A DNA stretch of 58,495 nt from a virus. Its lineage: Duplodnaviria > Caudoviricetes. A program made the position numbers and the translations under genes. Location of the stretch: positions 1 through 58,495 of IMG/VR virus record IMGVR_UViG_3300006918_000002; one strand, given 5' to 3'. Under the pieces are notes generated by a model. That model searched no databases. It worked only from the letters and a program-made list of their open reading frames with translations, and was not told the origin of the DNA. Numbering within the stretch: position 1 is the first letter of the stretch; every line of letters begins with the position of its first letter. Shown here piece by piece: positions 1 to 58,495 of the stretch.

Positions 1-423
1 GAGCCGGAGCCCGAGGACGACGACGAGGAGGAGGACGAGGCCGAGGAGCCTGCCTCCGACGAGGCCCGCGAGGAACGAGAGGAGGAGCTCGAGGAGCTCT
101 CGGCGGCGGAGCTGAAGGCCATCCTCAAGGGCGACCACGGCCTGAAGCTGGCCGCGTACAAGGGGAAGACCGAGGACGAGCTGCGGGAGATGATCCTGGA
201 GCTGGAGTTCCCGGCCGACGCCGACGAGGACGAGGAAGGCGAGGGCGAGGGGGTCGACCTGGAGGCCCTCGAGGAGGAGCTCGGCGAGCTGTCCCTGGCG
301 GAGCTGAAGAAGAAGGCCAAGGAGTACGGCCTGACGCTGGCGGACTACCGGGGCAAGAGCGAGGAGGAGATCATCGACCTGATCCTCACCAAGCTCGAGG
401 AGGACGGCGAGCCGCCGTTCTAA
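1..423 (+). CDS. C-terminal part of the SSB-like protein that starts at 57939 (wraps the window ends); acidic linker, two helical repeats, EPPF tail
   Basis: Frame 1 is open from base 1 (EPEPEDDDEEE...) to TAA at 421-423 and is in frame with 57939 once the 11-nt terminal overlap is merged. Confidence 0.75.
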   Translation, partial: EPEPEDDDEEEDEAEEPASDEAREEREEELEELSAAELKAILKGDHGLKLAAYKGKTEDELREMILELEFPADADEDEEGEGEGVDLEALEEELGELSLAELKKKAKEYGLTLADYRGKSEEEIIDLILTKLEEDGEPPF

Positions 424-446
424 CCAGCCACCGTTCACAATGAACC

Positions 447-481
447 CTCAGCCCCCGGGAGCTTCGGCACCGGGGGCTGAG
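447..481 (+). terminator. Stem-loop after the SSB-like gene, probable intrinsic terminator
   Basis: CTCAGCCCCCGG/CCGGGGGCTGAG arms around a C-TTCG-G loop, just downstream of the stop. Confidence 0.7.
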
Positions 482-1056
482 TGCTGTTCCGGGCATTCTC
501 TACCCGGGAGTTCTCCCGGCTCCTTGTGCGCCCGAGCGCGCGTAAGGCAGCCACCATAACGCACTCCTTCCGCGTTGTGCCTCCCGACCACGCTGGCGAT
601 GCCACGAGGTACCGCGCGCCCCCTCAGCTGAGCCGTGAGACGACTGAGATGCCTGGCGGGTACAACGTGCCGGGAATGGGTGTCCGTGCGCTCTACGGCT
701 CAGCTGGCACAGAACCTCCTCTCCTCCCCAAGAAAAAAGGAACCCCCCTTGCCGAAAAACGGTGTGTGCCCCTTACGCGCGTGCGCAAAGACGCCCGGAC
801 CTTCTTCGGCACGGCCTGCGGCCACCCCCGGGGAGGACGGGACATACGCGGGGTCCTGCCTCGAAGGAGGAAGGGGTCCGGTCGACCCTCCGGTCTGCGG
901 GGACGTTTGGGTTCTTGGCCCCGATAAGGCAAGCTGGCACCCACGTGCCCCCAGCACCGAAACCACAATCGAAAAACGTTTAGTGTCAGGGACTTCCACT
1001 AGTAGTAGATCTCTCTCACACTCACACACTATTCTCACTAGTAGGAGGAGGAGTTA
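482..1056. other. Largely non-coding region, candidate replication origin/control region
   Basis: No ORF with phage-like composition; A-tracts, an 11-bp inverted pair (537-547/771-781) and an AT-rich low-complexity tract near 960-1050; lies between SSB and primase-helicase. Confidence 0.4.
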
Positions 1057-1416
1057 GTGATGGTGGATGACGCCCTTACGGTGAAACACACCCCTGAGCA
1101 GGCGTGGGGCGGACCCAGAACCCCGACGTGGCGGCAACAGGGCAAGAGGGCTGTCATCCTGCTTCCGGCGGAGGTGTACGAGGTGGTCCGCGACGTCGGG
1201 TATATGACTCGCTGGTCCGCTCGGGATCTGAACTTCCAGATCTACTGCGCTGGCGCGGAATCGTTGCTAGGCGTGCCGTTCAGCGCGCTGTTCGGGGAGT
1301 ACACGTACGACCCCTCCCTCCGCGTCCCCCATCGCAGCCAGCGGCCTGTCGGGCACGACGAGGTTCGGGAGCTGGTCAGGCAAGCCTTCCTCTTCGGGGC
1401 TCACGATGGCGACTGA
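1057..1416 (+). CDS. Hypothetical protein
   Basis: GGAGGAGGAG RBS upstream; 119-aa ORF coupled to the next gene. Confidence 0.6.
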   Translation: MMVDDALTVKHTPEQAWGGPRTPTWRQQGKRAVILLPAEVYEVVRDVGYMTRWSARDLNFQIYCAGAESLLGVPFSALFGEYTYDPSLRVPHRSQRPVGHDEVRELVRQAFLFGAHDGD

Positions 1417-1663
1417 GCGGCGCAAGGGCGTCACGCCGGAGCGCCAAGCCCTCAACCGCCACCTGCACCGCCACCACGACGGGGCGACGGCCCGAGGGAG
1501 CCTCGAAGACAAGTTCACCGCGCATGACGACCTTCACTGGCAGGCGCAGCGCGCAGGAGTCGACCTCGGGCACCGCCACACTCCGTGGCAGGAGGGAGAG
1601 TCGGACCTCCAGATGGCACAACGATTCCTCGCCGACGGCGACGCTACAGATGCTCAGGAGTGA
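1406..1663 (+). CDS. Small His-rich hypothetical protein
   Basis: 85 aa, RHLHRHH...HDDLH...HRH; fills the gap before the primase. Confidence 0.6.
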   Translation: MATERRKGVTPERQALNRHLHRHHDGATARGSLEDKFTAHDDLHWQAQRAGVDLGHRHTPWQEGESDLQMAQRFLADGDATDAQE

Positions 1664-1667
1664 ACGG

Positions 1668-4535
1668 ATGGGCAAGCCTGCTTCGCCACAGATGAAGGAA
1701 CTTCTCTCTCCGTGGTTGACCGGGAGCGAGAACGACGGGGGCGAGCACCGCGCCTACTGCCCGATGTGTGAAGACCCTGGCACGTCAACGTCTCCGTCGG
1801 CCAGCATCAACTTCGGCACCGGTCTCTTCCAGTGCTTCGCCGGGTGCGGCGGGTTGAGCCTGCGCGACCTGGTCGGGATGCTGCGCGAGGAGGGGTCCCT
1901 CCCCCCGGCGTCCCCTCGCAGCCGGAAGGTCACCTCGATCACCGATGCCCCCAGCAGACGGGCTGCGGCAGGAGACGAGGGGGTGGCGGCCAAGCTCCCG
2001 ACGGAGGAGGCGTTGCGGGAGTTCACGGAGCGCCTGCTCTCCAGTAGCGTCAACCTGAAGACCATGCGCCAGAAGCGCGGGCTGACCGTGGAGACCATCG
2101 AGAAGTTCGGATTGGGTTACCACGACGGCAGGTTCACGATTCCAGTGCGGGACGCGAAGGGCGTGCTCGTCAACGTCCGGAAGTACAAGCCCAGCGCTCG
2201 AGAGCCGAAGGACAAGATGCTGTCCTGGAGTCGGGGCACCGGGAACCGACGGCTGTTCCTGCCGGAAGTGTTGGAGCACCACGACGAGGTCGTTCTGGTC
2301 GAGGGCGAGATGGACGCCATCATCGGCCAGCAGTACGGCCTCCCCACCATGAGCCACACCGCAGGCGCGGCAGCCTGGGATCCCCGGTGGAACCTGGAGT
2401 TCGAAGACAAGATCGTGTTCATCTGCTACGACTGCGATGACGCGGGGCGACGCGGGGCGCGGAAGGTCGAGGCGCAGCTTCAGCGGTACGCCAAGCGAGT
2501 GCACGTGATTGCCTTGCCCCTGAAGGGGAAGGGTGACGACCTCACGAACTACTTCGTGGACCAGGGCTTCGGCGCGGCGGACTTCAAGCTGCTCATGGAG
2601 GAGGCTCGGAACAAGGTCACGCGGTCCGCGCACCTCGGCCACATGCGAGCGCAGGAGCCGAAGCCGGTTTCGCTGGAAGGGTCGATGGACGGCCGCTACC
2701 ACGAGGTCCCCTTGGAGTTCACGGCGACGGTAGCAGGCAAGGTCCAGCCCGCGTACATGATGCCGAAGCGCCTGGAGTTCGCGTGCAACGAAGGCGGAGG
2801 CGCGCGGTGTGGGCGGTGCCCCATCTCCGGTCGGAACCAACTCGAGGTAGAGATCCCCGAGCACGACCCGCTGATCCTGGAGCTGGTCGACAAGTCGAGC
2901 GAGGGCTCTCGCACGGCCATGCTGAAGCACAACGGGATTCCGCACACCTGCCCCGACGTGGAAGTGACGGAGCGGGAGGTCTACAGCGTCGAGGAGCTGA
3001 TCACCGTTCCGCCCGCCGACATCCAGGTGGGCAGCGTGAATCAGGTCGACCGTCGGGTGTACAACGTGGGGCCGCACAACACGCCGGTCAACACGAAGAT
3101 CCGGTTCGTGGGAGTGAACACCACGGACAAGCGCAACCGTCGCGCTGCGCTCCAGACATGGGTGAGCGAGCCGACCACCACGAACCTCGAAGAGTTCGAG
3201 ATGACGCCCGCCATGCTCAAGAAGCTGGCGGTGTTCCAGCCCGCCCCCGGGCAGAGCCCGGTGCGCAAGCTGCGGGAGATCGCGCAGGACCTCGAGGCCA
3301 ACGTGACTCGCATCTATGGTCGGGAAGAGCTGCACATGGCCTACGACCTGGTCTGGCACAGCGCGCTCAACTTCCGCTTCCGGGGCGTCGACGTCGGAAA
3401 GGGGTGGCTCGAGCTCCTGGTGATCGGCGACACCCGTACCGGCAAGAGCGAGGCAGCGCACCGCCTGTGCGAGCACTACCGCTCGGGCGTGCTGACCACC
3501 TGCGAGGGCGCGACGTTCGCCGGTCTGGTCGGGGGTGCCCAGCAGCTCACCAACACGTGGATGGTCAGCTGGGGCACCATCCCCCTGAACGACCGCAGGC
3601 TCGTCGTCCTCGATGAGTTCGGTGGCCTGGCAGGGAAAGGCATCATCGAGCAGATGAGCTCGGTCCGGTCCAGCGGCAAGGCGCAGATCAATAAGATCGT
3701 GAAGCAGGAGACCAACGCCCGGACCCGGCTGGTCTGGATCGCCAACCCGGCGGACGGCCGGAAGATCAACGAGCTCAGCAACGGGGCCATCGACGCCGTG
3801 AAGGGCTTGGCTGCGAACCCGGAGGACATCGCCCGATTCGACTTCGCGATGGCGGTAGCCAGCAACGAGGTTGACAGCAGCACCATCAACACGGAGACCC
3901 CTCCCGTGGTGCGCCACCGGTACACGCAGGAGCTGTCGAGCGCGCTGGTGTGTTGGGTCTGGTCGCGCACGGTGGAGCAGATCCTCTGGGAAGAGGGCGT
4001 CGAGAAGTTCGTTCTGGAGCGTGCGCAGGAAGTGGGGCAGCGGTACATCAGCGACCCGCCCTTCGTGCAGGTGGAGAACGTCCGGCTGAAGATCGCTCGG
4101 GTCGCGGTGGCGGTGGCGGGGCGTCTGTTCAGTTGCGACAGTACGGGCGAGAAGATCGTGGTGACACGAGACCACGTGATCGCGGCGGAGAAGCTGCTCG
4201 ATCGGTTCTACAAGATGCCGTCGATGGGTTACGCCAGTTACAGCGCCAAGGTCATCCGCGATCGCCGGAAAGCCCAGCACAATAAGGAGGTCATCGAGGC
4301 CTTCCTGCGGGACCGCCGAGAAGACGTCTACGTCACGTTGCGCGTAGCAGGCGGCGATCCCTTCCGCATGAGGGACTTCGAAGAGTTCGCCGCCATGAGC
4401 CGACTGGACGCTCAGGAGGCCGTGCGCATGTTGCAAGAGCATCGTATGGTGAGACGTCAGAGCAAGGGCTACATTCGTTCTGAGCCAGCACTTCTTGAGG
4501 TGCTGAAGAGACTGGAGGCAGAGTGGGATGACTAG
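1668..4535 (+). CDS. Bifunctional primase-helicase: Zn finger + Toprim primase + MCM-family AAA+ helicase
   Basis: CPMC...CFAGC zinc finger; Toprim VLVEGEMDA and YDCDDAG; MCM-like GDTRTGKS, VVLDEF, WIANP, ARFD; AGGAG RBS before ATG 1668. Confidence 0.88.
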   Translation: MGKPASPQMKELLSPWLTGSENDGGEHRAYCPMCEDPGTSTSPSASINFGTGLFQCFAGCGGLSLRDLVGMLREEGSLPPASPRSRKVTSITDAPSRRAAAGDEGVAAKLPTEEALREFTERLLSSSVNLKTMRQKRGLTVETIEKFGLGYHDGRFTIPVRDAKGVLVNVRKYKPSAREPKDKMLSWSRGTGNRRLFLPEVLEHHDEVVLVEGEMDAIIGQQYGLPTMSHTAGAAAWDPRWNLEFEDKIVFICYDCDDAGRRGARKVEAQLQRYAKRVHVIALPLKGKGDDLTNYFVDQGFGAADFKLLMEEARNKVTRSAHLGHMRAQEPKPVSLEGSMDGRYHEVPLEFTATVAGKVQPAYMMPKRLEFACNEGGGARCGRCPISGRNQLEVEIPEHDPLILELVDKSSEGSRTAMLKHNGIPHTCPDVEVTEREVYSVEELITVPPADIQVGSVNQVDRRVYNVGPHNTPVNTKIRFVGVNTTDKRNRRAALQTWVSEPTTTNLEEFEMTPAMLKKLAVFQPAPGQSPVRKLREIAQDLEANVTRIYGREELHMAYDLVWHSALNFRFRGVDVGKGWLELLVIGDTRTGKSEAAHRLCEHYRSGVLTTCEGATFAGLVGGAQQLTNTWMVSWGTIPLNDRRLVVLDEFGGLAGKGIIEQMSSVRSSGKAQINKIVKQETNARTRLVWIANPADGRKINELSNGAIDAVKGLAANPEDIARFDFAMAVASNEVDSSTINTETPPVVRHRYTQELSSALVCWVWSRTVEQILWEEGVEKFVLERAQEVGQRYISDPPFVQVENVRLKIARVAVAVAGRLFSCDSTGEKIVVTRDHVIAAEKLLDRFYKMPSMGYASYSAKVIRDRRKAQHNKEVIEAFLRDRREDVYVTLRVAGGDPFRMRDFEEFAAMSRLDAQEAVRMLQEHRMVRRQSKGYIRSEPALLEVLKRLEAEWDD

Positions 4536-4656
4536 ACCTCTTGCGGTCGGCAGCCGCCGACTGGCACGGTATTCGTGGGTGGCACCGGAGAGCGATCTGT
4601 GGGTGGTGCTGCGGGCGATGACCTCCGGTGCCACCCCCTTCGGCACAGGGGTCTGA

Positions 4657-5220
4657 ATGTTCACTGTGTACTTTCTCCACCACGAGTCCTCCCTCACCGC
4701 AATGGCTCTCAGCGACGACCACCTTCGGGAGCAACTGGTCGAGACGGAGAGCCTTCTCGAGGTCCTGCGCCAAGGCGGCGATCAGTCGAAGTTGTTGGCG
4801 TACCGGATGTTTCGAGGCTACGACATGTTCCTGCTGCGCCACTTGTGGCAGCTCGCCCACGAGGGCCGGAGACGCAGGATGTGCGGTTACGGGGCTGACG
4901 ACCCGTATCTTCGGCAGCACGCGCAGTTCCAGCGGCACGGGATCCCCCTCGTGCTGAAGGTCCCGCGCTGGTCGGGAGCAGCGTGGCTGTACGAGTCGCA
5001 CCGGTCACAGATGATCCTCCGTGACCCGGCTCACTACGCCTGGCGCTTTCCCCGGACCCCGCTGGGGATGCCGTACCTGTACCCCCAGAACGTTCCCGGC
5101 CACTTCGAGTTCACCGTTGACGTGGCGCTGGGGGATCGGCTCTGGCTGAAGGACGGCCGTCGCGTGATCCCCCGATCTATGCTCGAGAAGTACACCCATC
5201 TCCAGGAGGCGTTCGTATGA
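4657..5220 (+). CDS. Pyrimidine-dimer DNA glycosylase/endonuclease V-like protein (MSMEG_6728-like), degenerate
   Basis: L-DD-L-EQ-VE, RMFRGY, PRW-G, ESHRSQM-LRDP-HY, PY-YP pattern recalls this family. Confidence 0.6.
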   Translation: MFTVYFLHHESSLTAMALSDDHLREQLVETESLLEVLRQGGDQSKLLAYRMFRGYDMFLLRHLWQLAHEGRRRRMCGYGADDPYLRQHAQFQRHGIPLVLKVPRWSGAAWLYESHRSQMILRDPAHYAWRFPRTPLGMPYLYPQNVPGHFEFTVDVALGDRLWLKDGRRVIPRSMLEKYTHLQEAFV

Positions 5221-6047
5221 CCACGGTGTTGGTGCTGGGCTGCGGTCCGGCGGGGCTGTTGGCCGCGCACGCGGCTAGCTACGTCGAGGGCGCGAAGGTG
5301 GTGATCGTGAGCGCCAAGAGGAGGTCGGATCTGTACGGGTGCCAGTATCTCCACAGCGCGATCCCCGGGCTTCGGTTGGCACGCACCGAGGTCTCCTACG
5401 AACTGCTCGGGAACGTCGCGGACTACGAGGCCAAGGTGTACGGCGCACCGGGGGCGGGCGGTCCGGTCAGCCCGACGCTCTTCTCGGGCCGTTACCCCGC
5501 GTGGGACATCCGGCAGGCATATGACCTCCTGTGGTCCCGCTACGAAGCCAAGATCCTGGACGTCCAGCTGTCCCCCGAGATGATCCGCCCGATGATCGAG
5601 TACTACGAAGCGGATCTGGTCGTGAGCAGCGTCCCGCTCCCCGTGCTGTGCCAGCGCCCCGAGGAGCACTCGTTCTCCGGCATCACGTGCTGGGCGATGG
5701 GCGACGCTCCCGCGCTGGGACAACGGGTTCCCGTGCCGTGCCCGGAGGACACGGTGATCTGCGACAGCACGCGCGACACGGGGTACTACCGCGTCTCCCG
5801 CGTGTTCGGGCACTCCACGGTCGAGTGGCCGGGACACCGCCATCGCCCGCCGATCGAGGGAGTGGTCAAGTTCACGAAGCCGTTGGCCACGACGTGCACG
5901 TGCTGGCTCGGCATCGGAGACACGCCGGACCAGCGTCCCGTCGTGCACCGCGTCGGGCGGTTCGGCCGGTGGCAGAAGGGGATTCTGGCGCACGAGGCGT
6001 TCAACGACACGATCAAGGCGCTCTCGGCGCTGGCGGAGAAGGTGTGA
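5217..6047 (+). CDS. FAD/NAD(P)-dependent oxidoreductase
   Basis: N-terminal VLVLGCGPAGLLAA Rossmann motif; C-terminal VGRFGRW as in UDP-galactopyranose mutase/amine oxidase-type flavoproteins. Confidence 0.8.
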   Translation: MTTVLVLGCGPAGLLAAHAASYVEGAKVVIVSAKRRSDLYGCQYLHSAIPGLRLARTEVSYELLGNVADYEAKVYGAPGAGGPVSPTLFSGRYPAWDIRQAYDLLWSRYEAKILDVQLSPEMIRPMIEYYEADLVVSSVPLPVLCQRPEEHSFSGITCWAMGDAPALGQRVPVPCPEDTVICDSTRDTGYYRVSRVFGHSTVEWPGHRHRPPIEGVVKFTKPLATTCTCWLGIGDTPDQRPVVHRVGRFGRWQKGILAHEAFNDTIKALSALAEKV

Positions 6048-6274
6048 TGTTCGCTAAGATCAGGATCGACTTCGAAGACGGCATGTACTTCATGGCCTCC
6101 CGCGTGGAGTACACCGAGGACCAGTTCTCCCTGGAGGAGAGCGAGTTCGACAGGATCACCGTCGAAGGGGAGTCCGTCGTGCGGGAGACCCTGAAGGGCG
6201 TGACGCTGGGGTTCCAGGGCGTCGCCCGCCCGAACGACGACGGCACGCTGTACGAGTGGGGGAAGTCGGAATGA
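6047..6274 (+). CDS. Hypothetical protein
   Basis: TGATG coupling upstream and ATGA coupling downstream; MFAKIRIDFEDG... Confidence 0.65.
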   Translation: MFAKIRIDFEDGMYFMASRVEYTEDQFSLEESEFDRITVEGESVVRETLKGVTLGFQGVARPNDDGTLYEWGKSE

Positions 6275-6939
6275 AGGCGAAGCTGGCCCCGCGCAGAGCG
6301 ATGAGCGCGACGCCGGGAACGGTGCTGCGCCCCGTTGTCGGCATCGACATCGACGGCACGCTGGCGTTCTGGCACGAGCACTTCCTCTGGTTTGCCAGCG
6401 AGTACACCGGGAAGAAGATGCCGGAGAAGTTCACCGGAGCGGGATCCCTTTATCAAGAGATGGGGATGAGCAGGACGCTCTACCGACAGATCAAGCTGGC
6501 ATACCGGCAGAGCGGCCTGAAGCGCGCCATGAGCCCGGTGCCCGGGGCTGCCGACATGGTGGCTGCGGTGCGCAAGGCGGGGGCGGAGGTCTGGGTCTGC
6601 ACGACGAGGCCGTACCTGCGCCTGGACAACATCGACCCCGACACCCGGGCATGGTTGCGCCGCAACAGGATCACCTTCGACGGCGTCCTGTTCGGCGAGA
6701 GAAAGTATCAAGACCTCGCCACGCTGGTAGGCTCAGAACGGGTCATCGGCGTCATCGATGACCTGCCGTACCAGGTGGAGAACGCGGAGCGTGCGGGGCT
6801 GAAGGCTCGGATGATTCAGCGGACGTACAATCAGAGATGGTGGGGTCAGTTGCGCCACGACCCCCTCCCCTCTCTCCCCGCAGCCCGCGTGTGGTTGGCC
6901 GACGAGATCCATCGATGGAAGGGAAGCAACGGTGTCTGA
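6271..6939 (+). CDS. HAD-superfamily phosphatase, 5'(3')-deoxyribonucleotidase-like
   Basis: DIDGTL motif I, CTTRP motif II, K, IDDLP motif IV, YN near the C-terminus. Confidence 0.85.
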   Translation: MKAKLAPRRAMSATPGTVLRPVVGIDIDGTLAFWHEHFLWFASEYTGKKMPEKFTGAGSLYQEMGMSRTLYRQIKLAYRQSGLKRAMSPVPGAADMVAAVRKAGAEVWVCTTRPYLRLDNIDPDTRAWLRRNRITFDGVLFGERKYQDLATLVGSERVIGVIDDLPYQVENAERAGLKARMIQRTYNQRWWGQLRHDPLPSLPAARVWLADEIHRWKGSNGV

Positions 6940-7408
6940 GAAGAGCAGGGATCAGGTGTGGAACGTCTTCGCGGAAGCGCTCCAGACCTTCGACGTGAAG
7001 AACGCCGACTACGGTGACGCGTGGCGCAAGAGCGGATGGCGCGGCAACCTGCCCCGCATCTTCGAGAAGGTCGAGAGGGTGCGCGAGCTGCTGTGGCGGC
7101 CGGACCCCCGGACCCCTGCGGTGAACGACGAGTCGGCCGTGAACACGTTGGTGGACCTGATGAACAGCATCGCGTTCGCCGTGGTCAATCTCCGCGAGGA
7201 GGTCGAGTACGGCAGCGAAGTGCCGCGCAGCGAGCGCACCGCCTGGAACCCCAGCGTCGACTCGATCATGTCCCGGGAGGCCCCGACGACCGTGGTGCCG
7301 AACCACCTTCTGTCGGAGACCTTCTCCCCCGCGCACGTGACGCCCCTCGACGAGCCCGAGAAGATCTCCGTGGCCAAGCGGCCGATCGTGGACAACCCGC
7401 AAGCGTGA
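6932..7408 (+). CDS. DUF1599/Nmad1-like nucleotide-modification-associated all-alpha protein
   Basis: F-KNADYGDAW...RIFEK-ER...ES-NTL-DL-N pattern. Confidence 0.7.
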   Translation: MSEKSRDQVWNVFAEALQTFDVKNADYGDAWRKSGWRGNLPRIFEKVERVRELLWRPDPRTPAVNDESAVNTLVDLMNSIAFAVVNLREEVEYGSEVPRSERTAWNPSVDSIMSREAPTTVVPNHLLSETFSPAHVTPLDEPEKISVAKRPIVDNPQA

Positions 7409-7468
7409 CGACCTCGGGGTGGGGTGCGGTGTCACGACCCGCATCCCGCCCCGTACCAAGGAGAGCAC

Positions 7469-7633
7469 ATGCCCTGGACGTGGTATCTGGCGAAGTGCGA
7501 GGACTGCGAGCCCCCGCTGTCCATCCCCTTCCGCGCCGAGCAGGCTCGGGATGAGTGGGTCGAGGCGCATCGCTGGGGGACGGAGAAGTTCAAGGAGGGC
7601 GGCCACACCGTGACCAAGGGCGGTCACGACTGA
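7469..7633 (+). CDS. Small Zn-finger protein
   Basis: GGAGAG RBS; CEDC...RDEW-EAH...GH; coupled to dnaE. Confidence 0.6.
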   Translation: MPWTWYLAKCEDCEPPLSIPFRAEQARDEWVEAHRWGTEKFKEGGHTVTKGGHD

Positions 7634-10600
7634 TGGCGCGTCAGTTCGTGAACCTGCACCACCACACCACGATGAGCTACGGCGACGGGTTCATGCAACC
7701 CGCCGACCACATGAAGGCGATCGCGGAGCTGGGCTACCCCGCTGGCGCGGTCACCGAGCACGGCAACGTGAGCAGTCACGTGCGCTGGGAGAAGGCGGGG
7801 CGGGAGCACGGCGTCAAGCCGCTCTTCGGGGTCGAGCTGTACATGGAGACCGACGACCCCCGGGGCCAACTGAAGAACCACCTGACCGTGATCGCGGAAA
7901 CCCAAGCGGGGTACAGCAATCTCCTCCGGCTGGTCAGTGAGAGCTGGGAGAACTTCCAGTACGTGCCGACGACCACGCCGGAGATGCTGGAACGGTTCTC
8001 CGAGGGTCTCGTGGTGAGCAGCGGGTGTCTCGGGAGCCGCCTGGCGACGGAGCTCCTAGGCGGCAAGGGATCCGACGAGAAGAAGCGCGCCGACCTCGTG
8101 GCGGGCGGTCGGGTCGTCGGGTGGTTCAAGGAGGTGTTCGGTGATCGGTACTTCCTCGAGGTGATGCCGCACCCGGCTCTCCAGAAACAGGCGCGGTATA
8201 ACGAGATCCTCGGGGAGCTGAGCACGCGGTACGACGTGCCGTTGGTGGCGACGCTCGACTGTCACTACCCGTACCCCAGCGACCAGGAGATGTACCCGGT
8301 CCTCCACGCCATCAAGCGCGGTGGCCGTAGCAACACCGTGGAGGCGCAGAGCCAGGGGTGGGAGTACGACATCATGCTGGCCCCACGGGACCCCCGGGAC
8401 ATCTACAGGGACCTGAAGGCCACGGGGCTGCACCGCAGGCAGGCAGGCGCGGCGATGGCGGCGACCCTGGACATCGCCGACCGGTGCACGGTGGAGATCC
8501 CGAAGTTCCGAGACCTGGAGTTCCTGTCCGCAGAGCCCGCCGACGAGCTGCTCCGTCGATGGGCTCGAGAAGGGTGGAAGTACCGGGGGTTCACCGCTCT
8601 GCCTCGGGCGCAGCGTCGCGCCTACGTCCGGCGGGTGAAGTACGAGCTGGAGCTCATCATCTCGAAGGGCTTCGCCAACTACTTCCTCGTCGTGGCGGAC
8701 ATGGTGAAGTGGGCCAAGGATCACGGGATTCCCGTGGGCCCCGCCCGAGGTTCCGCCGCAGCCTCGCTCGTCTGCTACCTGCTGCGGATCACCGAGGTCG
8801 ACCCGATGCACTTCCCGAACCTCATCTTCGAGCGGTTCATCGACCTCAACCGCCACGACCTGCCCGACATCGACCTCGACTTCGACGACGAGCAGCGCTG
8901 GCGGGTGCGGGGCTATCTGGTCGACAAGTACGGGGCGGAGCGCGTCGGCAACATCGGCACGTTCACCAACTGGCGCGGGAAGAACAGCCTCGATGACATC
9001 GCCCGGGTGTACCGGATCCCGCCTGGTGACGTCGAGGCCGTGAAGGAGATGATCATCGAGCGATCCTCGGGTGACCTTCGGGGCAACAGCACGCTCGAGG
9101 ACAGTGCGGCGATGTTCCCGAAGGTCGCGGCCATCATGAAGAAGCACCCGCATCTCCTGAAGGCGCAGAAGCTCGAGGGCAACATCCGGGGCATGAGCGT
9201 GCACGCGGCGGGGCTGGTCGTTGCCAACGAACCGCTCACCAACGGGGTGGCGGTGTACACCCGAGAAGACAGCAAGACCAAGCTGCGGACCAGTGTGCTC
9301 AGCATCGACAAGTACGACGCCGACTACATCAACGCCCTGAAGATCGACGCGCTGGGGCTCACCACGATGGGGATGATCCGGCGCTGCCTGGAGATGATCG
9401 GCCTGAGCCTCGCCGAGCTGTACGCGGTGAGCCGCGACGAGGAGGAGGTGTACGAAGCCTTTCGCCGCAACGAGGTCATCGGGATCTTCCAGTTCGACGG
9501 AAGGGCGATGCGGTCGGTGAACCGGGAGGTGAAGCCAGACAACTTCGCGGAGGTCTGCGACATCAACGCGCTGGCCCGCCCGGGGCCGCTGCACTCCGGC
9601 GCGGCAGCGGAGTACATCCAGGTGAAGCACGGACGCAAGAAGGCGCTCCACCTGCACCCGGTGGTCGATGAGATCACCAAGCACACCAACTTCCAGATCG
9701 TGTACCAGGAGCAGATCCTCCGGGTGGTGCGGGAGCTCGGCAACTTCACGTGGGAAGAAGCCGCCACCATCCGCAAGCTCATCTCCAAGAAGCAGGGCGA
9801 GCAGGCGTTCAACCGGATGCAGGAGTTGTTCCTGAAAGGCTGTCGTACCAACGGAGTCCCGGAGACCAACGCGCAGAAGATCTGGAAGCAGCTCGTGACC
9901 GCCGGTGCCTACGCCTTCAACGCGGCGCACTGCGTCTCGTACGGGATGCTGGCGTACTGGACCATGTGGCTGAAAGTGAAGTACCCCTTGGAGTTCTACT
10001 GCGCTGCGCTCCAGAAGTACGACCCGAAGACCAAGGGCTTCGACCTGCTGAAGGAGGCCAGCGCGCGAGGCATCCCGATCCTCCCGCCCCACCCCGTCTT
10101 CAGCACCGTGACGTGGTCGGTCGACACGAGGGAGAAGGGGTTGCGGGCGGGCTTCACGCAAATCGACGGCATCGGCGAGAAGACCGCTGTGGCCATGGTG
10201 GAGTGGCGTGACGGAGAGGACATGCCTCCAGCTCGAGTGCTCGGTCACCGTCCGGATCTTTGGCCGAACGGCTTCGGTTGGCAGGACTTTACGGAGGTGA
10301 AGGGGGTCGGAGCGGCGACCATGAAGAAGGTCGAGGCCTTCGTGGCGCAGGAGGACCCGTTCGGGATCACGCTGCTGAGCCGGAAGCTCGAGGAGGTTCG
10401 GCGGTGGCTGTGGGAGCACGGCGACGAACACGCCCTCCCCATGGCGCGCTCCCGCAGCGAGGACGTTCCCTACGAAGCCAAGCCTGGCCAACACTTCTGG
10501 CTCGGTGCGGTGCGGGAGCGCAACCTGAAGGACCTGTACGAGCTGCACCGCTCGCGGACTGGCGAGGAGCTGGATCCCGGGCAGGTCAAGGAACCGCAGC

Positions 10601-10824
10601 ACATCAACTGGTGTGTGGTGACGGGAGAGGATGAGACCGGACCGCTGACCGTGACCGTGCACCGCTTCCGGGGGCTGTACGAGAAGTACAAGGATCGCCT
10701 CTGGGAGTTGGACCCGAAGAGGGACCTTCTGTTGGTGCGCGGGCTGAAGCGGCGGGAGTACCGCCGTGCGTTGTATGCCGAAGAACTCTGGATCATCAAC
10801 ACCGAGACAATGAGGGTTTCATGA
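7633..10824 (+). CDS. dnaE: DNA polymerase III alpha subunit (family C)
   Basis: PHP domain (LHHHT-S-GDG, TEHG, GVE, DCHY); GPARGSAAASL; PDIDLDF; SVHAAG; KIDALGL; YQEQI; YAFNAAH. Confidence 0.97.
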   Translation: MARQFVNLHHHTTMSYGDGFMQPADHMKAIAELGYPAGAVTEHGNVSSHVRWEKAGREHGVKPLFGVELYMETDDPRGQLKNHLTVIAETQAGYSNLLRLVSESWENFQYVPTTTPEMLERFSEGLVVSSGCLGSRLATELLGGKGSDEKKRADLVAGGRVVGWFKEVFGDRYFLEVMPHPALQKQARYNEILGELSTRYDVPLVATLDCHYPYPSDQEMYPVLHAIKRGGRSNTVEAQSQGWEYDIMLAPRDPRDIYRDLKATGLHRRQAGAAMAATLDIADRCTVEIPKFRDLEFLSAEPADELLRRWAREGWKYRGFTALPRAQRRAYVRRVKYELELIISKGFANYFLVVADMVKWAKDHGIPVGPARGSAAASLVCYLLRITEVDPMHFPNLIFERFIDLNRHDLPDIDLDFDDEQRWRVRGYLVDKYGAERVGNIGTFTNWRGKNSLDDIARVYRIPPGDVEAVKEMIIERSSGDLRGNSTLEDSAAMFPKVAAIMKKHPHLLKAQKLEGNIRGMSVHAAGLVVANEPLTNGVAVYTREDSKTKLRTSVLSIDKYDADYINALKIDALGLTTMGMIRRCLEMIGLSLAELYAVSRDEEEVYEAFRRNEVIGIFQFDGRAMRSVNREVKPDNFAEVCDINALARPGPLHSGAAAEYIQVKHGRKKALHLHPVVDEITKHTNFQIVYQEQILRVVRELGNFTWEEAATIRKLISKKQGEQAFNRMQELFLKGCRTNGVPETNAQKIWKQLVTAGAYAFNAAHCVSYGMLAYWTMWLKVKYPLEFYCAALQKYDPKTKGFDLLKEASARGIPILPPHPVFSTVTWSVDTREKGLRAGFTQIDGIGEKTAVAMVEWRDGEDMPPARVLGHRPDLWPNGFGWQDFTEVKGVGAATMKKVEAFVAQEDPFGITLLSRKLEEVRRWLWEHGDEHALPMARSRSEDVPYEAKPGQHFWLGAVRERNLKDLYELHRSRTGEELDPGQVKEPQHINWCVVTGEDETGPLTVTVHRFRGLYEKYKDRLWELDPKRDLLLVRGLKRREYRRALYAEELWIINTETMRVS

Positions 10825-11474
10825 TGAGCTTTCGCGACCTGCTGAACATGGCCGACCAGACCGAGCTCCGCCGGGACGCGGAGGATGAATTCTCCGCCCT
10901 CGTGCGGTCGGTACTACACGACGTTCACGCGAGCTGGCAGGAGCAGAACGCCATCCTGCGCGGGCTGCTGGGGGCAGGCACGCACGTCGATGAGATGGCG
11001 CTGCTGTTCGCCGGAGAGCACGCACTGGCAGCGTTCGTGCGGTACGCCGTGCGAGAGCGAGGCTACGAGCTCTTCAACACGGCGTGGGACCACGTGGCCA
11101 CTGGCCCTATCCTCAGCCACTACGACGTGTCGTACTGGTTTCTGCGCACCCCGGGGTACGAGCCCGGGAAGAAGGGCTACCGGCTTGAGCTGATGTCGTT
11201 GCTGAGCCACGGTTCTCCGCTCCACGACAGGATGGCCGCCTTGGCGACGGGAGAGATGCGCTACCGCCCGGTGCACGCGTCGTTCAAGTGCCCCGACGAG
11301 GAGGCGTACGGCACGGCCGTCAACACGCTGAGGAAGGGCGGGTACGAGCTGGCGCAGCGCTGCTCCTCGAGCTACGGCCAGTTCTCCTACTGGCAGCACT
11401 ACGCGGCCGAGGGGACCCCGGGGTGGTTCCTCAAGCCCCGCGTGAACCTGCGTGACGAGGACGTGTCCGAGTGA
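10821..11474 (+). CDS. Hypothetical protein, possible VOC/glyoxalase-fold enzyme
   Basis: HVDEMALL...RLELM...HASFKCPDEEAY-AV-LR-GY resembles VOC beta-alpha-beta-beta-beta repeats. Confidence 0.5.
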   Translation: MMSFRDLLNMADQTELRRDAEDEFSALVRSVLHDVHASWQEQNAILRGLLGAGTHVDEMALLFAGEHALAAFVRYAVRERGYELFNTAWDHVATGPILSHYDVSYWFLRTPGYEPGKKGYRLELMSLLSHGSPLHDRMAALATGEMRYRPVHASFKCPDEEAYGTAVNTLRKGGYELAQRCSSSYGQFSYWQHYAAEGTPGWFLKPRVNLRDEDVSE

Positions 11475-12163
11475 ACGGCCCGACGCTCCTGGTGGTGGGA
11501 GCCCAGGACGGATCCCTCGGGGCGAGAATCTCTGTGGCTGCGGGGAAGGCGGGGTTCGGGGAGGTGCACACCGCTGGCCTCGGCACGGAGGAGCACGCGT
11601 GTGACGTGCGGAACACCAACGCCCTCAAGGAAGTTCTGCGGCTCACGAACCCGGACTACGTGGTGTGCACGGTCGGGGTCAACCAGCCCGCCGGGATGAC
11701 GGCGTCGAGGCTCCGGATGTTCATGGGGGACTCTTTCGAGACCAACGTGACCGGACCGATGGAGTTGCTGCGGCTGTTCCTGGACATGCCGCAGAAGCCG
11801 TCCTTCATCAAGAAGTTCGTGGCGATCAGCAGCAACAGCGCCAGAATCGCGCGCACGCAATCGATCCCGTACTGCGCCAGCAAGGCAGCCCTGTCGATGG
11901 CGTTGCGGGTGGCCGCGCGGGAGACGGCACGCTGGGAGACACGGGTTCTGATCTGGGGGTACGAGCCGGGTCTGCTGGCTGACACCCCCATGACGCACGA
12001 GACCGTGGCCCAGTGGGGCGACGTGCCCCTGCACCGGATGCCCGGGGTCGGCGCAGAAGGGCTGAACGCCAACACCTTGGCCGACCGGGTGGTCTTGGAC
12101 CTCGCACACAGCAGCGTGGGCTACCACGGGGTGCTGTTCCCGTTTGACGCCGGGGAGCAGTAG
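11471..12163 (+). CDS. Short-chain dehydrogenase/reductase (SDR)
   Basis: VGAQDGSLG, ACDV, VGVN, ETNV-G, ISSNS, YCASK (YxxxK), PG-ADTPMT. Confidence 0.9.
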   Translation: MNGPTLLVVGAQDGSLGARISVAAGKAGFGEVHTAGLGTEEHACDVRNTNALKEVLRLTNPDYVVCTVGVNQPAGMTASRLRMFMGDSFETNVTGPMELLRLFLDMPQKPSFIKKFVAISSNSARIARTQSIPYCASKAALSMALRVAARETARWETRVLIWGYEPGLLADTPMTHETVAQWGDVPLHRMPGVGAEGLNANTLADRVVLDLAHSSVGYHGVLFPFDAGEQ

Positions 12164-12264
12164 TCCAGTTCTGTTCTCTCTGGTGTGTGGTTAATGCACG
12201 ACGGTACGGTGGTGTCTCTCGGCAGTAGTGGGCGGGGAGACCCCGCCGTACCAGGAGGGCGAAC

Positions 12265-12588
12265 ATGGGCGACACCAAGGGTTTCAGCGAGAAGGTTCTC
12301 GCCGTGCTGCTTCAGTACCGCAATCAGACCGTGACGCTGGCGCAGATCTGCACCGCCACGGGTTTCTCGGAGACGTTGGTACAGCGCACGGTGAACAACC
12401 TGAAGGCGAAGAAGGAGATGCACTACTCGATCACCGTGGTCATCCGGGGGCGGGCGTGGGTGTTGCGTGACGCGCCCCCGGCGGTGGACCCGGGGAAGCG
12501 GATCTTCGAGGAGATCGGCGCAGCCAGGGACGGCAGCGTCGTCATTCAGGACAGCGCGGGGAAGCTGTACCGCGCGGTCGAACTGTAG
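12265..12588 (+). CDS. Winged-HTH-like DNA-binding protein
   Basis: VTLAQICTATGFSETLVQRTVNNL; GGAGG RBS. Confidence 0.6.
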   Translation: MGDTKGFSEKVLAVLLQYRNQTVTLAQICTATGFSETLVQRTVNNLKAKKEMHYSITVVIRGRAWVLRDAPPAVDPGKRIFEEIGAARDGSVVIQDSAGKLYRAVEL

Positions 12589-12598
12589 AGGAGTTCCT

Positions 12599-12871
12599 GT
12601 GCCGGAGCTGAACATCGCCATGGCAGACAAGGCGAAAGACGTGATCGCCGTCATCGAGGAGCAGGGAGACTTCCGCGCGTACCGCCTGGCGATGGAGTGG
12701 CCCTCGCTGGCTGCTGCGCTGGGGGAGCTGATGGAGGCGGCGGACGTGGTGCTCCCCGCCCCGTTCCGACACGCGATGATCGCGGTGCGGGAGGGGGTCC
12801 GACCCGTCATCAGCCAACCGCAACGGTTGCGCGGTGTCGAGGGGCCGACGCTCCCGAGCGGGAAGATCTGA
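12599..12871 (+). CDS. Hypothetical protein
   Basis: GAGGAG RBS, GTG start, coupled to the next ORF. Confidence 0.55.
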   Translation: MPELNIAMADKAKDVIAVIEEQGDFRAYRLAMEWPSLAAALGELMEAADVVLPAPFRHAMIAVREGVRPVISQPQRLRGVEGPTLPSGKI

Positions 12872-13143
12872 TGGAGGAAATGATGAAGGGTCTCCTCAGG
12901 CAGGTCAACGAGGAGACGTACGCGCCGGAGCTCCAGGACGGCGACCTCCGCGAGGGCGTGCGGAGTGTGTTGGAGCTGGCCGACAACGAGGAGAACTACA
13001 GCGACCCGCCGCACACCCTGGAGTCCCGGCGGTCCGCCTGGCGCGGTGGTTACCTGACCGCGATGCGAGACGTGATCGAAGCACTGGCCGACGAGTGGGG
13101 CATCACCTACACGCAGGAGCAGAACGATGGAGGAGAGAAATGA
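12871..13143 (+). CDS. Hypothetical protein
   Basis: TGATG overlap; phage-like composition. Confidence 0.6.
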   Translation: MEEMMKGLLRQVNEETYAPELQDGDLREGVRSVLELADNEENYSDPPHTLESRRSAWRGGYLTAMRDVIEALADEWGITYTQEQNDGGEK

Positions 13144-13616
13144 GAAGGTCTCGGCAGGAGAGGCTGGAGGGGGCGCGGGAGATGCTCGGGTCCTCCCTCG
13201 GACGCGCGGCGCACGGTGGGACGACTTCCCCGCCCTCCCGCTACCCGCAGCCTGGCGTCCGGCAGACCGAAGCGCTGACCGGGGCTAGGCTCATCACCGA
13301 GCGGGGATGGGTGCGGCCGGTCGCGGTCAGCCACCTGTGCTACCCGCCCCAGCAGTACCCGGACCAGTGCGGACCGGGGTCGCAGTGGCAATGCGCGTGC
13401 GCGGCGTTCTGGGTCGCTCAGGGCGTGGCCGTGCACAAGTACCCGGTCGGCGTCGGCCAGGTGGCTCGGGACGTGATCCTGGGGCCGGAGTACTGGACGT
13501 GGATGGAGGGCACCGGGTCCGCCGAACCCGAGAACTACCGAGCCCAGCAGGCGTACTGGGATTGGCGTCCGGCCGCAGACAAGATCCTCGAGCACTTGCG
13601 GGGGCAGCAGCCGTGA
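13140..13616 (+). CDS. Hypothetical protein with Cys motif
   Basis: ATGA overlap; HLC...GSQWQCACAAFW. Confidence 0.55.
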   Translation: MRRSRQERLEGAREMLGSSLGRAAHGGTTSPPSRYPQPGVRQTEALTGARLITERGWVRPVAVSHLCYPPQQYPDQCGPGSQWQCACAAFWVAQGVAVHKYPVGVGQVARDVILGPEYWTWMEGTGSAEPENYRAQQAYWDWRPAADKILEHLRGQQP

Positions 13617-13750
13617 GCGGCGAGATGATGCTCGTGGTGCTGCTCCTGGCTCTCCTGGTCGCGGTGTACCTCAAGGGCCGTAGGGACGGGGCGGAGTCGG
13701 TGCGCGGCTCCGTCCGGGAAACGCTGTGGGGCAAGGAGAAGAAGCAATGA
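13613..13750 (+). CDS. Small membrane protein
   Basis: LVVLLLALLVAVYLKG; GTGA/ATGA coupling. Confidence 0.55.
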   Translation: MSGEMMLVVLLLALLVAVYLKGRRDGAESVRGSVRETLWGKEKKQ

Positions 13751-14277
13751 ACCGTCGTGTGGTGTACCTGTCCGGGCCGATCGCCGGATACCCGGAGGGC
13801 AACGAGAAGGCGTTCCGCGCGGTGGCGACGTACCTGGAGGCCCAGGGGTACGAGGCGATCGTGCCGCATGACCTTCTGCCTGCTGTGCACGAGGGGGAGT
13901 GCCCGAAGGGGTACCGCTCGGAGGGGGCGCGGCACGCGGCAGCGTGCCACCTGCGGTCGGACCTCGTGGAGATGCTGCGCCACGCCGACGAGATCTGGAT
14001 GTTGCCCGGGTGGGAGTCCTCGGTGGGGGCTCGCCTGGAGATGCAGGTCGCCGCCGCGTGCGGTCTCCCGGTGCTGTTCCTGGCCCACGAGATGGCGACC
14101 GCCTGGCGCAGGGTCGAGCCCGAGATCACCAGGGCGGCGAAAGCCTTGCGGGACATGGGTCTCGTGATCGCCGAGCCCGAGCTGGACAGCGAGGACCCGT
14201 GCGGTCACGAGGCGCGAGACCGTAGCGGCCACTGCTTCGAGACCGAGTGCATCAACTACGCCGGAGGATATCGGTGA
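13747..14277 (+). CDS. DUF4406-like protein (nucleoside 2-deoxyribosyltransferase-like fold)
   Basis: VYLSGPIAG-P-GN-AF...ADEIWMLPGWESSVGARLE. Confidence 0.8.
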   Translation: MNRRVVYLSGPIAGYPEGNEKAFRAVATYLEAQGYEAIVPHDLLPAVHEGECPKGYRSEGARHAAACHLRSDLVEMLRHADEIWMLPGWESSVGARLEMQVAAACGLPVLFLAHEMATAWRRVEPEITRAAKALRDMGLVIAEPELDSEDPCGHEARDRSGHCFETECINYAGGYR

Positions 14278-15632
14278 ACGACAAGGAACTGAACGAGCAC
14301 GAGGGCTCGCGCCTGCACACCCCCGACGAGTGGTCGGTGGTCGACGGGGTGACGGTGATGGACCCCGACGGGTGGCGTTTCCGCGTTCGGGTCAGCGAAT
14401 CCGAGGACTACCTGCCCCGCCCCTGGGGGGACCGCATCACCCGCCAGGAATGGGACGCCCGGGTGGGCGTGAGCTCGACTTCCCGCAAGAGGAGGAGCAC
14501 CGAGGTCCAGCGTTGGGCTGACACGGCCATGTTCCGCAGTGAACCGCTCGACGCCACCACGGGGCCGAAGGTGCATCTCCTGCACATGAACAACGACCCG
14601 CTCGGTGCCATCGCGGCGTTCGCGTTGATGTACAAGGGGATCGTGGTGCGCGACCTCGCCGACGTCACCGACGAGCAGCGCCGGGAGATGTTCGAGCAGA
14701 TCAAGCAGACCCGCCTCAAGGCACCGTTCGAGGCGGTCTCGCTGCACTGGATGGTCGAGGGGGTGACGCGGTCCCTGACCCATCAGATGGTGCGGCAGCG
14801 CACGGCCGTCTTCGCCCAGGAGTCCTTGCGCTTCGCTGTGGTGGAGGATGACTTCACCGACCGGGTCGCGCTGCCCCCGTCGTTGGTGGGGACTGAAGGC
14901 ATGTGGAGGCACTACGAGGGCGAGGCGCTCAGCCTGCTCGCGCCTGCCGACGCCGGTGACCCTGCGGTTGACCGGTACGTCTCGGAGAGGATGGCGCGGG
15001 AAACCGAGGAAGAGAAGAAGCGATGGGCCTGGGATCAGGCGCTGTCCAAAGTCGAAGCGCAGTACAGCTATCTTGTCGAAAGCGGGATGCCTGCCGAAGA
15101 CGCGCGAGGACTGTTGCCGCACAACATCACCACGCGTCTCAACTACAAGACGGACCTCCGCAACTTCGCCGAGCAGGCGGGGTCGCGGCTGTGCACGCAG
15201 GCTCAGTTCGAGTGGCGCGCGCTCTGGATCGCCTTCGTGCAGGAGCTGCGCCGGTACGGTCGCACGATCACCTACACCGTTAACGAGGCCTCTCGACCGG
15301 GTGGTGTCAAGCTTCCGGTCTTCAAATCCTCGTGCTGGCAGTTCGACCTCATCGCCGAGCTGTTCCGGCCTGCCTGCTACCTCACGGGCAAGTGCGAGTT
15401 CGCCGCAATGGACCTCGACCGCAAGTGCAGCATCCGCAACCGGGTCGACGCCAACCACGAGATCGGTCGGCAGCCCTCGGAGTGGGGCAGCGAGCACGAC
15501 GTGGTGGAGGACGGTCCGATTGTCTCGGGCGTCGGCCCGAAGTCGGTGGTGCGTAACGAGGGCGGGGAACCCGTGTTCATCGGTGCCATCGACCCGCGTG
15601 AGTGGTTGGCCGACCCCGGGGCTGCGCGATGA
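14274..15632 (+). CDS. thyX: Atypical ThyX-like flavin-dependent thymidylate synthase with an N-terminal extra domain
   Basis: PFE, EGVTRSLTHQMVRQR-AVFAQESLRF, PAEDARGLLP, RLC-AQFEW; GGAGG RBS before GTG 14274. Confidence 0.8.
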   Translation: MNDKELNEHEGSRLHTPDEWSVVDGVTVMDPDGWRFRVRVSESEDYLPRPWGDRITRQEWDARVGVSSTSRKRRSTEVQRWADTAMFRSEPLDATTGPKVHLLHMNNDPLGAIAAFALMYKGIVVRDLADVTDEQRREMFEQIKQTRLKAPFEAVSLHWMVEGVTRSLTHQMVRQRTAVFAQESLRFAVVEDDFTDRVALPPSLVGTEGMWRHYEGEALSLLAPADAGDPAVDRYVSERMARETEEEKKRWAWDQALSKVEAQYSYLVESGMPAEDARGLLPHNITTRLNYKTDLRNFAEQAGSRLCTQAQFEWRALWIAFVQELRRYGRTITYTVNEASRPGGVKLPVFKSSCWQFDLIAELFRPACYLTGKCEFAAMDLDRKCSIRNRVDANHEIGRQPSEWGSEHDVVEDGPIVSGVGPKSVVRNEGGEPVFIGAIDPREWLADPGAAR

Positions 15633-15736
15633 GTCTGGTCGTCGGAGAGATCGTACGGTGCGCGGTGCTCGGCGCGCTCGCCATCGGTCTCGCGGAGCTG
15701 CTGTTCTGGCTAGCTCATCGGAAGGACCCCCGATGA
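15629..15736 (+). CDS. 35-aa single-TM peptide
   Basis: MSLVVGEIVRCAVLGALAIGLAELLFWLAHRKDPR; ATGA overlaps at both ends. Confidence 0.6.
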   Translation: MSLVVGEIVRCAVLGALAIGLAELLFWLAHRKDPR

Positions 15737-15825
15737 TCGGGCGGGTGATCGCGGGTGCGCTCTTGGTGGTGGCGCTGGTGGTTGTGGTCGTGCTGGTGAT
15801 GGCCGGAGAGGGGCTGATCGCATGA
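15733..15825 (+). CDS. 30-aa single-TM peptide
   Basis: MIGRVIAGALLVVALVVVVVLVMAGEGLIA; ATGA overlaps. Confidence 0.6.
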   Translation: MIGRVIAGALLVVALVVVVVLVMAGEGLIA

Positions 15826-15914
15826 GGTTGCTGGTGTCGGTGTTCGTCGCGCCCGTACTGGTCGTGGTGTTCCTGCTGTGGCTCAACGCAGAGATGGGGT
15901 TCCCGGTCCGATGA
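15822..15914 (+). CDS. 30-aa single-TM peptide
   Basis: MRLLVSVFVAPVLVVVFLLWLNAEMGFPVR; ATGA overlaps. Confidence 0.6.
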   Translation: MRLLVSVFVAPVLVVVFLLWLNAEMGFPVR

Positions 15915-16027
15915 GCAAGAAGAAGAGCGGTAGCGGGATCGGCAGCCTGGTCCTGTTGCTCCTGGCCATGTGGGCGATCTGGTCGCTGGTCATCAACAAC
16001 CCGCGTGCGTGGGAGTGGTTTCAGTGA
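15911..16027 (+). CDS. 38-aa single-TM peptide
   Basis: MSKKKSGSGIGSLVLLLLAMWAIWSLVINNPRAWEWFQ; ATGA/GTGA overlaps. Confidence 0.6.
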   Translation: MSKKKSGSGIGSLVLLLLAMWAIWSLVINNPRAWEWFQ

Positions 16028-16416
16028 CGAGCGGGGAGTCGGTCCAGCAGTACGCGAAGATGACCTGGCTCAAGCGCTTCAACAACGTCACGCAGACCAC
16101 GTATCTCGGGTCCCTGGAAGGAAACCGGGTCTTCGCCGTCGGCGTGATGGGCAGCGTGACCATCAAGACGGAGGACATCCCGCACTGCGTGGCGCAGCTC
16201 CGCGACATGGCGGACGCCCTGGAGAAGTACCACCGCGATCACCCGCCCCGACCCCTGCCTCCGCAGCCCGTACGAGCACGCCCTCGGACCGGCGGTCCCC
16301 GGTGCCAGCAGGCCAGCACGCGCAACGCGACCAGCAGGCACGCGTACGGCACGTGCAACACGCCTCTAGACGGCAACGGCCAGTGTGCCAACGCCAGCAC
16401 ACACGTGGGGTGGTGA
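16024..16416 (+). CDS. Hypothetical protein with C-terminal Cys/His motif
   Basis: GTGA overlap; C...GTCNTPLDGNGQC...H. Confidence 0.6.
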   Translation: MTSGESVQQYAKMTWLKRFNNVTQTTYLGSLEGNRVFAVGVMGSVTIKTEDIPHCVAQLRDMADALEKYHRDHPPRPLPPQPVRARPRTGGPRCQQASTRNATSRHAYGTCNTPLDGNGQCANASTHVGW

Positions 16417-16628
16417 TGGGTACCAAGAGAACCCTCTACGGCCACTACGACCGGTGGTTGTGGGTGGTGTGGGGAGACCGGCCGCGCCTGCACCCGTGGT
16501 TCGTGGTGACGCAGGCCGAGAAGGGCGGTGGTCCCGTGTTGCGGGAACAGGGTTCGTGGACCAAGGCCAATGGGTTCATGGTCCGCGTCGGCAAGTTGTT
16601 CGTGTCGCTACAGTTTCGGAGGATCTGA
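16416..16628 (+). CDS. Hypothetical protein
   Basis: TGATG coupling at both ends. Confidence 0.5.
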   Translation: MGTKRTLYGHYDRWLWVVWGDRPRLHPWFVVTQAEKGGGPVLREQGSWTKANGFMVRVGKLFVSLQFRRI

Positions 16629-16780
16629 TGGACCAGAAGAAGGACCTGTTGGTCGAGGTGACGCCGGGAGACTGGGAAGCGGTCATCGCGGCGTTCGCGG
16701 AGTTGCGGGAGCGGGTGGAGCGCCTGGAGCGCAAGACGTCCCCGCGCACCATGGGGATGACGGGAGACGGCTGTGTCTGA
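16628..16780 (+). CDS. Small coiled-coil protein
   Basis: AELRERVERLE; coupled. Confidence 0.5.
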   Translation: MDQKKDLLVEVTPGDWEAVIAAFAELRERVERLERKTSPRTMGMTGDGCV

Positions 16781-17060
16781 GGAGCGGTGCAAGCACGAGA
16801 TCCTGAAGGAGCCGCCCGGACAGTGCGCGGATTGCAAGGGACTCGGCGCGGTGGCGGACCCGTACGAGGGCGTTCTGGTCGAGCGGTTCCTGAACGCCAA
16901 GTACCCCGGGAAGTGCGCGCTGATCCCGGGTCACAAGATCGAGCCCGGCACCGAGATCGGCGTGCTGGTCCTGGACAACGAGGAGCACCGACCGCCGTTC
17001 AAGGTTCTCGGCTACGGGTGCCGGGCGTGCGTCTACGAGATCATCGGGAGGATCCGATGA
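16773..17060 (+). CDS. Zn-binding hypothetical protein
   Basis: CKHE...CADC...AKYPGKC...CRAC. Confidence 0.65.
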   Translation: MSEERCKHEILKEPPGQCADCKGLGAVADPYEGVLVERFLNAKYPGKCALIPGHKIEPGTEIGVLVLDNEEHRPPFKVLGYGCRACVYEIIGRIR

Positions 17061-17236
17061 CGGGGACCAAGAGTCGGGTCACCGTCGGCGCGGTAGGACC
17101 GGCGCTGAGCCCCGGGTGGTGTGCGCTGAACAGCGCTCATACCTATCGGGCGGGCGAGAGGGTCGGGTGCGCCTTCAGGGGCGGGGTCTCCCTCGGCAGG
17201 GTGTGTCCGGCGTGCACGAGAAGGCTCTCCTCGTGA
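17057..17236 (+). CDS. Small Zn-binding protein
   Basis: ALSPGWC...H...CPAC; ATGA overlap. Confidence 0.55.
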   Translation: MTGTKSRVTVGAVGPALSPGWCALNSAHTYRAGERVGCAFRGGVSLGRVCPACTRRLSS

Positions 17237-17946
17237 CCGGCCACAATGAACAGTGGCAGCCGCGTCTCCCGGTGGGGGCGCGGCTTGCCGCAGTGAACGG
17301 CGAACGCTGGCTGGTGGTCGCGGCCGACCTGGACCTCGGGTCGGGGAACACGATCTACACCGTGCGCAGGCCGTACCTCGTGCCCCCGCCCGGGTCCACG
17401 ATCTGGGACGCCACGCTGGCCCCCCTGGACTTCAGGATGTCGGAGGAGTTCCTTCTCGAATTGATCCACAGCTTCAGTGTCGGAGGTGAGGGCAGTGACC
17501 GAACGTCGCCGAGGGAATCCCCAGCGGTACTACCAAGAACGCCAGAGGAAGACGGCCGACGCCCCGAAGACGGGGCAGCCCTGGACCGCCGAGGAGCTCG
17601 TCGTCGCGCTCGACACGTCGCTGACTGGCGTCGAGGCAGCACAACGGCTCGGGCGCACGTGGGCGGCCGTCGCCAACGTGCGGAGGGCGCGGCGAGGATC
17701 ATCCGGGACCGGGCGAAGGCGCGGAGAATCCGGCACTCCTGGCTCTTCCTCCTCGTCGGACTGACCCTCTTCGTGCTGGGGGTGGGGAACGTCTACTGGG
17801 GTGTGACCGCGCCCCTGACGGCTCTTCGGGCGGTCCAGGTGGTCGGTGGCCTGCTGGCCTATGCCGCTGGGCTCTGCCTTGTCACCGTGTCATTCTCCCG
17901 AGAGGCTAAGCGTTCTCGGCCTCGACAACGAAAGCAGACGTCATGA
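17233..17946 (+). CDS. Hypothetical ORF with two C-terminal TM helices (may be two genes lacking a separating stop)
   Basis: Coupled at both ends, but the middle reads poorly where another frame codes an HTH protein. Confidence 0.4.
   Translation: MTGHNEQWQPRLPVGARLAAVNGERWLVVAADLDLGSGNTIYTVRRPYLVPPPGSTIWDATLAPLDFRMSEEFLLELIHSFSVGGEGSDRTSPRESPAVLPRTPEEDGRRPEDGAALDRRGARRRARHVADWRRGSTTARAHVGGRRQRAEGAARIIRDRAKARRIRHSWLFLLVGLTLFVLGVGNVYWGVTAPLTALRAVQVVGGLLAYAAGLCLVTVSFSREAKRSRPRQRKQTS
17495..17764 (+). CDS. Myb/HTH-like DNA-binding protein
   Basis: GGAGGTG RBS; PWTAEEL...LTGVEAAQRLGRTWAAVANVR. Confidence 0.6.
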   Translation: MTERRRGNPQRYYQERQRKTADAPKTGQPWTAEELVVALDTSLTGVEAAQRLGRTWAAVANVRRARRGSSGTGRRRGESGTPGSSSSSD

Positions 17947-18395
17947 GCTATGACCCCACGCCGGAGGCGCGACCCGCCCCGGTGCTGAACCTGCGTGCGG
18001 TGATGAAGACCACCGCCCTGACGGCGATCTACCCCGAAGCGGGTCTCGGTGCCCCGCTCGCCCTCCTGTACGTCGCGTGTGGCCTCGCCGGGGAGGCAGG
18101 GGAGACCGCCAACAAAGTGAAGAAGATCGTGCGGGACGACGCGGGGCGCGTGACCGACGCCCGCCGCGACCAGATCGTGAAGGAGCTCGGCGGGACGTTC
18201 TGGTACTGGCTGCGGCTGTGCGCCGAGCTGAACCTCGACCCGTACGAGGTGATCCACGAGAACATGAAGCTGCTCACGCTCCGGGCTGCGGACGGGACTC
18301 TGGGCGGGGACGACCAGGAGGACGGCTCCCGCGTCGCCGCCGCGATGATGGCGGAGCAGGGCCACTTCCCGGAGAACGGGGAGGCGCGGCGATGA
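17943..18395 (+). CDS. MazG-like nucleotide pyrophosphohydrolase
   Basis: GLAGEAGE-ANKVKK-RD...KELG-FWY...N-KL-R. Confidence 0.88.
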   Translation: MSYDPTPEARPAPVLNLRAVMKTTALTAIYPEAGLGAPLALLYVACGLAGEAGETANKVKKIVRDDAGRVTDARRDQIVKELGGTFWYWLRLCAELNLDPYEVIHENMKLLTLRAADGTLGGDDQEDGSRVAAAMMAEQGHFPENGEARR

Positions 18396-18637
18396 AGGTG
18401 AGGGTCGAAGAGGTCCCGAGCGACAGCGGGAAGGACTCGTACGTGTTCGTGGAGCTCGAGGACACGGGCGTGCAGGACCTCCCGCCCCACGTCCTCGCCG
18501 CAGCCGGGGAGGCGGCAGCCGGAGTCCTCGAACACTTCCGGCGGGCGGGGACCGCGTGCGGACATCGGCGCTGGTCCTCGACTCACTACTGCGACACCAT
18601 GATCTGCCCCCAGTACGTCGGGTGGAGGAGGTCGTGA
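18392..18637 (+). CDS. Hypothetical protein
   Basis: ATGA overlap; CGH...YC-CP-Y. Confidence 0.55.
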   Translation: MKVRVEEVPSDSGKDSYVFVELEDTGVQDLPPHVLAAAGEAAAGVLEHFRRAGTACGHRRWSSTHYCDTMICPQYVGWRRS

Positions 18638-18984
18638 TGAAGCCTCGATGGGTGGCCCCGGTGGTCGCGCTGGGGATCGTGCTGCTGGCGTCGGGCGTGT
18701 GCCTGGTGTTCGACACGTGGGTGGCCTTCAGCGTTGTCGTGGTGGGGATCTCGCTCGCGGTGGTGGTGCTGGGGGCGGAGCCGCTCTGTCGGCTGTACCG
18801 CGCCCTCGACGACCTGTACCGCGCGGCCGACGCGGCGGTGTGGCGCGGTGAGGACGGGGTCGACGTGGAGGAAGTCGCGGCGGCTGTCGAGCGCTCGATG
18901 GGCTCGGACGGCGAGGTCCGGCGCGCGGACTGGGCTCGATACCGCGCCTGGCGACAGGGAGAGAGTACGGAGGACGGGCTGTGA
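18637..18984 (+). CDS. Membrane protein (two TM helices)
   Basis: Two hydrophobic segments; GGAGG RBS. Confidence 0.6.
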   Translation: MKPRWVAPVVALGIVLLASGVCLVFDTWVAFSVVVVGISLAVVVLGAEPLCRLYRALDDLYRAADAAVWRGEDGVDVEEVAAAVERSMGSDGEVRRADWARYRAWRQGESTEDGL

Positions 18985-19289
18985 GCGAGGAGAACCCCCA
19001 GACCGCTCCCGGGGCGGAGAAAGCGCGAGCCGCCGCGCTCCTACCCGGGTGGTCCGCACACTTCCGGGCGATGCCGCCGGAGACGCGGAAGGCGGTGTTC
19101 GAGACGGTCGCTGCGGCGAGCGCGTTCCTCTCCGACCGACACCCCCTGGTGAAGGCGGAGTTGTCGACCGGGCTGCGGCAGGGCGCGCGGGGGAAGCTGA
19201 CCGTGCGTGAGCGGGGGATCCTCGACGCGTACTTCGCTGCGGTACAAGCTCCTCTGCTCGCGCTGGTGACGCTGGCGGAGCCGGAATGA
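18981..19289 (+). CDS. Hypothetical protein
   Basis: Coupled 102-aa ORF. Confidence 0.55.
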   Translation: MSEENPQTAPGAEKARAAALLPGWSAHFRAMPPETRKAVFETVAAASAFLSDRHPLVKAELSTGLRQGARGKLTVRERGILDAYFAAVQAPLLALVTLAEPE

Positions 19290-19891
19290 CCGGGACCGTG
19301 ATCGCTCCGGGGTGGGAGGAGCCGGGGTCGCGTCGGTACCTCTACGCCTTCGGCCTCGACCCGGGTGTCGTGACGGGGTGGGCGACCCTCCGCATCTGCT
19401 GGGAGACCTTGCTGGACAAGGGCTTCACGGACACGGTGCTGGGTGGGCGCGACCCCCAGATCTTCGCGTGGGAGAGCGGTCAGATCCTGGGCGAGGAGAA
19501 CGGGCAGGTCGACATGGTGCTGGCGCGGTATCGCGGGCTCTGGGAGGAGGGCGTGTGGGATGAAGGGGAAGGCTCGGATGTGCTGGTCGGCTCGTACGAG
19601 TCCTTCCATCTGAGGATGCTGGGGGAGGACGCGACACTGCTGGCTCCGGTCCGGATCCTCGCGAAGCTGGGCTACGTCGGCCGCGCCCTCCCCTTCCCCG
19701 TGGTGCAGCACTCGCCCAGCGACGCGAAAGACATCGTGACCGATGAGCGGTTGCGGCGCTGGGGTCTGTACGCTCCGGGGCCGGACCACCCGCGTGACGC
19801 GATGCGGCAGGCGGTCATGGTGACCCGCAAGATGGTCGAGATTCGTTTCAGGGAAGCGATGTTGAGGAGATGTCGGTGGATGCAGGGGTGA
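19286..19891 (+). CDS. RuvC-like Holliday junction resolvase
   Basis: GLDPG-TGWA, YESF, PSDAK, DH-RDAMRQ. Confidence 0.75.
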   Translation: MTGTVIAPGWEEPGSRRYLYAFGLDPGVVTGWATLRICWETLLDKGFTDTVLGGRDPQIFAWESGQILGEENGQVDMVLARYRGLWEEGVWDEGEGSDVLVGSYESFHLRMLGEDATLLAPVRILAKLGYVGRALPFPVVQHSPSDAKDIVTDERLRRWGLYAPGPDHPRDAMRQAVMVTRKMVEIRFREAMLRRCRWMQG

Positions 19892-19983
19892 CGTGGTGGG
19901 AGCAGGCGGTCGGCCAGGCGATCGGGTGGCCGCTGGCGCTGGGGATCGTGCTGGCGTTCCTCCTGTGGCGGATGACCCGATGA
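19888..19983 (+). CDS. 31-aa single-TM peptide
   Basis: MTWWEQAVGQAIGWPLALGIVLAFLLWRMTR; GTGA/ATGA overlaps. Confidence 0.5.
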   Translation: MTWWEQAVGQAIGWPLALGIVLAFLLWRMTR

Positions 19984-20072
19984 TCGTCGGGTGGCAGCTC
20001 CGGGGAGCGGTGGTGGTCCTGGTGTTCGCGGCCCTGATGCTGCTGGCGCGGTGCGGCCCCGCCGGGCTGTAG
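19980..20072 (+). CDS. 30-aa single-TM peptide
   Basis: MIVGWQLRGAVVVLVFAALMLLARCGPAGL; ATGA overlap. Confidence 0.45.
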   Translation: MIVGWQLRGAVVVLVFAALMLLARCGPAGL

Positions 20073-20286
20073 CAACGAAGTTCGATAAAGGCGTAGTGCT
20101 GTGTTCGTTGCGGCACTACGTCTTTCGACTGAGTAGTAGTAGTCTCTCTCTCCTCTCCTCTCCTTATTATCCTCCTTAGGGAGAGTGCAGTTTGGTTTGT
20201 GGCGGGTCTGGTTCTGGGGTCGCGGGCGGGCTTCCGGTACGATGGAACCCGTCGAGATCAATCGTCAGAGATGAGAGGGCAGGGTC
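20073..20286. promoter_or_regulatory. AT/pyrimidine-rich intergenic region ahead of the late/packaging block
   Basis: AGTAGTAGTCTCTCTCTCCTCTCCTCTCCTTATTAT tract; TACGAT -10-like hexamer near 20238. Confidence 0.4.
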
Positions 20287-20472
20287 ATGTCGATTCGATA
20301 CCCGGGGGCCAGTGAACGGGGCGGGTTGAGAGGGCCGATGGCTCCCCCGCCGCATGACCCTGCGCTCTCGCCTCACGAGCAGATTCGGTTGGTGTACGCC
20401 ACGGAACCGACCGACCCGACGGACACGATCGAGAAGCAGTACCAGGAAGAACTGAAGCGAGCGAAGGGCTGA
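20287..20472 (+). CDS. Hypothetical protein
   Basis: 61-aa ORF with purine-rich leader. Confidence 0.45.
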   Translation: MSIRYPGASERGGLRGPMAPPPHDPALSPHEQIRLVYATEPTDPTDTIEKQYQEELKRAKG

Positions 20473-20473
20473 C

Positions 20474-20797
20474 ATGGACGTCTACGAGTGGACCAACGAC
20501 AGGGTCGAGACGCGCTGGAACGAGGAGACGCAGGAGTGGGAGCAGTACGTCGCCGCGACCTACTTCAACTGCGTCCTCGTGGAGGACCCTCAGGTCAACT
20601 ACAACGGGTCGTCGAACTTCGGTGGTTCCGTGCAGGGCGCGCGGGACGGCTTCGTCGGGTCCTGGAACAACTGGCACCCGGAGGACCCCAAGGTGGAGAA
20701 CGACTTCACGTGGAAGTCCCCGCCGGAGGGCTGGACCAACCCGAACGACCCGCCCTCGACGGAGCCGACTCCGGCAGGCGGGACCTCGGTCCAGTGA
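20474..20797 (+). CDS. Hypothetical protein
   Basis: 107 aa, strong GC3 bias. Confidence 0.65.
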   Translation: MDVYEWTNDRVETRWNEETQEWEQYVAATYFNCVLVEDPQVNYNGSSNFGGSVQGARDGFVGSWNNWHPEDPKVENDFTWKSPPEGWTNPNDPPSTEPTPAGGTSVQ

Positions 20798-21264
20798 ACG
20801 GGGAGCCGAAGGAGACCGTCACGGACGCGGAGGGGCATCCGCTCGACGTCCCTGCGCAGCCCGCCCTTCTCGGCGAGCTGACCTCACCGCGCGGCAAGCT
20901 GGCCGTGCAGAGGGCGACACTCGCCGAGGAGCTGTTGGCACACAACAGCGAACTGACCGACGATGAGGCGTGGGGCATCGCCGCGACGCGTCTGCCTGCC
21001 TCGGGCGAACGAGTACCGGGCATCACCGATGAGGAAGTGCGCCGGATCGCCGCGCGTCGCGACCAGGAGATGACGGATCTCCGGGAGCAGTACGAGCGTG
21101 TCCTCCATGCCCTGGAGGAGATCGCGGCGATCCTGGAGACGGACTACGACGAGCAGGCGCGCTACCACGCGTGGGAAGACCTGCGAGCACGAGCACGCGG
21201 TACGGTCGACGAGTGGGGGCACCGGGAGCCGCAGGCGCGCGGCGAGGGGATGCGGCCGGTATGA
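20794..21264 (+). CDS. Hypothetical protein
   Basis: GTGA overlap; helical. Confidence 0.6.
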   Translation: MNGEPKETVTDAEGHPLDVPAQPALLGELTSPRGKLAVQRATLAEELLAHNSELTDDEAWGIAATRLPASGERVPGITDEEVRRIAARRDQEMTDLREQYERVLHALEEIAAILETDYDEQARYHAWEDLRARARGTVDEWGHREPQARGEGMRPV

Positions 21265-21629
21265 GCGGCCACACACTGTTCGGACATCCCCTCGTGGCAG
21301 GGAAGACGTACGAGCTGGAGTGGAGCGACAACGGTCGGGGGATCATCGTGTCGGAGCAAACGGAACCGGAGAAGCCTCGCCCCGGATACCCCCTCGTGGG
21401 GTCGATCGTCCAGGGGCACGGAGGCGCACTGTTCCGCTGGAACGGTGTCTCGTGGGAGGCGTACGAGGAGAAGGAACTCCTGCCGTACGTGAACGAGCGG
21501 ATCGGGGAATGGGTGGTGCGCAACGAAGTTCCGACGACGTGGACACTGCCCATTGTGAACGGTGAGCCCCGACCGGGGCTGGCGCAGGCAGGGCACGACA
21601 TCATCATCACCGTCCGCCGGACGGCGTGA
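21261..21629 (+). CDS. Hypothetical protein
   Basis: ATGA overlap. Confidence 0.55.
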   Translation: MSGHTLFGHPLVAGKTYELEWSDNGRGIIVSEQTEPEKPRPGYPLVGSIVQGHGGALFRWNGVSWEAYEEKELLPYVNERIGEWVVRNEVPTTWTLPIVNGEPRPGLAQAGHDIIITVRRTA

Positions 21630-22012
21630 GACAACACAGGAAGGTGACGTCAGTGGACAGTCAGCAGGCGGATCTGGAGAAGCCGGTCTTCCCCACTCCG
21701 GGCATGACGGAGCGCACGGAAGCCGTGAAGCAGGCGGCTCCCGGCACCGGGCAGATCACGATCAGCGAGAAGGAGTGGGACGCCTTCCAGCAGCGCTGGG
21801 AGCAGCGACTCCGCAACCAGCGGCAGGTGATCGACAACCTGGACGACGCGCGCCTCGTGGAGCGGAACGAGCGGTTGTCCTTGCTGGACAAGCTGAAGAC
21901 CGTGCACGGTGACCTGGACGCCTTGGTGCGCACCGAGAAGGACGAACGGCACCGCACCAACTACGAGGTCCTCCGCGACACCCTCGCTGACCTCATCAAG
22001 ATCCACCGGTAG
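21626..22012 (+). CDS. Coiled-coil hypothetical protein
   Basis: Heptad-rich ORF; exact start uncertain. Confidence 0.6.
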   Translation: MRQHRKVTSVDSQQADLEKPVFPTPGMTERTEAVKQAAPGTGQITISEKEWDAFQQRWEQRLRNQRQVIDNLDDARLVERNERLSLLDKLKTVHGDLDALVRTEKDERHRTNYEVLRDTLADLIKIHR

Positions 22013-22018
22013 GCGGTC

Positions 22019-22828
22019 ATGGACGAGGACTGGTACCCCCAGCGGCTCACCGAGCGTGATCTGAAGTCTGCCGCCCAGCGGGCGAAGCTCCGGAAGCAGG
22101 AAGCGCGGGCTCTCGGCAACCCCGAGAAGGCCACGAACCCGGAACCCGTGGATGACGCCCGCATCATGCACGGTCGGGCGATCCGCCCGGGGGTCCGTCC
22201 TCTCCTGAAGGTCAGTCGTACCAGTGGGTTCCTGCCGCACATGACGGCACGCCAGCAGCGCCGAGGCAAGGTGCGGACGGCTCGGAGCTGGGGAAGGATG
22301 CTGAGGACGTTGAAGGATACGGGGATGTCCCTGGAAGAGTTCGTCGAGACGCTGGACCCCGAGGAACTGGTCTACGGCAAGCTGAAGGACAGCAAGGGCG
22401 GCTTCACCGGGCGTCCGCCCGCATGGGTGCCGCGCGAGTTCCATCGAGCCTGCATCCGCGAGCTCATGCGGCGGGGCAAGCGGATGTGGCAGGAGAGCTA
22501 CCTCGACGCCATCGACGCGATGGTGCAAGTGGCGCAGGGCAAGGTGAAGGGGGCGACCGCGTCGGACCGCCTGCGCGCAGCCCAGTTCGTGATCGAGCGC
22601 ATCGAGGGCAAGGTCCCCGAGCGCCTGGAAGTGATCGACGACAGCCCGTGGCAGGGCATCATCGACGAGATTGTCGTTGAGGTGCCGGACGAGTACGTCG
22701 TCCAGGCCAAGGCAGCGCGTGCCGAGCTGACCGCCGTGGTACAGCAGGAGATCCATGACGCGGAACTGGTCGAGGAACCGCTCCCCCCTCGCCCCGTCCG
22801 CCGCAGCCCCCGAAGGAGGCCTCAATGA
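22019..22828 (+). CDS. Probable terminase small subunit
   Basis: Helical protein with SDRLRAAQFVIERIEGK motif, upstream of the terminase large subunit; call rests on position and motif. Confidence 0.45.
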   Translation: MDEDWYPQRLTERDLKSAAQRAKLRKQEARALGNPEKATNPEPVDDARIMHGRAIRPGVRPLLKVSRTSGFLPHMTARQQRRGKVRTARSWGRMLRTLKDTGMSLEEFVETLDPEELVYGKLKDSKGGFTGRPPAWVPREFHRACIRELMRRGKRMWQESYLDAIDAMVQVAQGKVKGATASDRLRAAQFVIERIEGKVPERLEVIDDSPWQGIIDEIVVEVPDEYVVQAKAARAELTAVVQQEIHDAELVEEPLPPRPVRRSPRRRPQ

Positions 22829-23064
22829 GCCTCGCGGAGGGCATGGCCTTCGTGTTGTACGTCGGGGCAGCTCGGGCAGCGGCCACCCCGGCGCAGTGCG
22901 AGCAGTTGCGGGCTAGGATGCCTGCCGCCCTACAGGTCTATCGGGACACGGGCAGCGAAGGGCCGATGCGTGCGGCCATCCGAGACGTGATGGGATCGGC
23001 GTGGGAGCCGAGCGGTGACTGGAAGAAGGCGCTAGACCAACTCTCCCGAAGGAGGCCTCAGTGA
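22825..23064 (+). CDS. Hypothetical protein
   Basis: GAAGGAGG RBS; coupled. Confidence 0.55.
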   Translation: MSLAEGMAFVLYVGAARAAATPAQCEQLRARMPAALQVYRDTGSEGPMRAAIRDVMGSAWEPSGDWKKALDQLSRRRPQ

Positions 23065-23339
23065 GCCCGAATATTGAGCTGGAGCGCGAGCGCTTCCACT
23101 CCCTCCAGAAGCTGATCGACGAGGTCAGCGCGTACGACCACGGGTCGGAGATCGAGGGCAAGCTCCAGGAGATCCGGGAGCTGGGGCGGATCGTGGAGAC
23201 GCAGGCTATGGCGCGGCTTCTGCGGTGGTTCCGCGACACCATCCTCGCCGACGCCCGGAGCCGAGAGCCTGGCTTGGAAGCGTGGGACCGGGTCGACCGA
23301 GACGTCGTGATGCTGTTGCGGGCCTTGGAGAACGGATGA
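23061..23339 (+). CDS. Hypothetical protein
   Basis: GAAGGAGG RBS; coupled. Confidence 0.55.
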   Translation: MSPNIELERERFHSLQKLIDEVSAYDHGSEIEGKLQEIRELGRIVETQAMARLLRWFRDTILADARSREPGLEAWDRVDRDVVMLLRALENG

Positions 23340-23471
23340 GGCACCGGGAAAGCAGGCTCGACAAGAAGCTGCGCCGTGCGGCCGACGAGGTGATCCGGAC
23401 CCAGAAGGCCGCACAGCGGATCCTCCGCCGGACCGAGCGGCGAGAACGGCGTGCGAAGGGAGGTGAGGAAC

Positions 23472-23555
23472 GTGGGAGGCAAGCCGAACCCCGGAACGAA
23501 GAAGGACAAGCGGCTCAAGGAGAACCGCCCTGGACGCAAGAAGAAGAAGGGCTGA
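23472..23555 (+). CDS. 27-aa highly basic peptide
   Basis: GGAGGTG RBS; MGGKPNPGTKKDKRLKENRPGRKKKKG. Confidence 0.55.
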   Translation: MGGKPNPGTKKDKRLKENRPGRKKKKG

Positions 23556-23558
23556 CCG

Positions 23559-23831
23559 ATGGCACTGACCCCGGAACAGAAGGCAGCGCATGAGGAGCTC
23601 GACGCTGCCATCCGGAAGGTCCTGTCCTTCCAGGGCGTGCGCGAGGGCGGTCCACCACCGAACCTCGTGGACTGGATCGTCGTGACGGAGGGGATCAGCT
23701 TCGACGAGAACGGCGACTCGATCGGTTGGCACAACATGATCTTCCGTGGGGGTCAGGTCCGGCGCAGCGTGGCTCTCGGTCTCCTGGAGATCGGTAGTGA
23801 CCTCATGATCCCCCAGGAAGAAGAGGACTGA
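23559..23831 (+). CDS. Hypothetical protein
   Basis: 90 aa directly before the terminase. Confidence 0.65.
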   Translation: MALTPEQKAAHEELDAAIRKVLSFQGVREGGPPPNLVDWIVVTEGISFDENGDSIGWHNMIFRGGQVRRSVALGLLEIGSDLMIPQEEED

Positions 23832-23834
23832 CCG

Positions 23835-25253
23835 GTGGCGTACGTCATCAGCAAGAAGAAGCTCTTCGCGAAGGTGGCGTACGCCCCCAATCCGGCGCAA
23901 CGTGCCTTGCACGAGTGCGTGCAGCGCTACATCGTGGCGGCGATGGGCCGACGCACGGGCAAGAGCACCGCAGGCGGTATGGACCTCCTGCCGGAGGCGT
24001 ACAAGACCTATCTGAACAGACCGGCGCTGGAAGACGCGGGCGTCCGCCGGGAGTTCTGGATCGTCGGCCCGGAGTACAGCGACGCCGAGAAGGAGTTCCG
24101 GGCCTTCTACAACAAAGCGAAGGCGCTACGGATGCCCTTCGACAAGCCGGGAACCTACTACGACCCGCACGGCGGCGATCTCCAGGTCTCGTTGTGGGGC
24201 GGGAAGTTCCTGCTGCTCGGCCAGTCCGCCAAGTACCCCCAGAACCTGGTCGGCGAAGGCCTCAGTGGCGTCATCATGGCGGAAGCAGCCAAGATGAAGG
24301 AGCGCGTCTGGACGCAGAACATCATGCCGACGCTCGCGGACTTCCGGGGATGGGCACGCTTCAACTCCACGCCGGAAGGCAGGAACTGGTTTCACAAGCT
24401 GTACATGAAGGGCATCGCGAAGGACGTGGGCTGGGCCAGCTTCCGCTTCCCGAGCTGGGTCAACACGCACGTGTTCCCGTTGGGGGAGAAGGATCCTGAG
24501 ATCCTCCAGATGCGCCAGGACCTCCCGGAGGAGCTGTTCGCCCAGGAGATCGAGGCGCAGTTCAGCCAGTACGTCGGCCGCGTGTTCAAGGACTGGGATG
24601 AAGACTGGCACGTCCGGCGGATGGGGTACCGCCCGGACCTCCCGGTCTACGTGGCGAGCGACTACGGCTGGACCAATCCGACGGTTCTGCTGTTCATTCA
24701 GGTGGATCCCTGGGAGCGCGTGCATGTCGTGAGCGAGTACTACGCGACGCACCGGACCGGCGAGGACGTCGTCAACGACCTCAAGAACGGCGTCCAGGAT
24801 CCGCGCCACCCCGCCCTCGCCCGTGCAGCCCGGGATCTGTTTCCTGACCCGGAAGACCCCAAGATGAGCAACGAGCTCGCGGAGAAGCTGCGGTGGCGCA
24901 TCATGGGCGGGACCGGTGGGCTTCTGCGCACGCGGCTGAACCTGATTCGCAAGTGGCTCAAGGACGAGAACGAGCACCTGCCGCATGACCACCCGGACCG
25001 CCAACCGAAGTTCACGGTGGATCCCCAGTGCACCAACGGTCAGCGAGAGATGGACGCGTACAAGTACCCGGAGACCAAGGAGCAGCAAGGCACGAACCCG
25101 AAGGACCAGCCTCTCGATAAGGACAACCACTGGCCGGAGGCGCTGGGGCGGTTCTTCGCCGGACACTACGGCGATGACGCACTGGAAGGCGGTCCTCGGG
25201 AGCACAAGATCCGGAACACACGCGGGCGGCGACGCGCGGCAGCACGACGGTAG
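23835..25253 (+). CDS. terL: Terminase large subunit
   Basis: PNPAQ, GRRTGKS Walker A, IMAEAA at the Walker B position, STPEG, QEIEA-F, DYG-NP, DNH-EAL nuclease motifs. Confidence 0.93.
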   Translation: MAYVISKKKLFAKVAYAPNPAQRALHECVQRYIVAAMGRRTGKSTAGGMDLLPEAYKTYLNRPALEDAGVRREFWIVGPEYSDAEKEFRAFYNKAKALRMPFDKPGTYYDPHGGDLQVSLWGGKFLLLGQSAKYPQNLVGEGLSGVIMAEAAKMKERVWTQNIMPTLADFRGWARFNSTPEGRNWFHKLYMKGIAKDVGWASFRFPSWVNTHVFPLGEKDPEILQMRQDLPEELFAQEIEAQFSQYVGRVFKDWDEDWHVRRMGYRPDLPVYVASDYGWTNPTVLLFIQVDPWERVHVVSEYYATHRTGEDVVNDLKNGVQDPRHPALARAARDLFPDPEDPKMSNELAEKLRWRIMGGTGGLLRTRLNLIRKWLKDENEHLPHDHPDRQPKFTVDPQCTNGQREMDAYKYPETKEQQGTNPKDQPLDKDNHWPEALGRFFAGHYGDDALEGGPREHKIRNTRGRRRAAARR

Positions 25254-25283
25254 GATGACCGACAGTCACACCAAGGAGGATCC

Positions 25284-26822
25284 ATGACCGCGCCTGGAGT
25301 GTTCACTCCCTACAGCACGATCGCACCGCTGCTCGGCACGCTGCCCGGATGGGTGGATCCGTTGGAGCAGCAGCGCATCGCGTCGTACCAGAAGTACGAG
25401 GAGATCTACTGGTCCTCCGAGGAGGGCTTCACGCAGGTGATGCGGGGCGACAACGAGCAGCCTCTCTTCCTGCCGACCGCTCGGACCCTCGTCAACACGG
25501 TGGCGCGGTACACCTGCCCGGACCTGTCGTACACCGTGACTCCCAGTCTCTCGGGTGGCAGCACGCAGGACGTGGCGATCGCCACGCTGGCCTTCAAGAA
25601 CCTGTTCGACCGCGAGGACTTCTTCAGCAAGTTCGACATCAACGTGCTGTTCGGGCTGATCCGGGCGGACGCCTTGTGGCACTTCGTGGCGGATCCGCTG
25701 AAGCCGTTGGGGAAGCGCATCTCCATCAGGACGCCGGACCCCGCGTCCTACTTCCCGGTCTACGACGTGGATGACCCGGAGCGGATCATCAAGGTCCACC
25801 TCGCGGAGCAGGTCACCGAGGGCGGTCAGGTGAAGGTCAGCCGCCTGACGTACGAGAAGGTCTTCGACGAGACGACCGGTGCCGTGGTGCAGATCCTGCG
25901 CAGCCACGGGGTCTTCAAGACGGAGGACTGGTGGAACCTGACGCAGCCCGAGCGCTGGATCCTGCCGCCCGAGCCGCTGCCCGACGGGATCACCGCGATC
26001 CCGGTCTACCACTGGAAGAACTTCGACCCGACGGCTCCGTTCGGCTCGAGCGAGCTCCGAGGCCTGGAGTCGGTGCTGGCCGGGATCAACCAGGCCATCA
26101 GCGATGAGGACTACACGCTCGCGATGGAGGGCCTCGGCGTGTGGGCCACCGACGGGGCGGGGCCGGTTGACGAGGACGGGAACGCCATTGACTGGGTCAT
26201 GGGTCCGGCGCGCGTGCTGACCAAGGCGAACGGCCTGCGCAAGCTGAACGGCACCACGAGCCTCGGGCCGTACGGCGAGCACATCGACCGACTCTCCAAT
26301 GCTGCCAAGGAAGCCGTCGGAGCCAGCGACGTTGCCGTCGGCACGGCGGACGCAGCCACCGCCGAGAGTGGAGTCGCCCTGTTGATCCGGCTCGGCCCGA
26401 TGCTGGCCAGCACGGGGAAGAAGGACAAGGCTCTCCTCGGGCTGCTGCGCCAGATGTTCTACGACCTGTGCTTCTGGCTCCAGGTCTACGAAGAGCTGCC
26501 GTTGATCGGGACGGACGAGGCCAAACAGCCCGCCCCACTGGTCGTGATCACCCCCGTCGTCGGGCCGAAGATCCCGGTCAATCAGGCGGAGGTCGTCAAG
26601 CGAGTCGTGGAGCTGCGGAACACGGTTCCCCCGGTGGTGAGCCTGCGCACCGCGCACGACTGGATGCGCTCCGCCGGGATCCCCATCCCCGACGACGAGC
26701 TGAAGCAGCTTCAACTGGAAGCGTCGCAGAGCCTGGATCCCGTCGGCGAGCCGACACCAGGGCAGGACGCCGACGCGGACGCCAGCGTGCCCGAGACGGA
26801 ATCCGAGGAAGTGGTGGTATGA
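25284..26822 (+). CDS. Portal protein
   Basis: 512 aa after terL; IPVYHWKN...FGSSEL...SGVAL motifs (SPP1 gp6-like). Confidence 0.88.
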   Translation: MTAPGVFTPYSTIAPLLGTLPGWVDPLEQQRIASYQKYEEIYWSSEEGFTQVMRGDNEQPLFLPTARTLVNTVARYTCPDLSYTVTPSLSGGSTQDVAIATLAFKNLFDREDFFSKFDINVLFGLIRADALWHFVADPLKPLGKRISIRTPDPASYFPVYDVDDPERIIKVHLAEQVTEGGQVKVSRLTYEKVFDETTGAVVQILRSHGVFKTEDWWNLTQPERWILPPEPLPDGITAIPVYHWKNFDPTAPFGSSELRGLESVLAGINQAISDEDYTLAMEGLGVWATDGAGPVDEDGNAIDWVMGPARVLTKANGLRKLNGTTSLGPYGEHIDRLSNAAKEAVGASDVAVGTADAATAESGVALLIRLGPMLASTGKKDKALLGLLRQMFYDLCFWLQVYEELPLIGTDEAKQPAPLVVITPVVGPKIPVNQAEVVKRVVELRNTVPPVVSLRTAHDWMRSAGIPIPDDELKQLQLEASQSLDPVGEPTPGQDADADASVPETESEEVVV

Positions 26823-27007
26823 CGTGGATCTGGCCGTTCGCGCGCCTGCGCTTCCGCCTGCGCAACGGGTTCTGGTGTACGCACGCGTGGTCGGATGATC
26901 CCGCGCACTGGAGGCGACCGCCGGACAACGGCGGCTGGATGATGATCGACGCCGGGATGCGCCAGATGCGGCGCTGCCCTCGCTGCGACCACGTGGAGTT
27001 CCGATGA
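26819..27007 (+). CDS. Small Zn-ribbon protein
   Basis: CTHAW...CPRCDH; ATGA overlaps at both ends. Confidence 0.55.
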   Translation: MTWIWPFARLRFRLRNGFWCTHAWSDDPAHWRRPPDNGGWMMIDAGMRQMRRCPRCDHVEFR

Positions 27008-27927
27008 CCGCCCCCGCGCTGGCCTCCGTGCCGCTGACGTACTACCTGCGAGAGGAGGAGGCGCTCACGCGGCGGGTGTTGGCGGAACTCGCTGACGCGC
27101 AAGCGGACGCGGCTCGACGGCTCACGAAGCTGGCCAACCGCCCGGGGGTCGGAGCCGAGGTCGAGCGGAGCCAGCTCACGTTGATCCGCCAACAGCTCAT
27201 GGCCACGCAGCGCGAGCTGTGGGCACAACTGGGCAAGGAGGTCAGGCAGGCGGGGCAAGCGGCGGCAGACGCTGCCTCAGCCGCCGTAGACACCATGGAC
27301 CGCGCCCTCTTTGCCAGCGCGGGTCAACGGCTGCCTGAGGAGCTCGTCAGGGCACACCAGGCGTACGCCCGGGAAGTGGTGGAGACGTACTTCTCGCGGA
27401 TGCAGAACGGGATCAGCCTGAGCGAGCAGGTGTACAAGTCGAGGGCGCTCAGTCAGGGATGGGTCGACCGCGCGGTGAACCGCACCATCCTCCAGGGTGG
27501 AAGCTGGCAGGACCTGATGAAGCGTGTCCTGCCCATGATCGACCCGAACGTTCCAGGAGGGGTCTCGTACGCGGCGAAGCGCCTGGCGCGGACGGAGCTC
27601 AACAACGCGTTCCACACCACGCAGGTTCGGTTGGGGCAAGGCAATCCCTGGGTCGAGGGGCAGAAATGGAACCTGAGCCGCAAGCACCCCAAGGCGGACA
27701 ACTGCGACCAGTACGCGAACGAGGTCCACGTCAAGGGCGGGGAACCCGGCGTCTACGAAGCGAACAACGTTCCCTCGAAACCGCATCCTCAGTGCTACTG
27801 CTACATCACGGCGGTGACCGTCAGCGAGGACGAGTTCTTCGACCGACTGATGCGCGGAGACTACCGCGATGCCACCGAGAACTTCGCCTCCCCTCCGCCC
27901 GCCGCAGCCCTGCGGAAGAGTGGATGA
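27004..27927 (+). CDS. MuF-like minor head protein
   Basis: AKRLARTE-N-A, W-S-H-DNCD, P-PHPQCYC. Confidence 0.85.
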   Translation: MTAPALASVPLTYYLREEEALTRRVLAELADAQADAARRLTKLANRPGVGAEVERSQLTLIRQQLMATQRELWAQLGKEVRQAGQAAADAASAAVDTMDRALFASAGQRLPEELVRAHQAYAREVVETYFSRMQNGISLSEQVYKSRALSQGWVDRAVNRTILQGGSWQDLMKRVLPMIDPNVPGGVSYAAKRLARTELNNAFHTTQVRLGQGNPWVEGQKWNLSRKHPKADNCDQYANEVHVKGGEPGVYEANNVPSKPHPQCYCYITAVTVSEDEFFDRLMRGDYRDATENFASPPPAAALRKSG

Positions 27928-28034
27928 GGCCCTCTACCACCGTGGATACTTTCCAGGCTAGGCTGTCCCCAGTACCCGCGTCCGCGAGCGCGGGGTCGGT
28001 GGCAGTGAACACCGATAACTCCGAAAGGAAACCC

Positions 28035-28808
28035 ATGGAAGAGAAGGCGTTGATGGAAGAGACCGTTCTGCCCGTGCACCCCACGCTGAGGGACCCCCGT
28101 ACCGGGGAACCGTTGCGCGCGTTGGGGTTCTTCCGTGGTCGTCCCCTGTGGCCGATCATGGGAGGTTCCGGGGAAGGCGAGAGTGGCGGTGACGACGCGG
28201 GTGACGAGGGCACCGACGACGCGGACGACACCGACGCCGACGACACCGAGGAAGCCAAGGGCAGCAAGGAGAAGAAGCCTGCCGGTGAGCAGACTGTCTC
28301 CCTGGCCAAGTTCCGGAGGCTCGAGAAGCACCTCTCGGCGGCGGACAAGAAGCGGCAGGAGGTCGAGGACGAGCTCAAGCAGATCCGCGACAAGGACCTC
28401 CCGGCCGTCGAGAAGGCGGAGCGGGACCGCGCGGAAGCGGTCACCAAGGCGGAGAAGCTGGAGGGCAAGTACCAGAAGCTCGCCCGCCAGCACGCGTTCC
28501 TCCTGGAGACCCAGAGCCAGAAGGTCTCGTGGAAGAACCCGAAGGCCGCCCTGAAGCTCGCGGACCTGGACGAGCTCGACGTCAACGAAGATGGCTCCGT
28601 GGAAGGGATCTCCGACGCGGTGGCCACCCTCCTCAAGGACCATGAGTACCTCGTGGACAAGGCCAAGAACGACGACGACGCCGAGGAAGAGTCGGTCAAG
28701 AAGCCTCGGAGCGGCTCTCCGGTCGGCGGCAAGCAGAAGCAGAAGGTTCCCCCCGGGCACATGTCCGATGAGGAACTGCGCAAGGCGTTCCCCGCCCTGC
28801 GTAAGTGA
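28035..28808 (+). CDS. Capsid scaffolding protein
   Basis: GAAAGGA RBS; PIMGG leader, acidic stretch, coiled coil, ...FPAL C-terminus. Confidence 0.8.
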   Translation: MEEKALMEETVLPVHPTLRDPRTGEPLRALGFFRGRPLWPIMGGSGEGESGGDDAGDEGTDDADDTDADDTEEAKGSKEKKPAGEQTVSLAKFRRLEKHLSAADKKRQEVEDELKQIRDKDLPAVEKAERDRAEAVTKAEKLEGKYQKLARQHAFLLETQSQKVSWKNPKAALKLADLDELDVNEDGSVEGISDAVATLLKDHEYLVDKAKNDDDAEEESVKKPRSGSPVGGKQKQKVPPGHMSDEELRKAFPALRK

Positions 28809-28829
28809 CACACGAGAGAGGAGTGACAC

Positions 28830-29219
28830 GTGGCGAACACGTGGCGGGTCGACAAGTCTGACCCCTACAGCGGCACGCACCGCGCGCGGCTGGAAGCAGC
28901 CTGGCTCGCGGCCGACGTCGGCGAGATCATCGGCGTCGGTCTGAACGCCTCCGGTCGCATCGTGAAGGGCGCAGGCAACACGGGCGTCGTCGGCGTGGTG
29001 TGCCTGAGCCAGGTTCGTCCGGCGGGTCACCCCGTCGACATCCTGAAGCGGGCGGAGATCACCGGAGGCACGGAGATCGCGGGCGTCGCCGTCACAGCGG
29101 GGACCAGCTACAGCGTCTCGGCGGCAGGTGTGATCGCGGCCACCGCTGCCGGAGTGCCCGGGAACCTGGGCTACACCACCGAAATCGACCGCTTCGTGGT
29201 CGACTACCGCACGCCCTGA
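28830..29219 (+). CDS. Capsid decoration/cement protein
   Basis: 129-aa G/A/V-rich beta protein between scaffold and capsid genes. Confidence 0.65.
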   Translation: MANTWRVDKSDPYSGTHRARLEAAWLAADVGEIIGVGLNASGRIVKGAGNTGVVGVVCLSQVRPAGHPVDILKRAEITGGTEIAGVAVTAGTSYSVSAAGVIAATAAGVPGNLGYTTEIDRFVVDYRTP

Positions 29220-29233
29220 GAGGAGGATCACTG

Positions 29234-30541
29234 ATGGGCATCTCCAAGGTTCGTTTCAACGACAAGCTGATCCTCCCCGCGTGGGGTTGGTCCATGTCGG
29301 ACTCGATCGCGCCGGACGGCTCGGTCGCGCGCAACATCCTGAAGGACCGGCGCTTCCGGCAGCACTTCCTGCCGATCCAGTCGGGTGGTGCCACGGGCAC
29401 CAACGAGGCCGCCGACGTCGTGCAGGCGACCATCGACGGCGTCGACACGCGGGTGTTGTGGCAGGCGTACCAGCAGGCGGTCGAGCTCAAGAACCGTGAG
29501 CGTCAGCCGCTGGTGGACTTCATCACCCGCCGCGTCAACGTTCCGTTCGAGGGCATCCCGATCGGGACCGGTGGGGCGCGGTTCGAGCGAGCGTCAGAGC
29601 GTGGTGTGCCGCGTTCGTACCGGCCGGACACCGAGCTCCAGTGGATGGCGTACGACTTCGCCTGGCGCGACCTCGCGTCGCGGTTCACGTGGGAGTTCCT
29701 GGTCGACGCCACCGCCGAGCAGGTCAACGCTCAGGCGAACATGGCGCTGGAGGCGGACAACACGCTCCTCTTCGAGGAGATCATGTGGACGCTCTTCAAC
29801 AACGAGAACCGGGACGTCTCCATCGAGAAGCGTCCGTACGTCGTGTACTCGTTCTACAACGGGACGGACGGCGTGACGCCGCCGAACTACAAGACGAACG
29901 AGTTCACCAGCACCCACACGCACTACCTGGCGTCGGGCGCGGCCACCATCAGCGCCGGAGACGCGGGTGCAGGCACCCCGGGTGACCTGGACGACATCAT
30001 CACGCACCTGGAGCACCACGGCTACACGCGGGCCAACGGTGCCGACATCGTGATCATGATGAACAAGACCGAGGGTGACGTGGTGCGCAACTGGCGCTCC
30101 GTCGCGAACGGCGGAACCGCGCTGTACGACTTCATCCCGGCGCAGGGCACCCCGACGTTCCTCCTGCCGGTCAACTTCCGGACGCCGGACGGGGGCACGG
30201 CGGTCCAGCCCGCCCCGAACCTCCGGGGCATGACGGTGATCGGGTCGTACGGCCCCGCCACGATCGTGCAGGAGGACTACATGCCTCCGAAGTACGTCGT
30301 CGGCTTCGCCACGGGCGGTCCGGACGCAGCGCAGAACCCCATCGGCCTGCGGGAGCACGCGAACCCCGCGTTCCGAGGGCTGCGCCTGGTGAAGGGGCGG
30401 GATCCCGACTACCCGCTCCAGGAGGCCATCTACCAGCGTGGTTTCGGTACCGGCATCCGGTACCGGGGCGCTGGTGTCGTGATGCAGATCACGGCCGGTG
30501 CCTACACTCCGCCCGCCGAGTACGCCGACCAGCCGCTGTAG
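29234..30541 (+). CDS. Major capsid protein
   Basis: AGGAGG RBS; about 435 aa; position; ends RGFGTGIRYRGAGV. Confidence 0.8.
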   Translation: MGISKVRFNDKLILPAWGWSMSDSIAPDGSVARNILKDRRFRQHFLPIQSGGATGTNEAADVVQATIDGVDTRVLWQAYQQAVELKNRERQPLVDFITRRVNVPFEGIPIGTGGARFERASERGVPRSYRPDTELQWMAYDFAWRDLASRFTWEFLVDATAEQVNAQANMALEADNTLLFEEIMWTLFNNENRDVSIEKRPYVVYSFYNGTDGVTPPNYKTNEFTSTHTHYLASGAATISAGDAGAGTPGDLDDIITHLEHHGYTRANGADIVIMMNKTEGDVVRNWRSVANGGTALYDFIPAQGTPTFLLPVNFRTPDGGTAVQPAPNLRGMTVIGSYGPATIVQEDYMPPKYVVGFATGGPDAAQNPIGLREHANPAFRGLRLVKGRDPDYPLQEAIYQRGFGTGIRYRGAGVVMQITAGAYTPPAEYADQPL

Positions 30542-30544
30542 GAG

Positions 30545-30946
30545 GTGAACGACATGGCTCGGAAGATCGACCTGAGCAAGGCGCTGAGCGACGCGGACCG
30601 CCGGTACCTGGCGGACCGTGACCGCTGGCACGCGATCGCCGAAGCGGACGGACACGGGGACCCGAAGCGGGCGAGGGCAGAGTACGTGGCGAACGCCTCC
30701 GCCCCGACGCAGGTCTCCTTGCCCCCCACCAATCCTCAGGCTCCGGCGCAGACGCTTCAGCAGGTCGCCGGAGGCCAGCAGGGCGACGACGGTGACGTCG
30801 AGGACCCGCCGTACGAGGAGTGGACGTACCCCGAGCTCCAGGCGGAGCTGAAGGAGCGGAAGCTGAACGCGGGCGGCAAGCAGGACGAGCTCATCGCGCG
30901 TCTCTACGAGCACGACGAGCAGGAAGCCGCGAAGGGCCAGCAGTAA
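30545..30946 (+). CDS. SAP/HeH-domain protein
   Basis: WTYPELQAELKERKLNAGGKQDELIARLYE. Confidence 0.7.
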   Translation: MNDMARKIDLSKALSDADRRYLADRDRWHAIAEADGHGDPKRARAEYVANASAPTQVSLPPTNPQAPAQTLQQVAGGQQGDDGDVEDPPYEEWTYPELQAELKERKLNAGGKQDELIARLYEHDEQEAAKGQQ

Positions 30947-30953
30947 CCAGAAC

Positions 30954-31006
30954 TCCGAGGAGGGGCGGGTCGTCAGGGTCGGTGTCAGCCCTCGCCCCTC
31001 CTCGGA
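30954..31006 (+). terminator. Stem-loop after the capsid operon
   Basis: 14-bp perfect inverted repeat TCCGAGGAGGGGCG/CGCCCCTCCTCGGA. Confidence 0.6.
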
Positions 31007-31031
31007 CCACACATCGACCGGAGGTTCCGCC

Positions 31032-31379
31032 ATGGCAACACCTGCCGAGCTGGCTCAGCTCCGCGACATGGTCAACGAGCTGGACGACACCGGTGGCTGG
31101 ACGGACGAGAAGCTCGACGAGCTGTTGACCCGTACCGCGAACACCGACGGGTCGCTCAACTTCCGGCGGGCTGCGGCGGAGGTGTGGGAGGCGAAGGCGG
31201 GTGCGCTGGCTACGCTCAACGACGTCACCGAGAGCGGTTCTTCCCGGCGGCTCAGCCAGACCTTCGATCACTTCATGAAGATGGCCGCGATATTCGGCAG
31301 TGGCACGGAGGATCCGGTCCTGGTGGATCTCGCGTCGAGGCCGGTCTCCCAGAAGATCGTGAGGCCGACCCGTGGCTGA
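31032..31379 (+). CDS. Head-to-tail adaptor
   Basis: Size, position, AAAEVWEAKA...DVTESGSSRR. Confidence 0.7.
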   Translation: MATPAELAQLRDMVNELDDTGGWTDEKLDELLTRTANTDGSLNFRRAAAEVWEAKAGALATLNDVTESGSSRRLSQTFDHFMKMAAIFGSGTEDPVLVDLASRPVSQKIVRPTRG

Positions 31380-31752
31380 GAGCGCCCTGGAGCTGGCTGT
31401 GCATCGCGCCAACACCAAGGCGTTCATCGACGCGGACCCGCGCTCCATCGTGCTGGTCCGCAGTGTCCCCGTACCGAACGGTTCTGGAGGCTCCCTCCCC
31501 GGAGTTCCCGCTCCGCAGCCCGCGCAGACCATGCGCCTCATGCCGGTAGATGCGACCGTAGCCACCGAACGGCGCTTGGAGGACGGCTCCGTGCTGAAGC
31601 CCTCCTGGACGCTGCTGGGCGAGCACACCGCCGACATGAAGCGGGGAGACACCTTCAGCCTGCCCGACGGCACCACCGGGGAGATCGCGTACGTCCAGGA
31701 AAAGCGGACGTACCAAGTGAAGGGCGAGGTGGTGTCCCGTGGCGCGCGTTGA
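31372..31752 (+). CDS. Head-to-tail stopper
   Basis: Position; DMKRGDTF motif. Confidence 0.6.
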   Translation: MAESALELAVHRANTKAFIDADPRSIVLVRSVPVPNGSGGSLPGVPAPQPAQTMRLMPVDATVATERRLEDGSVLKPSWTLLGEHTADMKRGDTFSLPDGTTGEIAYVQEKRTYQVKGEVVSRGAR

Positions 31753-32104
31753 GTTCACCAGCAACACTCTGGGTCCGAGCATCCACAAGATGGGGCCAGC
31801 GTTGAACGCGGGCATCTACCAGGTCCTGCGGTTCCACCAGCCTCAGATTGCCGCTCGGGCCAAGACGAACGCACCGTGGGAGGACCAGACCGGCAACGCG
31901 CGCAACGGTCTCAACGCTCGGGTCGACATCATCCTGCCGTACGTGTTCGCGCTGACGCTGTTCGGCAGCGTGAAGTATCAGATCTGGCTGGAGGTGCGGT
32001 TCGCGGGCAAGTACGCCATCATCATGCCGACCGTGCGCTCGTACGCTCCGCTCGTGCTGGCCTCCTTCACGAAGCTCCTGGAAAGACTGGGGGCCAACCG
32101 ATGA
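31739..32104 (+). CDS. Neck protein (HK97 gp10-like)
   Basis: AKTNAPWEDQTGNAR...Y-IWLE...KYAIIMPT. Confidence 0.75.
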   Translation: MARVEFTSNTLGPSIHKMGPALNAGIYQVLRFHQPQIAARAKTNAPWEDQTGNARNGLNARVDIILPYVFALTLFGSVKYQIWLEVRFAGKYAIIMPTVRSYAPLVLASFTKLLERLGANR

Positions 32105-32526
32105 GCCTGCGGCATCTGTTGTTCACCGTGCTCTCCGGCGACGCTGATGTCGTGGCGGTGTACGGCAATCGGATTGTTGACTCGGGTAACCTCGGGACCC
32201 CGGACGGGCTCATTCCGCCCTTCCCCTTCCTGGTCACCAAGTGGGGCGAGGGCACGGTTGGATGGGGCACCACCGAGGACCGGTTGGTGGAGCTGTGGTC
32301 CTACGACATCAGCACCGACTACACACGCACGGAGCGCGGTCTACGGGCCGTACAGTCGGTGCTGCATCGGCGTGCAGGGGGATGGGCTGACGCCGAGGGC
32401 GAGCGGACGTGGTTGGTGGAAGCAAGGCTCGACAGTGTCAGTCGGGATCTCACGGATGACGTCCTGCGGGCGTCGGTGAAGTACGCGACCTATCGCTTGA
32501 TCGGAAACTCGGAGGTGTTGGTGTGA
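32101..32526 (+). CDS. Tail terminator protein
   Basis: Position and size; ATGA overlap; PFLV. Confidence 0.6.
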   Translation: MSLRHLLFTVLSGDADVVAVYGNRIVDSGNLGTPDGLIPPFPFLVTKWGEGTVGWGTTEDRLVELWSYDISTDYTRTERGLRAVQSVLHRRAGGWADAEGERTWLVEARLDSVSRDLTDDVLRASVKYATYRLIGNSEVLV

Positions 32527-32897
32527 CTACGAAGACCATCGTGCGGTATCTGCCGCCGAACCCCATCGTCGGGGCGAGGGAGTTGTCCTCGGACGACTTC
32601 AAGTCTCAGGGGGTGTTCACGCAGAAGAAGAAGCTGCTGTGGCAGAAGGAGAACGGCTTCTGGCTCGACGCCGACGACGCCAAGATCAGCCCGGAAGCGT
32701 TGGCGTGGCTGGAGGAGCGCACGGGCGAGTTCAAGGTCGAGCGCCAGGAGATCCCCGACGACGACACCGAGGCGGAGGCCACCGGAACCGCGAAGGAGAC
32801 CTCCTCGGGCAAGGCGGTCGAGGGAGAGCAGCCGGTCGGCGGTGGCACCCCGGGCACCACGACGGGGACGACCACTCAGAGCACGGCCAGGCGATAG
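32523..32897 (+). CDS. Hypothetical virion-module protein
   Basis: 124 aa with Thr/Gly-rich tail. Confidence 0.6.
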   Translation: MTTKTIVRYLPPNPIVGARELSSDDFKSQGVFTQKKKLLWQKENGFWLDADDAKISPEALAWLEERTGEFKVERQEIPDDDTEAEATGTAKETSSGKAVEGEQPVGGGTPGTTTGTTTQSTARR

Positions 32898-32899
32898 CG

Positions 32900-33139
32900 A
32901 TGGACCTGCGGTGCGAGAACGGCATCCTGTTCGCCAGGATCGTTGAGGTCGAAGGACTTCAGCTGATCGAGGTGAAGTGCCGCTCCTCGCGCTGCCGGAC
33001 AGAGCCTGGCGTGATGGTGTTCCACCGGTTCCGATTCACGGGCACGCTGGATCACTCCGTGTACTTCCGGGACCCCGGTTACAGAAAGGAAGAATCGAAT
33101 GACCATCACTCGCGAAGCGCTGCCGTTCGGTCTGCGTGA
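32900..33139 (+). CDS. Com-like zinc-ribbon protein
   Basis: MDLRC...LFA...IEVKCRSSRC...H. Confidence 0.55.
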   Translation: MDLRCENGILFARIVEVEGLQLIEVKCRSSRCRTEPGVMVFHRFRFTGTLDHSVYFRDPGYRKEESNDHHSRSAAVRSA

Positions 33140-33677
33140 CGTCAAGGTCGGCCTGCTGGACCCCGTCTCGTTCCTGCCGACGGTTCTCGTCGACCTCCCG
33201 AACGGCCAGACATTCAGCTTCACCGACTCGGAGGACTTCGAGGTCCTGCGCGGTGACGACCGGGACGTGGCGCGGCGGGGCAAGGGTGCCACCGTGGAGT
33301 GGGAGCTCGAGAAGGGCGGCATCTCCCTGGAGGCATACGCCATCATGGCGGGCGGAACCGTCACGCTGAGCGGTGTGTCCCCGGCGGAGAAGAAGTCCTA
33401 CCGCAAGCGCATCACCGACCAGCGGCCGGACTTCTGGCTCGAGGGCCAGTCCATGAGCGAGTCCGGCGGCGACTTCCACTGCGTGCTGCCCCGCTGCAAG
33501 GCGGACGAGTCGTTGGAAGGCGAGATGGCCGACGGCACGTTCTGGATCACGTCGGCGTCCGGGCACGGGATGACCTCCCTGGCTCCGGCCAGCGACACGG
33601 AGCACTTCGAGCTCCTCTACAAGTTCGTGCACAACGAGACGGCCACGGCGATCGAAGTTCCGGTCGCGGTGCCGTAG
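33099..33677 (+). CDS. Major tail (tube) protein
   Basis: AAGGA RBS; LPFGLRDVK...LRGDD; precedes chaperone and tape measure genes. Confidence 0.85.
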   Translation: MTITREALPFGLRDVKVGLLDPVSFLPTVLVDLPNGQTFSFTDSEDFEVLRGDDRDVARRGKGATVEWELEKGGISLEAYAIMAGGTVTLSGVSPAEKKSYRKRITDQRPDFWLEGQSMSESGGDFHCVLPRCKADESLEGEMADGTFWITSASGHGMTSLAPASDTEHFELLYKFVHNETATAIEVPVAVP

Positions 33678-33715
33678 TCCTCCGTACACTCCGAACACTG
33701 GGAAGGACCACACGG

Positions 33716-34357
33716 ATGGCACCCACACAGAAGCCCCTCAGCGCAACCGAAAGGAAGCGCCGGGAGAAGCAGGCCACCACCGCGCAGGCGTGGCGGGCGG
33801 GCCGAAATCAGACTGTCGAGCTCCCGTCCGGGAATCACGCGGTGCTCCGCCGACCGGGCATGGAGAAGTTCCTGAGCTCGGGGTATCTCCCCGACACGCT
33901 CCGCTCCGTCATCCAGGAGCAGATCGCCAGTGGCTCCGGCAGGACGAGCGCTCACGAGGCCACCAAGGACGTCAGTCTCGAGGAGGCCGCCGAGTGGATG
34001 GCGGCGATGGACCGGGTGGCGGTGCACGTCTTCGTGTCGCCTGCGCTGCGGTGGCACAAGAAGCCCGCGATCGGCCCGGACGGCAAGCCGCTGCTGGACG
34101 CCAAGAAGCAGCCTGTCTACGTCGATGTCCCCGACGACGAGCGCGACCCGGAGTTCCTCTACACCGACGACGTGGACATGGAGGACAAGCAGTTCGCGTT
34201 CCAGTACGCCGTCGGGGGCGACACTGATCTGGAGCGATTTCGCGCGGCAACCGCATCTGTTGTGGATGATCTATCAGCAGGCGCAGATCTGGCGGTGTCG
34301 CCCGAGCGAAGCTCTGTATCTGACGGAGGCGGACTGGCTGACGCAGTGGAGCGTTGA
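33716..34357 (+). CDS. Tail assembly chaperone (G)
   Basis: VELPSG...LERFR; lies between tail tube and tape measure genes. Confidence 0.75.
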   Translation: MAPTQKPLSATERKRREKQATTAQAWRAGRNQTVELPSGNHAVLRRPGMEKFLSSGYLPDTLRSVIQEQIASGSGRTSAHEATKDVSLEEAAEWMAAMDRVAVHVFVSPALRWHKKPAIGPDGKPLLDAKKQPVYVDVPDDERDPEFLYTDDVDMEDKQFAFQYAVGGDTDLERFRAATASVVDDLSAGADLAVSPERSSVSDGGGLADAVER

Positions 34358-34553
34358 TCAGGCCGTCTGGAACTTCGGACAAGCCCTCGAGGGCGCGCTC
34401 GAAGAAGCCACCAAGAACGCGAAGAAGGACTCGCAACGCAAGGCAGCACGCGAGAAGGTCTTCAGGAAATGGCTCCCTGGCGCAACGGCTGACACCAAGC
34501 ACTTCAGGGACGTAGCCAAGGAGGCACCGGATGGCATGGCACGGCGGGTGTAG
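34239..34553 (+). CDS. Tail assembly chaperone extension (T), reached by a probable +1 frameshift
   Basis: The +1 frame reads FARQPHLLW...RCRPSE...DQAVWNFG...FRD; overlaps G with no clear RBS. Confidence 0.6.
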   Translation, partial: FARQPHLLWMIYQQAQIWRCRPSEALYLTEADWLTQWSVDQAVWNFGQALEGALEEATKNAKKDSQRKAAREKVFRKWLPGATADTKHFRDVAKEAPDGMARRV

Positions 34554-34616
34554 CGCTCTGGGCACCGCCGTGCCCCCTCCCGGCCTCCGCATCGCAGCCA
34601 CGGGGAGCGCACGGCC

Positions 34617-37139
34617 ATGACGGCACCGGGTGGTGGAGACCTCGGAACAGTCCGGGGAAAGATCGTTGTCGACGCGACAGAAGCGAAGAAGGGCATTGAC
34701 GAGGCGGACCGGTCTCTGACCGCGTTCGAGAAGAAGCAGCGGGACGCCGCGCGCAGCCTGAAGGAAGACGCCACGACGGCGGCGAAGGTGTACTCCGTCG
34801 CGGTCGTCGGCGGCTTCGTGCTGGCGGCCAACGCTGCCAAGGACTTCGAGCAATCCCTCGCCAACGTCAAGGCTGCGGGCGGCAAGCAGGCCGAGCAGCA
34901 GATGGAAGCTATTCGCCAGAAGGCTCTCCAGCTCGGTGCCGACACGAGTTTCTCTTCCATCGAAGCCGCCAACGCGATGGAAGTGCTGATCAAGGCGGGC
35001 CTCAGCGTCAACGACGTGCTGAACGGCGCGGCGGATGCTGCGGTGGCGCTGGCTGCGGCCGAGGGGGTGACCATCCCCGAAGCCGCCGAGATCGCCGCTG
35101 TGGCCATGACTGCCTTCAACCTGAAGGCGGAGCAGATGCCCGCGATCGCGAACAAGATCTCGCAGGCTGCGTCGTCCACCAAGATGGACATGAACGACTT
35201 CTCCTACGCCATGAATCAGGCGGGGGCGGTCAGCAAGCTCGTCGGGCTCACGTTCGACGACATGACCCTCGCGATCACGGCGATGGGTAAGTCCGGCATC
35301 GTCGGCAGTGACGCGGGTACGTCGCTGAAGACCATGCTGATGAACCTTCAGCCCGGAACGAAGCAGCAGTCCAGGCTCTTCGACGAGCTCGGGCTGACCA
35401 CGGACGGGCTCGGGAACAAGTTCTTCGACGCCAACGGCAAAATCAAGTCCATGACGGACATCGCCGGGGTCCTCGAGGAAGCCTTGAAGGGCATGACCCA
35501 GCAGCAGAAGTTCTCCACCCTGGAGACGCTGTTCGGGGCCGACGCGATCCGCGCTGCTGCCATCATCTCGGAGCAAGGCGCACAAGGGATGCGCAACCTG
35601 ACCACCGAGATGGAGTCGCAGCTCTCGGTGCAGGACAAGGCGAAGATCAAGCAGGACACGCTCAACGGCGCGATCGAGAAGATGAAGGGCTCCATCGAGA
35701 CCGCTGCCATCCAGGTCGGCACGGCCTTCATCCCCATCCTCCGCACGCTGGCTGAGTGGATCGAGAAGGGGGCTGACGCCTTCAGCAAGCTGAGCCCCGG
35801 GGTGCAGCAAGCCATCATGTGGTTCCTGCTGGGAAGCGTTGCCCTGCTGGGCTTCGGCTTCGTGGTCGCCAAGATCGTCGGCATCGTGCGCGGCATCTGG
35901 ACCGTTCTTCAGATCGGCAAGTTGGCCGCAGGATTCGCCGCAGGCATGAAGACCATGGGTGCTGCGGCCACGATGACGGCGATGCAGCTCCGACAAGGCG
36001 CGGTGGCGTTCGGCACGTGGGCGGCGGCTTCCGCGCGGGCTACCGGGGCGGTCATTGTCAATGCTGCGGCAGCAACAGCGGCAGCGGTGCGCTCCTGGGC
36101 CGTGATGGCTGCGGGGTGGGTGCGGATGGCGGCTGTCGCGGTCTTCAATGCCGCGATCATGGCTGCGGCATGGCTGATCGCGAACCCCTGGGTCCTGATC
36201 ATCGCGGCGATCATCGCCCTGGTCGCCATCGTGATCGCCAACTGGGACACCATCATGGCGGCTCTGCTGGCCGCCTGGAACTGGATCAAGGAGACGGCGA
36301 CCTCCGTCTGGAACGCGATCGCCGAGTTCTTCACCTCGATCTGGAACAGCATCACCTCCACGATCAGTGGGGCGATCGACGGCGTCGTGAACTGGATTCG
36401 GAATGCCTTCAACGGCATCCGAGACTGGATCATGGGTCTGTGGAACGGAATCAAGGTCTGGTGGATCCACACTTGGGACACGATCGTCTACAACGTGTCC
36501 TCGGCGCTGGCCAACGTGTGGAACACGATCAAGAGCGCGTTGACCGGAGCCCAGAACACCATCTCCGGTTGGATCCAGAACGTCATCCAGTTCTTCCGAG
36601 ACCTGCCGGGCAACATCCTGGACGCGCTCAAGAACCTGGCGAGCTGGCTCGGCGACATCGGCCGGAACATGATGGAGGGCCTGATCAACGGCGTCAAGGC
36701 GGTCGCCGGAAGGATCAAGGACGCGGTCCTCGGGCCGATCAAGGACTCGGTCCAGGCGGTCAAGAACTTCCTCGGGATCTCCAGTCCTGCCAAGCTGACG
36801 TACGAGATCGGTGCCGACACCAGCCAGGGTCTGATCAACGCCCTCCAGGACAAGGCAACGAAGGTCGGCTCGGCGATGAAGACCATGATGGCGGGTGGCG
36901 TACCGATGACCCGATCTGCCTCCCCCCTGGTGTCCTCCGCAGCCAGCGTCATGGGCACGGCGGGTGCAGCAGGCTCCCTCCTGCCCAGCGGCGGAGGGAG
37001 CTCGACCACGATCATCAACGTGGAGCGAGTGGAGGTTCCGATCAACGCTTCGCTCGACCCCACGAACGCGGCGCAGTGGCGGCAGGCCATGGGTGCGATC
37101 AAGTCGGGTATCCGCGACCATGACAGGAGCTACCAATGA
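34617..37139 (+). CDS. Tape measure protein (TP901-type N-terminal domain)
   Basis: 840 aa; GSDAGTSLKTM, LFGADA, W-periodic repeats, LGISSPAK. Confidence 0.95.
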   Translation: MTAPGGGDLGTVRGKIVVDATEAKKGIDEADRSLTAFEKKQRDAARSLKEDATTAAKVYSVAVVGGFVLAANAAKDFEQSLANVKAAGGKQAEQQMEAIRQKALQLGADTSFSSIEAANAMEVLIKAGLSVNDVLNGAADAAVALAAAEGVTIPEAAEIAAVAMTAFNLKAEQMPAIANKISQAASSTKMDMNDFSYAMNQAGAVSKLVGLTFDDMTLAITAMGKSGIVGSDAGTSLKTMLMNLQPGTKQQSRLFDELGLTTDGLGNKFFDANGKIKSMTDIAGVLEEALKGMTQQQKFSTLETLFGADAIRAAAIISEQGAQGMRNLTTEMESQLSVQDKAKIKQDTLNGAIEKMKGSIETAAIQVGTAFIPILRTLAEWIEKGADAFSKLSPGVQQAIMWFLLGSVALLGFGFVVAKIVGIVRGIWTVLQIGKLAAGFAAGMKTMGAAATMTAMQLRQGAVAFGTWAAASARATGAVIVNAAAATAAAVRSWAVMAAGWVRMAAVAVFNAAIMAAAWLIANPWVLIIAAIIALVAIVIANWDTIMAALLAAWNWIKETATSVWNAIAEFFTSIWNSITSTISGAIDGVVNWIRNAFNGIRDWIMGLWNGIKVWWIHTWDTIVYNVSSALANVWNTIKSALTGAQNTISGWIQNVIQFFRDLPGNILDALKNLASWLGDIGRNMMEGLINGVKAVAGRIKDAVLGPIKDSVQAVKNFLGISSPAKLTYEIGADTSQGLINALQDKATKVGSAMKTMMAGGVPMTRSASPLVSSAASVMGTAGAAGSLLPSGGGSSTTIINVERVEVPINASLDPTNAAQWRQAMGAIKSGIRDHDRSYQ

Positions 37140-38338
37140 CATACGGAGTGATTCAGGCGGGGAGGATCTCCCTGCGGGAGGACTCCTCGGTCCAGATCTC
37201 CCCGAATGACGCAGGCACGCAGTTGGAGATCACGGGTCAGGAGTCCTACGGGCGACTCGCGCTTCCCCAACTGCGCCAACGGCCTGACGAGATCATGGCG
37301 CTGTCCGGGCAGATGATCTCGTTGAGCCTCAGCCAGAAGACCCATCTGAGCGGTTACTACTGGGTCGACGAGGCGTCGGGGCGCTACGAGGAGTGGCAGC
37401 CCGAGGCCGTCGCGGTGATGCCCTGGAGCCTGCGCCTGACCCGCATCGGGTACAGCACCGAGGTCGACCTGGAGTCCCGCCTGGCCGGACCGCTGACGCG
37501 GGCGAACGACCACGCTGGCGCAGGCGAGCGCTGGCACGCTCCTCCCCCAGCACATACGGCCTACAGCGCGGGGGCCAGCGTGCCCAGCGTGGTGACCCGC
37601 ACGGGAAGCGAGGGGGCGATCACGGTCTATCGCAACGTTGCCACGGGGGTTCACCCGCACTGGACCGCGACCCCGACCGAGTACCTCGGCGCTCGCGTTC
37701 GCTACCTGGATGACCTGGGGATCGAGCGCCAGGCACTCCACACGCCTCTCCCCGCCACGGGATGGACTGTTCACAATGGCCTGGTCCGCCTGACCATCGA
37801 CCCGGGTGACGGCTCCCTGGTCGTGGCCGCGTGGACCGGCGGAGCGTGGCAGGCCAAGGCATGGCACGTGCGTCACGGCGTTCTCCCCGGGGCGGCGATG
37901 GGAGCCCCCACGCAGACCACGTTGCTGCACAACACTTTCGAGAAGGTCACGGTCCGCATGATGAAGGCCCTCAACCCGGGGCGGATCACGGTTGACGCCA
38001 CGCTGCGGCGGGGCTCCCGATTCCTTGAGCTCTACATCCAGCATCAGTTCGGGACCACGCTCAGCCTGACCCCGGTCGTCGCGGAGGCAGGGTCGTCCAG
38101 CCCCGGATATCTCACGGCCAGTGCCGACGATGCTGCGGGAAACCGTTATGTGGCAGGGAGCACGAGGACCTTCGCGGTTGACGGCCCCACCGGAACCCTC
38201 TCCAAGGACGCGACCGCCACGCTGGACGCCTTCATCGGCGTTCAGGTCGGGGGCGCGGCAGCCGGGGACCTCGCGCTGGATCTGTTCAAGCAATACCTCG
38301 GGGTCACCGAGGAGCAGGTGCGAGGGGTGACGCGCTGA
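37136..38338 (+). CDS. Minor tail protein
   Basis: 400 aa immediately after the tape measure gene. Confidence 0.7.
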   Translation: MTYGVIQAGRISLREDSSVQISPNDAGTQLEITGQESYGRLALPQLRQRPDEIMALSGQMISLSLSQKTHLSGYYWVDEASGRYEEWQPEAVAVMPWSLRLTRIGYSTEVDLESRLAGPLTRANDHAGAGERWHAPPPAHTAYSAGASVPSVVTRTGSEGAITVYRNVATGVHPHWTATPTEYLGARVRYLDDLGIERQALHTPLPATGWTVHNGLVRLTIDPGDGSLVVAAWTGGAWQAKAWHVRHGVLPGAAMGAPTQTTLLHNTFEKVTVRMMKALNPGRITVDATLRRGSRFLELYIQHQFGTTLSLTPVVAEAGSSSPGYLTASADDAAGNRYVAGSTRTFAVDGPTGTLSKDATATLDAFIGVQVGGAAAGDLALDLFKQYLGVTEEQVRGVTR

Positions 38339-41115
38339 TGCCGGTCACAGAGACGTTGCAGGGCTTGGGAGAGTGGTCTCTCACCCTGTCGGACAAGACA
38401 CCGCAGGAGCTGCTGGACGCCCTCCAGTTCTTCGGGCACGTGGCCATCCACGCCGGGGAGGTCGACCCCCGCTTGGCGGGGGATGCGCTGCTGGCGGACA
38501 GCCGCTACGTCGGGGTGCTTCGGGGAAGAGACCAGCAGGAGAGCCTGACCGCGCTCCGGGGCGTCGGCATGGCCTTCTGGCTCGGGGACGAGGACGCCAA
38601 GGGCCACGTCATCGAGGAACCGTTGGTGCTCAACGATGTCTTCGAGGACGTGATCCCCCTCCTGCTCCCGCCCTCCGTGCAGCCAGGCACGATCTTCAAC
38701 GTGCCGGAGACGTTCTCGGGGACGCTCCAGTACCTGAGTCCCCGCGAGGCGCTCAACTACGTGTGCGACACTCTGGAATGTGCCTGGCGCATCAACGGTG
38801 ACGGCAGCGTTGACGCGGGCCTGGAGTCCGACCTGTTTGTCGTGGTGCCGCAGGCCGCTCTCGTCCGACGGGACAAGGCGGGGCAGGACATGTTCCTCTC
38901 CGCCTTCGCCGGGCGGATGGGCACCGAGCAGGATATGAACGACTTCACCACGCGAACGGTGTTGCTGGCCAACGGTTCCGAGGGTTCGACCGTCACGGCT
39001 ACGGCGGACATCCTCCCCGCCAAGAACCCGTATCTGGATCTCTTCGGGAACCCCGTCGCCCTCACCCGGTTGATCTCAGAATCAGACACCGATGCCACGA
39101 ACGCTCCGGCTCGAGCACAGCTCCAGCTCAACCGCTTCACCGAGCCGCGCAACGCCATCACGTTGAACACCAACGACTATGACCTGAAGGGCACGGTCGC
39201 CGTCGGGGACTATCTCTGGGCTTATGACCCGGAGATCAACGTGGAGGACGCCTCCAACGAGATCATGTTCCGTGGTCTCCGGATGTACCCGATGAAGCTG
39301 CGCCTCACGGAGATGACGTGGGCTGTGGTCGAGGGGATGGGGGTGGCGTACCGCGACATCCTTGGCGGATGGCACGATCTCACGCCGTACGTGACCTTTG
39401 AGACCGGAGGCGAGTCCACCCTCACCGTCGGGGGATTCAATCGCTCGCTGACGGCAGGCGACGGAGGCCAGGCAGGTTCCCGCCCCATCGTTGACACGTC
39501 CATTCCCGGGGTGCCGACCTGGATCACCCCGTTCGTGCAGTCGGTCTACCAGTCCGCTCGCGGCGAGTCGCGAACGCAGGTTCAGCTTCAGTGGACCCGA
39601 CCGATGAATGTTGACGGCACAACGATTCTCGACGGGGATCACTTCGAGATCAGGTACCGCTCCTCCAGCACTCCCATCTACCCCAGCACGCACGCTCAGC
39701 TCGCGGTGCGCACGCACGCCGAGCTCGCGGCCGGAACGCACCGCCAGCCGATCACGTATCCGGCCGGTCCCTGGCAGACGATGTTCGTGCCCTGGAGCGA
39801 GCTGGACGCCCTGATCATCGACCTCCCTACCAACCTGCCGTACGAGGCCCAGATCCGCGCCGTAGACGCTGCAAAGCCCCCTAACGCCGGGGACTGGTCT
39901 GCGGTTACTGCCTGGCAGACCAACGCCGACACGCTGCCCCCTGCCACGCCTGCCCCGCCCGTGGTGGCAGCCAGTCGCCTCGCCGTCATGATCACGCACA
40001 CGCTGGGTCGCGCCAGCGGAGGAACGTACAATCTGGATCTCGACCTCCACCACTTCGAGGTTCACGGGCAATACGAGCCGCTGTTCACGCCGAGCGACTC
40101 CACGTTGCTGGGCAAGGTGCTCGCCAACGCGGGGATGATCACCAGCAATCTCCCGGTCGTCGGAACCGTTCCCGTCGAGTCGGTGAACCCGGTCTACTTC
40201 AAGGTGATCGCGGTCGACAATGACGGGAACAAGTCCCTCCCCTCGGCCGCCGTGCAGGCGACCGCGCTGCTGGTGGATGACGCGCACATCAGCAGCCTCA
40301 CCGTCAGCAAGATCACCGCCGGGACGATCACCGCAACGTGGGTGATGGGCGGGAAGATCATGTCCGGCCTGGAGGGCGGGGCACGCGTCCAGATGGTGCC
40401 GACTGGATTCGAGGCGTACAACGCTTCGAACGACCAGACGGTTCTCATTGACACCAACGGCAATGTCGTGATCCAGGGTGAGCTTCGGTCGAACTTCGGG
40501 ACCGGAGCTCGCGTCGTCTTGGCTCCGAAGACCGGGAGCACCTACAGCCCCGAGATTCGATGGCATCCGGGGAATCTCGCTCACGACGGGTTCATCTATG
40601 CGCAGGCCGCGTCGAACATCCTGGGGTCGTTGGGTAACGGCATCTTCATGTCGGGGGCGAAGTTCACCTCCTCGTCCAGCATCGCGGAGGGCGGACGCCT
40701 GGCTCTGGCTTCCTCCGGGGCTATCTTCGGATATCAGAACTCTTCCTACGACGCCTTCCTGTGGTTCAACGACACGGGGAAGATTCAGATGAAGGGGTGG
40801 TTCGGCGGAGCCAGCCAGGGAGGCGGTCGAGACGCCTTGGTGGCGGGGGCCTCTCTGAACGCAGGCGGTTCGAATGTCACGTACGGCGTCGCCTACGGCC
40901 AGACCATGATCGGAACAATGGCTCCGACCTACGGGGTCCGAGCCGCCACGAATCCGCGATGCTGGCACATGATCAATGGATATGACGCCAACGGGTTCTC
41001 CGTGACAGTCAGCCTGGCGAATGACTGGGACGGTTCGAAATGGGTGTGGGGTCTGACCAATGACGCCACGAACACGATCAGCCTCTTCTGGGCGGCCTAT
41101 AGGGTGACGGCATGA
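38338..41115 (+). CDS. Minor tail/hub protein with FN3-like domains
   Basis: 925 aa; YEAQIRAVD, YFKVIAVDNDGNKS, SKITAGTI. Confidence 0.8.
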   Translation: MPVTETLQGLGEWSLTLSDKTPQELLDALQFFGHVAIHAGEVDPRLAGDALLADSRYVGVLRGRDQQESLTALRGVGMAFWLGDEDAKGHVIEEPLVLNDVFEDVIPLLLPPSVQPGTIFNVPETFSGTLQYLSPREALNYVCDTLECAWRINGDGSVDAGLESDLFVVVPQAALVRRDKAGQDMFLSAFAGRMGTEQDMNDFTTRTVLLANGSEGSTVTATADILPAKNPYLDLFGNPVALTRLISESDTDATNAPARAQLQLNRFTEPRNAITLNTNDYDLKGTVAVGDYLWAYDPEINVEDASNEIMFRGLRMYPMKLRLTEMTWAVVEGMGVAYRDILGGWHDLTPYVTFETGGESTLTVGGFNRSLTAGDGGQAGSRPIVDTSIPGVPTWITPFVQSVYQSARGESRTQVQLQWTRPMNVDGTTILDGDHFEIRYRSSSTPIYPSTHAQLAVRTHAELAAGTHRQPITYPAGPWQTMFVPWSELDALIIDLPTNLPYEAQIRAVDAAKPPNAGDWSAVTAWQTNADTLPPATPAPPVVAASRLAVMITHTLGRASGGTYNLDLDLHHFEVHGQYEPLFTPSDSTLLGKVLANAGMITSNLPVVGTVPVESVNPVYFKVIAVDNDGNKSLPSAAVQATALLVDDAHISSLTVSKITAGTITATWVMGGKIMSGLEGGARVQMVPTGFEAYNASNDQTVLIDTNGNVVIQGELRSNFGTGARVVLAPKTGSTYSPEIRWHPGNLAHDGFIYAQAASNILGSLGNGIFMSGAKFTSSSSIAEGGRLALASSGAIFGYQNSSYDAFLWFNDTGKIQMKGWFGGASQGGGRDALVAGASLNAGGSNVTYGVAYGQTMIGTMAPTYGVRAATNPRCWHMINGYDANGFSVTVSLANDWDGSKWVWGLTNDATNTISLFWAAYRVTA

Positions 41116-41576
41116 AACTCCAATTCACGCGCATTGAGGACTTCCGGGACGAGGAAGGCTGGAGGATTGTCCTGTGGTTTGACATGATCAACGACGAGGG
41201 AGTGGCCTACAGCCAGTATCGATACTCGATGCCCCCGTCTATCTTCGAGCACCGCATCGCGGAATATGGCCAGATGAGCAAGGATGAGCTCGTCGAGATG
41301 GTCATCGCAGAGGGGGCGATGATTCTCGGGGTCGGGGAGACCAATGACGGGCTCACCACTCTGGCGACCGCGCCCGACCAGAAGACGGCTCGCAAGCACC
41401 ATCTCGCCCGGTGCGCTCGGGTGAAGTTGAAGTGGCGGATCAGCACGCGCTCCGGCCCCGCTTCGGCGATGGAAGAGCTCAAGAAGAAGATCACCCTTCG
41501 CCCCGAAGGAATTCGGGAGAAGCGCAACGCAGTGATGCGGAACTACGGCTTGGCTCCGGACTGGGAGGATCAGTAA
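41112..41576 (+). CDS. Hypothetical tail-region protein
   Basis: ATGA overlap; 154 aa. Confidence 0.6.
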   Translation: MKLQFTRIEDFRDEEGWRIVLWFDMINDEGVAYSQYRYSMPPSIFEHRIAEYGQMSKDELVEMVIAEGAMILGVGETNDGLTTLATAPDQKTARKHHLARCARVKLKWRISTRSGPASAMEELKKKITLRPEGIREKRNAVMRNYGLAPDWEDQ

Positions 41577-41578
41577 CG

Positions 41579-42502
41579 ATGCCGACATTCACCAGCAGGC
41601 TCGGTCTCCAGATGGACGCGGATACCGAGAACTACGACGTTGACGTGGTCAACGGCAATTCGCTGAAGATTGACGCGAACATCGGCGTCGTCATGTGCAC
41701 GAGTGCCACGCGGCCGTCGACGCCATATGACGGACAACAGATCTACGAGACGGACACAGGCTTCCAGGGCATCTGGCGCTCGGCGATCTCGACGTGGACC
41801 AGCCCTCGGGCCACGATGTTCTCGAGCTCCATTCGGCCGACTGTCGGGCTGTACGAGGGGTTCACGTTCTACCGCACGGACCGTGACTGGCTCGAGACGT
41901 GGGACGGGGGCTCGTGGCGGGTTCAGAACGTGGCGATCTGTAGTAATCCGGCAGACCTCTCTGCCGTCGATTTCCCGAAGAGCGGCCAACTTGCGGTCAC
42001 TGTCGACCGGGATGTGTTGTGGCAGTACGACGGCGTCACGTCCTCGTGGGTTCCGATGGGTCCACGCCTGGTGAAGCGGCATCGCAGGACGACGACCAGT
42101 GCTGGCTCCACGAGCAACTCCGCCGTTGCGGTCGCGCGGCTGGACGGAGTCCCCGGTATCCCCGGGCGAGCATTGACCGTGCGAACGGGTTCTCTGCACC
42201 CGACCTCCACGAACACGGCAGACACCATGCGGTGCGAGATCAGGTACGCGGTCGGCGGAGCCGCTGCCACCACGGCCTCTACCGTTCTTCCCGGGGCGCT
42301 CATCTTCGAGAACTGGGGGAACACCGGTCAGCTCGAAGCGACGATCGTTCCGGGGTCGAATACGACGTACAGCTTTCTCCTGTGCTTCGCGCGGGAGCTG
42401 GGCTCGGGCACGGCTACCCTGTTTGCAGACGGAAACCGACTGATCGAAATCAAAGCCTACGACGAGAGCGAAGACCCCGGCAGCACCGGTGTCAATCTCT
42501 AA
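41579..42502 (+). CDS. Tail fiber/receptor-binding-like protein
   Basis: T-RLGL...N-N-KID N-terminus; three RP-G-YxTD-WDG-W repeats. Confidence 0.7.
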   Translation: MPTFTSRLGLQMDADTENYDVDVVNGNSLKIDANIGVVMCTSATRPSTPYDGQQIYETDTGFQGIWRSAISTWTSPRATMFSSSIRPTVGLYEGFTFYRTDRDWLETWDGGSWRVQNVAICSNPADLSAVDFPKSGQLAVTVDRDVLWQYDGVTSSWVPMGPRLVKRHRRTTTSAGSTSNSAVAVARLDGVPGIPGRALTVRTGSLHPTSTNTADTMRCEIRYAVGGAAATTASTVLPGALIFENWGNTGQLEATIVPGSNTTYSFLLCFARELGSGTATLFADGNRLIEIKAYDESEDPGSTGVNL

Positions 42503-42512
42503 AAGGAGCGTC

Positions 42513-42677
42513 ATGTCTCGACCGACCTCGAACACCCCGAACCCCGTCGAAGTCCCGCTCGTCCAGGTATTGGACTGGTATCGCGGTAAGCTGGCGGAAG
42601 CCACAGAGCGCATCGCCATCCTGGAGGTCGTTAACGAGAACCTCCGCAAGGAACGCAGTGGAGAGAATGCCCCCTAA
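42513..42677 (+). CDS. Small coiled-coil protein
   Basis: AAGGAG RBS; KLAEATERIAILE. Confidence 0.55.
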   Translation: MSRPTSNTPNPVEVPLVQVLDWYRGKLAEATERIAILEVVNENLRKERSGENAP

Positions 42678-42695
42678 GGGCGGAAGGGAGAAGAA

Positions 42696-42998
42696 TTGAC
42701 CCCCGCCGAGGTCTTGCCCTTCGCGACCAATGGTGGCGCGATTGCGGTTCTTTCGTGGGTGTTCTGGCAGGTCCTGAGAGGGAATCTGATCCCCAAGGAC
42801 ACCCACGACAAGGCCCTCGAGGAGTCGAATAACAGGGCGGAGACCTGGAAGAGCGTCGCGCTCACGTACAAGGAATCTCTCGCTGAGAAGAACGGGGTTG
42901 TTCCAGCGCAGATAGAGACAGCCCACACCGTGGAGAAGCTGGTCCAGGCTCTCCGCACGATCGCTACCAGTGACACCGACGGGAATGGAACAGGATGA
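42696..42998 (+). CDS. Membrane protein, lysis region
   Basis: N-terminal TM, LRGNLIP, coiled coil. Confidence 0.65.
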   Translation: MTPAEVLPFATNGGAIAVLSWVFWQVLRGNLIPKDTHDKALEESNNRAETWKSVALTYKESLAEKNGVVPAQIETAHTVEKLVQALRTIATSDTDGNGTG

Positions 42999-43237
42999 AC
43001 AAGTTCATCAAGAGGATTCTGGGGAGGGATGAAGTGCCCCCGCCCCCTGCGGCTCCCGCAGCCCAGAGCGATCTCCGCCGAGCGCAAGAAGAGATGATCC
43101 TCGCCAACCGAGAGCTGCGGAAGAGCAAGGGGGAGAGGAAAGACGCCGAGGAAGTGGCGCAGAGGCTGCGCCGGGAGAACGTGGAAAATCATTTCGCGTA
43201 CGCGCTGAAGATGGCGTTGAGAGGGGTTATCGAGTGA
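42995..43237 (+). CDS. Hypothetical protein, lysis region
   Basis: LRRENVENHFA motif; coupled. Confidence 0.65.
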   Translation: MNKFIKRILGRDEVPPPPAAPAAQSDLRRAQEEMILANRELRKSKGERKDAEEVAQRLRRENVENHFAYALKMALRGVIE

Positions 43238-43578
43238 GCAGCTTTACGGACTCTCTCTCCGGCGGATGGGCCATTCTGTGGTCCTCTTTCGTGTGGCTCG
43301 GTCTGCTCGGCGGGTGGGTGTTCGTCGTGCTGTACTGGGTCGCCACGAAGGGCCGCTGGATCCACGGCCGATTCGGAAGACACCTGATGGCCATGAGCAT
43401 CGCGGTGGCGCAGGCGCTCACGGCGTACATGCTGCGAATCGCCTTCGGAGACTTTCCCGGCCGCTCGTTCCTGATGTTCGAGGCCCTGGTGTTCCTGGTG
43501 TTCGTGGTCTGGTGGCGAACCTTCATGTTCCTGCGAGAGCACAAGAGGGAGAGGGCGAAGAGCCGTGAGCCCGCTTGA
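43234..43578 (+). CDS. Three-TM holin-like protein
   Basis: Three hydrophobic helices; W-GRHLM motif. Confidence 0.6.
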   Translation: MSSFTDSLSGGWAILWSSFVWLGLLGGWVFVVLYWVATKGRWIHGRFGRHLMAMSIAVAQALTAYMLRIAFGDFPGRSFLMFEALVFLVFVVWWRTFMFLREHKRERAKSREPA

Positions 43579-43888
43579 ACTGGTCCGCCTTCTCCTCCTG
43601 GTCGGCGGCTTCCTCGGGGCAGCGGTGTTCGTGGCCTACTACCACTTCACCGCTCGATGGTTCCGCCGACCCCTGAGCCGGTATCTCATGTCGGGTCCCC
43701 TCGGTCTACTGTCGCTGTATGCCGCTGCGATGGCGAATTCATTCATTCCGATCGAATGGGTTCGCGAGACTATCCGGATGTTCATGGTCCTGAGCGCTTT
43801 CCTGTTCGCCTGGTATTCCGTGCTCACGTACCATAGGATGAGGAAAGAGCTCAAGAGGAGCGAGAAAGGAGAGGAGGGAGAAGGATGA
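43565..43888 (+). CDS. Three-TM holin-like protein
   Basis: Three helices; W-SRYLM motif, paralog-like to the previous gene. Confidence 0.6.
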   Translation: MSPLELVRLLLLVGGFLGAAVFVAYYHFTARWFRRPLSRYLMSGPLGLLSLYAAAMANSFIPIEWVRETIRMFMVLSAFLFAWYSVLTYHRMRKELKRSEKGEEGEG

Positions 43889-44892
43889 GGGTTGAAGATG
43901 TCACTCTCTGGGGTCGCGATTACAGTGCGCGAGAGTTCACCCCGGAAGAGCTGACACGCTATCAGCGGGAGAACCCCGGGGAACGCCCGGTGCAGTGGCT
44001 CGACCGATACATCGGCTATCCCGGAAATGCGAAGTGCATATCGCATTACCCGGGGATGTACCGACGACACTGGGAAGCCGGTCGTCCGGTCAGTCTGTTC
44101 CATCAGATCGGTTACTCCGACATGGAGGGCGGATACAACCGAGGCCGAGACCACGCGCTGGTCGCGAAGGCTGACGCCGAGCGAGTCGGGTGGCGTGGCG
44201 AGAGCCACATCACCGCGTGCATGGACCGCTTCTACGCCAAGCAGGGATACCCCACCCTGACCCGTGCGCACCTGGCTGAGTACATGCGAGGGTTCCGCTC
44301 GGTGCTGGGGGACCGCTCCGGGTTCTATGGCTTCTACGACTCCATGCGGGACGCCATTCGGGAGGGGTGGGCCAGCTTCTACGTCCAGTGCGGGGCGCGC
44401 TCCGCACACGTGCCGGGGATTCACGCCTGGCAGGAGAACAACTATCAGCCCCGGATCTTCGGGACGGCAACCGACATCCTCGAGCTCTACTGCTCGTGGG
44501 ATCACGCATTCGGAGGAGGCGGAATGTCTGAGCAGCAAGCGCGTGACGGATTCACGAACGCGATGAAGGCTGCGGCGGAGAGTGTTCGGCAGGGTGGCCC
44601 GAACGAACTCGCCAAGGCTTTCCAGGACATGGTCGCGCAGACGCCCATCACCAACCCCTTCGACCAGTACACCGCCCCCCTCACGGACTGGATCGTAGGC
44701 ACGAACGCCAGCGCTTCCCGCGCGGCGGAGCAGGCGGTCTCGGACATCGAGGAGGACAAGCTGGCCGAAGCGTTCCAGAAGCTCGGCGTCTCGTTCTCCG
44801 GAGCGAGCCCGGCGGAGGTCAAGCAGGCGGTTACCGAGGCGCTGCGGCAGACGCGGCTCTCGGTGGAAACTACCGGAGAGGACAAGACGTGA
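43885..44892 (+). CDS. Endolysin, DUF1906/GH25-like glycoside hydrolase
   Basis: GRDYS, RYIG, GG-RG-DHA, CMD, EY-RGF-SVLG-R-GFYG, WQ; flanked by holin-like genes. Confidence 0.75.
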   Translation: MRVEDVTLWGRDYSAREFTPEELTRYQRENPGERPVQWLDRYIGYPGNAKCISHYPGMYRRHWEAGRPVSLFHQIGYSDMEGGYNRGRDHALVAKADAERVGWRGESHITACMDRFYAKQGYPTLTRAHLAEYMRGFRSVLGDRSGFYGFYDSMRDAIREGWASFYVQCGARSAHVPGIHAWQENNYQPRIFGTATDILELYCSWDHAFGGGGMSEQQARDGFTNAMKAAAESVRQGGPNELAKAFQDMVAQTPITNPFDQYTAPLTDWIVGTNASASRAAEQAVSDIEEDKLAEAFQKLGVSFSGASPAEVKQAVTEALRQTRLSVETTGEDKT

Positions 44893-45233
44893 TTCTCGAC
44901 CTGAACCAATGGGCACTGTTGTTCGGTGTCCTGATGCCGATCCTGGTCGGCGTGGTCACCAAGGCCAACGCCAGCGCGGGACTGAAGGCTACGGTCCTGC
45001 TGTTCCTGGAGCTCGCGACGGGTGTGCTCACCGAGTTCTTCGCGAGCCCGCAGGGATTCGACTGGAGCAATGCCTTGGTGAACGCCTTCGCGGCATTCAT
45101 CACCGGTGTCGCCGCCTACTACGGATTCCTGAAGCACACCGTGAATCCGGTCGTCATCGACGCGACCGCGCGGTTCGGCATGGGCGGTCATCGGTCGCTG
45201 AACAGCCGCTACCACCACGGCGAAGCCGCCTGA
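44889..45233 (+). CDS. Holin
   Basis: Three TM helices; P-LVG-VTK...K, YYGFLK. Confidence 0.75.
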   Translation: MILDLNQWALLFGVLMPILVGVVTKANASAGLKATVLLFLELATGVLTEFFASPQGFDWSNALVNAFAAFITGVAAYYGFLKHTVNPVVIDATARFGMGGHRSLNSRYHHGEAA

Positions 45234-45246
45234 GTGTAGAAGGTTG

Positions 45247-45426
45247 GTGTGCCTGGCTCTCCCCGGGCACACTGTGGTCAGTGCGGGGCCGACTTGCCGA
45301 GGCCGAGCCCCGCACTGTCGGGTAGTTCGTGGCCGAACCTGCCCCGCCAGAAAGCCCCGGTGCTGCTAGAGCTCGGTTGAGCACTCTCCCGCTCCCGAGA
45401 CGCCCTCCGGCAGCACCGGGGCTTTC
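45247..45426. terminator. Three tandem stem-loops closing the late operon
   Basis: GTGTGCCTGG/CCGGGCACAC; CAGTGCGGGG/CCCCGCACTG; 17-bp GAAAGCCCCGGTGCTGC/GCAGCACCGGGGCTTTC. Confidence 0.55.
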
Positions 45427-45474
45427 GCATAAGTGGACTCGGCGGAGCGTCGGGCCGATGATACTCTGAATCGC

Positions 45475-45597
45475 ATGGCCCACACCTGCACCACCGCGTA
45501 CACCACACACCCCGTCGTTCGCGAGAACGGCAAGGAGTACCACTACGAGACCGGCTGGTGTCTCTGCGGCAAGATGACCTACCACCGCCGGGTCTGA
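45475..45597 (+). CDS. 40-aa Cys/His peptide, probably leaderless
   Basis: MAHTCTTAY...WCLCGKMTYHRRV; TACTCT 7 nt before ATG; strong GC3 bias. Confidence 0.5.
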   Translation: MAHTCTTAYTTHPVVRENGKEYHYETGWCLCGKMTYHRRV

Positions 45598-45648
45598 CCC
45601 GAGAGAATGGGATCTCTCGATTCACGTAATGCGTGAGACAATGGTGGC

Positions 45649-45861
45649 ATGACCAACACCAGCAAGCCCGCGCTCGGTACTACGGCTGACGACTTCGACC
45701 TTCACCCCGGGTGGTTGACCGGCGTGGCCCGACTCACCGACACCACCTTGACCGAGCTGCGCAGGGTGCTCGGGGGCGAGGCGGCTGGCCCCGACGACCG
45801 GCTGATCATGATGGTCGACAGCCTGGACGACGAGTTGATCCGCAGGGGTCTGAGCAGCTGA
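45649..45861 (+). CDS. Hypothetical protein, possibly leaderless
   Basis: 70 aa; TGAGACAAT 6 nt before ATG; no RBS. Confidence 0.55.
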   Translation: MTNTSKPALGTTADDFDLHPGWLTGVARLTDTTLTELRRVLGGEAAGPDDRLIMMVDSLDDELIRRGLSS

Positions 45862-45980
45862 AACGAGACGTTACCGAACCGACACCGGAAAACTCGAGAC
45901 GACTTCGGCCAGGGGAAACGAGAGAATCTCCTGGTAGGGGTCGTCTCGACGTGTGGTTAGCTAGTCGTGTTCGGCCACCT
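45862..45980 (+). repeat. Early-region hairpin/promoter element, copy 1
   Basis: GAGACGTTACC..GACACCGGAAA, then TCGAGACGAC/GTCGTCTCGA stem enclosing CCAGGGGAAAC. Confidence 0.8.
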
Positions 45981-46000
45981 ACCACCGCAGGGAGCACGCC

Positions 46001-46714
46001 ATGACCACCACGCTGACCAGCCTCACCGGCAAGGTCCACCATGCCCCGCACTGGGTCGACGGCACACTGTGCAACGTGGCTGGTGCAGGGCGGGGCCAGG
46101 TGACTTGGTACTGGCGTCGCGGTCAGGTCACCTGCAAGGCATGCCTGAAGGTCATCGCCAAGGCGTGGGATGAGGCACACGCCGAACAGGCCGCCCGCCC
46201 CACCCCCGTCGTCCCGCAGCCTGGCCCGACCCGCCTGCCGATGCAGGAGGTGCGCGCCTACCGCAACCGTGTTGCCGCGACCGACCAGCCCACGATCGCG
46301 CGGGACCTGGATCAGGGGGACGTTGACGCCGATGGTCGGCGCTCCCCGCAGGCCACCACCCGCACCCGCAAGCCGCAGATCAATCACAAGCTGTGTAGCC
46401 ACGCGGCTACCCCGTACGCCCGGCGTCAGTGCCGCAACCACGCGGCCACGCTGCCCAGCTTGGCCACGCTGGTCGACCAGGCGTACCAGGGCACGGTAGA
46501 CGCCAACCTGGCCACCCCGTACAACCACAGCGAGTACGAGCGGTGCGAACGGGTGCTCAAAGCCGCGTTGGTCGTGTTTGCCAACGGGGACATGGACTAC
46601 GCCAACGCCCTTCGTAATCTGCTGCTGGATAGTGGCGAGGAAATCATGTACTACGTGAACACGTACAGCCGTGAGGAAAATCTCGAGTACGTGGATCGGT
46701 ACACGAGTTTCTGA
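46001..46714 (+). CDS. Early protein with two Zn-binding motifs
   Basis: VHH...LC...VTCKAC; HKLCSH-TP-AR-CR; GGGAG RBS. Confidence 0.7.
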   Translation: MTTTLTSLTGKVHHAPHWVDGTLCNVAGAGRGQVTWYWRRGQVTCKACLKVIAKAWDEAHAEQAARPTPVVPQPGPTRLPMQEVRAYRNRVAATDQPTIARDLDQGDVDADGRRSPQATTRTRKPQINHKLCSHAATPYARRQCRNHAATLPSLATLVDQAYQGTVDANLATPYNHSEYERCERVLKAALVVFANGDMDYANALRNLLLDSGEEIMYYVNTYSREENLEYVDRYTSF

Positions 46715-46733
46715 AATAATCTGTAGACGTTAT

Positions 46734-46764
46734 GGCCCTACCGGGGGTAACCCCCGGTGGGGTC
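46734..46764 (+). terminator. Stem-loop after the first early gene block
   Basis: GGCCCTACCGGGGG-TAA-CCCCCGGTGGGGTC followed by T-rich sequence. Confidence 0.6.
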
Positions 46765-46862
46765 TATTGCGTTGAGTCCATCTCTATTCTTCTTGATCTC
46801 CGCTGCGGCGGGGGCGCTAGAGTAGTGATGTTCGGTCAATTCGAATTCAGGAAGAAGGAATC

Positions 46863-47156
46863 GTGAGAAGCTTCAAGTCGCGCGCATTGATCGTGGCGGC
46901 AAGCCTGGCGGTGGCCCCGGTGATCATGGCGGCCAAGGGGTGCGAGAGCACCGCCCCCGTCGCGCCGAAGACCGGGGTCGTGACCAGCATCACCCCCGGG
47001 TCGGCCGCGTGTGCCGACCAGCAGCCCCGTACGGTCGCGGTGCTGTACCGGCCCGACGGCACCGACGCTGGGGGCGCAGCGTGGCCCACGGGGCTGCTGT
47101 GCGTGACCCCGGAGCAGTCGTCCGTTCTCTCGGTCGGCGGGCGGGTGCAGGGATGA
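46863..47156 (+). CDS. Secreted protein/lipoprotein
   Basis: Signal peptide ending AAKGC; AGGAAGAAGGA RBS. Confidence 0.6.
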   Translation: MRSFKSRALIVAASLAVAPVIMAAKGCESTAPVAPKTGVVTSITPGSAACADQQPRTVAVLYRPDGTDAGGAAWPTGLLCVTPEQSSVLSVGGRVQG

Positions 47157-47257
47157 GCCGCCTGCTCGTCCAGCTCTTCCTCCTCGTGCTGCTGGCCTTC
47201 GGCCTGTACGTGCTGTTCGCCGAGTTCCCCGGCGGTGCCCCGGAGGTGCGCTGGTGA
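47153..47257 (+). CDS. 34-aa single-TM peptide
   Basis: MSRLLVQLFLLVLLAFGLYVLFAEF...; coupled. Confidence 0.55.
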   Translation: MSRLLVQLFLLVLLAFGLYVLFAEFPGGAPEVRW

Positions 47258-47361
47258 AGACGTTCGTCGCGTTCGTCCTGCTGCTGGCGGTAGCGCTGGC
47301 GCTGGCTGCCCTGTTCGTGCAGTTGCGCCACCACCCCGTCGACTGGCTGCCGACGCCGTAA
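47254..47361 (+). CDS. 35-aa single-TM peptide
   Basis: MKTFVAFVLLLAVALALAALFVQL...; GGAGG RBS. Confidence 0.55.
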   Translation: MKTFVAFVLLLAVALALAALFVQLRHHPVDWLPTP

Positions 47362-47369
47362 CCAGCGGA

Positions 47370-47500
47370 AACAGAGCGTTACCAATCTGACACCGGAAAG
47401 AATTCGAGACTCGTCTACCAGGGGAAATGAGATGTCTCCCCTGGTAGACGACGAGATGCCCATCTCGATGTGGGGGCTAGTGTTCTCTTTGCAAGCACCA
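47370..47500 (+). repeat. Early-region hairpin/promoter element, copy 2
   Basis: GCGTTACC..GACACCGGAAA; 15-bp perfect stem 47411-47425/47437-47451; TAGTGT at 47478. Confidence 0.8.
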
Positions 47501-47528
47501 CACCGCCCCACACCGCAAGGAGCCCGCA

Positions 47529-47960
47529 ATGACCGAGTTCATCCTCGCCGCCACCACCACCGAGATCATCGCCGACCCCAAGGCCATGCTGGACGCGGGC
47601 AACCTGACCGCCTACAGCGTGCGGGCCAACGGCACCACGCGTCATCTGGAGCTGGCCCCGCTGGGCAGCACCCGCCGGGACACCGCCGAGTGGATCAGCG
47701 AGCGCCTGGACGACGGGGCCAGCGTGGCGCAGGTGGCGCACGAGCTGCACATCAGCAAGCCGACCGTGCGGCGCTTCCTCATGGCCCTGGAGCTGACCGA
47801 GGAAATCGAAGCCGGTGACTGGGACCAGGTGTGGGCGGACGCGCAGGAGCTGCCCTACACCGAGCCCGCCGACACCGCCAGCGTGGACGACATGCTGGCT
47901 GCGCTGGCCGAGGAAGTGCAGGTGGGGGCCGACCTGGTCACCATGACCGTCCACCTGTGA
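47529..47960 (+). CDS. HTH DNA-binding protein
   Basis: GASVAQVAHELHISKPTVRRFL; AAGGAG RBS. Confidence 0.75.
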   Translation: MTEFILAATTTEIIADPKAMLDAGNLTAYSVRANGTTRHLELAPLGSTRRDTAEWISERLDDGASVAQVAHELHISKPTVRRFLMALELTEEIEAGDWDQVWADAQELPYTEPADTASVDDMLAALAEEVQVGADLVTMTVHL

Positions 47961-47974
47961 CCCCCGGGTCTCAA

Positions 47975-48090
47975 CACGGTTTGGTAACGTAGTCGGAAAT
48001 TCATGAGACGGCCCTACCAGGGGAAACTCCGATCTCTCCTGGTAGGGTCGTCTCACTTGCCGTGTAGTGTTCTCCTTGTAAGCACCGCCC
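47975..48090 (+). repeat. Early-region hairpin/promoter element, copy 3
   Basis: 18-bp stem 48004-48021/48038-48055 with one G.T pair; TAGTGT at 48065. Confidence 0.8.
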
Positions 48091-48113
48091 CGCCCCACAC
48101 CAAGGAGCCCACC

Positions 48114-48464
48114 ATGGCCCGCCGCATCCGCCCCAGCCGCGCAGCACTCGCCGCCGTTGGCCGCGCAATTCACGAGGAGCAGCAGGCCGCCACCGCCGCG
48201 CAGCAGGCCGCCACCACCACGCACATGGTCCTGATCAGCACGGGGGATGGCTACGGCGCTACCTTCCCGTTCATGAACGTCCAGGACGCGCAGGCCAAGT
48301 ACAACCGGGAGCTGGCCCAGGTCCAGGACCCGCACAGCATCGTGCAGGGTGTGCAGTTGGTGGCGCTGGCTGGCATCGACCCCACCCACCCCGTGGTGTA
48401 CCCCGTGCGGGGCACGCACGTGTTGCAGGAGGCCACGGGCACGTGGGCCCCGCGCAAGGCGTAG
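48114..48464 (+). CDS. Hypothetical early protein
   Basis: AAGGAG RBS; strong GC3 bias. Confidence 0.7.
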   Translation: MARRIRPSRAALAAVGRAIHEEQQAATAAQQAATTTHMVLISTGDGYGATFPFMNVQDAQAKYNRELAQVQDPHSIVQGVQLVALAGIDPTHPVVYPVRGTHVLQEATGTWAPRKA

Positions 48465-48473
48465 GCACGGCAA

Positions 48474-48527
48474 GCGCCCCTGGTAACCAGGCCAGCACCC
48501 CGGGTTCAATGCCCGGGGGCGCACGCA
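48474..48527 (+). ncRNA. tRNA-like mini-element (acceptor-like stem plus T-arm, no anticodon arm)
   Basis: GCGCCC/GGGCGC stem; CCGGG-TTCAATG-CCCGG arm; intergenic. Confidence 0.35.
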
Positions 48528-48575
48528 GCGCGTACCATGCGCGCAACGCATCACCCATCCCGAAAGGGGGAGACC

Positions 48576-48785
48576 ATGTTGCACTTCGGCCTGTCGCTGA
48601 TCGCGTCCGCTGGCCCCGCATTTCTCGGCGTGTTGCACGCGCTGCACGCGCAGCTCATCCGCGACTACCACGACGTGCTGATGGTCGCCCCCCTCACCCC
48701 TCCCCGCAGCCTGGTCGAGAAGCGCCACTTGCGCCAGCAGTGCGCCGACTGCGCCATGCTCGCGGAGATGATTTCGGTCGTGTGA
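48576..48785 (+). CDS. Hypothetical protein
   Basis: AAAGGGGGAG RBS; H-CADC. Confidence 0.55.
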   Translation: MLHFGLSLIASAGPAFLGVLHALHAQLIRDYHDVLMVAPLTPPRSLVEKRHLRQQCADCAMLAEMISVV

Positions 48786-48863
48786 TTTCCAATATCATTA
48801 GAGCGTGGTCATTCTGTGCGACCATTGCTCGCGGTCGGCACCGCATTTCTCAGGAGGGCAGTC

Positions 48864-49403
48864 ATGGCGAGTATTACCTGCGGCACATGCCGCAAGACGC
48901 ACGGCAGCGCCAGCGAGGTTCGCGCCTGCGGTCTTCAGGCGGGTGACTTCGCCGAGGAGGACGGTTACGCGCGCCGAGAGCGCTACGGCTTCGGCGGCGA
49001 CAACGTGCGCCCCCTGCGCAGCAACGGGCGGGACGCTGTGAAGGCGCTGCGCCCCCACGTGCTGGTCGCACTGGGCAAGGCGTTCCCGGGGCAGCGCAAG
49101 TTGCGGTTCGCGATCACGATGGACGACTCGCTCCACTTCTTCGAGGCCTCACTGCCCCAGAAGGGCAAGTGGGCGGGCTCGCTGTTCCTCCACGAGCAGG
49201 CGGGGGACATGTTCTACCGCGTGCGGGGCTGGGACCGCGAGCTGGCCATCCTGACCGCGCTGGGGGCGGACGTGGTGGCTGCGGTGGCGACGTACGGGCA
49301 GGAGATCGGGGACTGCGGTATCTGCGGTCGCACGCTGACGGACGAGGAGAGCCGAGATCGCGGCATCGGCCCTGTGTGCCTGCGGAAGATGGGCGTCGCG
49401 TAA
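48864..49403 (+). CDS. DUF6011-like Zn-ribbon protein
   Basis: CGICGRTLTDEESRDRGIGPVC C-terminus; CGTC-H-EVRAC N-terminus. Confidence 0.8.
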   Translation: MASITCGTCRKTHGSASEVRACGLQAGDFAEEDGYARRERYGFGGDNVRPLRSNGRDAVKALRPHVLVALGKAFPGQRKLRFAITMDDSLHFFEASLPQKGKWAGSLFLHEQAGDMFYRVRGWDRELAILTALGADVVAAVATYGQEIGDCGICGRTLTDEESRDRGIGPVCLRKMGVA

Positions 49404-49636
49404 TGCGCAGGGGTTTGAAGTTCTGGGTCGACTGGGGGGACAAGTCGTTTCCTCGGATTCGCGTGTGGCGCTTTCACGGAATCCCCGAGAGCGAGTCCCC
49501 CGACCCGCAGACGCTGGCGCAGGCCAAGCGAGAGATCGTCGAGCACTTCCAGCACATGGTCGAGTTCGGCAGAGACCGCGTTCGTGAGACCAGGCAATTG
49601 AGGCTTGAAGACATCATTCAGGAGGACGGGTCGTGA
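49403..49636 (+). CDS. Hypothetical protein
   Basis: TAATG coupling. Confidence 0.55.
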   Translation: MRRGLKFWVDWGDKSFPRIRVWRFHGIPESESPDPQTLAQAKREIVEHFQHMVEFGRDRVRETRQLRLEDIIQEDGS

Positions 49637-49938
49637 CCGAGACCATCAAGGCATACGCGTACCGGGGGCGGCATCGCCTCCGGGGTCCCTCATTGATGGA
49701 GGAGGTGTGGTCGGTCATCGACGCCAAGGCGGGGAAGGCCTCCCGCGCGGCATGGGAGTGGCTGCGCCGATTCTGGGCTCAGGCGGGGCTCGGCGTGAGC
49801 CTGCTGGCCCTCGTCCTGATGCTCATGCAGTCCAGCAACTCGATGATTCACCAGCCCACGATTCAGGTCTCGACCGACCCCGTGGTCGTCACCCTACCCA
49901 CCCCGTTCCCGATGGAGACCACGGCGGTGAACACGTGA
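49633..49938 (+). CDS. Membrane protein
   Basis: YRGRHR motif and one TM helix. Confidence 0.6.
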   Translation: MTETIKAYAYRGRHRLRGPSLMEEVWSVIDAKAGKASRAAWEWLRRFWAQAGLGVSLLALVLMLMQSSNSMIHQPTIQVSTDPVVVTLPTPFPMETTAVNT

Positions 49939-50324
49939 GCAATCTCGGAAAGTCCATTCTGGACATTCTCTGGGAAGAGCTCGACTCCATTGTCGACCGA
50001 ATCATGGACGACGGCGGAGAACCGAGGGTGGAGGGATTCACCGCCGACCACGCGCTGTCCTTGGGGAAGGAGTGGGGCGAGCAGCGTGGCCAGGCGCAGG
50101 GCGTGGCCTACGCGGTGGCGCTGCTGACCGACCCGCTGGCCCCGGACGTGCCTGCGGTGCGTGAGCTGGCCATGGCTCGATACGACGAGCGGCAGGCTGA
50201 CCAGGAGGCGGGCGAGTTGATCGACGGCGTGCTGGGGGCCATGGGCACGACGGCTGGTCGTCTCGTGCACACCGCCCTGACCGCGCAAGAACGCCGTGAC
50301 CAGGCAGAACGAGACGTTACCTAA
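49935..50324 (+). CDS. Hypothetical protein
   Basis: GTGA overlap; LWEELD...RGQAQGVAYA. Confidence 0.65.
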   Translation: MSNLGKSILDILWEELDSIVDRIMDDGGEPRVEGFTADHALSLGKEWGEQRGQAQGVAYAVALLTDPLAPDVPAVRELAMARYDERQADQEAGELIDGVLGAMGTTAGRLVHTALTAQERRDQAERDVT

Positions 50325-50430
50325 ACGACATGAGAAAACTTCGAGATCGCCTGACCTGGCGAAACGAGAGTCACCGCAGGTCAGGGCCGATCTCGGGGTG
50401 TGTAGTGTTCTACCTGTTCGGCCACCTGCA
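50308..50430 (+). repeat. Early-region hairpin/promoter element, copy 4
   Basis: GAGACGTTACC..GACA; CGAGATCG/CGATCTCG and CCTGACCTG/CAGGTCAGG stems; TAGTGT at 50403. Confidence 0.8.
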
Positions 50431-50456
50431 CCACCCGACCCCACCGGAGGGCACCC

Positions 50457-51833
50457 GTGAGCACCACCCTGCTGAAGTACACCGTGGTCTACTTGGAGAC
50501 CACCACCACGCACGCCCTGTGCGACGTCCACGCGCTGGGCTGTGCCGACCTGGAGAAGCCCCGTAACCAGCGGGGCGTCCAGGTCAACGAGGAGCTGGAC
50601 CTGGACGACCTGGAGAAGTTCATGCCCGTGCTGGACGCGGACGAGCTGGGCTACCACGTCAGCGACGTCAAGGTCCACGGGTGCGCGGAGGACGCGCACA
50701 AGGCGGCCAAGGCCAGCACGGGCAAGCGCACGCCACGCGGTAGCAAGGCGGTCCCCGCCGCGCCTGCGCCTGCGGCCGACGCGGTGAAGAACGTCAAGCT
50801 GAAGCGGGGCAGCCGCGTGCACACCCCGGGGGCGAACGGCCTGCCGGTCTGCCGCGCCACGGGCACCGCCGACAAGTACGAGGCGACCGGCAAGGAGGTC
50901 TCGTGCACCGCGTGCGCCAAGGTCACCGCGCCGGTCGCCGCTCAGACGCCCGCCAAGGCCCGTACCCGGTCGACCAAGGCCACCACCCCCGCTGTCGCCC
51001 CGCAGCCCGCCAGCGGCGCACGTAGGGCGCGGCAATCGGCACGGGTGGGGTTTGAGGTCGACGGTCAGGGCAACGAGCTGGACTACGACAAGCGCCCGAT
51101 GAACATTGCGGACAACCGGCCGACGCCGCCGACCAGTGGTCGTAAGCGTCGCAACGGCAAGGCGCAGGACCAGGCCGCAGCGCAGGCGGCGACCATCGTG
51201 GCGGAGGCCACGGCGGCTGCCCGGCAAAGTGTCTCCGAGGAGGTGTCCGCTGACGCGCTGGCCTTCCACCACGGGGTGCCTGCGGTGAACGCCAAGTGCA
51301 CCGCCGAGCAGGCGGACCTCGCGATCAAGGTGCGGGAGCTGCGGTCGACCGGCATGGCCTGGTGGAAGATCGCCCACGAGCTGGGCTTGCCCGGGAGCGG
51401 CCCCAGCGTGAAGCAGGGCAAGACCGGCGCGGCGCACGCACGGCGCGCGTGGGAGCGCGCGTGGGGCAAGACGTACAGCGACACCAGCGTGCCCCGGGAG
51501 ACCAAGGCCATCAAGAAGGAGCGCGCCCTCACCCACGAGCCCCGCCCGTACTTCTCCGCCGACGTGGAGGACATCGAGATCGTGGACGCGGTGTCCGGGC
51601 AGCCCATCACGTGGTTCACCCGCGTCGGGACGACCGGCGGGGCAGTGGTGAGCGAGCAGGTCGCCGAGGTGCACGTGGGCAGCGCCAAGGTCGTCCGGGG
51701 GCCGAAGGGCCGCGTGTTGGAATTCAACGAGCGCATCTACGAGACCACCACGAGCGGCAGTGGGGTCAAGACCCCGATGGTCGGGCCGTTGCGCAGCGTG
51801 TACGTCGACCGAATCGAAAAGGTTGGTGCGTAA
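50457..51833 (+). CDS. Multi-domain early protein (Zn motifs plus HTH)
   Basis: VH-GC-D twice, VH...C...CTAC, ELRSTGMAWWKIAHELGL; GGAGG RBS. Confidence 0.75.
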   Translation: MSTTLLKYTVVYLETTTTHALCDVHALGCADLEKPRNQRGVQVNEELDLDDLEKFMPVLDADELGYHVSDVKVHGCAEDAHKAAKASTGKRTPRGSKAVPAAPAPAADAVKNVKLKRGSRVHTPGANGLPVCRATGTADKYEATGKEVSCTACAKVTAPVAAQTPAKARTRSTKATTPAVAPQPASGARRARQSARVGFEVDGQGNELDYDKRPMNIADNRPTPPTSGRKRRNGKAQDQAAAQAATIVAEATAAARQSVSEEVSADALAFHHGVPAVNAKCTAEQADLAIKVRELRSTGMAWWKIAHELGLPGSGPSVKQGKTGAAHARRAWERAWGKTYSDTSVPRETKAIKKERALTHEPRPYFSADVEDIEIVDAVSGQPITWFTRVGTTGGAVVSEQVAEVHVGSAKVVRGPKGRVLEFNERIYETTTSGSGVKTPMVGPLRSVYVDRIEKVGA

Positions 51834-51834
51834 G

Positions 51835-51927
51835 GTGCTCTCGTGGTGGTGGGTGCCCATGGTCGGAGTGGGCACCCTCATCGCGCTGTACCTGTTCGCC
51901 GCGTGGTGGAGCACAAGGAGGAAATGA
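51835..51927 (+). CDS. 30-aa single-TM peptide
   Basis: MLSWWWVPMVGVGTLIALYLFAAWWSTRRK; ATGA overlap downstream. Confidence 0.45.
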   Translation: MLSWWWVPMVGVGTLIALYLFAAWWSTRRK

Positions 51928-52139
51928 TGGTCGCAGAGGTCAGATTGTTCGGTGGCCCCACCGTGGCCCAGGACGCGAGATACAAGTCCCTGGACTACGC
52001 CGAGTTGCACGTGATGGTCGGGAAGAACGAGCACCTGCGAGCAGTACGCCTGACCGAAGCGCAGTTGGTGGAGTTGATCGAGAAGTCGGCTCAGTGCCTG
52101 CGCCGGTTGGCGTTGGCCAAGAAGGACAAGGAGAAGTGA
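51924..52139 (+). CDS. Hypothetical protein
   Basis: AAGGAGG RBS. Confidence 0.6.
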   Translation: MMVAEVRLFGGPTVAQDARYKSLDYAELHVMVGKNEHLRAVRLTEAQLVELIEKSAQCLRRLALAKKDKEK

Positions 52140-52140
52140 G

Positions 52141-54213
52141 ATGGGGGTTGCCGTCGCCGACCTGGCCCAGGACCAGTCGCGAATCACGCTGCGCACCAAG
52201 GGTGACTTCAACCGCATGTTGGCTGCCTGCAAGGCGGTCCCCGGCGGGCGGTTCTCCAAAGACGACAGCGACCCCCATTGGCACTACCCGACCAGCCCCG
52301 AGACGTGTCTCGGCTTGCGCGCGGCCTTCGGCCCCGAGCTGACCATCACGAATCGCCTGGCGCGCTGGTATCGCGTGCACACCCGCAAGGCCTCCCGCCA
52401 CGCAGCCCTCGGCGCAGCCCCCGACGCGCCTCTCGAGTCGGTCTCCGCGGAATTCTCTGCCTGGCTGCGGGGAAGCCAGCGGGCGGGGGCGCGGTGGATG
52501 GCCGAGGGCTATCGCGGTGCTGGTCTCGTGGGCGACGTCCCCGGACTGGGCAAGACCCCTCAGACGCTCGCTGCCTTGATCGAAATGGGCATCTCGGGTC
52601 CCGTGTTGGTGGTGTGCCCGAAGAACGCCGTACGGCTTACGTGGGGCGCAGAGCTGGCCCGACACCTGCCTACGGTGCCCCGGTACCTCTGCGTCGGCAA
52701 GCGTGCCCAGCGGGAGCGCGTTCTGGCGCGGTTTGCCCGGGACATGGCGGAGGACCCCGACGCCCTGCGGATCGTGGTGGTGGTGAGCGAGATGCTCCGC
52801 GTGGAGATGGGTAAGCCGTGCATGACTCCTCTGCGCCACAACGACGAGGGCGAGATCATCGGGGGCGGCAACCGCGTCCCCAAGTGCGAGAAGCTTCTCT
52901 ACCACGGGGAGTGCGGTCACGACGAGGACCCGACCGCCCTGCACAAGAAGACGCACGTGCCGATCGCGTTCACCTACCCCGAGATCTTCCAGCCTGCGGT
53001 CATGGGCGAGGGATGGGCGACCATCGTGCTGGACGAGAGCCACAAGCTGCTCGGCAGCCTGACCATCAGCAAGGGCAACCTGATGGGTCGGGGGCTGAAG
53101 CTGTTGCCCCTGCGGGAGAAGGCGCGTCGGTACGCGCTCAGCGGCACCCCGTTCGGCAAGGGTGGCCGCGTCGAGGGCATGTTCGGAACGCTCCACTGGC
53201 TCTGGCCGGACGAGTATACGAGCTTCTGGAAGTGGGCCGACGCCCTCTTCGAGATCGAGGAGAAGACCGTTGACCGGTACGGGAAGACCGTGCGTCAGAT
53301 CAAGGGCCTGAAGGGTGTCGGCAACGCGACCGACGCCGAGGAGCAGGCAGCCACGGAGGCGTTCCTCCGCTCGCTGGGGCCGCGCCTGCTCCGGCGCACC
53401 AAGGCAGAGATCCTGACGGAGCTCCCCCCGAAGCAGTACCTCGAGGTCGTCTGTCCGCTGTCTCCCGTGCAGGAGAAGCAGTACCGCCAGCTCGCGGACT
53501 TCGCGGAGGTCTCTACCCCCGGAGGCACGGTGATGGCGAACGGCGCGCTGGCCCTGCTGACCCGAGCGCGGCAGATCGCCTTCGGGGCGATTGTGCAGAC
53601 CCCGTCGGGGAAGCCGGTCTACTCCCGGGACGCAGAAGCCTCCGGGAAGATGGAGAGGCTGTGGGAGAAGCTGGAGGAGCGCGGCATCCTGGACGGGACC
53701 GCCGGACCGAAGATCGTGATCGCCAGCGAGTGGAACACCGTGCTGGCCCTCGTTCTGGAGCGCCTGAAGGCGGATCACGTGCCGTACTACCACTTCGACG
53801 GCAGCACCTCGGAGAACTCCCGGGACCGCCAGGTGGAGCAGTGGCAGAACAACCTTCGGGTCATGAAGTTCCTCAACGGCAAGAACGTCGCTGTGGTGCC
53901 CCGGGTGTTCGTGGTCAACTCCAAGGCAGCAGGCATCTCCATCAACCTGGACGCGGCCGACGAGATGCACATGCTGGACGAGGCCTGGAACCCCGAGGAG
54001 AACGAGCAGATGGAGGATCGAATCCATCGCGCGTCTCGCAACCACAGCGTCACGATCCTGTACTACCGTACCGAAGGCACGATCGACTACGCCCGAGCCC
54101 ACAGCGTCGAGATGAAGCGCAGGGCGCAGCACATGGTTCTCGACGGCCGTCGGGGGCTGGAGTACGTCCGCGAGATGCTCGTGGACTCGCTGGCAGAGAA
54201 GGAGGAAGTGTGA
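52141..54213 (+). CDS. SNF2-family (SF2) helicase/ATPase
   Basis: DVPGLGKT, VVCP, LDESH, LSGTP, LRRTK, GISINL, Q-EDRIHR. Confidence 0.92.
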   Translation: MGVAVADLAQDQSRITLRTKGDFNRMLAACKAVPGGRFSKDDSDPHWHYPTSPETCLGLRAAFGPELTITNRLARWYRVHTRKASRHAALGAAPDAPLESVSAEFSAWLRGSQRAGARWMAEGYRGAGLVGDVPGLGKTPQTLAALIEMGISGPVLVVCPKNAVRLTWGAELARHLPTVPRYLCVGKRAQRERVLARFARDMAEDPDALRIVVVVSEMLRVEMGKPCMTPLRHNDEGEIIGGGNRVPKCEKLLYHGECGHDEDPTALHKKTHVPIAFTYPEIFQPAVMGEGWATIVLDESHKLLGSLTISKGNLMGRGLKLLPLREKARRYALSGTPFGKGGRVEGMFGTLHWLWPDEYTSFWKWADALFEIEEKTVDRYGKTVRQIKGLKGVGNATDAEEQAATEAFLRSLGPRLLRRTKAEILTELPPKQYLEVVCPLSPVQEKQYRQLADFAEVSTPGGTVMANGALALLTRARQIAFGAIVQTPSGKPVYSRDAEASGKMERLWEKLEERGILDGTAGPKIVIASEWNTVLALVLERLKADHVPYYHFDGSTSENSRDRQVEQWQNNLRVMKFLNGKNVAVVPRVFVVNSKAAGISINLDAADEMHMLDEAWNPEENEQMEDRIHRASRNHSVTILYYRTEGTIDYARAHSVEMKRRAQHMVLDGRRGLEYVREMLVDSLAEKEEV

Positions 54214-54380
54214 TGGTGGCCAAGATGGTCGCGGAGCGGCGGAACCCCCGAAGCGTTCGGGAGCAGCGCGCCAAGAAGGCGCGATGGTGCCGACACGAGC
54301 GGGACCGGGAGTGGGAGAGGAACCTCGAGCGCCTTCGGGAGATCATCCTGCGCGACCGGCCGCGAGGGGGTTTGTGGTGA
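54213..54380 (+). CDS. Small basic hypothetical protein
   Basis: AAGGAGG RBS; TGATG coupling. Confidence 0.45.
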   Translation: MVAKMVAERRNPRSVREQRAKKARWCRHERDREWERNLERLREIILRDRPRGGLW

Positions 54381-54613
54381 GCACCGTTCTCGGTCTCCTG
54401 TTGTGCCTGGCGGGTGCGGCGCTGCTGGCGTGGGCGACGCACGCGGTGTGGCGCGGCATGGTGCGCCACGACTCCCCCACCCCCGCCGACCGCAGCCGAC
54501 GCGCCAACGCAACCGGGGCTCATCTCTACGACGCCAGTCGCCCGCACGTGGCGAAGGTGCGCTTCACCCGTCGTCGATACGTGGGGCGGGGCAACGAAGA
54601 TCCGAGAGACTGA
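54377..54613 (+). CDS. Small membrane protein
   Basis: N-terminal TM; GTGA overlap. Confidence 0.5.
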   Translation: MSTVLGLLLCLAGAALLAWATHAVWRGMVRHDSPTPADRSRRANATGAHLYDASRPHVAKVRFTRRRYVGRGNEDPRD

Positions 54614-54713
54614 GGTCTTGTTCTCGGGTTGCACATCGCGACCCGAGTGCGCGAAGGTATGTGCTCACGCAGAAGTACCGACCCGAACGAACCACTGATC
54701 ATGGAGGAACATC

Positions 54714-55241
54714 ATGGCACGGACCAGCGCCCGAGCGGCGAAGGCGGCTCCCGCCCCGGAGCCCGAAGACACGGAAGAGGGCGCTGTCACGCGGGGTCCC
54801 GGCGAGATGCACGAGATCTTCTCCGAGTGGCTGGCGCGGGAGACCGGCGTCACGGTCGACCCGGAGCACATCTACCTCGTGACCAGCAAGCGCACGGCCT
54901 TCCGCAAGTCCGACGAGTACGCGGAGTACCAGGAGGGCAAGGACGCGCTCCGCGACCAGGCGGCGAAGGAGAAGGCCGCGCGCAAGAAGGCCGAGGCCGA
55001 GACGACCGAGGACGAGGGCGACGAGGAGACCCCCGCCCCGAAGCGGGCCACGCGTGGTCGGCGGGGCAAGGCGGTCGCCGAGACCACGGAAGCCGCGCCG
55101 GAGGAGACCCCCGTGGCCACCACCGGCCGTCGGGGTCGTCGGGCGGCAGCGGCCCCCGCGACCGAGGAGACCGAGGCGGCTTCGGCTCCCCCGCGTGGTC
55201 GGCGTGGTCGGCGCGCGGCAGCGTCCGAGCCCGCCTTCTGA
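54714..55241 (+). CDS. Probable nucleic-acid-binding protein with RGRRG repeats
   Basis: GGAGG RBS; small helical domain plus low-complexity tail ending EPAF. Confidence 0.65.
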   Translation: MARTSARAAKAAPAPEPEDTEEGAVTRGPGEMHEIFSEWLARETGVTVDPEHIYLVTSKRTAFRKSDEYAEYQEGKDALRDQAAKEKAARKKAEAETTEDEGDEETPAPKRATRGRRGKAVAETTEAAPEETPVATTGRRGRRAAAAPATEETEAASAPPRGRRGRRAAASEPAF

Positions 55242-55258
55242 TCTACCCCTTCTGAGGG

Positions 55259-55314
55259 GTCAGAGTGGTGCACCTGTTCGTCGTCCCCCGACCGGGCAGG
55301 TGTGCCGCTCTGAC
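55259..55314 (+). promoter_or_regulatory. 21-bp RNA stem-loop with several G.U pairs
   Basis: GTCAGAGTGGTGCACCTGTTC/GGGCAGGTGTGCCGCTCTGAC. Confidence 0.55.
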
Positions 55315-55351
55315 TGTTCATAAGGAACAGTGCACACGGAAAGGTTCGGCC

Positions 55352-55615
55352 ATGGCGAACAAGACTCGGAAGTACACCGTGCTCTTCGGCTGGAAGATCA
55401 CCGGCAACCGCACGCCGTTGTTCACCCACGAGACCAGCGCGACCACGGTCCAGCGGGCGATCAGCAAGACCGTCCGGGACATCAACGACGGCAAGTGGGA
55501 GGCGGCGGACGACGACAACGTCATCCCGGCTGCCCTGGAGGCGGAGCTGGACGGCGACGACGTGCGCGCGTCCGACCTGCTGGTCGTCGAGGTTACCGTC
55601 GTCGGCAAGAGGTAG
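55352..55615 (+). CDS. Hypothetical protein
   Basis: GAAAGG RBS. Confidence 0.65.
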   Translation: MANKTRKYTVLFGWKITGNRTPLFTHETSATTVQRAISKTVRDINDGKWEAADDDNVIPAALEAELDGDDVRASDLLVVEVTVVGKR

Positions 55616-55745
55616 TCATGCCACCGCTGAACCGATGCAGCGTGCGGCGCAACCGCTGGCCTCACGTGCAGTGCACAGAACCCGGTTGGCCGCAGCCTCA
55701 TCGGCCAGGCGGTCATCGTTGGTGGGGTCTCCTGCGGTGGCGGCG

Positions 55746-56810
55746 ATGACGCCCCCTCTGTTGCGAACCAGCGAGCGCAAGGACTTTCGCCGTTGCCCCT
55801 GGCTCTGGGAGAAATCCTGGATCCAGGGGCTTCGGCCTCGGCGCGAACCCACGTGGGCGATCTTCGGTAGCGCCTGGCACAAGGCGATGGAGACCCGCTA
55901 CCCTCCCGGCCGTCGGCGCGGCAGCCTCAACGACACCATCGACACCTTCCTCGACGAGATCGATGGACAGATGCGCAAGATCGGCGTCGACCTGGAGGAT
56001 CTCTACGACGACGAGGAAGACAGCGGCTTCGCCGAGGGCGCAACGAAAGCGGACGTTGAGCTGCTCCAAGCGGACGAGCTCGGGGAGCTGATGCTCCGGG
56101 GGTACGTCAACCAGTGGGGCAAGGACAGCGAGTGGGAGGTCATCCACACCGAGCAGCCCTTCCAGATCGACGTCCCCGACCCCGTCATCGTCGGCAAGGT
56201 TCTCGTGGTGTACGCGGGAACCTGGGATGCGCTCATGTGGCATCGCCCGACCGGCACCTACTGGCTGTGGGACCACAAGACCGCGAAGTCGTTCCCCAAT
56301 ACGCAGTTCCTCGACCTCGACGACCAGGCGGGATCCTACCTCTGGGTCGCGAAGGAAGTGTTGGTGCACAAGGGAATCCTGAAGCGGTCCGACGTCATCG
56401 AGGGCATCTACTTCAACTACGCCAAGAAGGCCCCGCCGGACACCCGCCCGCGCAACGCTGAGGGCAAGGCACTGAACAAAGACGGCAGCGTCAGCAAGAG
56501 GCAGCCTGCTCCCCGGTTCATGCGCCCCAAGACGTACCGCAGCCCCGAACAGCAGGTGAGCCAGGCGCGGCGGGTACAGCAAGAGGCGGAGCTCATGGCG
56601 AAGATGCGGGCGGGTGAGCTGCCCATCATCAAGAACACGAGTCACGACTGTCCGCGTTGCCCGCTGTTCGACCTGTGTGTGTTGCACGAGCAGCAGGCCG
56701 ACGGGTGGGAGGACTACCAAGACGCCTTCTACGTTGTCAAGGATGTCTATGCCGACCACCGTGAAGCCATGACCCATAACGGCTATGTGGTCACCGGAGG
56801 GACACTGTGA
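55746..56810 (+). CDS. Cas4-like PD-(D/E)XK exonuclease
   Basis: RTSER-FRRCP, FGSAWH, E-F, GTWD, DHKT, Q-Y, C-RCP-C (four Cys). Confidence 0.88.
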   Translation: MTPPLLRTSERKDFRRCPWLWEKSWIQGLRPRREPTWAIFGSAWHKAMETRYPPGRRRGSLNDTIDTFLDEIDGQMRKIGVDLEDLYDDEEDSGFAEGATKADVELLQADELGELMLRGYVNQWGKDSEWEVIHTEQPFQIDVPDPVIVGKVLVVYAGTWDALMWHRPTGTYWLWDHKTAKSFPNTQFLDLDDQAGSYLWVAKEVLVHKGILKRSDVIEGIYFNYAKKAPPDTRPRNAEGKALNKDGSVSKRQPAPRFMRPKTYRSPEQQVSQARRVQQEAELMAKMRAGELPIIKNTSHDCPRCPLFDLCVLHEQQADGWEDYQDAFYVVKDVYADHREAMTHNGYVVTGGTL

Positions 56811-57112
56811 ACACCACGAACGAGATGAACTCCGTTCCCGAAGACCCGTTGCGGGAGCGCCTGGAGCGTACCCACGAGAACTTCGCTGCGGAGGCGCACG
56901 CCAAGGAGAGTCGGGCGGAGGAGCTCGAGCAGGAAGCGGCTCGGTTGCGCGCGGAGGCGTGCGGGCTGCGGACGGCCCAGAAGGGGGTGAGCGAAGCCAT
57001 TCGCGACTTCGTTGCGGCACAGGAGAACAACGCGAAGCGCTTCGCCGATCGGGGAGACGACCAGCCCGAGGTTCGGTACGACGCCCGCGCTCACGCCAAC
57101 CGGCACCCGTGA
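56807..57112 (+). CDS. Coiled-coil hypothetical protein
   Basis: GGAGG RBS; coupled. Confidence 0.6.
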   Translation: MNTTNEMNSVPEDPLRERLERTHENFAAEAHAKESRAEELEQEAARLRAEACGLRTAQKGVSEAIRDFVAAQENNAKRFADRGDDQPEVRYDARAHANRHP

Positions 57113-57942
57113 TGACCGCCCCCCGACGCACCCGCCGCAGCACGGGACGCCCTACGGCCATTACGAAGCTGACCGACAGCCCGATGTACCACAACTGGCT
57201 GTTCTACAGCGACCCGGGCGTCGGTAAGACCGTGCTGTGCGGCACCGCGCCCCGAAGCCTGTTCCTCACCGTCGAGGCCGAGGGCACGCAGTCCGCCGCG
57301 ACCGCAGGCAGTGACGCGGAGCAGTGGATCATCAACAGCTACAAGGAGTTCGAGGAGGCGCACGACTACTTCAAGCGCGGGTCCGGATGCCAGGACTACG
57401 ACTGGGTCCACCTGGACAGCGGCAGCGAGCTCGACGACAAGGTGTGCAACTACCTGACCGAGCAGGGGAACAAGAAGAACTCCCGCCGCAGCGTCCACAA
57501 GATGGCGCTCGAGGACTACCAGATCCGAGACTCGATGATGCTGGACATCATCGACAGCTTCAACCGGATGCCGATCAACACGACGTACACCGCGCACGTG
57601 ATGCGGTTCGGCACGGAGACGGAAGATGGTGAGGCGGCAACGCTTCTCCTCCCTCTCCTCGGTTCTACGAACACGGGCAAGCTCGCCACGAAGGTATGTG
57701 GCAAAGTAACCCTGGTCGGGCACCTTGAGGTCGAGGCCACGAAGACCAACGACGGCAAGACGCGTACGTTCCGCAGGCTCTACACGGAAGCCACCCCGGG
57801 TGTGTTCGCCAAGAACCGCGTGGGGCTCGGGCCGTACGTTGACCACCCGACCATCCCGAAGCTTCTCGAACTCATCGAGGAGACTCGGGGCACCGCCCGC
57901 CGGTCCACCAGGGCCGCGCGACGCACGACACGGAGGGCATGA
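57112..57942 (+). CDS. AAA_24/Sak4-like RecA-fold ATPase (recombinase)
   Basis: YSDPGVGKT, E-G, VHLDSGSE, YTAH, FAKNR; lies between exonuclease and SSB. Confidence 0.85.
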   Translation: MTAPRRTRRSTGRPTAITKLTDSPMYHNWLFYSDPGVGKTVLCGTAPRSLFLTVEAEGTQSAATAGSDAEQWIINSYKEFEEAHDYFKRGSGCQDYDWVHLDSGSELDDKVCNYLTEQGNKKNSRRSVHKMALEDYQIRDSMMLDIIDSFNRMPINTTYTAHVMRFGTETEDGEAATLLLPLLGSTNTGKLATKVCGKVTLVGHLEVEATKTNDGKTRTFRRLYTEATPGVFAKNRVGLGPYVDHPTIPKLLELIEETRGTARRSTRAARRTTRRA

Positions 57943-58495
57943 ACAGCATGGCAGTTCGCGGAGCCAAGGCGCGGAAGGTTGCGCCTACGGAAGGGATCTC
58001 GGGGTCCTACGACGACGTGGAGCACCGGGAGAAGGACTTCGAGCCGTACGACGGCCCGGACCCGAAGCCGGGCCTGTACCCGGGCAAGCTCTCGAAGGTC
58101 GGCCAGCACACCACGTCCGACGACGCGGTCGTGTGGATCTTCACGATCGACGGCGGTCAGTACGACGGGTGGCCCGGATGGGTCTACACGAACGGCAGCA
58201 CCGCCAAGTGGAAGCAGGAGCAGATCCTGGTCGCCCTCGGTCTCATGGAGGAGGGCGGTTCGGTCAACCTGACGTACGAGCAGATCCTCAAGAAGGCCGG
58301 TCCCGTCCGCCTGCGGGTGCAGAACGAGGAGTACAACGACGAGCTGCGCCCGAAGATCCGCACGGTGCTGAAGGCCGCGTCCGCGACGGTCGCCAGCGAG
58401 CCGGAGGAGGAAGAGGACGAGCCCGACGAGGACTTCGACGACGCCCCGAAGGCCACGCGTGCCCAGCGCCGCAAGGGGAAGGCCGAGCCGGAGCC
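57939..58495 (+). CDS. SSB-like protein (DUF669/gp2.5-like N-terminus), continues at 1..423
   Basis: YDGPDP-PGLY...VRLRV-E-YN-RPKI; follows the Sak4-like gene; no stop before the window end. Confidence 0.7.
   Translation, partial: MNSMAVRGAKARKVAPTEGISGSYDDVEHREKDFEPYDGPDPKPGLYPGKLSKVGQHTTSDDAVVWIFTIDGGQYDGWPGWVYTNGSTAKWKQEQILVALGLMEEGGSVNLTYEQILKKAGPVRLRVQNEEYNDELRPKIRTVLKAASATVASEPEEEEDEPDEDFDDAPKATRAQRRKGKAEPE
58485..58495 (+). repeat. 11-nt terminal direct repeat of bases 1-11 (circular assembly overlap)
   Basis: GAGCCGGAGCC at both ends; merging restores the reading frame. Confidence 0.65.

Follow-up and report, generated by a model that had tools for sequence, protein, structure and literature searches.

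A nucleotide-handling and redox gene module with a long-form ThyX around the DNA polymerase gene of a soil phage of high-GC bacteria

Background

Systems of the T4 and SPO1 type, which replace a base before replication, rely on ThyA homologs and on a dNMP kinase of their own. The locus described here likewise combines an enzyme of the thymidylate synthase family with enzymes of the dNTP and dNMP pools and with the phage's own polymerase; unlike in those systems, neither ThyA nor a kinase for thymidylate or other dNMPs was found in it. Another kind of precedent is the post-replicative hypermodification of thymidine in phages M6, ViI and PaMx11. In excerpts of PMC8989533, thymidine of PaMx11 is tailored by a flavin-dependent lyase, gp47 of this phage is presented as a tailoring enzyme of DAO/MnmC1 type that depends on flavin, and the authors discuss how glycine could intercept a methylene of the ThyX/MnmEG type. 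Homologs of thymidylate synthase have switched chemistry earlier, 5-hydroxy-dCMP synthases being an example given in an excerpt of PMC13326640.

Copies of the locus exist in cultured actinophages: gp58-gp65 of PBI1 (Mycobacterium, Cluster D), gp69-gp84 of Xenia2 (Gordonia, DV) and gp55-gp46 of Gibson (Streptomyces, BN). Like the DNA studied here, they encode on a single strand, in this order, a flavoprotein, a nucleotidase, a DUF1599-like protein, DnaE and a ThyX-like protein. They differ in that the cultured clusters have a Methyltransf_11 methyltransferase and no VOC-like gene, with identities of only 39-49%. A table of PMC11385102 gives the pham distribution.

The window, that is the whole stretch analysed, comprises 58,495 nucleotides (IMGVR_UViG_3300006918_000002) of a soil phage of high-GC bacteria, in which genes of nucleotide-handling and redox enzymes, with a long-form ThyX, cluster around the DNA polymerase gene. 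A sequence-only reading of this DNA had proposed a pathway of base hypermodification, in which ThyX attaches a multi-carbon, possibly sugar-derived unit to C5 of dUMP and the neighbouring enzymes remodel it. As a whole, this interpretation is partly supported by our analysis.

The genes around DnaE

All genes named in that reading are indeed present on the + strand, with GC3 of 0.84-0.93 in their frames. We assigned families with Pfam gathering cut-offs, PHROGs, NCBIfam, PDB matches and ESM Atlas models. Neighbouring genes are mostly joined by start/stop overlaps of 4-8 nt: 4 nt between the first gene and the flavoprotein, 8 nt between nucleotidase and DUF1599, 4 nt between DnaE and the VOC-like gene and 4 nt between the latter and the SDR, while overlapping starts form a chain through 12620, 12871, 13140, 13613, 13747 (DUF4406) and 14274 (ThyX). 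With these overlaps and with a core that recurs in relatives, the proposal of a conserved, co-oriented and translationally coupled module around DnaE is borne out.

The first gene (4657..5220, + strand) encodes a protein of 187 aa resembling MSMEG_6728 and pyrimidine dimer glycosylases, both matches being under cut-off (NCBIfam NF038085, E 1.7e-9; Pfam Pyr_excise, 17.3 against 23). Since just one of the 16 loci examined in relatives has it, we do not regard it as core.

Next comes a flavoprotein of 276 aa (5217..6047, +), an 'oxidoreductase' by its match to phrog_8720 (E 6e-76), with a GxGxxG motif. No curated FAD family of Pfam lies above threshold for it, the best being FAD_binding_2 with 17.8 bits against a cut-off of 20.4, over residues 4-35 only. 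GxGPxGL, C145, C182, C227, C229, H151 and H259 are invariant in 54/54 sequences. Neighbours of its Atlas model are DAO, FAD_binding_3 and GLF (TM 0.64-0.69, all below the bar for naming a family), which suggests the two-domain fold class of UGM, amine oxidases and DAO. PaMx11 gp47 would fall in the same broad fold class. The flavoprotein is found in 126 cultured phage records, whereas a search of 185,579 species genomes confirmed no relative, and the long ThyX is likewise phage-only.

The HAD nucleotidase (6271..6939, ORF from 6256, +) is of the NT5C or 5'(3')-deoxyribonucleotidase type: it scores 29.0 with Pfam NT5C (cut-off 24.8), its best PDB match is the 5'(3')-deoxyribonucleotidase 2jao (E 0.0028), and DIDGT in its translation is HAD motif I, DxDxT. 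All 83 phage records with this gene come from flavoprotein-carrying genera. The protein also matches phrog_415 'polynucleotide kinase' (E 1.7e-17). Together with the weak resemblance of the first gene to Pyr_excise and MSMEG_6728, this match would fit a DNA-repair set, in which the flavoprotein would act on damaged DNA of the phage along with a pyrimidine-dimer-glycosylase-like protein and a 3'-phosphatase. We consider such a set very improbable, given that the Pfam and PDB matches of the HAD protein are deoxyribonucleotidases, that the glycosylase-like gene is so rare among relatives and that the flavoprotein follows ThyX rather than this gene.

Directly behind the nucleotidase lies a helical DUF1599 (Nmad1) protein (6932..7408, +; PF07659, 26.4 against 25); profile searches find divergent copies in the same position in Gibson, Xenia2 and PBI1. 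The polymerase is a DnaE-type DNA polymerase III alpha (7633..10824, ORF from 7555, +) with PHP, DNA_pol3_alpha (E 1.1e-69) and finger domains.

The VOC-like protein (217 aa, 10821..11474, +), an accessory of the lineage, has no match in Pfam (E<=0.1), PHROGs or the PDB, the last searched with the single sequence and with a profile. Its Atlas model (pLDDT 0.70) aligns to Glyoxalase_4/VOC clusters with TM 0.48-0.54 by query and 0.62-0.70 by target. Its family has 338 representatives at E<=0.001, none of them found in the cultured phage collection. The short-chain dehydrogenase/reductase (SDR; 230 aa, 11471..12163, +) scores 45.3 with adh_short (threshold 26.6) and has the YxxxK motif as YCASK; its NCBIfam matches are generic SDR models only.

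A small helix-turn-helix protein follows (12265..12588, +; phrog_32114, E 1.6e-11, with weak Pfam HTH matches), and then four coupled small ORFs on the + strand (12620-12871, 12871-13143, 13140-13616 and 13613-13750), recognised by frame-specific GC3 and overlapping starts. These four have no Pfam or PHROG family, only one sub-threshold Pfam match (E 0.035), and are not kept in the 16 relatives' loci. DUF4406, like nucleoside 2-deoxyribosyltransferases (13747..14277, ORF from 13726, +; Pfam 73.9 against 22, phrog_355 E 1.2e-27), precedes ThyX. Between ThyX and the last gene runs a series of small ORFs (15970..17946, +) with no known family in Pfam or PHROGs, unconserved except for two that are matched in one or two of the 16 loci. 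The last gene (17943..18395, +, 150 aa) encodes a nucleotide pyrophosphohydrolase that we call MazG-like only, because it stays under the Pfam cut-off (MazG, 17.5 against 22) and is supported by phrog_229 (E 1.3e-22).

Distribution in relatives

Co-occurrence was assessed in 56 IMG/VR loci found through ThyX, each with at least 9 kb upstream. The flavoprotein is present in 52/56 and the nucleotidase in 44/56, whereas the SDR is present in 27/56, DUF4406 in 10/56 and the VOC-like gene in 9/56; the MazG copy of the window was found in 0/16 relatives' loci. Hence the expected co-occurrence holds for the flavoprotein and the long ThyX, and the idea that the accessory enzymes are constant members of one pathway does not. 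The conserved core consists of the flavoprotein, the NT5C-type nucleotidase, DUF1599, DnaE and the long-form ThyX, and it is also found in cultured actinophages of Clusters D, DV, EF and BN. Candidate tailoring genes differ in combination between lineages.

Such a distribution could be explained by descent. The carriers, whose DnaE are 49-69% and primase-helicases 35-59% identical, form one related phage group; SDR, VOC-like gene and DUF4406 come and go, and the NCBIfam matches of the SDR are generic. ThyX might thus be an ordinary dTMP synthase. The flavoprotein, the SDR and the VOC-like protein, or the methyltransferase in its stead, would then have substrates other than DNA precursors, for instance cofactors, metabolites of the host or molecules used in signalling or defence, and be kept together only as early genes of an inherited operon. 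In our opinion this is improbable. The order flavoprotein-nucleotidase-DUF1599 is kept across clusters at 35-52% identity, with little else common in these genes, overlapping stops and starts couple the genes, and there is no confirmed cellular relative of the flavoprotein, in the genomes searched, that would lend it a role in host metabolism.

The long-form ThyX

The ThyX-like protein (14274..15632, ORF from 14247, +) scores 94.4 bits with Thy1 (PF02511, threshold 24.8), and 96.2 bits in a six-frame search. The start at 14274, which has GGAGGA upstream, gives a protein of 452 aa, the same length as in the database copy P0205. About 75 N-terminal residues that relatives do not share are followed by the ThyX core, and some 125 further residues, Cys among them, extend the protein at the C-terminus. 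Its core is homologous to that of canonical ThyX, as solved for Thermotoga maritima TM0449 (PDB 1kq4/1o26 series), and the Arg, Ser and Gln residues that contact dUMP there are shared; the family profile matches the T. maritima enzyme with E 1.2e-14, at profile positions 59-217 of 341 only. In T. maritima numbering, mapped from printed alignments, the equivalents of Q75, R78, R80, S88, R90, E144, R147 and R174 are kept in 58/58 relatives and that of R165 in 57/58 long ThyX sequences. All of Q75, R78, R80, S88, R90, R147 and R174 are, as we take it, dUMP contacts. The retention of the dUMP-binding residues fits one-carbon transfer to uracil C5; hence we predict from the sequence that the protein is a flavin-dependent one-carbon transferase acting on C5 of what is probably dUMP. 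No result points to the multi-carbon or sugar-derived unit of the sequence-only reading.

That this ThyX is atypical is confirmed. The motif of ThyX is RHRxxS; the window has RQRTAV, and the Ser position is V, A or T across the 58 sequences. In comparison with canonical ThyX, four changes are invariant (58/58): H53 to L, H79 to Q (RQR for RHR), E86 to Q and Y91 to F, at positions that presumably touch flavin and folate. Equally invariant are a Cys two residues past R174, in place of D176, and three further Cys in the extension. No solved ThyX has an extra Cys after R174 or a Cys-bearing extension, and the NCBIfam equivalog TIGR02170 gives 71.2 bits, under its cut-off of 87.9. The ThyX of Gibson forms a separate branch and is divergent too.

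These changes could point to a new pathway in which ThyX leads to a non-canonical thymidine, a C5-modified dU. The exocyclic methylene on dUMP would then capture a nucleophile (water, ammonia or an amino acid) rather than being simply reduced, the side chain at C5 would be tailored by the flavoprotein and then by the SDR, VOC-like protein or methyltransferase, clearing the canonical competitor would fall to the nucleotidase, MazG and DUF4406, and DnaE would incorporate the product. We regard such a route as possible, yet doubtful. The change of Y91 to F, the Cys close to the R174 equivalent and the equivalog score under the cut-off speak for it, as does the near-constant partner, a phage-only flavoprotein whose probable fold class includes DAO/MnmC-type enzymes; the lyase and the glycine interception described in excerpts of PMC8989533, and the chemistry switches in that of PMC13326640, would be precedents. 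Lineage-specific combinations of tailoring genes and the proximity of pool enzymes to the polymerase are also consistent with it.

On the other side, the accessory enzymes are generic or have no assigned substrate, and no enzyme that would donate a sugar or multi-carbon unit was seen. The usual markers are missing, as had been noted: ThyA (PF00303), TGT/DpdA (PF01702), adenylosuccinate synthetase/PurZ (PF00709) and thymidylate kinase (PF02223) give no match at E<=0.1 in the window, and dCMP deaminase (PF00383) is absent from it. Sixty translated stretches of the window, taken from outside its structural genes (roughly 23.8-43 kb), contain no kinase or glycosyltransferase family of Pfam, and we found neither 5-hmdU DNA kinase nor aGPT-Pplase, radical SAM or PLP enzymes. 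Nor was any dNMP kinase found in the window by which a modified dNMP could become a triphosphate, which counts against hypermodification. ThyX, MazG, NT5C, DUF4406 and DUF1599 are, moreover, common in phages with ordinary DNA.

Palindromic hexamers, A/T-containing ones included, are strongly avoided (146/1534 against 241/93169 non-palindromes, in 68 sequences), a pattern of phages without restriction-blocking bases according to an excerpt of PMC6286503. SPO1, taken as a control, shows the same depletion (4/41 palindromes, against 5/41 in the window). This phage reportedly replaces all T by 5-hydroxymethyluracil, which weakens the argument: the avoidance speaks against a bulky, restriction-blocking base and leaves room for a small one. 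Full-text literature searches turned up nothing on unusual DNA in the cultured relatives, among which there are more than 100 carriers.

Implications of the hypothesis

The leading reading, a plausible one to which we commit only tentatively, is that the module serves thymidylate supply and pool control. It draws on the homology of the ThyX core to solved enzymes with the dUMP residues kept, on ThyX being the sole thymidylate synthase homolog found in the window, and on the NT5C matches of the nucleotidase. The lack of a dNMP kinase, DNA-acting transferase, TGT or PurZ among the families found, the accessory enzymes that differ between lineages, the avoided palindromes and the silence of the literature on odd DNA all agree with it. 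Certain features nevertheless speak against it, among them the changes at presumed flavin and folate positions, the invariant Cys with the extension and the low equivalog score. To make plain dTMP, neither a second flavoprotein nor an SDR, a VOC protein or a methyltransferase is required; the phage-only flavoprotein and long ThyX stay paired down to 33-45% identity; and a nucleotidase of a family preferring dUMP and dTMP is odd beside a dTMP synthase.

According to the thymidylate supply reading, the long ThyX would add one carbon at C5 of dUMP, the likeliest product being ordinary dTMP for use by the DnaE that the phage itself encodes. Unwanted dNMPs and dNTPs would be removed by the NT5C-type nucleotidase and the DUF1599, DUF4406 and MazG-like proteins. 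The flavoprotein most likely aids the ThyX reaction, giving reducing power or the one-carbon unit, and the SDR and VOC-like protein (in cultured relatives, a small-molecule-type methyltransferase) would be lineage-specific extras. The set would then be that arm of the replication module which deals with pyrimidine nucleotides, in a large lineage of lytic actinobacteriophages that includes the cultured Clusters D, DV, DG, EF, BN and AE and, from uncultured phages, many contigs some 55-68 kb long.

Gene content of the module

The observation made from the sequence alone is confirmed and extended, while its interpretation, a pyrimidine hypermodification pathway around DnaE (7633-10824), is only partly supported. 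Every gene named in the sequence-only reading is indeed present, all on the + strand. Pfam scores lie above threshold for the NT5C-type nucleotidase (6271-6939; 29.0 bits, cut-off 24.8), the DUF1599 protein (6932-7408; 26.4, cut-off 25), the SDR (11471-12163; adh_short, 45.3, cut-off 26.6), the DUF4406 protein (13747-14277; 73.9, cut-off 22) and the ThyX (14274-15632; Thy1, 94.4, cut-off 24.8). The 'Nmad' names, one of which had been attached to the DUF1599 protein, reportedly go back to Iyer et al. 2013. The MazG call (17943-18395) falls below the Pfam cut-off (17.5 bits against 22) but is supported by PHROGs (phrog_229, E 1.3e-22). The second acidic motif of this protein reads ELGG, at a position where MazG enzymes usually have Asp, and the sub-threshold score may be due to the lack of this residue.

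The proposed translational coupling is real: overlaps of 4 nt join g4657, the gene of a 187-aa protein (4657-5220), to the flavoprotein gene (5217-6047), DnaE to the VOC-like protein (10821-11474) and the latter to the SDR; nucleotidase and DUF1599 overlap by 8 nt, and overlapping starts form a chain from 12620 up to the ThyX start at 14274. The markers described as missing (ThyA-type hydroxymethylase, 5hmU kinase, glycosyltransferase, DpdA/Que, PurZ) are indeed missing in Pfam searches of the window outside the structural genes (~23.8-43 kb). PDB searches with the flavoprotein, VOC-like, DUF4406 and DUF1599 proteins, whether by single sequence or by profile, returned nothing informative.

The window is an entire IMG/VR virus record of 58,495 bases, which CheckV estimates to be 93% complete; it has a G+C content of 62-70% and carries all its GC3-supported genes on the + strand. 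A megablast search of the phage collection with the whole region gave no match, so the window is without a near-identical relative there; among runs kept as contigs, the stretch was found in only two soil-metagenome runs, in one of them at a 0.19 share. Near the module, a single long protein (1704-4535), a primase-helicase, joins a Toprim primase-like domain to an MCM-type P-loop domain; its ORF opens at 1104, and the first 200 codons are Arg/Gly-rich and look poorly coding. On the other side, a phrog_1981 protein (19286-19891) stands where the relatives have a RuvC-like resolvase. Farther downstream are the genes for packaging and structural proteins, for a holin, an SNF2 helicase and a phrog_1218 exonuclease, together with those for a 195-aa protein with a C-terminal DUF6011 domain (48816-49403; E 8.1e-15) and a 458-aa protein of no Pfam or PHROG family (50457-51833).

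Conservation of the module

Co-occurrence was assessed in two sets of IMG/VR loci. In 13 loci retrieved via the VOC-like protein, with genes located by local tblastn, the order is primase-helicase, flavoprotein, nucleotidase, DUF1599, DnaE, VOC, SDR, (DUF4406), ThyX. Flavoprotein, nucleotidase, DnaE and SDR are each found in all 13, ThyX in 11 (the two loci without it are cut by contig ends), DUF1599 in 10 and DUF4406 in 7; the same tblastn found the window's MazG in none. The second, less biased set comprises 80 loci retrieved via the long ThyX, of which the 56 with at least 9 kb upstream were counted, using profiles at E<=1e-5. Here the flavoprotein is present in 52/56, the nucleotidase in 44/56, DUF1599 in 28/56, the SDR in 27/56, DUF4406 in 10/56 and the VOC-like protein in 9/56, and all matched genes share the strand of ThyX. 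In two of the four loci lacking the flavoprotein the nucleotidase starts less than 80 bases from the locus edge, hence the flavoprotein may sit just beyond it. There are three near-duplicate pairs among the 80 loci, and 5 of the 13 loci of the first set overlap the second. Moreover, co-occurrence partly reflects descent, since all carriers are kin (DnaE 49-69% identical).

Flavoprotein, nucleotidase, DUF1599, DnaE and long ThyX form a stable core; SDR, VOC, DUF4406, MazG and also a methyltransferase are variable. To regard this assemblage as a DNA-repair set seems to us highly improbable, and the least likely of the readings considered here.

Cultured actinophages carry the module as well. By tblastn of the phage collection, the flavoprotein is found in 126 records (Gordonia 46, Microbacterium 36, Mycobacterium 32, Streptomyces 9, Arthrobacter 2, Nocardia 1), and the nucleotidase lineage of the window in 83, all of flavoprotein-carrying genera. 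ThyX has matches in 504 records, with at least 80% of it covered in only 110, which among the matches listed are Mycobacterium, Gordonia or Nocardia phages. The SDR has only four weak Gordonia matches in this collection, and the VOC-like and DUF1599 proteins have none; a DUF1599 profile does detect divergent copies immediately downstream of the nucleotidase in Gibson (Streptomyces), Xenia2 (Gordonia) and PBI1 (Mycobacterium). The same gene order is seen in the annotated records of PBI1 (gp58-gp65), Gibson (gp55-gp46) and Xenia2 (gp69-gp84), and a table in the Xenia2 announcement follows the phams of the module across Clusters AE, BN, D, DG, DV and EF (PMC11385102). In cultured clusters the module also holds a methyltransferase of the small-molecule type Methyltransf_11 (Xenia2 gp72, at 2973-3695 of locus L017; PBI1 gp60, at 13425-13955 of locus L001), which in these two phages belongs to no recognised DNA methyltransferase family. 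Full-text literature searches (supplements excluded) turned up no study that deals with the module, the long ThyX or the DNA composition of the cultured clusters; of the papers found, only genome announcements name the gene set.

A divergent, phage-only ThyX

The long-form ThyX is divergent. Against T. maritima ThyX the single sequence reaches an E-value of only 1.7e-4 and the family profile 1.2e-14, the latter match being confined to positions 59-217 of the 341 in the profile. With the NCBIfam thyX equivalog model the protein scores 71.2 bits, under the cut-off of 87.9. We aligned 58 family members and assigned T. maritima positions by our own mapping of the printed alignments. The equivalents of Q75, R78, R80, S88, R90, E144, R147 and R174 are kept in all 58 and that of R165 in 57, while seven positions are changed in all 58 (R74 to H, H79 to Q, E86 to Q, Y91 to F, H53 to L, H178 to Q and D176 to C). 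The more distant Gibson ThyX likewise has a Cys two residues past the R174 equivalent. The C-terminus is extended by some 125 residues, which include three further invariant cysteines, end in a conserved "EWLxDPGAAR" and are without equivalent in the ThyX enzymes of solved structure.

Since the uracil- and phosphate-binding residues are kept, the sequences argue that the substrate would still be dUMP and the chemistry still a one-carbon transfer to C5. The earlier suggestion that this enzyme attaches a multi-carbon, possibly sugar-derived, unit is not supported: nothing points to a multi-carbon donor.

At the other end, the window's ThyX has an in-frame N-terminal stretch of ~75-85 residues (14274-14528) that is absent from relatives, with homology beginning near residue 83-89 of the 461-aa ORF. 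It has a weak phrog_11725 match (E 0.003) and may represent a small domain fused to the enzyme, or else result from a mis-placed start.

The long ThyX family comprises 2400 proteins at E<=1e-5 among 8000 candidates scored, many of them on contigs of 55-68 kb, and it is essentially phage-only. In 185,579 species genomes it occurs on three MAG contigs only, one of 65 kb. The contig L098, of 65,409 bases and assigned to an Actinomycetes MAG, encodes a long ThyX 40% identical to that of the window and matches these phage genomes in size; it probably comes from a phage and was binned with the MAG.

The flavoprotein and the VOC-like protein

The FAD oxidoreductase call rests in Pfam on an N-terminal Rossmann motif scoring below the cut-off (17.8 against 20.4), but phrog_8720 supports it (E 6e-76). 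Within the family GxGPxGL is invariant, the acidic residue that normally closes the second strand is replaced by Ser, after which comes a conserved K-R-x-S-x-L-[FY]-G-C-Q-Y-L-H stretch, and four cysteines and two histidines are invariant. Its first structural neighbours in the Atlas are viral "oxidoreductase" clusters; next come clusters of DAO, FAD_binding_3 and UDP-galactopyranose mutase (TM 0.64-0.69), and all of these matches are too weak for assignment to a family. None of 17 pattern matches in the species-genome collection was confirmed as a relative. In phage PaMx11 thymidine is tailored by a flavin-dependent lyase of the DAO/MnmC1 type (PMC8989533), which for the flavoprotein discussed here is a lead and not a match.

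The VOC-like reading is suggested by structure and not by sequence. The protein has no match in Pfam, PHROG or PDB, and its ESM Atlas model aligns to Glyoxalase/VOC clusters with TM values of 0.48-0.54 (by query) and 0.62-0.70 (by target). A profile search with its alignment gave 338 representatives, all of its own family (the 150 listed matches each have an E-value of at most 1.2e-41), and nothing that would link it to a named family.

One might suppose that the substrate of the redox genes is not a nucleotide; we consider this unlikely. The most likely reading, which we favour without strong commitment, is that of a module for thymidylate supply and pool control, in which a divergent phage-only ThyX would work with a dedicated flavoprotein.

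Is the DNA modified?

A ThyX-based non-canonical deoxyuridine is a possible alternative to which we give tentative weight. That no dNMP or thymidylate kinase was detected in the window speaks, to a modest degree, against a modified precursor. Restriction sites are also relevant. The window has no GGCGCC (33.9 expected), GCCGGC (22.1) or CTGCAG (9.8), and one CCGCGG (55.4 expected); the avoided palindromes differ between the window and its relatives. Among A/T-containing hexamers, 146/1534 palindromic against 241/93169 non-palindromic ones are strongly depleted in 68 pooled sequences, a pool that counts overlapping loci twice. We first took this avoidance as evidence against modified T, and downgraded it after a control with SPO1, in whose DNA T is replaced by 5-hydroxymethyluracil. 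In a 50-kb SPO1 stretch (L101, positions 20000-69999 of the record) 4/41 palindromes are strongly depleted, against 5/41 in the window, and CTGCAG, GAGCTC, GGATCC and TCCGGA are missing where 4.0-8.9 are expected. Hence a small base change does not preclude the avoidance of sites. Coliphages that have a hydroxymethylase avoid 2.4% of host sites, and their relatives lacking it 55.8% (PMC6286503). In sum, the avoidance speaks against a bulky, restriction-blocking base, not against a small change at C5.

A more specific form of this alternative, which we regard as doubtful, is that the long ThyX and the phage-only flavoprotein would constitute the first flavin-dependent route, of ThyX and not of ThyA type, to a non-canonical C5-substituted deoxyuridine, built into virion DNA by DnaE throughout the lineage. 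The relevant features of ThyX would be the Cys beside the uracil-activating arginine and the Cys-bearing extra domain, and the SDR, the VOC-like protein or the methyltransferase would yield lineage-specific variants of the side chain. The lineage so equipped would include over 100 cultured phages of Mycobacterium, Gordonia and Microbacterium.

Implications

If the long ThyX makes only dTMP, the nucleotide module is an ordinary, though well conserved, one. Even so, it would contain a phage-only branch of ThyX with four invariant cysteines and an uncharacterised, equally phage-only flavoprotein partner. If its product differs from dTMP, this would be the first DNA base modification based on ThyX, and it would occur in phage clusters, such as the Cluster D mycobacteriophages, whose laboratory hosts are harmless. 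In either case a function would be assigned to genes that bear the labels 'oxidoreductase', 'phosphatase' and 'hypothetical' in the 126 deposited phage records with the flavoprotein.

Follow-up and report, generated by a model that had tools for sequence, protein, structure and literature searches.

The flavin-dependent thymidylate synthase ThyX is an antibiotic target and a model of flavin-mediated carbon transfer, and its mechanism has been argued from His53, Tyr91 and the histidine of the RHR motif. In the T. maritima enzyme, His53 stacks on folate or reduced flavin (PMC11940539). Tyr91, the proposed general acid, is termed strictly conserved together with Ser88, and its mutants suffer a 100- to 1000-fold loss, in the carbon-transfer or flavin-oxidation step (PMC8316439, PMC11940539). 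The family signature of Myllykallio 2002, RHRx7S, was used with a filter that allowed up to two deviations (PMC2826268). A change of substrate among ThyX paralogues has a precedent in PolB, the polyoxin UMP/dUMP C5-methylase (PMC5954106).

Among phages, the closest described relatives of the protein considered here are the 'ThyX-like thymidylate synthases' of actinobacteriophages, which belong to the same clade and share 36-46% identity with it over residues ~70-452. They include those of Mycobacterium phages Troll4 (gp68), Erk16 and PLot, Gordonia phages GOATification, Sampudon and Zany, and Microbacterium phages TinyMiny and Rie18. A separate subclade of the same wider branch, at 26-27% identity, holds the ThyX proteins of Pbunavirus (PB1, F8, 14-1, DL60 gp47) and Wifcevirus (FEC19), whose genes adjoin a HAD phosphatase and DnaE. 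These resemble the protein studied here in having an aliphatic residue (Leu or Ile) in place of His53, a non-His RxR motif (RTR), and Cys both after the R174 equivalent and in the downstream segment; they differ in length (276-305 aa) and in the changes Ser88 to Thr, Tyr91 to Ala and His178 to Arg. About a quarter of the T in Pbunavirus DNA is hypermodified, and the responsible genes are left unassigned (PMC12191111).

The gene lies in a window of 58,495 nucleotides, the whole stretch of viral DNA analysed (IMG/VR record IMGVR_UViG_3300006918_000002; Duplodnaviria, Caudoviricetes). It is listed among the open reading frames as a 452-aa ThyX-fold protein with its stop codon at 15630-15632 (Table 1), and the identical product is present in a public protein collection (P0001). 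The best start is a GTG with GGAGGA 6-11 nt 5' of it, which overlaps the TGA of the upstream gene by 4 nt, as GTGA.

Table 1. The ThyX-like gene, its parts and its neighbours (window positions; residues of the 452-aa protein)
Feature	Position	Strand	Evidence
Small virus-only flavoprotein, 276 aa, GxGxxG	5217..6047	+	phrog_8720 E 6e-76; weak N-terminal FAD-binding Pfam matches
NT5C-type (HAD) deoxyribonucleotidase	6256..6939	+	Pfam NT5C E 1.2e-6
DUF1599 ('nucleotide modification associated domain 1') protein	6932..7408	+	Pfam E 8.7e-6; 17/80 loci
DnaE-type DNA polymerase III alpha	7555..10824	+	Pfam DNA_pol3_alpha E 1.2e-69; 70/80 loci
FabG-like short-chain dehydrogenase/reductase (SDR)	11471..12163	+	Pfam adh_short E 9e-12; 20/80 loci by tblastn
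DUF4406 (nucleoside 2-deoxyribosyltransferase-like) gene, translationally coupled upstream	13726..14277	+	Pfam E 1.4e-20; phrog_355 E 1.2e-27
ThyX-like gene	14274..15632	+	ORF list; start context; Pfam Thy1 E 1e-26; P0001; model pLDDT 88.4
N-terminal accessory module, residues 1-76, DPDGW at 30-34	14274..14501	+	pLDDT 49-88
ThyX core, residues 77-332, with clade-specific 'KWAD' lead-in and variable helical insert	14502..15269	+	Pfam; VIA alignments
Leu148, at T. maritima His53 position	14715..14717	+	Alignment; at least 90% conserved in A1
RQR, residues 174-176, at RHR signature position	14793..14801	+	Aligned with ThyX chains from T. maritima and from T. thermophilus
Ser184, signature serine retained	14823..14825	+	Same ThyX chain alignment
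Phe187, at T. maritima Tyr91 position	14832..14834	+	Alignment; at least 90% conserved in A1
Helical insert, residues ~198-262	14865..15059	+	Columns gappy in 56-sequence alignment A1
R305-L-C307-T-Q309	15186..15200	+	R305 = T. maritima R174; C307 = first Cys4 member; Q309 for His178
Clade-specific insert, residues 333-430, with Cys368, Cys374, Asp382, Arg383, Cys385	15270..15563	+	Those five columns invariant
C-terminal tail ending ...EWLxDPxAAR	15564..15629	+	Conserved among homologues
MazG-like nucleotide pyrophosphohydrolase	17943..18395	+	phrog_229 E 1.3e-22

In its structure model, a monomer, the protein has the ThyX fold. All top Foldseek matches are ThyX entries (E 1e-8, target TM 0.68-0.70), and VIA returns 47 ThyX or PolB entries at Z 12.2-15.7, the next match falling to Z 2.7. 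The fold is that of the canonical enzymes of T. maritima (TM0449), M. tuberculosis and H. pylori (Z 13-15.7, about 200 residues aligned, rmsd 2.6-3.3 Å), for example H. pylori ThyX 3n3y (Z 15.7, 194 aligned, rmsd 2.8) and M. tuberculosis ThyX 3gwc (Z 14.4). These alignments span model residues 92-366 or beyond, and extend to residue 451 with M. tuberculosis ThyX. PolB itself (4p5a, 4p5b) scores Z 12.8-13.2, against 13-15.7 for ordinary ThyX entries; it is a neofunctionalised ThyX fold with extra loops, but it is cellular, has about 240 aa and shifted its substrate at the ribose, a shift at which nothing in the present protein hints. The Pfam Thy1 profile (PF02511) is matched at 94.4 bits against a cut-off of 24.8, over profile positions 5-186 of 191 and residues 114-335 in a 461-aa reading of the frame, and a six-frame search of the window gives 96.2 bits. 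The ThyX equivalog model of NCBIfam, TIGR02170, scores 71.2 bits, under its cut-off of 87.9; another clade member (P0121) reaches 80.8, and short RHR-type relatives 88.3-111.9.

An earlier note on this DNA, made from the letters alone, had called the protein an unusually large ThyX with RQR for RHR, and this holds. The motif occupies residues 170-187; its RQR aligns with the T. maritima RHR, and Ser88 and Arg90 of that enzyme correspond to Ser184 and Arg186. Read against RHRx7S, R174-Q175-R176-x7-S184 keeps both arginines and the serine and departs from the signature at the histidine; since the published filter tolerated two deviations, the protein would have passed it with Gln175 as the sole departure. 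RQR is neither peculiar to this protein nor a chance feature: of the 120 best homologues, 118 have it and two failed to match the search pattern. RQR as the specific functional switch was rejected, as the middle residue varies freely in the clade. The 55 long-clade rows of the tree have Q in 36, T in 9, N in 4, S in 2, G in 2 and E in 1, with one unread and His in none.

At the dUMP/FAD site no aligned Arg, Ser, Gln or Glu has been lost. Eight positions are invariant in an alignment of 56 picked sequences (A1): E153, Q171, R174, R176, S184, R186, R278 and R305, which align with E58, Q75, R78, R80, S88, R90, R147 and R174 of T. maritima; E275, equivalent to E144, is at least 90% conserved. The residues that contact or activate dUMP (R174, R176, S184, R186, R278, R305, Q171 and E275) are all retained by alignment, their roles being taken partly from PMC8316439 and PMC11940539. 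Most FAD contacts of T. maritima ThyX are kept as well. The replacements are His53 by Leu148, His79 by Gln175, Asn85 by Ala181, Tyr91 by Phe187 and His178 by Gln309, the last invariant in A1; the 12-residue tag offset of the T. maritima chain was verified with the Y91F entry 8rep, which has its Phe at chain position 103. A virus-only clade lacks the three residues from which the mechanism has been argued and keeps the rest of the site. C. glutamicum has a ThyX of solved structure with the same Tyr91 to Phe change, and its PDB title reads 'atypical ... not required for thymidylate biosynthesis'.

In comparison with canonical ThyX, the protein has double the length and adds a clade-specific N-terminal lead-in, an insert of ~100 aa with the Cys4 set, and the AAR tail. 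The N-terminal DPDGW domain and the helical insert described in the earlier note exist, the former as a module of ~76 aa and the latter at about residues 198-262, a region where the model has helices at 210-221, 230-240 and 245-269. Its Cys-rich C-terminus needs amending: Cys307, Cys368, Cys374 and Cys385 are present, but the segment is an insert (about 333-430) before the conserved AAR tail and not a terminal domain, and the Cys of 'SSCW' is not conserved. Among 125 full-length homologues, DPGAAR is the commonest form of the last six residues (n=40). Within A1, Cys368, Cys374 and Cys385 are invariant and Cys307 is at least 90% conserved. Three aligned sequences, including that of Microbacterium phage Rie18, replace all four jointly by S, D, R and S, and the Streptomyces phage Wentworth protein carries two CxxCxGxG motifs in its C-terminal third. 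These two patterns give the set a structural look, and Cys307 with the insert cysteines probably forms a structural metal site; a catalytic or redox-active cluster was rejected on the basis of the joint replacement.

The N-terminal module is variable or missing in most clade members. In one relative it is joined to the C-terminus of a DUF4406 protein (P0388), and it also occurs as free-standing proteins of 79-80 aa (P0389, P0390). Small phage proteins annotated as hypothetical, from Rhizobium and Microbacterium phages, match it weakly (E about 1e-3), and a search of the ESM Atlas, with no score of 0.9 or above and no structural TM of 0.5 or above, gave no family. The module is a shuffled small accessory domain, and a role for the fusion is unsupported.

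In the tree, the protein groups with other long ThyX-like proteins in a well-supported clade that is almost confined to phage contigs and spans 117 clusters at 50% identity (E<=1e-30). Within it, the protein falls in an uncultured, all-RQR subclade. A survey of one genome for each of 185,579 species recovered two full-length close relatives and one fragment, all on MAG contigs, one of them phage-sized; recent capture of a cellular gene was rejected on these grounds. GenBank phages contained no near-identical DNA, and literature searches turned up no assay of any clade member.

The virus-only distribution and a near-obligate flavoprotein companion also set the clade apart from canonical ThyX. 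Of 40 related phage records, 37 encode the flavoprotein, and at 60 of 80 loci its gene is no more than 10 kb from the one for the ThyX-like protein. Its model (pLDDT 93.4) matches UDP-galactopyranose mutase best (4dsg, Z 14.6 over 258 residues), followed by class-A flavin monooxygenases and D-amino-acid oxidase. Sequence comparison of the flavoprotein, the SDR and the DUF4406 protein with PDB chains gave nothing useful past the Rossmann motif. The NT5C-type gene lies within 10 kb in 48 of the 80 loci, and a DUF4406 gene is near in just 11. The actinophages share with the window both the cassette (oxidoreductase, nucleotidase, FabG-like SDR, DnaE and MazG) and related capsid genes, and Streptomyces phage Wentworth adds to the cassette a dCMP deaminase, a supplier of dUMP. 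The window differs from them in the extra 76-aa N-terminal module, in its subclade and in gene order, with the flavoprotein 8 kb upstream and the DUF4406 gene coupled to the ThyX-like start. For the Pbunavirus and Wifcevirus GxGxxG protein of 331-333 aa, BLASTP aligns the first 15 residues only with the window flavoprotein, and hhalign 22 columns at 80% probability. The 290-aa neighbour in FEC19, tried as a flavoprotein candidate, was rejected as it is the HAD phosphatase.

Taken together, the lost pocket residues, the sub-threshold TIGR02170 score and the cassette of nucleotide enzymes make a changed carbon donor or cofactor handling possible. The earlier proposal of a changed substrate or donor is supported in part: the flavin/folate pocket is altered, and more widely than had been noticed, but a new nucleotide substrate is unsupported, every aligned dUMP residue being retained. 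The further proposal of a committed modification enzyme meets an equally good alternative. Exactly one Thy1 match occurs in the window and in each of the 40 related records, and no ThyA family match in either; as the sole thymidylate-synthase-like gene, it would fit plain dTMP supply just as well.

The preferred reading, to which a probability of about 0.5 is given, is that the gene encodes a divergent but functional flavin-dependent dUMP methylase on a deep, virus-restricted branch of ThyX. The conservation of the active site across a clade of 117 clusters argues for catalysis under selection. The enzyme would bind FAD and dUMP, a one-carbon adduct would form on flavin N5 and its carbon would pass to C5 of dUMP, after which FADH- would reduce the exocyclic methylene, so that the DnaE replicase of the phage is supplied with dTMP. 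The His53/Tyr91/Asn85 gate and the flavin contacts His79 and His178 are substituted by Leu, Phe, Ala, Gln and Gln, and the clade-specific Glu183, beside Ser184, may assume acid catalysis. The co-inherited flavoprotein, HAD nucleotidase and SDR may be a source of reducing equivalents or of the carbon unit, or may act to prune the pool of nucleotides, and a Cys4 metal staple would tie the clade-specific insert to the helix bearing Arg305. If the clade still makes dTMP, it would reveal dispensable residues and hint at a partner-assisted or perhaps folate-independent reaction.

Several observations run against dTMP synthesis. The Tyr91 position is Phe in at least 90% of the clade and the His53 position is Leu; the TIGR02170 cut-off is missed, and the one solved ThyX that bears the same Phe, from C. 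glutamicum, is titled as not needed for thymidylate. An ordinary ThyX works unaided, whereas the present clade comes with a virus-only flavoprotein, which among isolated phages occurs in the same numbers as the ThyX-like gene (46 and 46 in Gordonia phages, 36 and 36 in Microbacterium phages). Pbunavirus, with a distant cousin enzyme, has hypermodified T.

A tentative second reading, less favoured than dUMP methylation, is that the enzyme performs the first, pre-replicative step of thymidine hypermodification. C5 of dUMP would still be activated via flavin N5, but either the carbon would come from a source other than the folate methylene, namely free formaldehyde or some bigger aldehyde, for instance a sugar or its phosphate, or the product would be processed by the flavoprotein, SDR and HAD phosphatase; the private DnaE would then receive a modified dUTP analogue. 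Consistent with this, the folate-stacking His53 is missing throughout the clade along with Tyr91 and Asn85, its partners; a big insert and a tail, both peculiar to the clade, surround the active-site helix; and the cassette includes the HAD phosphatase, SDR and DUF1599 protein. Moreover, T. maritima ThyX already uses free formaldehyde via a flavin N5 carbinolamine, and the best fold match of the co-inherited flavoprotein, UDP-galactopyranose mutase, is a former of flavin-N5-sugar adducts (PMC8316439). Pbunavirus F8 and 14-1, which combine a related ThyX, a HAD phosphatase and DnaE, contain T derivatives of 362 and 390 Da (PMC12191111). By arithmetic, 362 Da corresponds to deoxyuridine with C5H11O4 at C5, which is what dUMP should become on reductive alkylation by an aldopentose and subsequent dephosphorylation. 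The same mass is equally that of an O-linked tetritol on 5-hydroxymethyl-dU.

On the other side, Pbunavirus modification is reported at TG sites and affects only part of the T (PMC12191111), which suggests a post-replicative, sequence-specific step; the Pbunavirus ThyX sits in its separate subclade, and the candidate flavoprotein there shares only the 22-column Rossmann motif. In the window, no glycosyltransferase, 5-hmU DNA kinase or TET/JBP dioxygenase was recognised among the ORFs by Pfam or PHROG, searches that divergent forms could escape. The window also strongly avoids two restriction sites, CTGCAG, absent where 21 copies are expected, and GCATGC, with 1 copy where 20 are expected. Each includes a T followed by G, and T at these places therefore seems unshielded. 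Finally, hypermodification would leave the phage without a dTMP synthase of its own. Should the product not be dTMP, the clade would be the best candidate for the enzyme with which therapeutic phages of the Pbunavirus type, and perhaps hundreds of actinophages, begin to hypermodify thymidine, with a bearing on restriction evasion and on phage sequencing and engineering.

A broader and rather unlikely conjecture would accommodate both outcomes. The long ThyX-like clade may be a folate-independent reductive dUMP C5-alkylase, in which an aldehyde, formaldehyde or sugar-derived, made or presented by the UGM/DAAO-like flavoprotein, condenses with the reduced flavin, and the chain is then passed to C5 and reduced. 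Some phages would in this way obtain dTMP without folate, and others, such as Pbunavirus, the modified thymidine detected by mass spectrometry, bearing a sugar alcohol. If true, this would constitute a second, ThyA-independent entry to thymidine hypermodification.

It is improbable that the enzyme is a flavin-dependent dUMP hydroxymethylase, adding water instead of hydride to the exocyclic methylene to yield 5-hydroxymethyl-dUMP. In SPO1-type phages this product is made by ThyA-like enzymes. The remodelled active site, with His53, His79, Asn85, Tyr91 and His178 all replaced, is compatible with such a reaction, the MazG-like pyrophosphatase and the dNMP nucleotidase could remove a competing dTTP/dTMP pool, and known thymidine hypermodifications begin from 5-hm-dUMP (PMC8989533). 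Neither a dNMP kinase specific for modified nucleotides nor 5-hmU-processing genes were recognised in the window, however, which lacks the SPO1/M6/ViI-type combination of a ThyA-like hydroxymethylase with a 5-hmU DNA kinase or transferases; literature searches gave no precedent on a ThyX fold, and the T-containing restriction sites are avoided.

A non-catalytic ThyX-fold protein, for example a nucleotide sensor or replisome scaffold, could explain the loss of His53, His79 and Tyr91 and the low TIGR02170 score, but is very improbable given that, across a deep clade, the aligned Arg, Ser, Gln and Glu at the dUMP/FAD site do not vary, which would be unexpected for a pseudoenzyme. Isolated, easily grown relatives are available on M. 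smegmatis, Gordonia and Microbacterium hosts.

The product of the ThyX-like gene is identical to P0001, a protein of a public collection, and matches Pfam Thy1 (94.4 bits) as well as PHROG thymidylate-synthase families. GTG 14274 is the better start codon, with GGAGGA at 6-11 nt before it and an overlap, as GTGA, with the stop of the preceding gene. An AlphaFold model with 56 homologues in its input reached a mean pLDDT of 88.4. The best Foldseek matches of this model were all ThyX (E 1e-8), and VIA-align superposed 194 residues on the Helicobacter pylori enzyme (Z 15.7, rmsd 2.8 Å), with Z scores of 14.4 and 13.9 for ThyX of Mycobacterium tuberculosis and Thermotoga maritima; 47 ThyX/PolB entries scored above Z 12, the next entry reaching 2.7. 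The Thy1 match, the ThyX fold and the located motif therefore confirm the observation, made in the earlier note, of a ThyX carrying RQR in place of RHR.

Positions of the ThyX-like gene, its motifs and neighbouring genes in the window
Feature	Position (nt)	Strand	Details
187-aa protein	4657-5220		just upstream of the flavoprotein gene; sub-threshold Pyr_excise match, E 0.006
276-aa protein	5217-6047	+	phrog_8720, virus-only; GxGxxG motif
217-aa protein	10821-11474		between DnaE and SDR, 4-nt overlap with each
ThyX-like ORF	14247-15632	+	preferred start GTG 14274, product 452 aa (14274-15632)
N-terminal module	14274-14501		about 60 aa, TPDEW...DPDGW...ITRxEW, fused to the ThyX-like N-terminus
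RQR	14793-14801		residues 174-176, within the motif at residues 170-187

The RQR triplet is not private to this phage. A word-indexed search scored 8,000 candidates, of which 2,188 were homologues at E≤1e-5; 118 of the best 120 carry RQR, the other two having no match to the search pattern. An exhaustive search of 50%-identity representatives gave 1,227 sequences at E≤0.001 (117 at E≤1e-30), in which the middle residue is mostly Q, with N, T, S, G and E also present. The phylogeny of RQR variants that had been proposed as a check makes the triplet a clade trait: in a fast maximum-likelihood tree built from 80 rows, the long forms make up one group of 55 (SH-aLRT 99), and an all-RQR subgroup (support 99) includes the window protein. 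Branches outside the 55-row group are long and, according to a program warning, their placement is unsure. Within the group the middle residue is Q in 36 rows, T in 9, N in 4, S and G in 2 each and E in 1, with one unread and no His, so the loss of the histidine dates from the base of the clade or earlier, the position later drifting among small polar residues. Such variation speaks against RQR as the cause of a changed specificity, as had been suggested, and the middle side chain is in itself unlikely to switch specificity.

Active-site residues were mapped by alignment to T. maritima ThyX chains carrying a 12-residue tag, an offset verified on 8rep, the Y91F mutant, which has Phe at chain position 103. 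Residues identical in the window protein are Glu58 (Glu153), Gln75 (Gln171), Arg78 (Arg174), Arg80 (Arg176), Ser88 (Ser184), Arg90 (Arg186), Glu144 (Glu275), Arg147 (Arg278), Arg165 (Arg296) and Arg174 (Arg305). Those replaced are His53 (Leu148), His79 (Gln175), Asn85 (Ala181), Glu86 (Gln182), Leu87 (Glu183), Tyr91 (Phe187), Asn163 (Asp294), Asp176 (Cys307) and His178 (Gln309). His79, His178, Asn163, Arg165, Arg147, Glu144 and Gln75 also have roles in the site. The alignments show that the nucleotide and flavin site is conserved in the window protein and its clade, and that His53, His79, Tyr91 and His178 have been lost clade-wide. According to two papers (PMC11940539, PMC8316439), T. maritima His53 stacks on folate or reduced flavin and hydrogen-bonds to Tyr91 and Asn85; Tyr91, beside Arg90, is the proposed general acid, its mutants showing a loss of two to three orders of magnitude; dUMP is activated by Arg174; and Tyr91 and Ser88 are described as strictly conserved.

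In an alignment of 56 sequences chosen from 265 (full-length long forms and six short relatives), E153, R166, Q171, R174, R176, S184, R186, A277, R278, P282, R305, Q309, C368, C374, D382, R383 and C385 are invariant, and L148, Q182, E183, F187, E275 and C307, among others, are at least 90% conserved. Fitting 289 sequences to the profile left 166 with Leu/Gln/Phe/Gln at the four lost positions together with all four Cys; the rest are mostly fragments or differ at the RxR middle residue alone. A separate group of ThyX-like proteins of about 300 aa, on Njordarchaeota, Nitrososphaerota and Thermoproteales MAG contigs (loci L093-L098, L101 and L104), has RYR for RHR and Leu at the His53 position.

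The window, a whole IMG/VR virus record of 58,495 nt, is 93% complete (CheckV), with a G+C content of 62-70% and every confident gene on the + strand. Pfam and PHROG matches include a primase-helicase, a DnaE-type polymerase, an SNF2 helicase, an exonuclease and a Sak4-like annealing protein; structural and lysis genes comprise terminase, portal, capsid, tape measure, holins and an Rv2525c-like lysin. The nearest relatives of the capsid and replication genes are in Microbacterium, Arthrobacter, Mycobacterium and Gordonia phages (amino-acid identity ≤49%), and a search of GenBank phages for near-identical DNA found none. The 217-aa protein gave no family match; of the 80 related loci, 8 have it close to the ThyX-like gene.

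Among GenBank phages the window protein matches 504 records, 110 of them over at least 80% of its length. Hosts are Pseudomonas (291), Gordonia (46), Microbacterium (36), Mycobacterium (28) and Escherichia (27), the remainder being haloviruses and others; full-length matches in actinophages bear the annotation 'ThyX-like thymidylate synthase'. In a survey of 185,579 species, each represented by one genome, two full-length close relatives and a single fragment were all that appeared, each on a MAG contig (one of 65 kb), and the clade is therefore essentially viral. The neighbourhood was surveyed by tblastn with window proteins within 10 kb of the ThyX-like gene in 80 related viral loci. DnaE was found in 70, the 276-aa protein in 60, an NT5C nucleotidase in 48 and a phrog_1981 protein in 36, SDR (20), DUF1599 (17) and DUF4406 (11) being rarer; these counts are lower bounds, because contig ends cut some loci. 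Record-wide, the 40 of these records of at least 50 kb all have exactly one Thy1 match and none has ThyA; 37 encode the 276-aa protein, and of the 31 with a completeness of 90% or more, 30 do. The latter protein also occurs in 126 records of isolated phages (Gordonia 46, Microbacterium 36, Mycobacterium 32, Streptomyces 9, Arthrobacter 2, Nocardia 1), the first two counts being identical to those of the ThyX-like gene. Phages Troll4, GOATification, Rie18 and Wentworth carry oxidoreductase, phosphatase, SDR or MazG, DnaE and ThyX-like genes together, with an additional dCMP deaminase upstream of the cassette in Wentworth. The ThyX-like gene is the sole thymidylate-synthase-like gene of the window and of the 40 long records, and is co-inherited with the flavoprotein, HAD nucleotidase and DnaE genes. 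One related IMG/VR record (G038:C1:52071-52754) has a single in-frame TAG within the Thy1 match, which might reflect a sequencing error, loss of the gene's function or recoding of the stop.

FAD-binding Pfam matches of the 276-aa protein are all sub-threshold. Its model (pLDDT 93.4) best matches UDP-galactopyranose mutase 4dsg (Z 14.6, 258 of 276 residues, rmsd 4.0), followed by class-A flavin monooxygenases (Z 13.4), protoporphyrinogen oxidase (12.7) and D-amino-acid oxidase (12.4); the protein is a minimal two-domain flavoprotein. Cys145, Cys182, Cys227, Cys229, His46, His151 and His259 are invariant. The 187-aa protein has a homologue upstream of the oxidoreductase in Rie18; a Pyr_excise (pyrimidine-dimer DNA glycosylase)-like protein in the cassette could be relevant to base-level chemistry.

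The window protein belongs to the Thy1 family and, by annotation, to the actinophage 'ThyX-like' group. Unlike canonical ThyX, it falls below the NCBI equivalog cut-off and lacks the literal RHR signature, Tyr91 and His53, and for these reasons it is filed as a variant of ThyX and not as a ThyX of assumed function. A search of the literature outside supplements turned up no paper that treats the lost histidine or the chemistry of the clade. The protein probably binds FAD and dUMP and moves a carbon unit to C5 of dUMP. The favoured reading, with a probability of roughly 0.5, is that the product is dTMP, Tyr91 being replaced by Glu183 or water, or a slow rate being sufficient, with help from the flavoprotein.

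More tentatively, the clade may feed a route of thymidine hypermodification, perhaps with an aldehyde donor in place of folate. ThyX can use free formaldehyde via a flavin N5 carbinolamine (PMC8316439). According to a preprint (PMC12191111), Pbunavirus phages F8 and 14-1 contain thymidine derivatives of 362 and 390 Da, which replace about a quarter of T at an inferred TG motif, and have none of the genes known for such pathways. By mass arithmetic, 362 Da is deoxyuridine plus C5H11O4, which reductive alkylation of dUMP with an aldopentose would yield; the mass is equally that of 5-hydroxymethyl-dU bearing an O-linked tetritol. Literature searches, which included two papers citing the preprint, found none that names the genes for these thymidines. 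The 305-aa ThyX of Pbunavirus DL60 (gp47) has RTR, with His53 replaced by Ile, Tyr91 by Ala and Ser88 by Thr; like the window protein it has Cys after the Arg174 equivalent, and it adjoins an HAD phosphatase and a DnaE 37% identical to that of the window, Escherichia coli phage FEC19 having a FabG-like SDR in addition. The DL60 and FEC19 enzymes fall in a subclade apart from that of the window protein in the 80-row tree, and homology of their 331-333-aa GxGxxG protein to the 276-aa flavoprotein was seen only in the Rossmann motif. The link of the clade to Pbunavirus hypermodification is at most suggestive.

Composition of the window bears on the same question. Under an order-2 Markov model, several 6-bp palindromes are strongly avoided (observed/expected: GCCGGC 0/50, GGCGCC 0/48, CCGCGG 1/56, GGGCCC 2/32), including two with T in a TG context (CTGCAG 0/21, GCATGC 1/20); TGCA is also low (129 observed, 185 expected). 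Such 6-bp palindromes are typical sites of actinomycete type II restriction enzymes, and the pattern suggests that the hosts are Streptomyces- or Nocardia-like and that the phage counters restriction mainly by avoiding sites. A masked T at TG would lessen the need to purge CTGCAG and GCATGC, so their avoidance counts against a Pbunavirus-like mark, if weakly, because modification need not block every enzyme. Among the window ORFs, Pfam and PHROG recognised no glycosyltransferase, TET/JBP-like dioxygenase, 5-hmU DNA kinase or ThyA-like hydroxymethylase. That the window protein makes 5-hydroxymethyl-dUMP is improbable, and that it is non-catalytic, with its nucleotide and flavin residues kept, is scarcely credible.

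The additional segments proposed for the protein are largely borne out. The N-terminal domain with DPDGW (residues 1-76) occurs only in its nearest relatives in the 56-sequence alignment. In one relative, the upstream DUF4406 protein (P0388, 213 aa) carries the same module C-terminally; the longest contig listed for P0388 measures 59,570 nt, a length given also for the 362-aa ThyX-like protein P0005. In two others the module is a free-standing protein of 79-80 aa (P0389, P0390), and it gave weak matches to small hypothetical proteins from phages of Rhizobium and Microbacterium. It is an accessory with a shifting gene boundary, and may link the ThyX-like and DUF4406 enzymes, or the boundary may simply drift. 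The helical insert (about residues 198-262) varies in length over the clade and is partly common to actinobacterial ThyX, the profile's best-aligning group. As for the supposed Cys-rich C-terminus, the conserved Cys are present but are not terminal: the segment is an insert of about 100 residues ahead of a conserved tail (...EWLxDPxAAR), and structural alignments to M. tuberculosis ThyX extend to model residue 451. Cys307 lies two residues past the catalytic Arg305, and Cys368, Cys374 and Cys385 are within the insert. In three aligned sequences, including that of Microbacterium phage Rie18, S, D, R and S occupy exactly these positions. Since the four Cys are kept or replaced all-or-none, they fit a candidate structural metal site stapling the insert to the active-site helix.

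In Rie18 (L003 9019-10338 and 11501-14852), the locus with a ThyX-like protein devoid of the four Cys has two genes, of 1,038 and 2,298 nt, annotated for DnaE. The homologue in Streptomyces phage Wentworth (L107 16364-17410) has RSR, and its C-terminal third contains two CxxCxGxG motifs, of the zinc-finger type.
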